A stretch of DNA of 64,000 nt from Balanoglossus misakiensis. Lineage: Eukaryota; Animalia; Hemichordata. The stretch covers positions 16,104,998-16,168,997 of the forward strand of contig CM082578.2 in the NCBI GenBank assembly GCA_040954595.2, given 5' to 3'. Shown in pieces: positions 1-64,000 of the stretch. Numbering within the stretch: position 1 is the first letter of the stretch; each line of letters begins with the position of its first letter. A model generated the notes under the pieces. That model saw only the letters and a program-made list of their open reading frames with translations. It was not told the origin of the DNA and did no database searches. The position numbers and the translations under genes were made by a program.

Positions 1-267
1 AATTGGAAAATTCATTACATGCATAAAAAGGCAGACATACATATCAAAATATTTTGTGATATATAGAAAAATTGTACAAGTTAAATTTGGTCCAAACACT
101 TCGCTCTCATCTAGTCAAAATTTACACAATGGTTGCGAGGTGGCAGGCAGACCTTAGCTGCGCTCGAGTGGTCTCGAGTAGTTAGCAACCGAATAGTTAT
201 CCTCGCGCAATGGCGTGTGGGATATATGTACTCTTCTGTATACGCCGAGCCCAGTGCAGTATGGATC

Positions 268-3200
268 ATGGCGGCCCATGTGAGGAACATGTACTCTTTA
301 CCTTGGCTGGTTCTCGTCGTCGTGACAGCTAAAGTCGTAACTGGACAAGAGTGCCAATTGAACTGCACGGCACCAGTGAGTATTTTAGTCATTTTGATTT
401 CCTTTTGCCTTTCTTTGACGGGGGAAATTACCGCAACCTATTTTTTATACATTTACTTCCGTGTACAATATATGTAGGCCTATATCATGAAGTTGAATGT
501 ATCCCAGTACACTGCTGTCGGTGGACCCGGAACTTTAGTTTTTATTCCCGTGGTGGTGATATGGATATGGAGGGCATAACATTTAAATTACTGTTTCATT
601 AGTCATCCCTTTTGTAATTAACTAAACAACTAACATGAAGGCACTTTCGGGAACAAGTGTGATTTGGTTATCCGGATCTCGGAGGAAAAAGCGGTCGCGC
701 ACCTACCCGGATACACCTGTTGTGGTTTTAAGCCTTCATGTCCTCTATCATAAAGACTGTATACGGTTAGGTATTTACATCGTGTCTGACCGCTTCATTT
801 TTTCGACTTCGTACTGAATAAGTGAAAATCAACCCACATATTGTCTATCTATCGGAATAATCTCAATTTAACCCCTTAGACAGTAAAATTTCTTTCGAAT
901 TGACATAAAGTAACCCCCCTACCAACTTAAAAGATATATCGATAGTCATATGCGTTTCAGAGTTTGACTTGTTTTATAGAAGACCAAGAACACCACTGGG
1001 AGCTTTTTACGCGCCAGGGGTCAGTGTGCGTCCGTCTTATGTACATGTATGACATGTATCACTATGTGTGTGTGGGTGTGTGTGTCACAGTCGCGTGTAA
1101 ACTTGGTAGTCGTGTGTACGTGTGGGTCTGCGCCTGCGCTGTGAAAATAGATACGTGACTGTGCTGCCTTGTCCATTGCAGAAACTTTGCACGCGCACGT
1201 ACCAACTTGGTAACAAATACCTTGGTATGTAGACGCATCCTGGATTGTAGATGGGATTTGTTTAGATCAAGTTGTCTCTACCGAAAATATGCAAATGGGA
1301 TAAAAATGTAAAAAAAACGGGTCTCTTTTAAAATTGTTGAAATCATAGTGAAAATATAAATTTCTTTTGGGGCAATATTTGACGTTTTTGTCAAAAACTC
1401 TAACATCAGTGTCCTTGACGCTATTTTTTCTCATTCCTATACAGCCAGATCCTGTTGGCAAAATCCACTATGATCTGACAAGAGGTGAGTTTGATCATGG
1501 AATATTGACTTTTTAAATTGTCACAATATTTTTGTGCTTTTTTTTTGCCATTTTCGAACATTCCCAATCCTGACCATGAAAACTGTAATGATTAATATGT
1601 GTGTCTTTTGACAGTTTGCGGTGCATTTCCTTTTGGAAACGACCCGTCTGCCCATCAATGGCCCTTAGACAAACCACGAAATCTGAGACTGGAAGAGAGG
1701 ACATATCCATGTCAGAACAATCTTCTTCTTGGTGTTGTGGTCAAATGGAAACCTCCTTTGGGTAAGGAATATAACATTTCACTTTTTTGTATGGAAATAT
1801 AAACTAATGAGGGGTAAACACTCATGCATATTACAGTCATAACAAGTACATTGAACACAATGTAGCCCACATTAACCTCCAAAAATAATTTTGTTTACAG
1901 TGGGTATTGATAAAGTGAAAGGATTTCAAGTGAGAGTTACACCTTTAAGTGCAGGTGAAGTAGGGGATTATCCAATTATGTGCGTTGATGTGATCTTGTC
2001 AAACCACAGCCCACTAGGTTATACAGACTATGTAAGTAAATCGTATATACTTTTAAACACACCATTCTCATACACTGTGTTTTTGATGTACATGTACATT
2101 TTATCATAATTTCAAATTAGCTTAATGTAAGTTTATACAATGAATGTGAAACATACTGATTCAATTTGTATGAATCTCTCCTTCAGGATTACCTATTCAG
2201 CCTGGATTGTTTTAATCAAGTCCATCCAGGACATAAATATTATATTGAAGTGCAGAGTTTACCAAAGCCAATGCCGGGAGTTGATCATGATAATACAGAG
2301 GCTGTTATGTACACTGCAAAAAGTAAAAGTGTATTGTGTCAAGAGAATCCTATGATTATTGATTGTCCTGGTGCTGGAAAGGGTAAGTACGCAAATAGAA
2401 ATCAGATTGTTTTAATATAATATAATTTTACTGATATAAAAGTGACAGCATCATACATGCCGATAACAAGCTTTCCAGAAATGCAGTAAGGTTTACTGCA
2501 GGATATCAGAGCCAATGGATGGGTGTGCCTACTATTATTGACACAAAATCACAATCAGAAACTAATATTTTTTTGCAGATTTAGGTAAACTTGAAAACTA
2601 CATATTTCCTGCTGGAAGCGAACCAAGAATTTTTCTGCAATCCATGAATGATATTACTGTGACGTTTGGAAGCTATCCAGATGTCTTCAACGTCACGTCC
2701 TATAAAATTGATTTGTGTTATTACAAAGGGAGATGTTTTTTGTCCCACCGAAATGTTAAGAGTGTAAGTACAATGTGTATCACTACACATGTATCTAAGA
2801 GTACTAGATTTACATGTAGCTGTGAGTTAATTGTGTCTGAGATTTATTCCTTTTGTGTCTTCCTCCTCATTTGTGTTAATCATTGATATTTTCAATGGAT
2901 ATCAATATTTTCCGCATTGCTACCAACGTATACAGGGTAACAGAGAGTTCTGTTAGACTATAGTCTTCCAACAACATCCCTAATTCGTTGTCAATTTATG
3001 TTTCAGTACCATACAACGTTTAAAAATGTTGAGCCGGGATATTATGAAGCATTGGTAAGTATTCTCACTAATGTTTTACAATGCAAATGAATGAATGGTA
3101 CTATTATTGTAGATTTGTATTGAGATTTGCAGGGCATAGCAGTGCATGGCCATACAGAAGATCTTAAATTCAAACCCCACCCTGGCTATGATCTTGTGTT

Positions 3201-5371
3201 TTGTGTCCTTGCCGAAGACATTTTAATTTACCGGTAATTGTTTTTGTATTTATCAGGTTTCCCCAAATAATTGTAATGAGTGTATACAGCAGGCATCACC
3301 TCCAATTAATTTGACAGGTAACTTCCTCTAATATCTACTGTGATATTCATCATTTATATAGCAAACTTTTTTTGAAAGTGTTTTGTAGTTGAAGTATGAA
3401 ATGTATGCATTCTCAAACACCGTTTTTGCAGAATGGAAACCCTCATTCGTTATAATAAGGATTGGCAAAGATTCCACGAACACTGTTGAAGTCTACTTTG
3501 ATCAAGCTGATGAAAGGAAAATTCACAACTACACCATAGAATTGATCAACATAAACACCAGTGAAATCAGATCAATAGTTGTACAAGAGGTAAGCAATAT
3601 GGTTGAATTTTTCAACACATTAAATTAGGAAGTTCATTTCAGTGGTTCTTTTGATGGCCATGATCTCCTTGAATTATGGATTTTGCTGTAAAAACATATC
3701 TATACCAGAATTCAGAGTCTGCAAATAATGACATTTATATTATAACAGTGATTTGAAGTTGTACAAAGCAACTTGGTGGAAAATTCTATGAATAATATTT
3801 TGAGTGATATACAGAAAAAATCTTTAGATATGGCCATATTAGAAATGTTTTCCTTCTTTTTCAGAATCCAGCAGTTTTTCGCAATGTAGAAGGTGGGACA
3901 TACAAAGCCAGAGTAAGCATCTTTATTACAAAATAAACAGTGGAAAAGTGTCCAAATTATTGAGAAGTTTCTGTTTGATTGGGTAACACATACTGGTTTG
4001 AAATACCATGCCTATACAAGTAACTGCATCTTTTCAATCTTTGTAGGCTAAAGCTACTCGGTGTGAAAATGATTGTCCATGGGCTGTATCACAGAGTATC
4101 CAAGTAAATTCAGACGTAATACCTGATCCGCACTTGGGTAAGTCAGCAGTATTTAGTTGCCAGAGTTACTTAACTGATATTAAAGGTCAGATGCATTGTG
4201 CACCTTACCCTGGAAATGACATGTAATTTTGAGGGGGTGTGTGTAGGTGTGTTTTCCAGGATGTAGAAAATAACAACTGTCAGTGGAAAAAGGTTGGCTA
4301 CCTATGCACTTCATATATTTCACATTACCTTTTGGCTCATGCATTCATTTAATTTAAATTGATTAACAAAATAGTTTGATTGACAAATTTTGCAGTTACA
4401 ACCCTCAAACCAGAAGTTACCTCGACACCAGAACCAAAGACAACATCACCATTGACTACAGAAAGGACAACATCTGCACAGAGTGTACTTACAATAAAAG
4501 AAAGGGATGTTGGGAAAATAGCTGTTGGAGTTGTTGGAGGGATATTAGGTGGTATCATCTTAGTAATCATCTTGTATCTTGTCAAGAGGAATATAAGAAA
4601 GACAAAAGGGAGAAGAATGTCGAGGGAGACCTCATCTGAATTTGTTGAGGAGACTACATACAGTATAGATGAAACGCAGGGTAAGTAAACAAACTATGCC
4701 TTAAAAATATTTTAAAATTTGTCAAGAGCAGTGAGCATGTGCACACTTTGTGGAGCCTTGACAAGTTGACAAGTGTTATCTCATCCCCCAGATAAGCAAG
4801 AAAGGTTGAGGTGAAAGATTGGCTACCTTTTTTGGTTGCAGGTGACAGCGAGAATGACACGGATGCCCTCATCTGCAGCACAAGCAATCACGTGCATGCA
4901 GCTGTCCCAGAGAGACAACCACAAGTGAGGCAGTACACGTATTACGAACCTTTAGAGAATGACAAGTCTTTGGAAACAGAGAGCATGAGCAACATCATCA
5001 GAAAACTCAATCAAGATCCCACCAACCAAGCAACTGTCTTCAACCATCCTGGCAGCAGACTAGCGGATGGGGCAGAGGAAATGTTTCCGCATCAGCAATT
5101 CCATCTGAGCTGCAGTGGATGCAGTGAACATTATGAAGGTGATTTCGACCGGCAAAATGACATGTACCTCACGAAGAGACAGACAAATGATGATTCTCCT
5201 CACAATAGCAATGAGATGATTGGCGACAAGTTTGATTCAGGTTTCGAGGAAATGAAGGAGGCTCAGACGCAGTTGGAAGCAATGAGGACTATGGTCGTTG
5301 AAGGCTTGAAATCACATACAACAACTATAGCTGCCGATGTGCACAATGACAGCCACAGTGTTAATATTTAA
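268..5371 (+). CDS. IL-17 receptor-like type I transmembrane protein (FN3-like ectodomain, no SEFIR domain), about 12 coding exons
   Basis: ATG at 268 opens a signal-peptide exon (MAAHVRNMYSLPWLVLVVVTAKVVTGQECQLNC, donor GTGAGT at 376). Further GT-AG exons at 1445-1484, 1615-1761, 1901-2031, ~2188-2382, ~2579-2764, ~3007-3054, ~3432-3589, ~3865-3912, ~4048-4137, ~4396-4680 and 4842-5371 (TAA). VVVKWKPPLVGIDKVKGFQV and YYIEVQSLPKPMP resemble, from recall, IL17RD WSPGALGIEFLKGFRV and IL17RA YEVTVHHLPKPIP. A Thr/Pro-rich stalk precedes the TM helix IAVGVVGGILGGIILVIILYLV and a basic stop-transfer segment. Confidence 0.65.
3135..3290 (+). mobile_element. Possible degenerate tRNA-derived SINE fragment in an intron
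   Basis: A B-box-like ATTCAAACCC is followed by GTGTCCTTGCCGAAGACATTTTA, which resembles the GTGTCCTTG..AAGACACTT core common in aquatic-animal SINEs. It is heavily decayed and the boundaries are approximate. Confidence 0.3.
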
Positions 5372-6515
5372 AATAGAATAACAACAAGGCCATGATTGGG
5401 AAGAACAAAGGTAGATCTTTAATAATAATGATGGGATGGGATGACTGAGCCAACAAAAGAGCCCACTGTCATATGACAGCCTTCCTTCAGAGATGATGAT
5501 TCAAATTTTGTAAAATAAACATAAACAGCCGTTTCAGTGATTTCTATTTTTAATATACTGTATAATAATAATAATATATACATGCTACCCACCAAATCTG
5601 TTTACTGCTTTTAGCAAAATATAATTCTTGAGCTCTGTCTTCCACTAAGTCTCTTGTTTTTATAGATAAAACATGTATATAGTTGGGGTGCTTTTTTTGA
5701 AATGATATCATAGTTTACACGAGTTTTATAGCCAAATGTTTCATTGAAATGTAGTATATTCTCTTTTAGTCTACAGACTGTTACATTCAGCCATGTTGCT
5801 GTAGTTTTTAACATCGAACATATGTTGACAATATCTTTGACTATTTCAACCAAGTCATTTAACTATTATTTTATTTCAAACTATTAAAGAAATCAAAGAT
5901 TTAAAAAAATGTCAAATTAAGCTGCAATTACCCGTCTCAGTTTTTAAGAAGGATAAAAACTGTTCTTTGTACAAATACTGCCAAGTAGAATATCAAGTCA
6001 AGTAATTTTCAATGTCAAGTAATTTTCAGGCACATGACCTTTCAGTCAATCTCGATTTTTCATATTCATTCGCTCAAATATCTCAAGACTTAATTGATTA
6101 CATGAACATTTTAATACACTAAAGTAAGATGATCCTATGCAGAAGTTAATAATAAAAGCATATTTTATAGCTGATTTGTTATGAGATTTACATGTCAGGT
6201 GTTGTACTAACCATGACATTCCTGAACATAACAATAACATGACATGTACATGTGTGTTCATGTGGTTGTTTTGTGATACATTCCAGTATTCAGTGTTTTG
6301 TTTTTCCATTGTATGTGCATATGTTCAACTAAAAGTACATTTTGAGTGAAAATGTTTCACCCAAAAGATTGTAGCAAGTTTTATTATTTTCTTAAAAGCA
6401 TTTCTTTGTATATTTGTGTAATCGGCCGAGTAAAATTTGTTAAAAACAGTTTTGTTTCGTGTTATTACCCCTGAGTGATTGTAAAAATTCTTTCGATCTG
6501 GTTGCCATTGGTTAC

Positions 6516-6572
6516 GCGCCCTCTTGCGGGCGCTCCGTATGCCCTAAGTTCACAACGTATCTGAGAGGGCGC
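6516..6572. promoter_or_regulatory. Inverted pair of CTCF-like motifs upstream of UROC1
   Basis: GCGCCCTCTTGCGG at 6516-6529 (reverse complement CCGCAAGAGGGCGC) and TCTGAGAGGGCGC at 6560-6572, compared with the CTCF core CCASYAGRKGGCRS. Confidence 0.45.
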
Positions 6573-6657
6573 TCATGTTTGAGGTCACACGGTACAGAGT
6601 TCACACAGTGTCAGCTGTGTGTGCATCTGAACAGCGAAAACTGTTTTTGACGCCGTT

Positions 6658-9600
6658 ATGTCATCACTGAAGGAAATCTGCGAATGGCCCTTGGATCAGC
6701 TTCCTCCAAGGCGTCCAAGGGACGAGTCGGCACCCCATGCACCGGTTAGAAATCACGGCCTGGGTGCAGACGAACTGCGGGTGAGTTGATCGTTGAACTT
6801 GTTCAACTTCAAAACAGGTCAACAACGACTTGGTTTGTTTGTAAGACAAACCAAGGCAAAACCGAGAGTTACTGAACTGCAGCTAATTATGTATATGGAG
6901 CAACTAAATTTGGATCAGGCATGGAGAAATGTTTTCAATTTCCATTAATCCCTGTTTCCCAACTATAGCTATACATGTATATCATTATTGAACTTTTAAT
7001 AATTTAACCATAGGTGCATGGACTGTTGAATTACCCCTGGTAATGGTATCACAGACTGGTTTCAGTTTCTGTTTCAGTTTATCCAGTTTCACTTTATTTT
7101 TTTTACACTAAATGGTTATAAATTGTGTACAAGACAAAATGTACCTATAAATGACAATACAGATACATACCACAGAAACATGTGTATAAAATATTGACGA
7201 AGAAATGTGATTTGCTTGCTGAATATTTATGTTTTTTACAGCTTGCTTTGCAAAATGCCCTGCGCTATTTCCCACCGGAGCTGCATGAGACATTGGCACC
7301 GGAATTTGCTGAAGAGTTGCGTCAGTATGGTCACATTTATATGTACCGTTTCCGACCAGACATCCAAATGAGGTAGATCTTTCTCCTGTTTTCTGTTTCA
7401 TCAATATTATCAACAGTATTCAGCGACCAAGATAAGGATTGCTAAAACAAGACAGTTATTCTTAATTGTCAGACAATATGCCTTAATCTTGACCAGTGCT
7501 GTTATGTCATAATCCCTCTAGGAACACACATTTCACCAGATGTGTTAATAGACACCTGTATGAAACTTGTTCATTTCCCTTGCAGAGGTTATCCAGTGAA
7601 TGAATACCCATGCCAAACAAGACAGGCAGCAGCTATTATGCACATGATCATGAACAACCTAGATCCAAGAGTGGCTCAGGTAAGAATAGCTGTTTACAAA
7701 ATGCAAATCATTACAAAAATCAAAATGAAAAACATTTGCTTATGTATTTGTCAGTACACTTGTTTTAGTCTAAGATGTTTTTTACAAACACATCTCTCAA
7801 CAAATCTCAACATTTTCAAATTTCAGTTCCCCCATGAATTAGTAACCTATGGAGGCAATGGTCAAGTATTTTCAAATTGGGCACAGGTGAGACAACTATC
7901 ATATTACATGTATTATTACAGTGGGTTAACTTAACATCTATATACACATTCTTGCTTGACACTGCATGGTTTAGAAAATCTACTAATGCTGTGGATTTTT
8001 GTTTCTATTTATAGTTTCGTATAACTATGCACTATCTGTCAAGAATGACTGAGGATCAGACCCTAGTTATGTATTCAGGACATCCCCAAGGTCTTTTTCC
8101 AAGTCACAGTCGAGCACCAAGAGTCGTTATAACCAACGGCATGGTAAGTATTTTCAGAATCCTGGAAAAGCAATACTCCAGATATCTCTATGTCAGGTCT
8201 GTCTGGTGCCTTATCATGGTTGTAGGTTAAATGAAGGATTGTACAGTAGTTGACTGTCATTTTCCCATTGTTTTGTCCAGGTGATACCCAACTATTCATC
8301 CAGAGATGATTATGATAGGATGTTTGCATTAGGTGTTACCATGTAAGTATCTTACTGACGTTACACCCATCATTGCAGATCTCACAGACTTTATAAGATG
8401 ACTGTTTTCAGAAAGTGTAGTATTTGATTAAATCTTTGGTTTCATTTATATAGCATAGCCAGGATTATCAAATAACTATACCCACTATATTTCTGCTATA
8501 CATGTATATTCTTTTCATAGGTATGGTCAGATGACAGCTGGCAGTTATTGCTATATTGGACCACAAGGCATAGTTCATGGCACCACTGTAAGTGTGCACT
8601 GATCCCTGTCTGTAAAAGAGACAGTAGCTTGATGTGCTGTTTTGGACAACCAGATCAGCCTTTGGAGACCCACCCAAAAACCACCTCTCCCAAACACTAA
8701 CTGAACCCTTTGCCCTAAACCAACGTGGCCTGTTTCCAAACACCACTCAGAGGTCTTACATCAGTGTTAATGTTTTTTTTGTCAGATCACTGTGATGAAC
8801 GCAGGGCGTCGCTACATGGGTGTAAACGATTTGCGAGGGAAGGTATTCCTCACATCTGGTCTGGGAGGAATGAGTGGAGCACAAGCCAAAGCTGCTGTCA
8901 TCTCTGGGTGTGTTGGTGTCATCGCTGAAGTCAGTCTGGAGGCACTCCAGAAAAGGCACAAGCAAGAGTAGGTGTCCAAGTTTTTTTCCATCACTAGGCA
9001 TAAAAAAGGTTCCATGTTCAACAGTCAGTATTAAGGTTCATTGTGAGGTAGGGTGAATTATCATAAGGATGTGGTAAATATTATATACTGTATAAACAAA
9101 AATCCTATTTGATTTTCAGATGGCTTGTGGAGGTCACAGATAACTTGGATAGTTTGATGAACAGAATCAGGTAAGCTTTTAAAATCAATTTGATTTTTCC
9201 TATATTAGTACCAGGAGGTAGGCAGTTCATCAGTGCAACACTGGAGTGCAATAAAATGAAAAATGTGTCTGTAGCATACCAATATAGTCTCTGGTATGTT
9301 CACTATATAAAACCATTCTGCTCTCAAATGCTGCTCTAACTCTCTCACTGAATTGGTTGAGTTTTTAATGATTACAGAGAAGCAAAGAAAAAAAAGGAAC
9401 CTACAAGTATTGGTTACCATGGAAACATTGTTGATGTATGGTACGTACATTTGAGTATCTCATAACACAAGAGTAAGTGAGAAAGTGATTTCCCCTTGCA
9501 GTTACTGATGTATCCACAAAGTCCTACATTACTTCTAGTTGTATTATCAACTCACAGTAAACTGCTGGTTCCGTACATGGGAAGTGACAGTGAATGAATC

Positions 9601-12227
9601 TTTCACAATATGGGAATTTACGACATCCATGTTCAAATTTTGGTAACGTTCCGCTAAAATCTTGTTTTGGTGAAACTTTCAGGGAAAGACTGGTTGCTGA
9701 GTTTGAAAGTACAGGGGAAATGTTGGTTGATTTGGGATCCGATCAAACCTCCTGTCATAATCCATTCAATGGAGGTTATTACCCAGTACAGCTTGCCTTC
9801 GATGAAGCTAATGCAATTATGCACACAGATCCTGGTCGATTCAAAAACCTAGTCCAGGAAAGGTAAGTTTACATTGTGGTGAATTGGGTGCTTATACATG
9901 TATATAGGTTTTCAGTGGCTCCACATCATGGCATGATATACAAAACTACTCCTACTGGGGATTTCACGTTACAAATTGGTGTATGCTGGAAATTGCACTG
10001 GCATGAAAACTTGAACTTACCACACAGGGTGATCATGAATTAAACTCGTTAAAAAACCTTTCATTTTCTATCATTTTCTCTTAGCTTACGACGACAAGTT
10101 GCAGCTATCAACAAACTAGCAGATAATGGTTTGTATTTCTGGGACTATGGTAATGCATTCCTCCTAGAAGCAAGCAGAGCAGGTAAAGTTGAATATGTAT
10201 TACCTGGCTGAGAGACTAACAGCACTTATTTGTTACCATGACATTTCAATTGACAGGCAACATTCTTGTGCCACTTACTGTAATTCATTTTCTCTGAAGG
10301 TGCCGACGTCAAGAAGGAAGGTGATACAACAGGCACTATCTTCCGATATCCATCCTATGTACAAGACATAATGGGGTAGGATGATGTCGTTGTTCACAAT
10401 ATGGTTAATATTAGTGTATATAGATCATTGTAGATTGATGGACTGAAGCAATGTGTCATAAGCTAATTTCTGCATCATACCCAAATCTCATCATTGTTAT
10501 GTTTATTTATAGAGTTCCAATTGCTAAATGCAAATGTGGAAAAACTTGTGTTTGATTCAGGGAGTATGATGGCACAATATGTGCAATACTGTGCACCATT
10601 TTCATGCCAGTACAATGGCCACTCCAGCCCACTGTGTATACAAGTCAGTTCTCATAAAAATGGGAGTGTGTTGTTCTTGATGCTTTTTTTAGCCATATTT
10701 TAAAACTAAATTAATCTGTTCTGTGGTACAGAGATATTTTCTCCATGGGTTTTGGACCATTTCGATGGGTGTGTACATCAGCAGCACCTAACGACTTGGT
10801 TACTACCGATGAAATTGCCACCACTGTACTGGAAGACATTATCAATGCTGGAGGTATGTCTACGATACAGCAGAAAAAAAAGAATATACAGACCCAGTAG
10901 ACTCTGAAAAATAAACATTTATTTGTATACAATGTGACATGATAGTTGCATGTTGTTAGATAAACATGGTAATATTTAAAGTTTTATGTTTTGTTTTTAG
11001 TGCCTGAAAAGACCAAACAGCAATATGAAGATAACATTAAATGGATTAAAGAAGCTGGTAAACATGCCATGGTAAGCATTATGTTGATTTTATATCAATG
11101 TTTCCAGCAAACTTGATATTTGGTGTGTTTATGCATCCTGGATATATGTTCTATGAACAAATTTTCATGCATTCTTTGGTCCTCCTCTTTAACCAGGTTG
11201 TTGGTTCACAAGCCCGTATTCTATACTCTGACCAGAAGGGACGCATAGCCATAGCAAGTGCATTTAACCAGGCGGTCCATGATGGCAAACTACAGGGCCC
11301 AGTGGTGATTAGCCGTGATCACCATGACGTCAGTGGAACAGATAGTCCGTTTAGAGAGACATCTAACATATACGATGGATCTCAGTACTGTGCTGGTATG
11401 TCTTCGCTAATCCTCTCTTGTTAATCGCGACAGGTCTCCTTTCCAACGTATGTGTGACATGTTTGTTGATCATCATGTCTCTGTAGGTTAACTCACCTTT
11501 GCATGATGCATCGATGCACTTTTTAATTTTGCAGACATGGCTGTACAGAATGTGATTGGTGACTCATTCCGTGGTGCCACCTGGGTGGCATTACACAATG
11601 GTGGTGGTGTTGGATGGGGTGAGGTCATGAATGGTGGTTTTGGATTGGTATTGGATGGTTCGGAAGAAGCTGGAGAGAGAGCCAAACTTATGCTAGGATG
11701 GGATGTCTCGAATGGAGTAAGTCACTTTGAAATGATCATGATTCAAGGTTTCAGAATTTAAAATTAAAAAAAATGCTAAAATTGACCCATGAGCATGAGT
11801 CACTTCCTTAAACATGTATTATTAAAGTCAGTAGCAAGCTGCATCATTGTTGTTGAAATTGAATTCAAGTCTGGACTCGATTTAATTTGTCAACAGTACA
11901 TGTCAACTCATGTACAGGCTTTTTTGAGAAGCTAAACTAACACTGAATATTTCATAGATCCAGAAATACAGGGGAGAAAAATACAGAAAAAATAGAAAAA
12001 AGAGTTATTGGGGCTTTGTCATGGAAAAGTGATCACTTGTGAAAAGTTTCGGAAAATTGAATAAATCTTATATTTCTTTCTTTCAGGTTGCTAGAAGATC
12101 ATGGGCTGGCAATGCCAATGCCGAGGAGACTATCTGTAGAGCTATGGATGAGAACAGCAAATTGAAAGTCACCATTCCTTACCATGTACAAGATACAAGC
12201 CTTCTTGATAGAGCTTTACAGTCCTGA
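6658..12227 (+). CDS. UROC1: Urocanate hydratase (urocanase), about 19 coding exons
   Basis: ATG at 6658: MSSLKEICEWPLDQLPPRRPRDESAPHAPVR. Later exons encode [132 protein letters not shown] and VALHNGGGVGWG. TGA at 12225-12227; AATAAA at 12733. Confidence 0.97.
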
Positions 12228-13049
12228 GTCTGGTTTAAGTTTGGATTATGGGCAGCAGTATTATAAGATTTCAACAGTTATAGTACCAGCTATACCCACC
12301 TTAGCTTTTTATTTGGCATTTGATGCATCCTGAATACTTATGTACATGCAGTGAAGTGGTATATATACATCACTTGAGACAATAACCCTTAGCAGACAGA
12401 GTTTTCTAACAATTGCTGCTGTACTTTGTACAATCCTCACTGAATTAATTCTGAATAGATAGTGTATTCAGTTTTCGGTATAAAATTGTTGTCACATTTT
12501 ATAAGGCATTTGTGTATTACACTGTAAGCTCAAAACTCTCATTCCCTAAAATGACCAGGTATGGAGGGGTAGTTTTAAACTTTTTCCACAGAACACAATG
12601 TCTCGGACACTGGTTACAAAGTAAACCAGCTGGCCATAAACTGTTAAGTTAATTTATCCCAACAAAATAGAATCATGATGATAAAATTAGGCAGCGTGTA
12701 GTGTATGTAATACAGCCTTATTTTTTTTAAATAATAAAAACATTCAGACATGCAATTAGTGATGAGTGTGTGATGTTTATTTCAGTAGCTCTCTAGCTTT
12801 TTTCGATGGGGGGTGGGGGAGGGTCACCATGACCACAACAAATCCATCGACCCCCTCCCTTCAAGAAAAAGACCAGTCCCTTAAAAAATCACTGTCGTTA
12901 TCAATTTTATGAGTTGTATTAACAATCTGATGTCCAAAAAGTCGTCACCAGGCGATATACCCGGTATATCATGAACGGCATAATAAAAGCACAGAGATCA
13001 TGTGATTACATGGATCTCGGGCGTGATAGAGGTGGGGGGCCTCTCTCCG

Positions 13050-13160
13050 TTCGTTCATTGGCTAGAGCTGTGTCCATATTAGCAGATTAACCAATGAGCA
13101 AGGAGAATTCTGACACACCTCTAGAAGAGCCTTCACAATAAACAAAGCTGACGTGCATGC
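13050..13160 (+). promoter_or_regulatory. Putative HAL proximal promoter (two CCAAT boxes and a CRE/E-box-like site)
   Basis: ATTGG at ~13057, CCAAT at ~13091 and TGACGTG at ~13149, all within 180 bp upstream of the HAL ATG. Confidence 0.4.
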
Positions 13161-13228
13161 CACATAGAGGCACATTGACAACAAATGTTCTCGTATTTTG
13201 ACCGACAAATTAAAAACGTCCGTTCGCT

Positions 13229-16200
13229 ATGAAAGTCTCTGTGAGAGTCTTAAATGAGTGGATCGTTGTTCCTTCTAAAAATGGCCACGACACCATAGCT
13301 TGGCTGGGAGACGAAGCAGTACGTCGTTACGTCAAAAGCAAACCGTCGGCGAGTCGCAGCATCGGAGACGGAGAAGATGTCAACAACGTCGTTGGGAAAG
13401 TGTTGGAATTGAGGACAGCTCAGGCAGGAAGTTTACTTGATTTCGATGATTATATTCAGGATGTCCTCGACGACAACGACTTTGTTATAACAGGTATTGT
13501 TGGGATTAGTATATTATTGTTTTAAAATACCCAAAGCGAGGGTGGGTGATTAATTTTTGGTGTTTTGACATGTGTATATTTCTAGCTACATGTAGGTAGG
13601 TGTCCGGCACCCTGAGTCCTAAAATTATAACTTACTGTCAACTGACATGGCCTACTTTCTCGGCTGTTATCGCGTTCACGATTCTTGTATGAGTAGTAAA
13701 TCGTGTAAAGATAATCGGCCATTCTGAGAAGACTCAATACCGCCTAGAAATATTCCAGTAGCTGGGCTCTGAACAGGAGACCAGACGCGGAGTAGCTCTG
13801 TTGCGTACTCTGGCCATGGAGGCATATTTTACTGCATCATCATGTACCAGTTTTATCCAGTTTCTCAATGTTAAGTCATGTTGGTAATTACTATGTAGAG
13901 TGTGTTCTCCAATTTTAAATGATGTATTTAAATTATTGCATATCCACACCAATTTTTAATTTACACAATCATACTGAAGATGCCTTAGACTTTTTCCTTC
14001 TTAGAATTTTAATCACAATTGAATTTAATATACTTTTGGGGACAGAAGACTTTTGTAAATTGAAAGAAAACTACAATTCTTGAAAAAAAAAGTTTTATAC
14101 ATTGCATCCTCAATGAATTTTTGAAATTAACAATGGTCAAGCTAGAGTTCCTACATTAAATTTAATTAAACTTCTAGGTAAATAATAGTGTAAAACCTCT
14201 CATGTGAAAATTAGCATATTTGGCGGGAAGTAATCAAATACCCATGTGCAAGTGCAACTGACCTGAACAGCTTAAGTTCATGAACATATGTTCAAATTCA
14301 CATGTGAAGAATGAGAATACCAAAAAGGCATGGATTGTTTTGTGACAGTCACATGACCTGCATCGTCTGCTCGCATGGGTTGTTTAGCTCAAGGAGGATG
14401 GTAGCCATGTTTAGCTCGACTACAGTCTGAGTCTCCCTAATTTTCAGAGAGCAAAAAGACCTTGACACGTGAAGTTGCATGAACTGTGAAGCCATCATGG
14501 TGTGTAGTATTATGAGTAAAAACTGATTCCTTTTCCTCTGTGTGTGGGAAATGTGAGAACAATTATTAAGTGGGTTTCTGGAGCATACATTACCATGACC
14601 TACATTTAAGGGTCAACTTACAGACTGAGCCTTTATATATTGCAGTTATTATCTTGCAAATTATTTATGAGCGTCAGCTGCCTTCAGCATACATAACACT
14701 ACACCAAATAACATTGCAGCAGTAACGTCGTTCATAAAAATGACAATTAAATCAGACACGTACACAAGAACTTGTTATTCAAGGACATAAACAGTAAATT
14801 CTTAATGTTTGTGGTCCGATTTCTTGATTCTCGAGAATTTAAACAGAAGGAGAATTATCTGATAATTCTGTAGCTATAAAGTGTAATGGAGATGGAGTTC
14901 AAATGATGTCTGTTTTTCTCTTTGCAGTGTTGGATACTGATGAACAGCATTCAGATGTACCGCTATCAAGAAAAGGATATTTGTTACAAAAACAAATGTA
15001 TCCTTTGATGAGTTTTGTTGTCACATAAGAGTATGGATAAAGAAATGGTTTATGTGAAAAGAGTAGTTTTTCATGACTTGATTGGAATACACATGTGAAC
15101 CTCACAAGCTACCTATTAACACAGTTGATTACATGTGATATAAGTCTAAGATACATGTATGTAGATTTTTGATGTATCAATTCAGCTACAGTATCTATTT
15201 TCTTTAACTTGTGATGGTTATCAGTGACGGCAAGTTTGAAGAGGCTTCACATGTAAGTGAAATTATTCTTTCTTATTCTGTTTAATGGTTACTTCATAAC
15301 TGTACCAGTATACTACTGGGGTACCAGTATATCAATGCATAAGACTAGTCTTAGATTATCAGATGGTAAAACATATTTTTCCTACTACAGGTACCGTGCA
15401 CTTTTAGCCACGAAAAGCACATTGCCTGTATGACCAAGCGTTGGTCTTTATGATGTAGTTGTTCACCAAATGTCCAACAAGGATGCCACATAACTTCATT
15501 TATGATGCTTATTTTTTATTAGTTAAATTTACGCAATATTTACAGACTAAAGAACAATATTCAGCTAACTGTAGATTTCATTAAGTGTTTATGCTGTGTT
15601 GTATTTACAGTGTATGACCCTAGATGGGAATTCTTTGTCTACTGATGAGTTGGTACAACTTGGTAAAGGAGCTTACAAAATTAAGGTAAAGGCTTTCCTG
15701 AAGCAAGTAAACCTATCGGCTCTGTTGAATATATCTGTCTGTTTGTCCCACCAGATCTGATCCAAATGTTGTTGTTTTTTCTCTAAATAAAATTTGAATT
15801 GTCTACAGGTTGTGTAACATTGCCTCATGGAGTAGACTTCACCAACGTTTTGGAAAAGAATTTTTAAAGCAAAAAATTATATGTCTTTTATGTTACAGCT
15901 GTCGGAGGAGGCTTGGGATAAGGTGCTTAAAGCTAGAACATTATTGGAAGAAATAATAAGTGAAAACAAAGGTGAGAAAATGGGGAACTTGAATCAAGTT
16001 CTGTAGTGATTTGCATTTTATGTAGCTTGTTTTACGGACTGTCTTTGTGGGTTACCTGCAAATAAGTGAATTACTGTTTGACATCATATAGACAGTGCTA
16101 TGCTAAGAATGTTTCAAGTCTCTCATTATCATTTCACTGTTTACTTTCTAGTTGCCTATGGAATAAACACAGGTTTTGGAAAGTTTGCAAGAGTCGTCAT

Positions 16201-19200
16201 TCCGTCAGAAAAATTGAGGTCAGTAGAAAACACAATGTTCTTGAAATTTATAGTTTCAAAATGTTGGTCTTGATAAAAGCATAGGCTTCAACCTTAGTGG
16301 CCATGTTTTTCATGTCTTTGGATTAAATTATATCACCAAACCGCTGAGGAGGATATGAAAAAAATAATGAAAATGTTTACAGTTTACGATACTTATTTCA
16401 TAATCTGTTAAAACCCTTGAATTATTTTCCAGTGAACTCCAAAGGAATTTGATCCGATCACATGCAGCAGGAGTGGGAGACCCTCTGTCGCCAGAGAAAA
16501 CACGAATGCTGATGGCGTTACGCATTAACGTGTTGGCAAAGGGCCATAGTGGAATCAGTAGACCTACATTACAACAGTACATCGATGCCTTGAATGGTGA
16601 GTACACCAATTATCATAGTTTACTTATTCAGTTGTAAATTCTGAAGTTCAACAAACTATCAAACATTTGTCCTCCTAGATCTAGGTTTTGCGAGTATCAG
16701 GGTTTTTTTTAATAATCAACCGCCACTGTCACATAATGACGCTCTTTTATTTTCTTTTTTTTCCATTGCAGCTTCTTGTTTACCCTTTGTGCCAGAGAAG
16801 GGCACAGTGGGGGCGAGTGGTGATCTGGCTCCGTTGGCTCATCTGGCATTGGGGATGATGGGTGAAGGGCAAATGTGGAGCCCAAGGAGTGGATGGGCTA
16901 ATGCAAGCACTGTAAGTGTCAAGTTTATGTCACTCAGGTTCAAGTTATTAGAGACCGATAGTGCCAGTTTTTGTTTAATTCAGAATGATTCAAAATACTA
17001 CAGAAAAGCGTATATGACAGTATATCTATCTGATCCCCCCCCCCCCCCACCCTTTTTTTAAGTGGGCGATGCCATAAGCCCTTGATATCAATACTGACAC
17101 TGCATATCAGTCCATGGGATGTATACTGTGTACCACAGGTCAACCACTGGTTCTCTAAACTTTATATAAGGAATATAATATTTTATTTGGCATTCTTCGC
17201 AGGTCCTTGCAGCCCATGGCTTGCAGCCAGTTAGACTTGGCCCAAAAGAGGTAAACCATAATATTTTTCCTTTTAGCCCCCATTTGGTGTAAGCAAGTGT
17301 AAATACCAATGTGAGCTTCTGGAATGAGTTGGGTCGAGCATCTCTGTGTGTGTTTGTGTGTCTGTCTCTCTGTATCATCTGTGAACAATGATGACATCAA
17401 AACCACTCAGCTATGGTTATTTTGACTCTGTAAATGGACTTATTATTAGCATCAGGAAGTCTATTTTGATCTTTTTTATTAGCATCAGTGAGTCTATTTT
17501 TATCTTTTAATGGTGAATTAAATTGTCATGGTAAATCTGATTAATTTATTCATTTATTTTTGCAGGGACTTGCTTTGATCAATGGAACACAACTTATTAC
17601 ATCAGTTGCAGTTTTAGGTATGTTTAGATACAAAATAAAAATGTGAAATAGCATTGTTGCTTTACATTTTTACCTGAGTTTGAAGTCTCAGTCTTTCTAG
17701 CAATTTCAGAACAATATCAGATCATCATGGAAGATTTTATCTATGAAATTATGGCAAAGTATTTCATTAATTGTTTTATTAATTTTATTTTAGCTTTGGA
17801 GAGAGCAGCGGCAATTGCTAGGCAGGCAGACGTGGTTGCAGCATTAACATTGGAAGTTCTAAAGGGTACAACTAGGGCTTTTGATAGTGGTGAGTCAGAA
17901 GTGTCTGTTTCACATTCACATATGTTTTGTGAGAGAGTCTTGAGAAAAAAGATTGTGATTTAATTAAACAGCTTTTCAAGCCAAGATGCTTTGATGAATT
18001 ATTCTTTTTGATTGAAAACATTTGTTTTTCAGACATCCATGCCGCACGACCTCACAAAGGCCAGAAGGAAGTTGCTGCTAGATTCCGGGCTTTGCTTCAT
18101 TCTGAGTATCACCCATCAGAGATTGCAGAAAGTCATCGCTTTTGTGACCGTGTTCAAGATTCCTATACTCTCAGATGCTCTCCACAGGTAAGCCATCATA
18201 ATAATTTTGTTGCAGTACACCCTTTAGAAGTGTGGTCAGTGTTAAGATATGAAGATGACCAAGATTCAGCATTAGACTATAACCTATACAGTCGGTTTTT
18301 CATTTGCTTTATACAGGGCAACAACAAATCCTAGAGACTGCTGCCATGTATAAGGTGCAAAAACCATTTATTAAAAAAAAAAAAGCTTGTGAATGATGTC
18401 ATGGTGAAAGGGGTTAATACAAGTAGACAAGTGAGCTAGTCAATAAATACAACAAGCCAAGAATCATTGTGTGTGGAGCTATATACTTTTTGACTGGATA
18501 ATCACAAACCATTTTATTGCAGGTCCATGGTGTTGTGCATGATACTATTGATTTTGTCCGAGGGATCTTAACGACCGAAATGAACAGCGCAACAGACAAT
18601 CCCGTATCCTTTACGTAACACCTGTGTTCAATGTAGTACACAAAGGCCACACTGATGCCTTGCATGCAGCACTGTAAACGGGATTTTGTTCAAATGATGA
18701 TGAAATGGGAGCACAGTGTCTTTGACACTATTTTTTGCATCAGGGATTCTTCTGTCTGGAAATGATCCTTGACATACACGACCCAGATGGTTTTTCCTGA
18801 ACGGCATGAAATTATTTCCGGTGGAAATTTCCATGGTGAATATCCAGCTAAGGTAATGTTCAGTAATTCTTGTTGTGCATGCTGTTCTTAAATCAATCAA
18901 TCATCAATGAAGTAATCGTAAATGAACATTGCATTCATCATTAACATTTTCCATTTTATTCTTGTTACGATCCAGGCAGCAGATTTCTTAGCCATTGGCA
19001 TACATGAGTTGGCAAATATCAGTGAAAGAAGAATTGAGAGGCTTTGCAATCCAGGTAGGTATTCACTGTGTACTCAGTATTATGATACTTACTAGCATGT
19101 AAAGTAATGCCAACATTTTCACCGTGTGTCTGTATGCAAATAGAATATGAGAACAAAATTGAAAGGCTGTAAATGGATATACAGTCAAGTGGATTATTAA

Positions 19201-20560
19201 ATTCCACACTTTGACCATATTTCTGTGATGACTTTTTTTCAGCATACAGTGACCTTCCAGCTTTCTTGGTACAAGATGGAGGACTCCATTCTGGGTTCAT
19301 GATTGCACACTGCACCGCAGCATCACTGGGTAAGTCTCAACATCATTCTTCATCGTGGTAATTTGGTTAGCTGCACGCAATCTGGATTTAAAACTATACC
19401 TGTCATGTAAGTGTTGTAATTATAACATTGATAATGGTTAATTGTTATTACCACAGTTTCTGAGAATAAAGTGCTGACACATCCATCGTCTGTGGATTCC
19501 CTGTCAACCAGTGCTGGCACTGAAGACCATGTGTCTATGGGTGGATTTGCAGCCAGGAAAGCCCTCACTGTGGTTGAACATGTAGAGCAAGGTGAATCAC
19601 CATTTTATTGTGATTGTGAGAAGTTTCTACAACAGCCAGCTCAACATCCAGACATCCAGACAACTAGCATGAAGGATTGATCTGTCAAACTTACCAAGAT
19701 TGTTAACAAACTGGAATTTTTTCAAGTGAATAACTATCTGTTTTCATCAGATGGAATTTTTTCATGGATCATACATCTTGGATATTCACAAGTTTATTTA
19801 AATGTAATTGGTTTCTTGCAGTTATTGCAATAGAGCTGCTGGCAGCTTGCCAAGGTATAGAATTCCTAAGACCATTGAAGACTACTAAACCATTGGAAGC
19901 TGTTTATCAGTTGGTACGGAGTTATATTAGGTACGTCATTATTATCATAGAGATTGTAGGCTGTTTCGATGACTTATGGAGAATACTTTGGGGTAACCTG
20001 ATGGGGGAGCAGTGGTTGTCTGACTTGAACCTTGCTGTCTTTTCATTGTCATGTGTTTTTATTGGTATAAACATATTTGGAATTTTCATTTTTATTTGAA
20101 GGCCATGGGATAAGGATCGTTATATGTCTCCTGATATTGACCAGGCAACCAAACTGTTACGTGAAGAAAGGGTATGTCTTGTCTCCTTTTAGGTCCATTG
20201 TAAACGACATGAAGCTGCAGATCAGATTGTCCGTCTTTATCCATCTGTCAACAATTCCATTTGGTGTGCAGATCCCTGGGGTTTTGTTCAAATTGTGACG
20301 GAACCTGCAGCGATGTATTTTTGGGCCAATGCAGTTCATTTGCATGATGTTTGAGTAAAACAACTATAATTGCATTTTTATATTGCCGTGTTTCGTAATT
20401 GCACTATTTGAAGTTTGTTCTTGTTGAATGTTCTCTGCAGATTTGGCATGCTGTCAGACCATACATCAGTAACTATGAAAGTGGAATTTCGAAGGAAACC
20501 AGAATGCCGTCTCCAACAGCAACCACATTAAATGCATCCAAGAGGATGAAGATGGAATAA
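13229..20560 (+). CDS. HAL: Histidine ammonia-lyase (histidase) with animal-type Par3/HAL N-terminal domain, about 19 coding exons
   Basis: Exon 13229-13493 ([33 protein letters not shown]) is the Par3/HAL N-terminal domain. Catalytic-domain motifs: [21 protein letters not shown], the MIO-forming [12 protein letters not shown] at ~16801-16836, [58 protein letters not shown]. Last exon 20441-20560 (TAA); AATAAA at 21649. Confidence 0.97.
14998..15224 (+). other. U12-type (minor spliceosome) GT-AG intron in HAL
   Basis: 5' site GTATCCTTT at 14998, branch-like TTCTTTAAC at ~15200-15208 and CAG at 15222-15224. Splicing it keeps the frame through a 28-nt micro-exon (15225-15252). Confidence 0.8.
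17443..17508 (+). repeat. Two-copy ~33-bp tandem duplication in a HAL intron
   Basis: TTATTAGCATCAGGAAGTCTATTTTGATCTTTT is followed by TTATTAGCATCAGTGAGTCTATTTTTATCTTTT. Confidence 0.7.
18604..18786 (+). other. Second U12-type GT-AG intron in HAL
   Basis: GTATCCTTT directly follows the NSATDNP codons. TCCTTGAC branch site at ~18766-18773 and CAG at 18784-18786 with no polypyrimidine tract. The next exon, [17 protein letters not shown], is in frame. Confidence 0.85.
18698..18741 (+). repeat. Copy of a dispersed ~44-bp repeat family
   Basis: Matches 63706-63749 at 41 of 44 positions. Partial copies lie at 1407-1430, 39075-39104 and 54183-54230. Confidence 0.8.
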
Positions 20561-21713
20561 ACTTCCTTCAGTGATGTCATAGACATTTGTACATTTCAAG
20601 CGACATTGCACTGTACATGGCAACTTGGGGCTAATTTCACACTTTCTGACAAGTTGGCTCGTCTTATGCATATACTTAAACAGATAGCCTGATAGACCAT
20701 GACATGACGGCAGCCATGACTTTTCTTATTTCAACGCCAAAATGCATCAGGTGCCAAGTAAGCTGCACCCACTCTCAAAGCATTTTTATTTCAACGACAT
20801 AATATCAAAAACAACTTTTTTTTGCTTAAAACATTCCATTTTGAGCTTTCAGTACAGTCATAATCAAAGTCAAGTTCAGATATCCCACTTTGTTAAAATG
20901 TGTGGTGTGTAGGGGTTCGCACAGTCTTTGATGAGAAATATGCTCGAAAAACAATTGTACAGGTATACAGCACCACCATATGGGCATTATTGCACTGCCA
21001 AACTTTGGACAACTTTATCATGGACAAGAAATTTATCAGGGCATTTATAATTCGTGGCATTAAAAAATGTTGAGAAAATGTAACAACCAAATAGATTAAC
21101 CAGACTAGTTACATATTATTGATGATATTGCTATGGTTAGTCCTGTCAGTAAATAAACCTTAACTAATAAGAAACTTGATAGCATAACGTTAAACAATGC
21201 ATAACTAAGTTTTCATTTACAAAATGTAGCCTGTATGTTACAACACATGCACATTGCTTTGTGCAGCCAGACATTTTTATTCAGAAATGTTGAAGGGTAT
21301 TTATAAATAGTTCATTGTAGGGAGAAATGGTCCAGCATTGTGACCATGCTTGTAAATGTCATTTTATGTGTGTCAAGGACACAATTTTATACATTTTTCC
21401 TTATTACATATTGTAAGGAGTTTTCATTTTTAAATATCTTTTGGTGGATAATCATAGAAGCATGAATTGAATGTCAACAAAGAATGGGAGTCAATTGTTC
21501 CAGCCGGTGTGGATACTTGTGGTATCATTTTTTTTACATATATAATGTGTGAAATCAATGACATATATGACAATAATAGTGATAAGTGTGAATAACTTTC
21601 ATTAACAATGCTTTCATCCCTTTATGTTGTGAATTTGTGTTTTGTTTGAATAAAACAATGCATAAAGCAGACTGTTCTTTTGAAGTTATTGTGTTATCTT
21701 TCAAGATATTAGG

Positions 21714-22148
21714 TAGCCCGGAGACGCGGGCTTTACACGGGCTTTGGTCTAGGGGAAAAGGAACGCCCGGGGACAGTCTCTATTTACGCACCGAATTCTG
21801 TGCGCAGAACGACACGGGTGGTAAATCTTGTGTGTAAGCTAATTGGTCACTCAATGTAACAATGTGTAAACCAGATGACATCATCGCATTCTAAATAAGG
21901 AAATAGAGGTGGAGTCATGTGTGAAATTCCCGCGGAGGGGGATGTGGGAGTGGTTTACCAAGCTTTGTTAATTATATCATCCAACCACTGGCGCCCGTCA
22001 ACATTTGATAGATCACTCGTTATCCATTCGTTACTAAGCGACCCTGATCGTTGCCAGGGCTACTATCTTTCAGCTCAGCAGGAAGTTAGTCCACTGTCCC
22101 CGGGCGTTGTATTCTAGATTCTAGATCAACGCCCGCGTCTCCGGGCTA
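21714..22148. mobile_element. 435-bp non-autonomous DNA transposon (MITE) with 18-bp TIRs and a 9-bp TSD
   Basis: Perfect TIR TAGCCCGGAGACGCGGGC (21714-21731) pairs with GCCCGCGTCTCCGGGCTA (22131-22148). The direct repeat GATATTAGG flanks both sides (21705-21713 and 22149-22157). No transposase ORF. Confidence 0.92.
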
Positions 22149-22240
22149 GATATTAGGCTGCACAGGCGTTTCGATTATGAGGGCGTACATCAAAACGTGT
22201 TATTATCATTGGCATAAGGGGCTTTATGCAAATCAACAAA

Positions 22241-22513
22241 ATGGCTCCTGAGAAGGGTTCACCTGGTTATCTAGCTCTGGTAAAAGATTTGTACAAAAAT
22301 CCGGGGAAGAGGTAAGATTTGAGTCGAATCTGCAGAAAGGGGTTACAGGAGAGGTAATCGATATGGAGTGACCCCCAGGGACATCCATGTAGGCTAGCTT
22401 TACCGTCCATAGCAGGTTTTCCACAGGAGTCCGTAGCTGGCCGGTGGCATATCAACTTACCATGTACTTGTACCACGTGTGCTACCCCGGTGTACTACTT
22501 CCGGACTGTGATT

Positions 22514-22544
<31 letters not shown>

Positions 22545-22816
22545 GGGAGCTGCATAATCTACCACAAGGGAGTACGCGTGTGCACCAGCTCCCCTGCTCT
22601 ACATATAGTCATGCATCTCAATTTGGCAATTTCTTCTCAGTAATGTCATGCCGCATATTATCAAGTTGATAGCAAACTCAATATTTAAAACAAAAACTAT
22701 TTTCTTCCAGGTCATTCATCAGAAATCTTTTGTTGTTTGGAGTTGGCGTGTGGTTGGCAAGAGAGTTTGCTGATGTCGACATCATGGGTTCTGCACCACC
22801 ACAACCCCAAGTTTAG
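22241..22816 (+). CDS. TOMM6: Mitochondrial import receptor subunit TOM6 (58 aa, 2 coding exons; not in ORF track)
   Basis: Exon 22241-22311 (context CAAAATGG, donor GTAAGA) joined to 22711-22816 (acceptor TTTCTTCCAG, stop TAG) gives MAPEKGSPGYLALVKDLYKNPGKRSFIRNLLLFGVGVWLAREFADVDIMGSAPPQPQV. This matches the recalled vertebrate TOMM6 C-terminal half, RRNLILNLGLFAAGVWLARNLSDIDLMAPQPGV. Confidence 0.88.
22513..22548 (+). repeat. (TG)n microsatellite joined to a poly-G tract in the TOMM6 intron
   Basis: TGTGTGTGTGTGTGTG followed by about 20 G. Confidence 0.85.
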
Positions 22817-23333
22817 ACCACTGCAGTTGATAAAGAGATCTTTGAGGTAAAACTTCCAAAAGTATTGTGATATGGTACCCATGTAGTGGGTGTGTGTTTA
22901 TTTGTAACAACTAGTCATTCTGTTTGTTTCAGTGAGAACAACACCAATAGCCCATCAATCTTTTTCCAACAGACAGGATTTTGAAAAACCAAACGGCCAT
23001 TCTACATACACAAGTAGAAATGCAGGGAAGGATGAATCATCAGAGAAGATGGGATAACTTTATCAACCAGGGATCAAGAAGCCTATTCTGGAAGTCATTG
23101 TGACAGGCTGAGAGTTCAACAATGCAGCATGGATAACAAATTGTAAAGAAGACACACAACGCCAGCAGAAGCAAAATTAGAAATGCATATTTCTTTATTC
23201 ATTCATTTTGGTCCAGGTTTCACTCATATCTTTGTCTATCAAAAGCTAATCCTTAAGAGACAAAGTACATGTATGTGTATTTACGAGAAATGTTTTTAAA
23301 ATAAATTTTCTTTAAAACTTAAATAGCTACTGT

Positions 23334-24595
23334 TCATCTTGTCACTGGTGGTGGTTGCACTGGCTTCCGTCCAAGGAAATGATTGAAATGGTCTAAATAC
23401 TGCATGATGGTATCTGTGGATGTGTAGTTTGCATCATGTTTACCAACAAGGTACAATGATAATGATGGTGTGTGATTTCCCATAAAGCCTTGCATGAACT
23501 CTGAGAGGAGATTCCAACAGTCCATAATCACAACACAGGGAGTGTATTCAACCTGGAGAAAAAGAATAAGCAAGAGAGATAAGAAATTGGATTTGGATAC
23601 TACGTCATTTTAACGGAACGGAACCCAATGTATTAGTCCCCAGAGGGAAAATATCCTCATGCATTCATAAGAGAACTGGGTAATATCCACATCTTAAAAT
23701 AAGAGTTCACATGAACTATGCATGCAAGGTTCCTACCTCAATGAGAACACCTTTGGTACTGGGTCCAACTGACACTGTTCCTATTTTAACAATAAAATCA
23801 CCAAGTTCATAGTGTTGTCCCTTTGATTCGATCTTGTTAGTTTTCCTTGGGATGTAAAAGCCTTTCAGTTTCTGGACCATGTGGTCAAAATTGTTGTCTG
23901 TGACCAGACAATTTGAAGTCCAGGGTGAGCTAGAATTTTCTAGTACAGCATATGTTGTCAGTGGCTGTTCAGTGTTATGCATGGCATGCATTATCTTCTG
24001 TGGCCCTGCAAAGAATGACAATATGAGCTGGTTGACTCGAGTAGCCAAGCTAAGTTGCTAAAAATAAAATTGTAAAAGTTTGGGAATATTCTAACAAATA
24101 GGTGCTAGTTACACTGATACATATATGATTGACTGTTCATACCATCCATTTTTTCTTCTTCACCAATGCATACTGCGACAATCACATGATTGGCACCAAA
24201 GGCATTCATTGGATAACCATCCATCTAATATAAGAGCATGAAGAGACAGAGCAACTGAATTCTTGATCCAAACAGTCAACATTCTGCAACCTACCACTGT
24301 TCACACTTACCACTTATGCCTGTTGATGATTGGTAAGTTTCGCAATCCACACAAAATGTTCCAATCTTGGTAGCACCAAGCAACTCCACTCTCTTGGTAA
24401 TCATCTCAACAATTTGTTGCTCATTTTTGTTATCAGGAACTGGCCACTGACTTACACTGGAAGGAATATGTACAGAATTTTATGTAGTAAAAACAAGATT
24501 GTGACATTAATAGAATGTGCTCCTGTGTTCTGGAAAGGAACATTGTGCTCCCAATTCATCAGAATGAATTATTTCACTTACCACGTCACTCCCAT
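23334..24595 (-). CDS. MED20: Mediator complex subunit 20, 4 coding exons
   Basis: A 14-nt first exon (24582-24595, ATG GGA GTG ACG TG|gtaagt) is followed by MGVTCVSQWPVPDNK..GTFCVDCETY, MHNTEQP..DNNFDHMVQKLKGFY..KIESKG..DFIVKIGTVSVGPSTKGVLIEVEYTPCV..DCWNLLSEFMQGF..DTIMQYLDHFN. Stop at 23334-23336. Confidence 0.93.
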
Positions 24596-24965
24596 CCTCT
24601 GAAGTTCAAGATTAGTGTAAACTTTATTTACAAGCGATCACTGAAGTGCCAAGAGTAATGAAAGGCGCCCTCTGGAGAGAGGCAAGCCACGCGTTCGATT
24701 GTTTGTTGTTTACCTTCACCAACAATGTCGTTCTAGAAAACTTGCTCAAAACTAGAAATACACGAATAGATACACGCAGGAAAAAACATTCAAACACAAG
24801 AAAAGTCCGTTGTGTTGCGATGCTGGTGAATAAAATAATGAAAATGTCACTAGACGGTCCATTAGTTTACTATTTATGTTTGACATTTTGAACGCCAACT
24901 TAGGGAGCTCCATGACCTGTGTGCGCGCATCGTGAGAAGCAAACGTAAAAGACGCGTGGTTTACA
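24596..24965. promoter_or_regulatory. Bidirectional promoter between MED20 and SNRPF
   Basis: Divergent ATGs are 370 bp apart and the interval is CpG-enriched. It holds a CTCF-like GCGCCCTCTGGAGA (24665-24678) and an NRF1-like TGCGCGCA; a YY1-like AATGGCGGC overlaps the SNRPF start. Confidence 0.6.
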
Positions 24966-25930
24966 ATGGCGGCGGTAAGTGACAACAAACTCGTAGAATG
25001 CTGTGCTTTTCAAGACAGTTGTATTTTTGGGTAGCTCGAGGCAGTGGAGTCGCATCAATATACACACTCTTTATTTACATGTACAAAAATTAGACGAATT
25101 CTTATGCTACGTACCTTTATTTTAAAGTTTCACATTCTCAGGCTGAATGAAACAATGCAGTGCCATTTTGCCATAGAGGAGACAGAGATACTGCTGCTGT
25201 AGCCTGTAGATCCATGATGGAACAACATTTTCATTAGAGTATTGTTCATGAAACTGTTCTCTCTCTCTTTCTCTCTGACAGACACTACCACTGAACCCTA
25301 AGCCCTTCCTGAATGGACTGACAGGAAAACCTGTTATGGTAAAACTTAAATGGGGAATGGAGTATAAAGGTTATCTTGTGTCAGTAGATGGATACATGAA
25401 TTTACAGGTCAGTTGTCTTCCTGAGAGAAAGAATCAGATGTGCCAAATGTTTCTCATTGTGTTGCTATTGTGATAAAACATTTTCCACCAGATTTGGCTA
25501 GCTTAGTGGATGTTTGTTTTAAACTGTATTTAGTTTCTTACACGGTTCTTTTCCCTTGTAGTTGGCTAATACAGAAGAATTCATTGATGGTACATTGACA
25601 GGAAATCTAGGAGAAGTTCTTATCAGGTGAGACTTGATTTACATATTTTTAATGTTGTAAGCACTTACCCATCTTCAGTCCAGCATCCAGCATGCACTTA
25701 CACACCAAACAACACGTACTTCCATCAGCAATTTACTTTCATTGAAATTCCTATGCATTCCATGGCATTTCTTATGAATAATTACTGTGTAGTTCAACAA
25801 ACATCTCTTGTGTATCATTTGCACAGAATTCCTCTAAATCTCACCTTTCATCTATCTTTGCAGATGCAACAATGTCATGTATGTTAGGGGGGTTGAAGAG
25901 GAAGAGGAGGATGGTGAAATGAGAGAATAA
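24966..25930 (+). CDS. SNRPF: Small nuclear ribonucleoprotein F (Sm-F), 4 coding exons; not in ORF track
   Basis: Exons 24966-24974, ~25282-25407, ~25562-25626 and ~25864-25930 give [94 protein letters not shown] at ~26153. Confidence 0.97.
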
Positions 25931-26789
25931 TTATGAAGAACAGTTGGTGTGAAAAGGAAGTGAAAGGGCATGGGGTCCAGGGGTCATATTTTTTGGCAGC
26001 CCACTTTTGTAAATGTTTGTCGTCAACAGTTCTGTAAATTATATGGATATTGTCAGATTTCACACAAGAAGACATTTTCCTTTGATATTTTTGTGTCTGT
26101 ACTTGCAACATTTTATTCAAATGTGTTTATTTTAAAGTTTTCAGACTGCCGTAATAAACTTTTTATATCATAATACCCACTTTGTGGTTTGCGGTTCTAT
26201 TCTGGGTTATAGAAATTAGGATGTATATGCTTATACATAGGAGTCCAATCATAGGCTAGATCATAGGGTCAACATGTTATTTATGTGCTTGTATTGAAGG
26301 ACAGAAGGCATTGTAGATTTGTGTCAACTATTGTTTTATTTGACTCCACATGGTTGGTGAGATCGCAATAAATCTCAGTCTTAGTTATTACATGGTCTAT
26401 ATTAGACAAGTGTTGGTGATCTTTTAATAGATTTATTGTGTCTTGTTTGTACAGGTATACTTCGTTCCTCAATGAGCCCACAAATTTTTTCAAGCTGTGC
26501 TGATCCAAAGCCTTACACCATTCCCAAAATGTGCTTTCACCTCTACATTACAAGCAATGCCATCTCTCAGATTATAGTGAGGAGGGCATCTCATTTGTTT
26601 ACTCCCATTATATTGCACAAATGGCCATGCATCGATAGGGATGGCAGTCAACCACATCTCATACAGTGATTTTATGTGAATAACGTAAGCAAGTAAGAAT
26701 GGCCTGACTACATCTTAGTATTTCTACTAGGTAAAGTTGCATAAAGAACCATCAGACAGTTCGGATAGTCCTTTCCAAGTTATATATTT

Positions 26790-29168
26790 TCAGACAGACA
26801 AAGGTGCTGATGGCTTGGTGAACACCACGTCTCCCCTTTTCACCACATACTGGATGAGCTGATCATGTCCACCCATCTGATAAATCAAGTGTTCCCACCT
26901 GCAAAGGGATTAGTTTGTAAAAAATGATATTAGTGAAGCTGTTTGCAAAATTTGGTCTGAGTATGGGGCAGTAACAAGAACTACCATAAAGTATGAAATG
27001 CTTATATTGATTTACCATACTGACAATCATTCAAACACACTGCTATATGCATGTTTTGGCAGAAACTTACCTGGGTGCATTTATGATCACAAGATCGCCG
27101 ACTTTTCCAACCTCCAATGATCCATGGGTGTCAGCTTTACCAAGTGATGCTGCACTGTTGATTGTAGCAGCATTCAGTGCTTCATTCATCGACATGTGGA
27201 GATTAACACACGCTAGATGCATGGTCAGTGGCTGAAATCATAGAATTTGTGAACGTTTAGACAGGTAAACCTTATCAGTACTATTGCACTGAAAAGTTAA
27301 AAATAAATGTATACATACCATGGAAAGACAAAAGACACCAGGATTGAAGTCTGTACCAAGTGCAATGGCAACTCCACTGTCTATCAACTTCCTGGCTGGT
27401 GGTTTATTCAGTCTCAGTACATAAGCTGTAGTGGGTAATAAAACACCAATGCTGCCAGACTTGGCCATTGCTGCAATGCCCTCATCGCTGATCTCTTCAA
27501 GGTGACTGATGGCTCTGGCGTTCAACTCGGCTCCTAACTGGAAGAAGATGTGGCAAAATGCAAGTTATTATCAATGTGGAACCAATTTTAAGTTCTGTAG
27601 TCTGTCTATGGGAGAAGTGGCCAGGGAACCAGCATATCATGCCTACCTCTGCAGATTTCATTGGATGAAGTTCTTCACCATGGAAGTTGATGGCAAGGCC
27701 ACCTTTCACACCTGCTTCTAAGATCCTCCTGGTCTGATCTAAGTTGAAGACGCCTTTTTCGCAGAAGACATCTATGTGATCAACTTCAAGTTCACCATTT
27801 GCCATCATCTGTTGGACACGGGGCAGCTGAACATTGATGACATCATCAGTGGCTTCATCCGCTGTCTTGCCCCTAAAAACAACATGAATAGAACCATAGG
27901 GTACTTACTGTACACCAGCCACAATGAGGAAAGTTAGCAAAACAGCAGATGTAATGAGGCACTAACACATACACAATTACTTACTTAGGGATTGAATGTG
28001 CACCACAAAAAGTACTGGAAATCTCAATTGGCAAAGCCTTCTTGGCCCTCTGTATCACCTTCAACATTTTGATTTCTGTGTCGACATCCAAGCCATAACC
28101 ACTTTTGCATTCCACCAGGGTTGTACCACTTTTCAACATCCTCTCCAATCTCTCCTTGAAAAGCTCATACAGTCTATCTTCAGATGCTTTCCTTGTGTGT
28201 TCTACAGTGAAATTGATTCCACCACCAGCCTGATGCACCTCCATGTATGAGGCACCAGCTAACTAAATTGGCATGATGAGAAATAGGAAGATAATATCCA
28301 TTCATTAATTTTGATATAGGAAACAATGCTCGGATAGAAAGAAAAAAAAATAGTACCGGTATATGATACACATTAGTTGGACTCGCACTAATCAATCAGG
28401 CAGGCACTTTCTGAAAAATTGAGTTCATCTTGCTTGACAATATAGACTATTACCTTCATGGCAAATTCCTTTACTCTATCTCCATCCCAAACTGGATGTG
28501 TGTGTCCATCTATGAAACCTGAAATGGACAAGCCAAAATATCACCATCTGCATACATTCAAAGCTATCTGGCAAATGATTTCAAAAGTTTTTGACACAAT
28601 GTTGCAAGATTACAAATATGCAAATATGTGAAGAGGATTCCACTGTACCTGGCAGAACACACTTCCCAGTGGCATCGATGACATTTTCAAATTTCGCATC
28701 TTTATAATGCTCTAGTATTTTGGCATCATGATCAATCGCTTCAATTAAACCATTGCTGAATGACAAAGAAAAGAAATAAGGTAGCATCATAGACTTAAGA
28801 ACTTGGAAAAGGCAAAAAATCGATTCGTGAGGACACGCCCACTTTCCACTACCATCACCAACCATAAGCGGTGGTACTACATGTAGTATCAAAACTTCAC
28901 CTCGGGCTCAAGCCCCCAAAGAGTGGTTTACGTGCTGTTGGTTTGGCTTCTAATGGTGAATGATGCCACAAGCTTCACATGTACAATACATGTACTGTAC
29001 ATGACGTGCAGAAATGTACTACCTTCCAATCACTATGCTGACCCCATTTTGGCCGTCTTCTTCAACCAAAGCGACATTTTTCATTGCCTCTCCCTTCAAA
29101 ACTTTCTCCCCACTTTTGCATACTTGGACAACTTGTCTAGCATGTTTAACTAGCAGTTTACCAGCCAT
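26790..29168 (-). CDS. AMDHD1: Imidazolonepropionase (amidohydrolase domain-containing 1), 8 coding exons
   Basis: ATG at 29168 (MAGKLLVKHARQVVQVC). Motifs: metal-binding LPGFIDGHTHPVW, YMEVHQAGGGINFTVEHTR, GTTLVECKSGYGL, FCGAHSIP, IDVFCEKGVF, INFHGEELHP, AISHLEE, ALGTDFNP, RWEHLIYQMGGHDQLI. TGA at 26790-26792. Confidence 0.96.
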
Positions 29169-29460
29169 TATCTGTGTCAGATTCCTCAGCTCCACCGATC
29201 AACACGATCACACATGGACTGGACGTAGCCTTGTTGTTTTTGGTCGAAGGAGTATAGCGCAGCGCCCCCGGGCAGTTCCTTTCGTTTTCACAGTGGCGAA
29301 AAGTTATATGAAACAAACATACAGTACGTGGTTGCTAAGCGCTTAGCGTATCACCAGACTCCAGAGTACGACTTTGTTATTGTGGTTTTAGGCGGAAATC
29401 TCTGCTTTCAGCCGTGAAAACCGAAAAAAATCACAAAAGAGTGTCGAACGACAAGGTAAT
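29169..29460. promoter_or_regulatory. Bidirectional promoter between AMDHD1 and CFAP100
   Basis: Genes are divergent. The interval has a CTCF-like GCGCCCCCGGGCAG (29262-29275) and an RFX half-site GTTGC at 29331 running into the perfect palindrome GCTAAGCGCTTAGC (29334-29347). A likely non-coding first-exon donor AG|GTAAT lies at ~29456. Confidence 0.5.
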
Positions 29461-29835
29461 ATTGACTCCATATGTCAACAGTTTCAGTCATTTTAACATA
29501 GGATATGTTTTCATGTGTCATTTTTCAACCTTGTTGGATGTATGTCTCCTGCAATCTACATGATCTAGGACGAACATACTGTAGTCCCAGCCAACGTCCA
29601 TTGCAAATCATACACCGCATTTCACAAGCACATAATCTGTCTCTACGAGAGGCCTTAAACCATAGACAGTAGAAGGGAACGGCCTTCCATTCTACTATCA
29701 CTGTCTAACACAAACCAATGTCAGAATGGGAATTGTGTACTGTTGTTTTCCTTGATGTTCTTGAGTTCTGGAAATCCCATTAACAACATATGCCACGATT
29801 GATGCAATAATTTTTTTTTCCAAATGCAGGCAAAC

Positions 29836-32800
29836 ATGTCTGACAACAGTCCAAGATCATCACCTGTGTCACCAGGTTCAACCCTGTCTGGGAAACGATC
29901 ACGTAAGTGATACTATTGGTATGATAAGGTCTTTCTACAAATTTATTGCCACCATCAGGCAATTTTGACACTAACTATAAAATACATGTACTTTGTTTAC
30001 AGCTTTCATTTATCACAATTCAAAGTTCGCAATCTTAAATCACATCATTCATTCATAGTTTACTTTGAAGTCTAGTCATAATCAATCAAAATGCATAGAA
30101 ACATTTACTTTCATATATCCTTAATTCCAAATGCCAGACTGCATATTGCAAAAAAGCATGTCAATTGTCTCTGCCACATCCACCCATCATTTCCGTATTT
30201 ACCATCGAACCCTGTCTCTCCAACATCATTTCTGTCAGGTGATGCTGTCTCCAGACAATCCGGCAGAGTAACCTTCCCCCAATCCACCAAGTCAGAATCT
30301 CATGCAGGTACCGCTCTCTCAGGTAACATATACTGTAAAACGGGAAATTTTCGAGAGCCAAAAAATAATAGAACACTTTTCGGAGATAAAGAGAACGCGA
30401 AAATTAATCGGCGCGCAATAGTCGCCTCTGTTGATATCGCGAAAATTTCTGTTGCGAAAAATTCCCGTTTTACAGTAGATCTTCTGTAGTAGTCATTCAT
30501 ATTACTTTCCAAGTGAGACCCATGTCTCTCCCATCTATAAAACGTACCCTATGAGACATGAACATTTCAATATACCCTTGTCATTCTCTATTGTGTGTAC
30601 CGGTACTATCCCTTCCACAAAACCTGGCAGCCAGTCATTCTAAGTTTGAATTTCCAAAACATAGACCTGTTCATTCACTATTGAGGCCTCTTGTGCCTCA
30701 GTTTTCGTAATTTCTTGGGAGAAACTTTTGCTCGACATCAGAATGCAATTCTCATTTACAGATGGAGATGACCTTAGAAGTGATCAGAATCCATTTGCTA
30801 TGCCACCAGAGAATGACATCTTTCTCATCAGAGACAAAGAGAGGCAAAGGAAGAAAGCAGTAAGTACACCCTGGAGCGTTTTCTTGATAATGATGAATTT
30901 TTATAAGTGTGACAGTGTAAAGACCACTATAAAGCAAATAATTGGTATTTGATGATGGAAACCAAGATGTATGTACGAAATAGAGTACCAATAGTGTCCC
31001 CTTCATCATTTTATATCATGACAGGAACGTATCAAACAGAGAAGTTTGATGGTGCATGAAAAGACAACATATGCATCCAGAGTTAATGCTAAGAGAGCAT
31101 CTATGAGGAAACCAATGGGCGATTCAGATGAAGATTTAGATTTGGAAGATGAAAAAGATACAGATAAGGCCGTAGCTGTCAAAGATGATCCACAGTTTAC
31201 ATTGGCTGTAACACGAGGTATGTATGAAAACAATGTGCGTACACATACACATGACTTATTGACAAGAAGAAAACTGGGTGGGTTGGGATACTATAGAGAG
31301 AGCAAGAAATGTAGGTGATCCACAAAACAGAAAATACAGAATTCAGTAAATAGCCAAAAGTTAGATATTGGCCCTTTAATGAAACATATAGCCAACACAA
31401 GGCTTCCTGAACATATCTACTTCCAGCTTTGTCTAGAGAGCAGCTAAATGTATCTGTACTGCTTGTATCGTTGTAACAAATCTTTCCTCAATTCAACAAC
31501 TAACTGACAGATCGCCATGTTGAGAAGGAGAATCTGACAGACTATATTGCCAAGAAGAGGGAGATGTTCCTGGTGCAGTATTCGCTTGGTGTTAAGAGGG
31601 ATGAGATGAGAAAACTGGAGGAGATTGCGCAAGCCGAGGAGAGAAAGTTGGAACTGGCAGAGCAATATCTGGAAGAAGACGCTGCTATGTTTGATGAGTT
31701 CTTGAAGGAGAATGATAAGAATTCTGTTGAAGCTATCAAAATGTGAGTTCACATGCCAAATGTCTCGGCTATTACTATAAAGTCAACGGGTCCATTCATG
31801 ATTGTGTTGTTTTATTTGTTGTATGTTTGGAACTAACATTTTCTTACTTCTTGTTACTCTCCTGTTTCCCAGAGCTGAAGCTGAAACTAAAGCTAAACTG
31901 GAGAAAGTTGCTGAGATTAAGAAAATCAATGCTCAGATAATGCTAATCAAGAGGTAAGTATGAGAAAGTAGAACAGCTGTTGGAAAATTTTAGTTCAGCA
32001 AAGCTAGAACTCACACATTATGTTTTAAAAATTTTTATTGTTTTTTATTAGACAGATTTTCATTTTTACTGCTTCAAAAGAATATGTGGATGGTGTTCAC
32101 AGAGTAAGTTATGATGTGTTGTATCTTGTCTTCTTTTTTCATCAGTGAGATATCTAAGAATGAAGACTTACTGAAAGAGTATCAACTTTACAAGAAATTC
32201 TTAGATCATCTCACGCCACAAGAATGGAGGGATGATAAATCAGCAGGGAGGGCCAAGAGACGAGCTGATAAGAGGAAAGACAAAGATGAGAAGTTGTCTG
32301 CATCAGGCAAGAAGAAAGGACCATCGCCGACACCATCAGCTGATGGAAGAGCTTCAAAGTCTAGTCGACAGAGTAAGAGCGCCACCAAAGTTGGATCTGG
32401 CAAAAGGTATTGAAGTTGTTGTAATTGTTTATCAATATCACATGATCTATTTACAGCTATGAATGTTGATAACTTTGTGTGTTCTGTTGTGAAACAAATG
32501 GCATTAAATAAATGTTATTCTCCCTTCAAGACAAACCGCTTTGCAGTCAAGTGGAGCAGAAGGAGATAGTGGAGTGGACTCAGAATCTGATAGTGATGAG
32601 GTATGTGAGAGCAACTGTTTTAGCTTTTGTTTGTCTTTGTCATACGCACCATGGCAACATGTGCCGTTCAGTAGAAACAAAATTTAAACCCTTGAAACAG
32701 CAGCATTTTGTAATTTATATTATGTAGCTTTGAAAAAAAATATTACTGGTATTTTGACATTAAAAATGTAAATCTGAAATGTAATTTCCCCTTTTCTGTT

Positions 32801-35345
32801 TATAGTCCCTGGATTTGTTCTTTACGGATCCACATCAACTGTTGGACATTTTCCAAGAGCTTGAAGAACAGAACTTGTCACTGATTCAAAATAGTCAGGA
32901 GACTGAAGAAGCTCTGGAGGAAATGAGACAAACATTTGTAACAACCAAAGATAAAATGGAGAGAGAAACCGACATCTTGAAACAGCAAATTGACATGTTG
33001 AATGGCGCCATCACCAGGGAGGAAGAGAAAGCAGCTGATTTGGAACACAAATCGAAGTGAGTTGCACTGAATAAATAAAACACATTGAGATGATAATTCA
33101 CTGATGTCTCTTATACCATTCCAAGAAAAGTTGGCTGCAGAAAAATAATTCAATTGATATTGAATCAAGTGTTTTTTCTTCTCTTCCAGAATGTTTTCCT
33201 TTGGTGAATTCAAAGCAGAGGATCAGGTAACAGAAGACTTGTCAAAAATGTTGTCATAGTGAAATACAGATGTCCTGCATATGTGTATAGGAAAAGATGT
33301 TATTATTGTGAAAAAATGTATCTGAATAAGTTGGCTTTTAGCTGTGTTGTAAACCCACCATATTATGAATTTCTCCTGCTACGAAGTTGTGATACCTTTA
33401 ATATATGCCTACGTGCTATGTACACCTTTCACTTCTCTGTATCATAGAACAATCCATTGTATTCCTCCACAGCAGTGTCTATTGTACAGAGAACAAAGGG
33501 TTTTGCTTTACTGTGTATTGGTCTCATATTTATGTCTTTCACTGATGAAAGTTATTCTTTTTTATACGGAATACAGGAAGCAATGCTTGCTCAACTTAAC
33601 AAGAAGGTGGAGGATGTGTATCGCAATTGTATCGGTGACAACGAGGCAAACATCAGGTTAGTGAGTTAGTGACAACTGTGATGCCAAGTAGAGATTTGCA
33701 TGGCGGATTTGGTTGTATCCAGCAGGCAACTGATATGGCAGGGTATCTGTCAAGAAGGGGACCATGCAGAATTTCATGTTTTTGTAATGCAGAGTTCAGT
33801 AACCCAGTGTCTGAGATATTGTTCCACTTGGCATCACAGTTGAGAGTGACTCACTGACTTGTAATATGATTTCTGTGCAATAACAATACAGTGCAGTGCA
33901 TGTACCTCCATGTGTTCTTGTCACGTTGGTTGTAGTGACAGTTTGTTCTTTGTTGTGTTTTTGTGTGTTTTGCATGTATCTATTATTCCTTCTACACCCT
34001 TCTGTCTCCATCCTTACCAACTCAAATTATATCTCCTCTTAATTTTGAGAAGTATTACATGTGTTACTGTTTTGCGTGGAAAGATCCAATTTTTCTCATA
34101 AATAGAAAGGTTGGCGTTTACAATCTTACATTACACCTATTGGGGACTCAACTTGAGTGGTTGGTGGCACAATGCTTGATTGTGTTATTTGTACAGGATA
34201 AGAAACTGCATGTCATGCATAAGTGTGATTGAGCTAAGTACAAGATACCCAGGTTGAATACTGTCATCAGTTTGAAATCATTATTTTCGTCGATCTTGTA
34301 GTAATTCCTTCTTCTGTCACTGTTGTCTTGGTGTGTGCTTGGAGTTCAGTTACGTTTTTTTTATGTTACTCTTTAACCTTTTACCTCATCCCACTTCTGC
34401 AGTACTCTCCAGATGCTGACTAACATTGAAAACAGATTGGAAGAATTATTTGAACAGATTGAAATGATGCCCCCAGAAAGAGTTGAGGCTGCGGAAAAGG
34501 TAAAAGTCATGTGTCTTTTGCAAAACGATGCCATAGAAATGAACTTTATACAGAGCTGTTTGGCAAGGGTCCACAGGCAGTGGTCTCTCGTTTGCCCGAA
34601 GCCCTTGACAACAGTGGTCTTTGATCTGGTGTCCAACAAATTCAAGGTGTTCTTTACCAGAAAGCCCCCCGTTGCTATCCATGCCACCTCCACGGTAGTC
34701 AACAGTGCCACACAACAGTTGATTGAGGCACTCACTGGATTCATGCATGGAGAAGGGAGAAGTTCAGGTTGTACAAACCCCAGTCGCACAATTTTAACTC
34801 ACACAAACTATAGAGGTTGCACACACAGGTTGAACAGGTAGGCTGTACTGAGGAAAACCTTCACAATGGTCTTTTTGTCACTCTGCAGGCTAAGGAGAAG
34901 GAGAGACGACTGAGATTGAGAGAAGAAAAACTTGAACAGCAAAGGATACACCAAGAAGAAAGAGTTAGGAGGGCATTAGAAAGAGCCCAAGCTGATCCCA
35001 AGAAAAAGGTACATGAATCCACTAATTATTGTATTGTGTATTGTGTATGTATGTATGTACACATGTAACACTGTGTCTGTCTGTCCATCTCTCCACTTCA
35101 GAAACTTAGAATCACTGCCATTAAAATAATCTGCATGAGTCAAAACTGCAATAAGGTGTGCAAACTTTGTATTTTCAAGAATACATTTTTTTTCCATTCA
35201 CCATTTTTACTTTTGTTTTTCTTTCTTATAGACTGGCAAGAAACTTGTATTCAGATCAGAGCCGCCCCAAACCAAGCGCAAAGTTGATAAAACAGCACAA
35301 AAAGCCAATAAAGAAGAGGAGGAATTGGCCTATTTTTTCACATAA
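29836..35345 (+). CDS. CFAP100: Cilia- and flagella-associated protein 100 / CCDC37-CCDC38 family (DUF4200 coiled coil), about 15 coding exons
   Basis: ATG at 29836 (MSDNSPRSSP). Exons encode NPFAMPPENDIFLIRDKER, HVEKENLTDYIAKKREMFLVQYSL, LEEDAAMFDEFLKENDKNSVEAIK, EYQLYKKFLDHLTP.EWR, LFFTDPHQLLDIFQELEEQNLSLIQNSQETEEALEE and KKLVFRSEPP, ending EEEELAYFFT (TAA 35343-35345). It is probably the single pro-orthologue of CFAP100 and CCDC38. Confidence 0.9.
30331..30477. mobile_element. ~145-bp TA-flanked MITE (Tc1/mariner-pogo-like) in a CFAP100 intron
   Basis: TA-CTGTAAAACGGGAAATTTTCG ... CGAAAAATTCCCGTTTTACAG-TA: 21-bp TIRs with one mismatch and a TA target duplication. Internal CGCGAAAATT sub-repeats are present. 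Confidence 0.88.
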
Positions 35346-36714
35346 GATTATGTCTATGCTATTATCATCCAGTCTGGGAATTAGGATCTTCATATGTTGA
35401 CTGTGTTTTGAGCCTGTATTATGATGAGCCAATGTGAGAAAAGGCAGACATAGCTTCCCAAAATAGTAACGTCTTTTAATAAAGCCTAAGTCAAACCATA
35501 TGACTCGTACAGTTTTACATGGGATAAAATAAACATTTCATATTTCACAATAATGTAAATACTATTACATCTCAAATTAACATGTTTGATGTGTATTAAA
35601 TGTACATGATAATTTTTGTAGTAACTTCACCGTAGCATTGTTGTTTCAGTTTTTATCTAAATGAAAGTTCAAGTGGAAGATGTTTAATTCATTTGAATTA
35701 AAAGGCTAAAAAAACAGTTTGGCTTTGAATTTTGAGTGTGGATTTGGAGCGATAAATGACTGACGAGTTATCATGATTAGCTCTGCACAGCACGAACAAA
35801 AAATCGCCAGAAAATCGAGATTGACAGAAAGGTCTTCAGAACAATCGCACAGACCTGTACGCAGAGCTATCTCCGAAGTTGCTTCACCCAGTACCCATGG
35901 CATGGCCCTTATCGCCTCGTGGATAAACTTTCACTCGTGAATTATCGCCTAGCAACCTGTGACAACCGACGTAAACAACAGGTTGTACATGTTAATCAAA
36001 TGAAACTGTACACTGATCCGGAAGACAGATCGCCGGACCCACCCGACGATGACATTGAAATAACTCAGTGATAAACGGTTCTGTAATTGATATTGCTGAC
36101 GAGACCACACCAGTAATGTTGATGATGATAAAATCAGTGATGATGGAGACCTATGTGAATTATCCACCAGACTGTGAGATTTGTTACTAACTGTAATGTT
36201 TTACCCAGGATTGGATTTTTAACTTTAAATAATTCGTATTTCCGGATGCTAGAAGTTTCGATAAAATTTTTAAGGGTTTCCACTAGATTTGATTGGTTTT
36301 AATTTTAGATCTAGTGAGGACGACAGTCCACAACATTAAAAGGAGGAATATTTGTGAAAATGCTTCGAAAGGGAAATAGAAGCAGGAGCAATGTACCCCA
36401 ATGCGACAGTACAAGCCAGTTATCTGATAGTTCAGCCATCGGAAAGAGTAATCCAGAACCGAAACTAGAAAGTTTAAAACCCGAAACAGTAGTTTGAAAA
36501 TGGTATGGCGTAAAACTAGATGTCGGACAATTATATCCCGGGGAAAGACCGCAACTCGTAAGGAGATTCCAACGTTATACTCCTTGATCAAATTGATAAT
36601 TGAATAACAAACATCAAATTCTTTTTCTGTTCTTTACATTTATATTTAATTTTCATACCAGTACTTTCGACAAGTCTATTCGAGAATAAAAAAGTGCGAC
36701 TTTTTTGTCGCTGT

Positions 36715-36728
36715 GCGCCCTCTCGTGA
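36715..36728 (-). promoter_or_regulatory. CTCF-like motif upstream of the laminin beta 5' region
   Basis: GCGCCCTCTCGTGA (reverse complement TCACGAGAGGGCGC). Confidence 0.4.
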
Positions 36729-38056
36729 TCTTTTTCGATCAACCCGCAGCGGCCGCAGCTCTGCAAAAAATCTAGTCTACAGAAAAGTTTACATTCTGTT
36801 CAGCCCACGTTCACTCTTCACACGGAGGTTTATGACCATATTCAGCTAACTTTCTTTAAATTTTTACCCACAACTAACAATTAAGCTTATAAGAAGGTGA
36901 ACACTGACGAGTACACTCAGGCTGGGCTGCAGCTAGTGCCCATGTACAGTGGCTTTTTGTCGCAAATTCCAAACTTAAGAACATTCCATGATTGGGTAGG
37001 GGTAGGCAAATGTAAACTTTACTGGGGTGTTGAGGTGTGTGGGAAAGTGCCATTTTCGACGCGTCAATTCACGCTTATCATTATCGTATTCAATAAAATG
37101 TACAATGGGTTTATTAGCGAAATAAAACTATCGCAATGTTATCGACTTAATGATGGAAATCAATCTTTGTACAACAACACCCTCAACCATGGCTGGTGGC
37201 CACTTGAAGCTTCCGGTCACTCTTTTCCACAATGCATTGTTCCGCTACCACTTTGAAGGGTGCAAAGCGACAGGGACTTGACCGATCGGCCCCTGAAGGA
37301 ATAACTTGAAGGGAGTTGGCCGTGAAGATAATCATTTCGGCAGGGTTAGGAGGTGATTTGTCCCACGAAGAAGAGGTCATCACGAAGAGAAGGTATGTAT
37401 CATAGTTCAGAGTCATACAATTCGTGAAAATTCGTGTGTGGCTAAAATATGTCCGGGCTCAAAACCTGCAAGTCAAAGCTCGATTGTCAGTGCTCATAAA
37501 AACACCAACCAGGCCTGGGACCTCCAGTGATTAACAAACAACGACTGTGTGTAAATGAATGGTGGTCGAACAACGGCTCACCATGATCAGCGAAAGCTGC
37601 GGAAGTAATATACTTTTCAGACTCGGGTGTAAGTTTATATTACTTGTCGACATTCCTCGGCGCACACGAGAGCTTTTCAGCTGCCATTTCTTGCAGATGA
37701 GATACTGTAGTAGATAGTTGTAGCATACATAGCAAGACCGACAAACTTCACTCTACCCCACCTAAACCGCAAATTATTAGCGTACAAATAAAGTCGTGCA
37801 GTCACCGCCCGTCTGAACCAATATCCTTACATTTGTTATTTTCTTGTCTATGTATTCAACAGGACCGGAAAGGACCCAGCCGAGAAACCGTGAAAAGTTT
37901 TGGAGTGCAGTGTTCTGCCGGGGAGGCTTCAGTTCCGTTCGTTGTCGCTATTTTCTAGACTGGAAATCCACCAATGAGTCTGTCTTTTCCGTATTAACAG
38001 TGGATATTACTTTTTTGCAATTTGACAACTATTGGGACTTGCCATTGTGAAGTAGA

Positions 38057-41000
38057 ATGCTGCAAAATATGTGGTGCTACCTTTTGGCTAGTTTAGCAGT
38101 TTATGGTAAGTATAATTGTTGGTCAAAATCATAGATCTATGATCCACAACATTCACAGATCATGTATACACCATGGAGGTACTAAGTACCTCCATGGTAT
38201 ACACAGATCTGCAAATGCATTGTGTAAGAAAGTTTCATAATTTTGGATGTTTGTGAGTTTTAGCCACCCTCTACCAGCTGTAGTACTGCAGCTTGAGGTT
38301 TTTACCAAGTGGTAGACAAGAAAATCAGTCGGGGTGTCATTGATAGCTTTGGTGCCAGTGTTCTCAAACTTTCTGACACTTCCAAAGTTTGATCTGACAT
38401 AAATAGAAGCAACTCGAACCACGTTGCCGGTTATTTATTGTAGACCCGGCCCCTGGTATTCTGGAATGTGCTTCACAATATTAGGTCAACTTTGTAACTC
38501 CCTTAATACTGACTGAATGCCTGAGGCAAGAAGCATTTTCCAGTTCAAACAACTTTCCCTTTGGGCGTCCGATGATTATAGCAAAACCGTAGTGCAAACA
38601 TTGCCTTTTTGTTTTAAATTGAACAATGTGCATTAATGTTTCTAGCCTCCGCCTCCCCCCTAATAATGTTTAATCCACCTTAGATTATGCGCCCCGTTTT
38701 TGTCATTGTACATGTAAAAAAGAACTACATGTACTGTCTAAAATGGTGATGATAGCTAGGTTGAATAAAAAAGCCAAGGGCTAAACATTCTGTTATTCAC
38801 AGAATGCCTACAAGTTGACACCTACTTGGGTGTAAGTGTTTGTTGTTAGGTAAGAGGGAGGGAGCCATAGGAAGCCATTGGTCTGGTAGAACCAGCAATG
38901 ATATTGGTCACCAAGTTGTGAGAAGTGATCTCTGTATCTATGGCAACGGCACATAGGAGGCACTGGTTGGTATTCGATCACTCAACTAGCGCTCCGAAGG
39001 ATCTTACCATTGTATGCATACATTAGACAAGGTACAATTGGTTTATATAAGTTTTAAATGCCGTGGATTCATGTGAGAGCACAGTGTCCTTGACACATTT
39101 TTTTCATGATGGAGATTTGACAAAATATACTTACAGTCGATGGTGCAGACATGAATGAAACCATGTCAGTGGGTTATAAACCCAAATAATTAAGTGCACA
39201 TTGGGTTAAGCTAAAATGAGGAAAAGTTCAAGACTCAATGCGCACACTACGTAAAGGTGAGATTGTATTTCATTGCAATGTAAATCAGTGTCGGGCTGAG
39301 GGGAAATGAAGGGAATTAGCATAGGTAAGGCTTTATGTGTAGACTGTCCCATTTGGTTGCAAGTGATTGACTGACTGGCTGCATGGTTTCCTTTTAAACC
39401 CACTCCTGTTTAGTTTTGGTTTAAACCCAACAAAATTTGAGACTGGTTGTCTGATAAAAGACTTCCCCAGGTATTGTTCTCTGTTGCTGAGAAGGTTTCA
39501 TTCTTGATTGGTGCTTTACATGAACATGTTCAGTTTGAAAAAGAAAATATCACATTTCATTGAACCCATTTAGAACCCCCCCCCCCCCTTTTTTTTTGCT
39601 CATGAGTATCCAGGCTTTCATAAACCTGGTTGTAATTACCTGGTGGGTAGAGGTTTCTTCATTTGTGTTTAGGGATTCAAACATCACTGATACTGTCTTT
39701 GAACTCCAGAAACTTATTAGAGTAGAATTTCTAAGTCATTAACTCTCTCCAGAATTTATTCAAAGCTGATGGATGCCCTTGATTGGCAAAAATTGGAAAG
39801 AACGGATTTCATTGCCGTTGGAATAGTGGTTACTGAAAGATGACATTGTAATTCAAAGTGTCTGGTCACCCACATCCTTGTATGACCCCTTTCCTGCCCA
39901 CAGTGACCTTGTCAGTATACATGTGAATGTAAATAAAGTTGTATGGATTTGAATAGAAAGTTTCTGTCTGAGAAGTATTAGAATGAAGCGAATCTGCAGG
40001 CGTGAAAGACATTATTCATGGGACAGTGTTAGAAGTTGTCTGAAGACTGGAAAAAGTGATCAAATGGTAGCAGAATTGTAGGATCATTATGTGACACCAA
40101 ACAGTGGTTCACGATCCACCAGTTCAAATTCCTCAGCGCGAAAGTTCAGCAATAAATAAACATTGGTCAACTTTTGGAGAAAAAAAAAGCATACGAAAAT
40201 TTGTGCTCAAGTCATAGGAATGGTATCGGTGTATCAACAGTTGATAAATTGTTTTGTCTACTGTGGAAGTATAGTAAAGTGACACAAGGTTTTCCTTGTG
40301 CATTGGGTTGAGACGTCAAAAGGTCAAAGTAAATTGTGTATTTATTTATCAGATCAGAGTCTCCTCCATAGATTCATTAAGGTCCCCTGTGATGGTAGGT
40401 GCCAGGGATGGGCTTGCTATAGAAACCACTGGGACCTTGACCCAACGTGGGTGTGACTGTCATAAAATAACATTCCTGGTGAAAATTTTGGAGAATAGTT
40501 CTGTGTAGAGTTTACAGTATCTTTGCGTCTCCAAGGCAAAGTATGTCATAAAATATCCTCTAAATGATCACATTGACCTCAATCCTAGCTCAATGCCAAA
40601 AGCATCTCTGTCTTTACATGTACCTAATAACTGTGCCGTAGTGCAGCATAGCAGATAGTGTGGATGTTTGAAATGATCTCTTATGGAATAGCAGCCTTGT
40701 TCTTGAGATGACATTTATAATCATAGATGGAAATAGATAACAAATGTCTTGGTGACCCCTGAAAAGTTCTTGGCAAATGAGAGTAACATACCCAAAAGCC
40801 TCTAGGGCACCTTATATATCCATAGTAATGGGAAGAGTACCATAGCTCTTAATATTTTAGGAAGTTACCAACAATGTGTGTTGTCAGTCTGTTCACAATT
40901 TGTGTGTTTTGTCTGCAGGTGCTATTGTTGAGGCGCAGCAAAGTCCCTGTGAGGGAGGGAGCTGTTACCCTGCAACTGGTGATCTCCTCATTGGGAGAGA

Positions 41001-44000
41001 AGAGCAACTTTTTTCTTCGTCGACGTGCGGTTTAGAAAAACCAGAACGGTTCTGCATTGTTAGTCATTTAACAGACCTTAAGAAGTGTTTTTATTGTGAC
41101 TCTCGCTCCGAATACGATGCCAGGAACACTTACAGTCACAGAATTAAAAATGTGATCACGTCGTTTGAAAACAGAAAGATAAAGTGGTTTCAGTCTGAAA
41201 ACGGCGTGGAAGATGTCAACGTCAGACTAGATTTGGAGGCGGAGTTCCATTTCACCCATCTCATCATGACCTTCAAGACCTTCCGTCCGGCAGCCATGTT
41301 TGTGGAAAGATCTTCGGATTTCGGGAGAACATGGAAAGTTTATCGTTACTATGCCTACAATTGTGAAGATTCTTTCCCTGACGTTCCACCTGGACCACAA
41401 CGTCACATTGATGAAGTCATTTGTGAAACCAGATATTCTGCTGTAGAACCATCCACAGAGGGTGAAGTAAGTGTTGATTTACATTGCTTGTATTGCTTTT
41501 TATCCCGTTATATCTTGATGTTCTATGATGGTGACATACCTATTCTTTATATTTTACCTGCCAGGTGATTTTCAGAGTTTTGCCTCCCAACCTGGAAAAA
41601 ATTGAAGATCCGTATGCGCCTGAAGTGCAGGATCTGTTGCGAGTGACAAATCTGCGAATCAATTTCACCAAACTTCACACCTTGGGAGACAACCTGCTTG
41701 ACAACAGGGATGAAATCAAAGAAAAGTACTATTACTCTATCTATGATATGGTGGTCAGAGGAAGCTGTCAGTGTTACGGTCATGCTACCAGGTGTATACC
41801 TTTGGAAGGAATGAAACCTGTCCCAAACATGGTAAGTGGCATGTTCATTTTAAGAGACAAAATCCTCCCAGCTGTTGCTAAGCACACTGCGTTCACTTGT
41901 TATCACTCCTAACTTTATAATGGTGACTGATGAGTTGGAAACGGATGACAATTCGTTGAGTGTAAATCAAAACTGCTGTAGCACTAGAAATAAATACAGT
42001 TGTCTGACCACATTTAAAAACAACTTCCTAAATATCAATTAGTCAACCCCTAATCTAATTGTCAATGATATCGCATGAAATTGAAATTCCAAATAACCAC
42101 CCAACCACCAATAATCAATCATGGATGACTGTTTGGTAATGGGCCTATTCGAAAAATAAATGGTACAATATCCCATTTGTATGTTTATTCTTTTACTTTT
42201 CTGCTGTGGCCAAGTCAGTGCCTCTAGTAATGTATGATTTGAGAGTCGTGTGGTAGGATTTTCCCTAGTAGCACCATAAAACTCTTATGTTTACCCTGGT
42301 GGAGATGCATGCATGAGATGTGGAATTCCAACCAGGCAAATACCTTATCTTGTGTACTCAATCTGAACCAGGGTCAGAGTTCAGAGAGGTCATCTACAGG
42401 GCTTGTAATTGATTGACTTCTCCTAGCAGCTATGAGTATTGCAATGCATACTGAGAAATATTTGATACTGATAACTACAGCAATCTGGACAATTTATGAT
42501 CTCAAAGATAGCAATGTTTAATTTTCACTCCTGTTGATTTATAGTAGCCTGGTTTAGAAGTAAGCTAATGCTTGCATACATGTACACTTTCAGTTGAAAA
42601 TATGTACAGTTGTACCTATTCTTGGGCAGAGAATGCCTTCTTGGAGTCACAGTAACTCTAACTTTTGGCTATTTTCTTTACAATGTAAGTCTAATGATAA
42701 CTGATATTGTATCCGTTATGTTACTTATTCATTCCAAGTAATAATGTATGGTGTCACTGTTTCCTGACTTTGATATGTTTTTGACATGGTGACTTGTTAC
42801 AGGTATATGGTAACTGTGACTGTACTCACAATACTAAGGGTCTGAACTGTGAACTTTGTGAAGATTTCTACAATGATTTGCCATGGAGACCAGCCAGTGG
42901 GACTGAGAGCAATGCCTGTAAACGTAAGTTGCTACATTTTGTACCTCTGTAAATGCATGTCTTGGTTTCGTAGCATGCAGATATACTTAGTATGCATCCT
43001 AACCTACATCTTTTTTCTCTGGTTTCAGGTTGTAATTGTAACAACCATGCTTCAAAGTGTCACTTTGATCCTGCGGTATACGAACAGACAGGCAGAGTCA
43101 GTGGTGGTGTGTGTGATGATTGCCAACACAATACTATGGGAAGGAACTGTGAACAGTGTCGTCCATTCTTTTACATGGATCCACAGAGAGACATCAGAGA
43201 TCCAAACATCTGTCTGCGTAAGTAAAACAGTTCAAATGTTCTTTTGTTGATAAGGAGGTGAAACTTCTGATGTAGAGGATCTTGCCTGAAATTCACCATT
43301 GAAAACTATTTTATCAGTCATGATCATTAAATATGGTATTGTCTTTGTTTTTTGAAAAAGCTTGTAACTGTGATCCCAATGGTGCTGTCAATGGCGGGGA
43401 ATGTGAAAGCCATGAAGATATTGAGAATGGATTGCAAGCAGGCCGTTGTATTTGTAAGAGATTTGTGGAGGGTGATCGTTGTGACATATGCCGCGATGGG
43501 TACTGGGATCTCAGCTTTGATAATCCTGAAGGCTGCAGAGGTGAGTGTTTTCTTTGAAACACTGATGGCATAAATGGGTGTTAAGTATCTGATTACAACC
43601 AAAGAGAATGGGTGTGGTGTGGAGTTCATGTAGGCTGTTGTCTGCTTATTAGACACTCTCACAGCCTGTGGCTATGTTCTACCACAAGGCTTTTTACATG
43701 TACTATATTGATCCAAAATCAAAGTACTTGTAAGTTGGGCATATTCTGGTATGAATGATCACACAACATGCTTGATTTACTCCATCAAAGGCGGGAACTG
43801 ACCTGCGAAAATGACACCACAAATCTCAGCATACTATCTCATACACACCACATCGATCATTGAACTGGGAAACTGAAGTATAACCGCATACCCATGTGTG
43901 TACAACCTAAATGTAACAGACAGCAGATGGGATAATCTAAACTGTCAGTTCAACTCTGTCTTTTCTAGCGTGTTCATGTGTTCTGCAAGGCACAGTGGGC

Positions 44001-47000
44001 AACCAAGGCTGTGATAAGGAGAATGGACAGTGTGTCTGCAAGAGACTTGTTACTGGCAGAGATTGCGATGAGTGCTTGGTAAGATGATCCCAATCTTCTC
44101 TTATTACACGAAGTCTTTAAATATCTGCCTGTTGAAGTGGGTAGACGTTCGTATGAAATGCTCTTTTTTAGTGCAGATAGATTCTAATTTTATTCAACAA
44201 TTTAAAAATATTGCATGTACTTATCTATTGTCTCTGTACTTTCAGCCTGGATATTGGGGATTGAGTGATGATCCAGACGGTTGCAAGCCATGTGATTGTG
44301 ATATTGGTGGTGCCTATGATAATATATGTGACATGGGTAATGGACAGTGCAGGTGCAAACGTAATATCATATCAAGACGATGCGACATGGTGGAGCCGGG
44401 CTATTATGTTCCAGGATTAGATGTACTCACCTATGAAGCTGAGCTTGGCAGAGGCACAGGAGTAAGTTATGTGTAATTCATAAAGTGTGTGTTTTCTGCT
44501 TAGTGTTTTGAGAGCAGAAGTTTTACAAACCAAACCAACACCCTGAGGAGATTGTAATTTGAGTTACTAATGTGAAGTTTCTTGCACTTTCCCAATCTTT
44601 GTAGCCAACATCTGTGGATGTGAGACTCCAGCCTGATGGTACCATAGTGACTTGGACAGGCCCCGGATTTATGAAAGTCCGAGAAGGTGGCAGTGTGGAA
44701 TTCATCGTGGATAACATTCCGGTATCAATGGAATATAAGGTCATGTTGAGATATGAACCACAGGTATGTGACTTGATATGATAGTTTGACCTATTTGTTG
44801 GCCTGAAAGGAAGTCAGCAGTTTGAAATAAAACATTTCTCCAGGGAGTTGATCAAGAGTTGCTGATTTCATGCAAGTGAGAATAAATCAGGTCATATTTT
44901 ATTGACCTGAATTTACAACCAAGGTGCCCCGCTGACTTTGATATTCATTGGCACATTCTTTGGTTCACACATTGGCCAGATAGATAACATTGGCCATGTG
45001 TTGATGCTTTACAATGTATGTTGTTACCACGTAACACTGAACTACAGAACTCCCCTCTTCATCTGATGGTACACATTTGTTAATTTGTATTTTGAAGCTG
45101 CCCGAGACATGGGACGATGTACGTGTGACAGTCATCAGACCTTCGGATATCCCGACAAGCAGTGAATGTGGAAATACCATCCCTCAAGATGATCTCTTGG
45201 CGACATCTTTGCTACCTGGACAAAGGTGGGTTTAAAGGGTTCTCTCTGGCTATTTAGGGTCAAGGGTCACAAGGTCAGCGGTCATGTCTGTACATAATAT
45301 GAATGCATAATGGTGGAAGCTTTCATCAGTCTTTCATATCTAGTTTAAATTAATCTGACACCTAGTATGGCTTTGTCTTTTGTATGTTTGAACTATTTTT
45401 TTGGTCAGATTTGAACATCTTCAAAACTTCGAGATACATTTCTAGTTTTCCAACCATTAAATCAATTAGCATTTTGCCTTTTGGTTCAGTGCAAACACTG
45501 AAGTATTTCCCAGCTACCACGTATTTACAGACACTCAGAAGGTTACAGTTATCACTATACAGTTGTTATACAAAACTTCATACATCATATCAAAGTCATT
45601 TAACACAGAGACAAAATCTGAAAGAAGGTGTGACCTCTACTCCAGAGAGGTGCAAGAAAGAAGATTTAGGTCAAATCTTTCTTTCAGACTGTCTTGACCT
45701 ACTTTTAATAAGAGTCATAAATATGTCAACACATCTGGAGAGATTGGGATCAAGTCATAAATTTCGTATTCACAGCTGTAAACTGTATCTGCCCATAATA
45801 CAAAGCTAACGCAAGCGACCCAAATAATTCTATGTCGTGTTGATGCACCATTTATAACAGGATTTGTGTGTCCTGGAGTTGAAGTCAGACTGATTACTTA
45901 CTTGATTTCTCTCAGAAGAAGCAGGGGAAGATACTTTTAGATAGACATTGCTATGCTTTAATAAACAACCATACACACGTGTGGATATTATAATCCTGTT
46001 CCTGGCCTGACCCTGCCGGTTCAACGTCATGCTACACACTGACCTCTGGTCATTTAATCAAATGACCCATAGACAAGAAGGGAGTATGTCATCTACAATG
46101 ACTTGTACAGAATGTATACAAAGTTTAATTAGGTGAAAGTGGAGGCTTTGTACTGACAGTTGCTTTTCCTGATGATACATTTCAGTTTTTTTGCAGTGAC
46201 TTCATTTCTGATTGCTTTCATTAATTTCAAATATTTTTCTGTTGTAGACAGCGAGTTCTTACCCGTCCAGTTTGTCTGGAACGTGGACAGCGATACACAA
46301 TCAGGGTGGATTTCAACAGATATCACAATGGCGCCCCAACACCTGCTGCCCAGGTCTTATTCGACTCTGTAAGTCTTTAAGTCGACTCCTTTATCAAATA
46401 TCAAAGCAGTACATTGAAGATATGGGGCAAATATGCGTAAACTTAATTATTTTTGAAAATAAAGAAGTATGGATGTTTCTTCTTGTCACAAGGATTTTGA
46501 ATTTGACTAACACATATTTGTGTACAGCTTGTCTTGGTACCGTCGCACACCAGCCTGGATATGTTCCTAGGTCCGGATCCAGCTCAGGAAAGAAGGGAAC
46601 AGTATGAGAGATATCTTTGTGAGGAAAGTCAACTTCCTGTCAACAAGCCACCAATGGCTGAAATTTGCGAAGATCTTATCTTCAGTATGTCAGCTTCAAT
46701 GTATGATGGTGCTCTTCGTAAGTATTTATTTTTTTAATCACAACTCTTCCTCAAAACTGGCAAATATTGCTCCAGAAGACATTATTGCTTTGATCTATTT
46801 TTCCATAATTCTGACTCTGTTTTAGTATATCATAATCATTGATGATTATTCGAACTTTATTATAATATTATGGACATGCCTTTGGATTTTTAGCTTGTGA
46901 CTGCGATGGTACCGGTTCTCTCAGTGGTGAGTGTGCAGGAATTGGTGGTCAGTGTGAATGTAAACCTAATGTGATTGGCCGACGATGTGACAGATGTGCA

Positions 47001-50000
47001 CCTGGCACTTATGGATTTGGACCACAGGGATGTCTGCGTGAGTATTGCTCTCTGTAGCTACATAGATTTAGTTGTCGGTTGTTTTGAAGACTAACAGCTG
47101 AATGCATGCGTTCTATCCACATGTACCGAACTATTGAGAATTTAGGGGAGATTTTTCAAGTTACCTATACTTACTGTTTCAGCTTGTGACTGCAACCAGA
47201 TTGGTTCAAGAGGTTTACTGTGTGATGTGATCAGTGGACAGTGTCCATGCAATGTGAATACATTTGGTCGTCAGTGTGACTTGTGTGAACCAGGCTTCTG
47301 GAATTTCCCCAACTGTCAGCCATGTCAGTGTAATGGACATGCTGACACATGTGATTCAAGAACAGGTGCTTGTCTTGAATGCAGAGATAATACTGCAGGC
47401 CAGTTTTGTCAAATGTAAGTATTTCCCAACTCTACACATGTATCATTGTTATTGGGTAAACATTTGATTATGAGACAGAAATAATTTGCAGTGCCCATGA
47501 TTTGTCATTTGCTATATCTTTCCCAAACATTCTAGTGGTCATTGTCAAAGTGTACTAGCTTCATGTCAGTCACATCCAGTCAATAAAAGTAACGCCTGAT
47601 AAAGTTTATGAAATACAAGACAGATTCTTCCAATGGGACCGACTGTCCAGATATCAACATGACTGTTTTCCATTGCAGATGCGAGGCAGGTTACTATGGT
47701 GATCCTCGTGAAGGTGTCAATCAACAATGCCAGCCATGTATGTGTCCAGGTGGTGCAGGCAGTGGCTTTCAGTTTGCTGATACTTGCTATCTTGACCCCA
47801 GGTCACAGACAGTCATTTGTGAGTGTAAGGAGGGATATACAGGTAAGGATATAACTAACTGTCTATATTAAATAATTTTTCCTTTTGTCCATGTAATGAT
47901 TTGATGATAAATATGACATTGTATAATACATCTAATTACTTCAGAATGTGATGAATTTTAATGACTGCATGAATCATCTCATCATGGCAGCTATATATTG
48001 ACTGTCTATCCAAGATTTCTGTGTTGATGACCAGGTTTTCTCTTTGATGCTATTTAGGTATCCGCTGTGATCAGTGCGACAACAACTACTTTGGCAATCC
48101 ACTCATTCCCGGCGGTGGCTGTCAGAACTGTACCTGTAACGGCAACATCGATCCCTCAGTGCCTGGCAATTGCGATGCCAGAACTGGGGAATGTTTAAGA
48201 TGTCTCTACCACACTGCAGGGTCAAACTGTGAAGTCTGTGAGTCTGGCTATTATGGCAACGCCTTGGAAAGAGATTGCCGGCGTAAGTATTAAAATAACC
48301 TTTTAAAGTCTTCTTTATCCCCAAGTCTGGTATAGTTAAAAGGCTTGTAGATTCATTGGAGCAAAATTAATGCTAATTTTATAGTGTACATGTGCATGCA
48401 AAAACTAGACTATGGTATTTTTACCGTTGATCAAATGGGGGTATTACATGCACATCCAAATTGTCTTTTGTCATTGACCTCTTTGCCTGAAAATGTAGAT
48501 TTCGGAATTAGGTTTCAAGTGTTGAACTGTGGTACTGTTTGGGGAAAAAATTGATAATTTGCCTGTCTCATTTATCTCGCCTGCAGAGTGTGTATGTAAC
48601 ATTCTTGGTACAGACAGAAGTGTCTGTGATAACATGAACAACTGTGGCATATGTGACGCAGTGACCGGTCAGTGTCCATGTCTGCCCAATGTTGTTGGTC
48701 AGAACTGTGATCAGTGTGCTGCAGATCACTGGAAGCTGGCCAGTGGTAGAGGATGTGAGCTTTGCAATTGTTGTGAATATGGCTCCCTCTCTGCTCAGTG
48801 TAATGAGGTAAGCTGTGTCAAATGCTCCATTTCCACTGCATCAAAAATAGCCTTGGAAACTGTGTTTAGTGTATTTACTTTTTAAGCTAAATCTTTGCCA
48901 ATTTAGGTCATGTGTGCTTACATTGTGTGTCTGTCTGCCTGTGTATGAACACAACATCTCAAGAACATCCATTTCAATAAAAGAATAACTGCTTATTTAT
49001 TCTTCTTTTTTTGCATAGTTTGATGGTCAGTGTATGTGTCGTCCAGGATTTGGTGGCAAGCAGTGTTGTGATTGTGAAGCCAACTTCTGGGGTAATCCTC
49101 TCGTCCAGTGCAGATGTAAGTATCAAACCATGCTTTTGGGGGAAATGAGTTGTAGAATGCAGTATGTACATGATTAAGGTTCCTTGTAAGGTTCGCATGG
49201 GTACTTCATTCAAGGAAAATTACCATGGCCAGGTGTTCAATGTACTTTGTGGTCTTTTTTCAGCCTGTGACTGTGATCCTGATGGTTCAGAGGCATTACA
49301 GTGTGATCGTGACACAGGGGTGTGTACATGCAAACCAGGTGTGACTGGCACCAAATGCGATCGATGTGACCGAGGAACTACTGGTGATTTGCCCAACTGT
49401 GAACCCTGTGGTGAATGCTTTGATGACTGGGACGCCATCATTGATGATCTCAGAAGTAAGTTGATGTGAAAAAAAGACTTGTTGGTTCTAGTTGTTGCAG
49501 CGTAGTGAAAATGTAACTGTATTTTATGCAGTGTATGCTAATACTTTTGAAAAGAGTCCATGGTTACTAGCTTTTTGTGCAAATTGACATTTACAGACCA
49601 GACTGATCATGAAATAGAACGTGCACGCAATATCGAACACACTGGTGCTCCTGGTGCCTATGATGATCAATTCAAAGAAATGGAGGACAAACTGAAGAAG
49701 ATCCAGGATCTATTGAGTGCTCCAAATGTCACTGAAGAAGAAGTGCAGGAATTGCAGGAGGATTTGGATGAGATCAGGTGAGTGCAGTGGACTCTGTCCT
49801 ATCTTGGCGTCGTTTGGTTTCACCTGTCTTCTTGAAAATGGAGAGATTACACTGTGTTTTAGAGTTACATTGTTTTGCATAATGACATCTTGAAACCAGT
49901 GTGAGATATTGCGTTAGTTTTGTGATCAAACACAAATGGGATTTTTGATATTGTTTTGATTTTCTCTTCCAGGAATGATTTAACAGGATACGAGAAACAG

Positions 50001-53000
50001 CTAGATATGATTGATGATGATGTCAAAGATGTAAATGACAGGGTGCTAGATGCTAATGATGAATTGGACCGATTGGAAGACGCTGCTGCAAATCTAGTTG
50101 CTGAGGCTGAAGATCTTGAACGGAATGTCACTGAAATTAGTTTATCTGATGTTGGCGGTAAGGCTTCTGTGGTTAACTGTGAATTTAGCTCTGTTTTTCA
50201 CAATGCATCTCTCAAGTGTTTGGAAGTTATTTCTAATGCACTCTTTCCAAATGATTATTTTGATATGAAATCTTGATGGAGAATCTTAGTATTACAAGAC
50301 TAGGGGTTACTCCAACCTGCAATATGTGTATGATATAAGTATCTTTGTATTTGACATTGACAGAGGCCTTCAAAATCGTGCAAGAAAGTCAGGCCAGGTC
50401 CAAAGCAGCCCAAGACAAAGTGGATGGTACAGCGCCAACCCTTGAGGAATCGGCTGAAGTTCGTGATGAGTTGGACAAACTCCTGAAAGACAAACAAGAC
50501 GATTTAGATGAGAAATATAAGGAAAATGAACGTGCTTTAAATGACATTGACAATCAGCTGGCTGGCCTTGAAGCCAAGCTAACAGATGTCAATGAAATGG
50601 TAAGTCAATCAGCACATTCCTCTACAACCATGTCAGATATCACAGAAAGCATACATTTCACCTCAATTGTTGCAGAATGTGAATTAGAACATAGAAGTGT
50701 TGTTACCCAGATCTTTTAGTCAAGCCAAGAAAATGTGGTTTTATATATTGTTTTATGAGCACACAATGTATAGAATGGTATATAAAATGACTTGTTTTGA
50801 TATGATCTAATTTCAGTACAGTATTGACTAACCATGAATATGAATTTTAACTTAGTAACATGTTTTGATTGCAGGTTTGTGGAGCTCCAGGCCATTCTTG
50901 TGATACTTGTGGTGGTGCTGGTTGCGGTGAATGTGGTGGTTTGGGCTGTGGGGGCGCTGTGCCTAAAGCTGACCAGGCCCTCAATAGAGCCAATGAGGCT
51001 GATCAGAAGTTGAGAGAGAAGGAACGAAAAGCTGGTGAGCTTCTAGACGAGGTTGAAGAAGCTGAAGCAGAGGCTGTGAAAGCCAAAGACATGGCACAGA
51101 TGGCGTATGATCTGGCACTGCAGGCCAAGACAGAAGCTGAAGGTGCTCAGACCAACCTGACTGATCTCTTGGATTCCATCACCGATTTCTTGCATTCTGA
51201 GGGTGCTAAACCAGCTGACATCAGACGCATTGCTGAGAAGGTGCTGGATATGAGCATCTCACTCACACCAGACGAAATCACAGGTAGGAAGCTCTACAGA
51301 CATGAACCTTGATGTGATGTTCAAAATTCTTGCATTCTTCCCCCCCCCCCCCCCCCCCCCCCAAAAAAAGGCATAGTGGTGTATCTCCCAATTCTGGGTG
51401 CATATATATCTGTTTACAAAATTCTAAATCCCTTTCAACTTTCAACTCTCTTGTCACAGAACTTGCCAGAGAAATTAATGAGACAATCCAGAATCTTGAC
51501 AACATTGATGCTATCTTGAATGCAACCAAGGATGATCTTGACAGAGCTAAGAAACTTAAAGAAGATGCAGAAAGGGCCAAGTAAGTGTCAGAGTCATATG
51601 TCCTAAATTGAATTCTCAGAAAATTGGCAGTCTTTGTCAATTTTAGCCCCTTGTCTTCCTGAGGCACGCTGAAAATACAAGCAAAGATACTGAGATGTAA
51701 TGGTAAAGTAGTTATTGTTGCACAGTCCTTACTGATTGTATCAGGAATCATCCCTACATGTGGTATCTTTCAGGGACTATGCTGATGATGTACTGGACAA
51801 AGCACATGAAGTTGTAGATGCTCTTGATGAAGCAGACAGAGCACAGGGTGCAGCTGATGATGCAATCGACAAAGCTGATGAAGATATCGAATCAGCTGGA
51901 GATGCTTTACTTCAGGTCAGTTATAATAACCAACTTACATGGCTCTCATGTCAAAAATTTGTTTATAAACAATCTTAATAATACTGAGTTCAATGCAAAT
52001 AAAGCAAAATAATCTTGTTATATAAAAATAATCAAATTCACAAAAATATTATTTTTAAACTCTGAGTCTTTGTGTTGATATTTGGCATCTTCTATTCTCT
52101 ATTTCTCAGATTGAATCTGAGACCAGTGCTGCCCTTGACAAAGTGCGAGATTCCTTAGACACAGTGAATCAAATGGATGACCAATTGGACGAAATCAAGA
52201 AGAAATTCACTGACAATGCATTGAATATCGGAAATGCTGCGGATGCTGCTGAAAAGGCAGATGAGCTGGCCGATAAAGCTGAACAGGTTTGTCAACACTT
52301 AGTCTTTTGATGTGAAGTCCTTCAGTAGTAAAACATGTTCATATCAGCATATTAGCTATCAGGTTTATAATTTTGCCTTGATATGCTAGACACAGGACCT
52401 CGGTCCTCATTAATATAAGCACCTTTTCAGTCAAATTAACAACTTGTGCACGACTATCATCTTGCATAAATGATCATTAACAATATTTCCATGATGTGGA
52501 ATGATATTGTTCCACAGGATGCAGATGATCTTCAAGATAAATACATTGATGCCACAAATCAAGTTGATGATAGGATCACAGAGAGTGACGATGCCTTGCG
52601 GAGAGCAGAGAAATTGAAGGACAATGCTACAGATCTGGAAGAAGAGACAAAGGGAAAACTTAAAGAACTTCAAGGTATGTTGGACTGTAATGATTCATGG
52701 CAGCATAGGGAATGAAGTCTGTGTTTTGCAGCCTTTGAATATAAGTCCTCCCCAGTACATGTATACATTTTGTCAGAAAGTTGAAATGCTGATATTGTAA
52801 ACATCACGGTTATATCACTAACATGGCTGTTATATTTTTCCCCAGACTGCATATAAAACATTTTCAGTTTGCTCAATCAGCCTACTCCCTCTGACAGATT
52901 CTTCACACAATCTGAATTTTCTATTTTCAGACATTCAAGACGACTTCACTACCAATGAGGGCACTCTCACTGGCCTGGCCGATGAGTTAGGTGATCTCAA

Positions 53001-53076
53001 TGATGAGATGACTCTTCTCCTGGCCGACATTGAAAGCAAAGCCCAGCACTACAGAACATGTCAACCTGGTACATAA
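38057..53076 (+). CDS. LAMB1: Laminin subunit beta (beta-1-like): signal peptide, LN domain, 13 LE repeats with an L4B domain, coiled coil with beta knob
   Basis: Signal exon 38057-38105 ([16 protein letters not shown]). Then [85 protein letters not shown], many LE repeats, L4B (YEAE..WTGPGF), [10 protein letters not shown], knob [27 protein letters not shown] and an acidic coiled coil ending HYRTCQPGT (TAA 53074-53076). AATAAA at ~54947. Confidence 0.95.
51340..51362 (+). repeat. Poly-C tract in a laminin intron (similar tracts at ~17035-17048 and ~39576-39588)
   Basis: Run of more than 20 C read directly from the sequence. Confidence 0.85.
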
Positions 53077-55745
53077 GAACATGCAAAAGATACACCTACC
53101 AACCTCTCTACATTTCTCTACAAAACCCTCCAAGGAACTCATTGTTTCCATCCTAGAAAAGAAATAACAATCACAATTTACATTAGAAATATCAAATATT
53201 TTTTAACATTGGATTTATATAGTTTGGCTTTACCAGTCCATTTCCTTCAGACTCCCCCAGAATACATTGCTTCAAATATAACTATGAGTGTCTTTTTTCT
53301 TTTACTGAAAATGTTGGAGAAATTAAAAAAAAAAATTCAAATTGTAATCTATTCTTTTGCACGCATTAACTGCAGGTGACAGAGTCAATTCGTTGTGTGT
53401 TAACCCACTGTAGTTTGGAATGATTTCAATCTACCCTCCTTCATCCTATGTTCCTTGTATGATGAGAGAACTTTAAGTATTCAAACTGGTGTGTGATAAA
53501 GGAGGCTTCCTAGTGTTTTGTATCAGCTCAGTGACAAGAAAGGGTAAATCATGACAATTGCTTTTTTTATACACTGTCACCAAACTACCTTCCACCCATT
53601 TTATATAATGAACTGTTCCAATGTGGAAGAGTAGATTTATATAGTGCCTTGCATGGAGTAACTAATTACACACTGGATGTTTGGTGAGAACATGTACATG
53701 TAGATAAGATGGTGTTGAAATATAAAACATGTAAATGATAATTTTTCTAATTCATCATAACTGAAGCTTTGTGATTATCATGTAAAGCTCTTATGCATAA
53801 ATCCCAAACAACTTTTCCCCCTTCAATATTATTGTCAAATTTCAGAAGTTTGGTATTCCAAGATTATTGTTATGGTTTTGTAGTGGATATTATATTGTTT
53901 CCTTTATTTTGCGAGTGTAGACTAGTTTGTATAATTTAATCTCAACAGAAGTCTGGTTTTTAACTCCTATTTAAACTCCATTTTGCACAGTTTCACATTT
54001 TGGTGGCTCCAAACTCGGATAATATATTGCCTAGTCATTCACAGATGGGTCATCAAACATTCTTTGGTAGTAAGATGCCAAGACTTTCTATAGTCTTTCC
54101 TGTGCTTATGAAAGGGTAATCTTTGGCGTAATTGAAGGATTGTATGGTAATAAGAATATTTCACACTTCAATCTAATCATGTTGATCAAATGAGGGAGCG
54201 CAGTGACCTCAGTGCTATGCTTTGTATTCGCTTTTACGCCTGTGTATGTCTTCTGTCAGGCAATGATAACACTTTCAAATATGAATTCATTTGAATAGCA
54301 ACCTCTCAATTCTGAGTGCGATGGGCAGATTTAGCAATGTTTAGTCTGAAATATCAGTGCATATCAAATTCGCACATGTTGCATGATCAATGAAAAGAAA
54401 TTTTGACTTCAATCAGGGATTTCTCATTTTGCTATTCTTGCATTTTATAACTTCGTATAACTTGTATTTGAATATTATATATTTATACTTATGATGTAGT
54501 CAGTAGGGACCATAGTAACTTTTTTTATATCAACTGTTATCAGATAGTTGTACACATCAACACAACTGAACAGTCTGATTTGCTTTTATAAATGTTTGAT
54601 ATTTAATCTGTTTTTATTGTAGACCCAATATTTTATTTTTCGTATTTTTGTAAGTCATATTTTTACATCTGCATTATGAAACTTATTACATACAGTTTGG
54701 CTACTGCATGAATATTTGCTGCCTTGTTCTGGTAACATGCACATCTACGCCATGGAGATTCTGCTATCAGCAGATGTCCCATGTAAACCATCTTGAATGT
54801 TTTTCAGTATTTTTCCATGCCATGGAAAAGAATCAATGTCATGCAATTTCTTATATACAGGTAAGCATTTGTAAAGACAACTGAGTCAGTAGTTTGTAAT
54901 TTTCATGAAAATTTCATATATTCTGTATGTCATTTCAGGATCTTTTAATAAAAAAAATTCACCCATCGTGTCTATATGCAGAGATAGGGTCGTGTTAGTT
55001 GATTGTTTTTTTAAAGAGGTAGGGTAACATGCAGTTTAGCAGACTTGTAGTTATCAAAGTACCCTTGTTCCTGGCCTCCACTGTCTTGAATCAACCCTAA
55101 TAATGAATCACCATCTCCAAAAATTTTTGTCCAAATAGTCGCAAGATTTAATACTTAAATACATCACTATACAATAAATTTAAAAAGTAAATTAATCAAG
55201 AACTAAATGCTAATAGTAAAAAAAGTTCTACTGATACAGTTAGGCACTAACCTCATTCCATAAAACAACTGATCATCACAAAATATACACATATTTCATG
55301 ATAAAGTTAAAACTATTCTTTCACACCTTGTATAAATCGGCACCGTCTTTGAAGAATAATAAGTCACACTGGAACTATATTTACATGAAATTTCAACTCA
55401 CAATGACCTTACAAGTAAGTACACTTTTATTGCACATATCTGTGTTATGGGTTCTGAAAATATGCTATGTCAGTAATTATGATAACTCTTTGATGTCTCC
55501 CCATTTTGTTAGTGAGTATTTGTGTTATGATTTTTAATTTTTAAAAAAGAACCAGCAAAGAGCTGTTGCATTTATATGTCAATAAATATGTTAAACAGAT
55601 AATGTTATTTTGGCAAGTATGATCAACAAATCATGAGATTTTGTAAAGAAACAAGACCCTTTATTATTGCTGTATGGAGTTAGTACTGTACTGCTCTATT
55701 ACTGGAGAGAGTTCTCTACTTTCTGATATTCCCTTGTTTTGTCAG

Positions 55746-57600
55746 TCACTTTTCGGTTTCTGTACTTGAACTTGATTGTCTCAACAGTTCTTGTTTCTTT
55801 TCCAGCAGATCTCTGTACTCGGTCCTGTAGCGATCCAACTCGCTCTGTAGGTTGGCCAATGTACAACACACATCAACAGCTACAGGAAAATGAAAATTAC
55901 AACAGCGTAATGAAACATTTGAAATTGCTCACTTTTATTAATAGTGAACAGGCAAACTAAACACAAGTGTACCAGTTCCATCTCATACACAGAAAGCTTG
56001 ACATTTCTTCAATGTTGGTAGACTTAGTGCTTTTACCTTGGACAAAGCTAGTCTGGCCTTGTCGTAGAGTTGGTGGTACTAAGACTCCAAACCATTTGAG
56101 TGGATCAGGAGCCGTGTTCTCATCATTTGCATCTGTGATATGAAAATCTTGGAGTTGTATGACAGGCATTTCATCATGAGCATCATCACCATCTGCCTTC
56201 TTCCTTCTTCTTACTGCAATGTAACCATGGAAATAAGCATCAGGTTTTGAAGTTTTTCTTCCCATATGGCATAGTTCAGAAAAATTCCAGTGATTACGTA
56301 AAATATGACAAAATCATGGAAGTATGTATCGGTATCTTAGGACACTATATGTAATAGTATGAATACAAATTCCTTACTTTCAGGGCTATCCAATGAAGCA
56401 GGCAATGTACTGTGGATCTCTTTACTGGCAAACTTTGCTTTCTTCATTTTGGCTGGTTTCTTTCTTTCTACGCTAAAAAGGCACTCACTTTCGTTTGAAG
56501 ATTGACTGTATTAACCAGATAAGAAATAAAGTTTCAAAGTTACAAACATAAGTTTAATAAATTGAAGATTATGACATTAAAAAGCCCAAAGAAAAATAGC
56601 ATGATGGACATAATGCTTTTTTTTCAGAATTGGTGTATTCAAGTATGACACTATCAGTGGTACTTGGAGTCAACTTCTCTTACAGTCACCCAACTTAATA
56701 TGATTTAATTGATGAAAAAGTGTAAGACCTGAAAAGCAAAATTTAAAGCAATAGGGGCAGTGTTTCCCCCACCAAAACCAAAGTATGGTGGCCACCAGCA
56801 TTCTTTAACTTTTAACAATAGAACTTCTTTTGTTATGCAAAGTAGTCACCATACTATCATCCATTTCTTGGAATGAAATAGAAATGAAGGCATAAAAAGT
56901 GTTTTTTGGGGCTGTATTCTTCAGTAACTTTATAGCAGTGTCACGTGTGAAAATTTGGCCGACTTTTTTCGCTTGCGCGTTTTTGAGCACTGTATTTGCA
57001 AAGTAGCCTTTGCATTGTTGGGATCGTGACTTAAAAAGTAACTTACCTTACAGAAATTGTTGCTAAAGCTTTCATATTGTTGATATCATACTGCAAAGAA
57101 CTAACAGCTTTATTCCCCATAGAATACCTGGCCTTGGATAACCTAAAATAACCCTATTCCAGTGATAAAGAAATACAGAGATATCTAGTCATTACATTAT
57201 TCCATATTAGTACTACCACTCTTGAATTACCACTAGACTGCCACAACTATGAAAACACAAGAAAGTGTCAAAGGACAAACCAAAGGCCACTCTTCGCATT
57301 GGCCTTTGGTCCCGGCCTTCATAGTTATAGAAGCATACAGTGTTCATTTACTATTATTATTCAACAATGTTACTGAAACAACGGGGAATCGGTTGTGTTC
57401 TTTATTTTTTTTATTTGATGACGACAGCAATCTATAGATACATGAACACCCACTGCCCAGATGATTCAGATTTCTGTTTCCTGTGGTGTACCCACCTCTT
57501 TCATCAGGGTCTGCAGTCGATCCCGTTCTTCTTCCAGTTTTGCCAGCGTTTCGAAATAACGAACGACTAGGCCATCTAATCTAGAACATATATCTTCCAT
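55746..57600 (-). CDS. CCDC115: V-ATPase assembly factor CCDC115/VMA22, 5 coding exons
   Basis: ATG at 57600: MEDICSRLDGLVVRYFETLAKLEEERDRLQTLMKE|GYFRLSKARYSMGNKAVSSLQY, then VRRRK and DPLKWFGVLVPPTLRQGQTSFVQ, with a final exon AVDVCCTLANLQSEL. TGA at 55746-55748. Confidence 0.9.
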
Positions 57601-58047
57601 TCTTCTGACTAGTCTGTAAAAATCGAGTAACAATATATCTCCGACTAAACAATCATAAAGTCATCACACACTGAATCATGTCACTGAACTTGTGTTTATT
57701 GATTGGATCCTTGCACAATGACGCCACCAACCAACGATGTGCGTGGATGTAGCAGGGAGCCATACGGATAACAATACAAGTTAACGGCTCTCTAATTTTG
57801 CTATAGTAATGTTACTGCACATTTACGTACTAGTGGTGACGGATTACGAATGTCATAGAAAAAGAGGATGATGTGTTTGATTATGTACACTTCCCTTTCA
57901 CTTCCATGGACCCCAAGGGCTTTGCTGGTTTCTCCTCGCCATGTGATTTTTCCCATAGCTAAAATCGTTTAACAACAAAAATGTAATGAATAGCCCATCT
58001 CGAAAATTATCGCGAGAAGACGAGTGACCTTCGGCAGCGTTTCAAAT
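57601..58047. promoter_or_regulatory. Bidirectional promoter between CCDC115 and PHF8/KDM7
   Basis: Divergent ATGs are 447 bp apart. TATCGCGAGA (58008-58017) is one mismatch from the TCTCGCGAGA promoter palindrome. An ATTGG box is present and a YY1-like ATATGGCG overlaps the start codon. Confidence 0.55.
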
Positions 58048-63958
<5,911 letters not shown>

Positions 63959-64000
63959 GTAAGTGTACACATTACCAATAGCATTATATCATACATTGAT

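Follow-up and report, generated by a model that had tools for sequence, protein, structure and literature searches.

Histidine is degraded in consecutive steps: histidine ammonia-lyase (HAL) converts it to urocanate, urocanate hydratase (UROC1) converts urocanate to imidazolonepropionate, imidazolonepropionase (AMDHD1) opens the ring to give formiminoglutamate, and FTCD hands the formimino group on to folate. In yeast, the GAL and DAL clusters each bring together unrelated enzyme genes of a catabolic pathway; every gene is transcribed alone, the genes are co-induced, and few bystanders interrupt them. Such clusters of unrelated genes from one pathway are considered rare in animals. In bacteria, the FtcD-type hut operon of Bacteroidota unites the three enzyme families, with a long-form urocanase. 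Among animal loci, microsyntenic blocks listed by Simakov 2013 (PMC4085046; clusters 492/493, 475/476/512 and 3395/3396/3436) contain the same genes as the block described here, HAL, urocanase and MED20 being common to amphioxus and the sponge Amphimedon, and AMDHD1, HAL, a USP gene and netrin to amphioxus and human. These blocks differ from ours in being separate Pfam/Panther-labelled rows, none of which joins all three enzymes, and in having been compiled without hemichordate data. The main text of that study does not mention the pathway, and its single 'histidine' refers to histidine decarboxylase. On human chromosome 12, the pairs AMDHD1-HAL and CCDC38-AMDHD1 have been recorded (PMC7530604 Table S3; PMC2871058 file 6).

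We analyzed a window of 64,000 nucleotides from the acorn worm Balanoglossus misakiensis, in which UROC1, HAL and AMDHD1 are all intact within one six-gene run of ~22.5 kb (6658..29168), beside a further gene transcribed divergently from AMDHD1:

6658..12227, plus strand: UROC1, urocanate hydratase, step 2; 18 coding exons, 676 aa
13229..20560, plus strand: HAL, histidine ammonia-lyase, step 1; 20 coding exons, 659 aa
22241..22816, plus strand: TOMM6, bystander; 2 exons, 58 aa; PF15184
23334..24595, minus strand: MED20; 4 exons, ~215-230 aa, inner splice sites not fixed; PF08612
24966..25930, plus strand: SNRPF; 4 exons, 88 aa; LSM
26790..29168, minus strand: AMDHD1, imidazolonepropionase, step 3; 8 coding exons, 436 aa
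30743..35300 (ends approximate, first exon not fixed), plus strand: CFAP100/CCDC38-family gene

Spliced alignment to Ptychodera proteins gave complete models for the three enzymes, with no internal stops and every intron GT-AG, at identities of 89.9% (UROC1), 85.7% (HAL) and 89.5% (AMDHD1), and acorn worms supplied their nearest relatives. In Ptychodera, the orthologous proteins score above the NCBIfam equivalog cut-offs for hutU, hutH and hutI; these families were also the best matches of three single exons of the window, with scores under the whole-protein cut-offs. HAL contains the Par3/HAL N-terminal domain, the Ala-Ser-Gly (MIO) triad, YTLR and EDHVSM; UROC1 contains GLGGMSGAQ; and AMDHD1 contains HTH, HGEE and DFNP, all of which we take to be catalytic motifs and, for AMDHD1, metal-site motifs. 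The three genes encode full-length predicted enzymes that carry these motifs and are non-homologous to one another (a urocanase, an aromatic lyase and an amidohydrolase). The sequence-only reading was right on gene identities and order, including the three small genes between HAL and AMDHD1, on the absence of a recent operon transfer behind these intron-rich, animal-type genes, and on a spacing of about 1 kb between UROC1 and HAL, measured here as 1,002 bp from stop to ATG. MED20 and SNRPF are arranged head-to-head, with 371 bp between start codons. The same reading had found step 4 missing, and indeed a bacterial FtcD query matched nothing in the window with E<0.5; as controls, queries with bacterial HutH and HutI did detect HAL and AMDHD1 exons. 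The laminin gene in the window was considered as the netrin-4 of the vertebrate block and ruled out, since it matches laminin beta (E 1.5e-79) far better than netrin-4 (1.4e-28).

The trio shares its order of urocanase and lyase genes with the Bacteroidota operon, but it has neither the single strand nor the single transcript of a bacterial-type operon: AMDHD1 lies on the opposite strand, CpG observed/expected peaks occur at the 5' end of each gene, and AATAAA signals lie between genes. The CpG peaks indicate separate promoters, and the trio consists of three separate intron-rich genes, each likely with its own. It also lacks the transporter, regulator and formiminotransferase of the operon. 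It resembles the yeast clusters as a linked set of non-homologous catabolic enzymes, but differs in that three housekeeping genes interrupt it and step 4 is missing. On human chromosome 12, too, AMDHD1 converges on HAL and diverges from a CFAP100-family gene, and SNRPF is close by, whereas the vertebrate locus has no UROC1.

The linkage extends beyond this lineage: it is found in sponge and amphioxus as well as Ptychodera, where the accessions XP_070559214/215/217 belong to a single chromosome. According to the supplementary rows of PMC4085046, all three enzyme genes lie close together in Amphimedon and amphioxus. On Amphimedon Contig13516, MED20, HAL and urocanase occupy 491,155-513,915, with two gene models separating HAL from urocanase, and an AMDHD1-labelled gene and its PTHR21683 neighbour follow from 559,445, so that the trio fits inside ~70 kb and up to 19 gene models. 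On amphioxus scaffold_37 the order is AMDHD1, x, HAL, x, USP, x, netrin/laminin, UROC1, MED20, with the trio inside 8 gene models. At least three orthologues lying no more than 10 genes from each other in distant animals, the mark of an ancient metazoan microsyntenic block, were found in the window, amphioxus, Amphimedon and one further contig (L003), which carries UROC1, HAL and MED20. UROC1-HAL, UROC1-MED20 and MED20-SNRPF adjacencies occur in other animal contigs, MED20 adjoins HAL or UROC1 in further animals, and both UROC1 and AMDHD1 have been placed in ancestral linkage group 6.

Accession numbers placed UROC1 and AMDHD1 6-14 apart in five of seven amphioxus annotations. As a negative test this distance was rejected, since the RefSeq values for B. 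floridae (275) and B. belcheri (975) contrast with the 6-14 of other annotations; nothing therefore follows from the wide RefSeq spacing seen in Glandiceps, Lineus, Antedon, Asterias and Pomacea. Two contigs, L003 with UROC1(-)/HAL(+)/MED20(-) and L027 with UROC1(-)/HAL(+), show UROC1 and HAL head-to-head, their start codons 260 bp and 212-222 bp apart, respectively. The orientation is shown for these two loci only, and they represent both of the loci, out of 54, that extend to the UROC1 start. The contigs look non-bilaterian, but this placement is tentative: the UROC1 tree, which misplaces tunicates, separates them with weak support from the bilaterian clades that it names, and in the HAL tree L003 sits beside hemichordates (0.879). 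No linkage of the trio was found in a unicellular outgroup, and in the amoeba Balamuthia UROC1 and HAL lie on separate contigs. Across animals, the trio is intact in some lineages, dispersed over one chromosome in others and split in vertebrates.

In chicken, SNRPF, AMDHD1 and HAL lie inside 30 kb, and in dog the order is SNRPF, CCDC38, AMDHD1, HAL. Human CFAP100 lies ~30 kb from ZXDC, and in cattle ZXDC and UROC1 share one 138-kb interval. CCDC37/CFAP100 and CCDC38 carry a common ohnolog id (2530). Since UROC1 is near CFAP100 and AMDHD1-HAL is near its ohnolog CCDC38, the vertebrate trio was likely split by genome duplication, which would account for human HAL and AMDHD1 lying side by side with UROC1 elsewhere. 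The CFAP100/CCDC38-family gene is a marker that ties the window block to both human loci.

With 20,000 genes, three named genes fall in one six-gene run with P 1.5e-7 per triple, and the chance of co-location ranges from 1.5e-7 to 9e-6 per triple (2e-6 to 9e-6 for the loose sponge span), or 0.001-0.006 once the genes are presumed to share a linkage group; if there are 1,000-10,000 pathway triples, as assumed here, 0.0002-0.09 cases are expected. Accidental co-location of the trio is therefore unlikely. Like eukaryotic metabolic gene clusters, the trio comprises three or more non-homologous enzymes of one pathway physically linked beyond chance, but on qualitative comparison its linkage is not better conserved than that of the bystanders. 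Conservation of the block extends to MED20, CFAP100, SNRPF, a kinase and a USP gene, about a third of blocks (157/469) persist when shuffled within linkage groups, and urocanase appears in only two rows of the table, those of amphioxus and sponge (PMC4085046). These points would suit an accident of early gene order, preserved by slow rearrangement and unrelated to the pathway, which we nonetheless judge improbable because chance persistence leaves unexplained the meeting of three consecutive enzymes, which has a low probability even over the loose sponge span. An origin as the relic of a single bacterial hutU-hutH-hutI operon, acquired by an early eukaryote, appears more improbable still. The bacterial urocanases retrieved are long-form, mostly from Bacteroidota and ~62% identical, and hutU, hutH and hutI follow the window order at 55 of 80 loci. 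However, in a comparison of scores among these 80 of 476 bacterial loci, rather than of broadly sampled trees, the HutH of those operons reached at most 408 bits against animal HAL, no better than Pseudomonas-type HutH structures (406-419), and their HutI at most 257, below PDB 2BB0 (273). The operons with the closest HutU thus have no closer HutH or HutI, so that no single donor is indicated and the scores do not support a single-operon origin. Furthermore, relatives of HAL and UROC1 are widespread in eukaryotes (amoebae, oomycetes, PDB 6V6H and 6UEK), and any transfer would have long preceded animals.

The trio might instead still be co-regulated in gut or hepatic tissue, through common enhancers or a single chromatin domain, with selection against a pile-up of intermediates. 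The window arrangement is the tightest seen (6 genes in 22.5 kb, where amphioxus spans 8 gene models and sponge as many as 19), the UROC1/HAL spacing of 0.2-0.26 kb in L003 and L027 fits the <1-kb signature of bidirectional promoters (PMC3514665), one CCAAT-type 8-mer occurs upstream of UROC1, HAL and AMDHD1, and 469 blocks were observed where shuffling predicts 157 (PMC4085046). Nevertheless, in a comparison of low power, the number of 6-8-mers common to the three upstream regions did not exceed that in random triples taken from the window, of which 150/400 (k=6), 135/400 (k=7) and 117/400 (k=8) reached the observed counts; a shuffle null reached them in 5, 8 and 27 of 300 cases, which we read as a composition effect. 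Housekeeping genes lie inside the trio, the head-to-head UROC1/HAL pair is not retained in the window genome, and the vertebrate pathway runs with UROC1 unlinked. We therefore regard present-day co-regulation as doubtful, and the 'possibly co-regulated' of the sequence-only reading finds no support. The same applies to its 'selectively maintained': linkage of MED20, CFAP100/CCDC38 and SNRPF has lasted as long as that of the enzymes, and vertebrates, like several invertebrates, no longer keep the trio together. The outcome that it had named as refuting its proposal, linkage no better conserved than that of unrelated neighbours, largely holds on this qualitative comparison.

The reading that we favour, with modest confidence, is a pathway-assembled block of separate genes, older than the sponge-bilaterian split and surviving mainly in slowly rearranging genomes. 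That age is likely; the chance calculation, in which the number of pathway triples is assumed, is the single ground for also considering it likely that the block first came together because the enzymes act in sequence. At the outset UROC1 and HAL would have stood head-to-head, served by one short promoter, and AMDHD1 would have lain tens of kb from them; the divergent pairs UROC1/HAL, MED20/SNRPF and AMDHD1/CFAP100 may have restricted the breakpoints that could be tolerated. In this acorn worm UROC1 is now in tandem with HAL, in a block made tighter by the absence of the genes that intervene in amphioxus; in vertebrates reciprocal loss after genome duplication would have left AMDHD1-HAL beside CCDC38 and UROC1 near CFAP100. 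Today the block would persist mainly where rearrangement is slow.

So far only pieces of this block have been published, as anonymous table rows. We found no animal literature describing the trio as a pathway cluster in a search that most subscription papers lay outside, and the terms searched had no match in the supplements of PMC11175523, which reports on hemichordate genomes. The trio represents a cluster of primary catabolism traceable from sponge to deuterostomes, and its intact, scattered and split states provide natural controls with which to ask whether ancient microsyntenic blocks are kept by function or by slow rearrangement. HAL has a role in skin, where urocanic acid builds up. A bolder history, which we put forward tentatively and consider unlikely, is that the first animal possessed the trio around a bidirectional UROC1/HAL promoter, that sponges, acorn worms and amphioxus still regulate it as a single unit, and that vertebrate duplication split UROC1 off, freeing HAL to build up urocanic acid in skin. 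If true, this would be a primary-metabolism cluster of the same age as animals.

Spliced alignment gave complete models of UROC1, HAL and AMDHD1 (steps 2, 1 and 3 of histidine catabolism), with canonical introns, no internal stops and 86-90% identity to their Ptychodera counterparts. The sequence-only reading had called the trio apparently intact, which these models bear out; the bounds that it set, 6658..29168, fall precisely on the outermost pair of start codons, and its gene order and strands are those found:

6658-12227, + strand: UROC1, 18 exons, 676 aa
13229-20560, + strand: HAL, 20 exons, 659 aa
between HAL and AMDHD1, + strand: TOMM6
between HAL and AMDHD1, - strand: MED20
between HAL and AMDHD1, + strand: SNRPF
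29168-26790, - strand: AMDHD1, 8 exons, 436 aa
next after AMDHD1, on the opposite strand to it: CFAP100-family gene

The absence of FTCD (step 4) from the window also held, since a bacterial FtcD query found no match there and bacterial HutH and HutI queries reached their targets. The window is animal DNA with a GC content of 33-42%; the acorn worms Ptychodera, Glandiceps and Saccoglossus are among the top matches to exon queries from the trio, and both the UROC1 (0.92) and HAL (0.96) trees make the window sister to Ptychodera flava. Ptychodera has a second HAL gene on the same chromosome (521 aa) that lacks the N-terminal Par3/HAL domain, and some teleosts (Megalops, Albula) have a second HAL clade.

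Several other features were seen in the window. Upstream of UROC1, at ~600-5400 (+), lies a gene for a single-pass membrane protein, possibly cytokine-receptor-like, with weak Pfam matches to fibronectin-III/IL-17-receptor-like domains. A CpG-rich stretch of raised GC at 36885-37400, between the CFAP100-like and laminin genes, holds reverse-transcriptase-like peptide remnants and is likely a decayed transposon. The full laminin beta chain gene at 40861-53076 (+) was considered as netrin-4, which is part of the vertebrate and amphioxus block; this identity was rejected, as its top solved match is laminin beta-1. CCDC115/Vma22 (55746-57660, -) stands head-to-head with a PHD-JmjC demethylase gene (58050 onward, +), which we take to be of the KDM7/PHF8 type.

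The block in the window is not an operon, because AMDHD1 lies on the opposite strand to UROC1 and HAL, CpG observed/expected (counted in 500-bp bins) rises to 0.8-1.1 at each 5' end (bins at 6.5, 13.0, 21.5-22.5, 24.5 and 29.0 kb) from mostly 0.1-0.5 elsewhere, and AATAAA signals follow each gene. The three 600-bp upstream regions have 64 hexamers, 12 heptamers and 2 octamers in common, counts reached in 5, 8 and 27 of 300 shuffles respectively; random triples of window DNA reached them in 150, 135 and 117 of 400 trials, so that at the power of this comparison there is no sign of shared upstream motifs.

Across 27 animal species, paired by eye and with a shared contig as a proxy for linkage, those of the three genes that were found lay on one contig in 18, were mixed in one (Mercenaria) and lay on different contigs in eight (Acanthaster, Patiria, Anneissia, Clavelina, Lingula, Ylistrum, Polypterus and Megalops cyprinoides), several of these assemblies being fragmented. 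The common scaffold is small in Saccoglossus (469 kb), the millipede Chamberlinius (409 kb, accessions 37 apart) and Diadema (2.4 Mb). Accessions are near-consecutive in Ptychodera (XP_070559214, 215 and 217) and 169 apart in submitter order in Owenia. The amphioxus UROC1-AMDHD1 gap is 6, 7, 9, 10 and 14 in five annotations as against 275 and 975 in two RefSeq sets, and wide RefSeq accession gaps are thus no evidence of distance.

In metagenome data, 54 loci matched a pattern that runs across a UROC1 splice acceptor, and AMDHD1 is present in none of them. Two of them (L003 and L027) extend to the UROC1 start, and in both HAL lies head-to-head with UROC1, the start codons being 260 bp apart in L003, where MED20 follows, and 212-222 bp apart in L027. 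Among the seven loci with at least 1.4 kb past the UROC1 end, none has HAL there, two have MED20 (L013 and L042, the latter followed by SNRPF), four have no recognisable gene and one, L007, has NDK7 and ALG11 directly downstream of an intron-rich UROC1; both of these L007 genes are intronless (599-2089 and 6480-7616, -). Of 13 modelled intron positions, 12 are common to L003 and the window. The W..VPC/WLGEE pattern of bilaterian HAL N-termini is missing in L003 and L027, which have a divergent ubiquitin-like HAL N-terminal domain (4760-4993 and 3107-3337, respectively); against the Par3/HAL Pfam cut-off, this domain barely passes in L003 and falls short in L027. The UROC1 tree places both loci weakly outside the named bilaterian clades, a placement with which the HAL tree conflicts. 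As its gene order is that of Amphimedon, L003 likely comes from a sponge.

That order is found in the published microsynteny rows of PMC4085046, in the part of its supplement consulted. Cluster 492/493 lists MED20-HAL-urocanase for both Amphimedon (Contig13516:491,155-513,915) and amphioxus (scaffold_37:2,909,764-3,017,420), and the first gene of cluster 475, at Contig13516:559,445, is labelled PTHR22642/PF01979, as is human AMDHD1 in cluster 3395 (PMC4085046). In the sponge, the trio, with AMDHD1 identified by label, thus lies within ~70 kb and no more than 19 gene ids; in amphioxus it lies within 8 gene models. The urocanase rows seen there are these two only, which implies that the other genomes of that study keep no block of three with urocanase. 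Published tables, as far as consulted, assign UROC1 and AMDHD1 to the same ancestral group 6 and to different Trichoplax groups. It is unlikely that the trio came together by chance, the probability being 1.5e-7 in the window and 2e-6 to 9e-6 over the sponge span; an assumed 1,000-10,000 pathway triples would give 0.0002-0.09 such cases.

In vertebrates the block would have been duplicated and then subjected to reciprocal gene loss; a third fragment of it may be TOMM6-USP49-MED20 of human chr6. ALDH1L1, which acts after FTCD in folate one-carbon metabolism, was not seen when the window's ORF list was inspected by eye. We take ENSG00000084110 to be HAL. In the tables of PMC7530604 consulted, 'noTD' rows (Table S3), taken to be ancestral non-developmental pairs, join AMDHD1 with ENSG00000084110 and CCDC38 with AMDHD1, and CCDC37/CCDC38, USP44/USP49 and ALDH1L1/ALDH1L2 are ohnologs (for ALDH1L1, Table S6). 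The excerpts consulted of other papers give SNRPF, AMDHD1 and HAL inside 30 kb in chicken (PMC6339939), the order USP44, NTN4, SNRPF, CCDC38, AMDHD1, HAL in dog (PMC13332154), a CCDC38-AMDHD1 gap of 643 bp (PMC2871058) and ZXDC ~30 kb from human CFAP100 (CCDC37) (PMC5634485). ZXDC and UROC1 share 138 kb in cattle with ALDH1L1 (PMC10464233), and the three are likewise together in sheep (PMC12267044).

Descent of the block from a single bacterial hut operon would agree with the hutU, hutH, hutI order of 55 of the 80 bacterial loci analysed, out of 476, and with the long-form bacterial urocanases retrieved (899-971 bits). However, operon HutH (373-408 bits against animal HAL) and HutI (207-257 bits against the animal enzyme) come no nearer than bacterial enzymes of solved structure do (406-419 and 221-273 bits), and the HAL clade spans eukaryotes, so that such a relic is not supported. 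That selection still maintains the grouping seems doubtful to us, since the unrelated neighbours MED20, CFAP100 and SNRPF have been linked for as long as the enzymes, the trio is broken in many lineages and, in the part of PMC4085046 consulted, shuffling leaves 157 of 469 such blocks in place. Divergent gene pairs <1 kb apart are described as a brake on rearrangement in the excerpt consulted of PMC3514665.

The three enzymes are ordinary, and their linkages are already public as unnamed rows of supplementary tables. Our literature search found no paper describing these linkages as a histidine-catabolism cluster, and term searches of the available portions of PMC2871058 and PMC11175523 gave no mention of one; background was drawn from parts of PMC7036892 and PMC6702985. 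The grouping is real and, provided that the published Amphimedon rows hold, predates the sponge-bilaterian split; on balance we lean, by a modest degree, towards early functional assembly as its simplest explanation.
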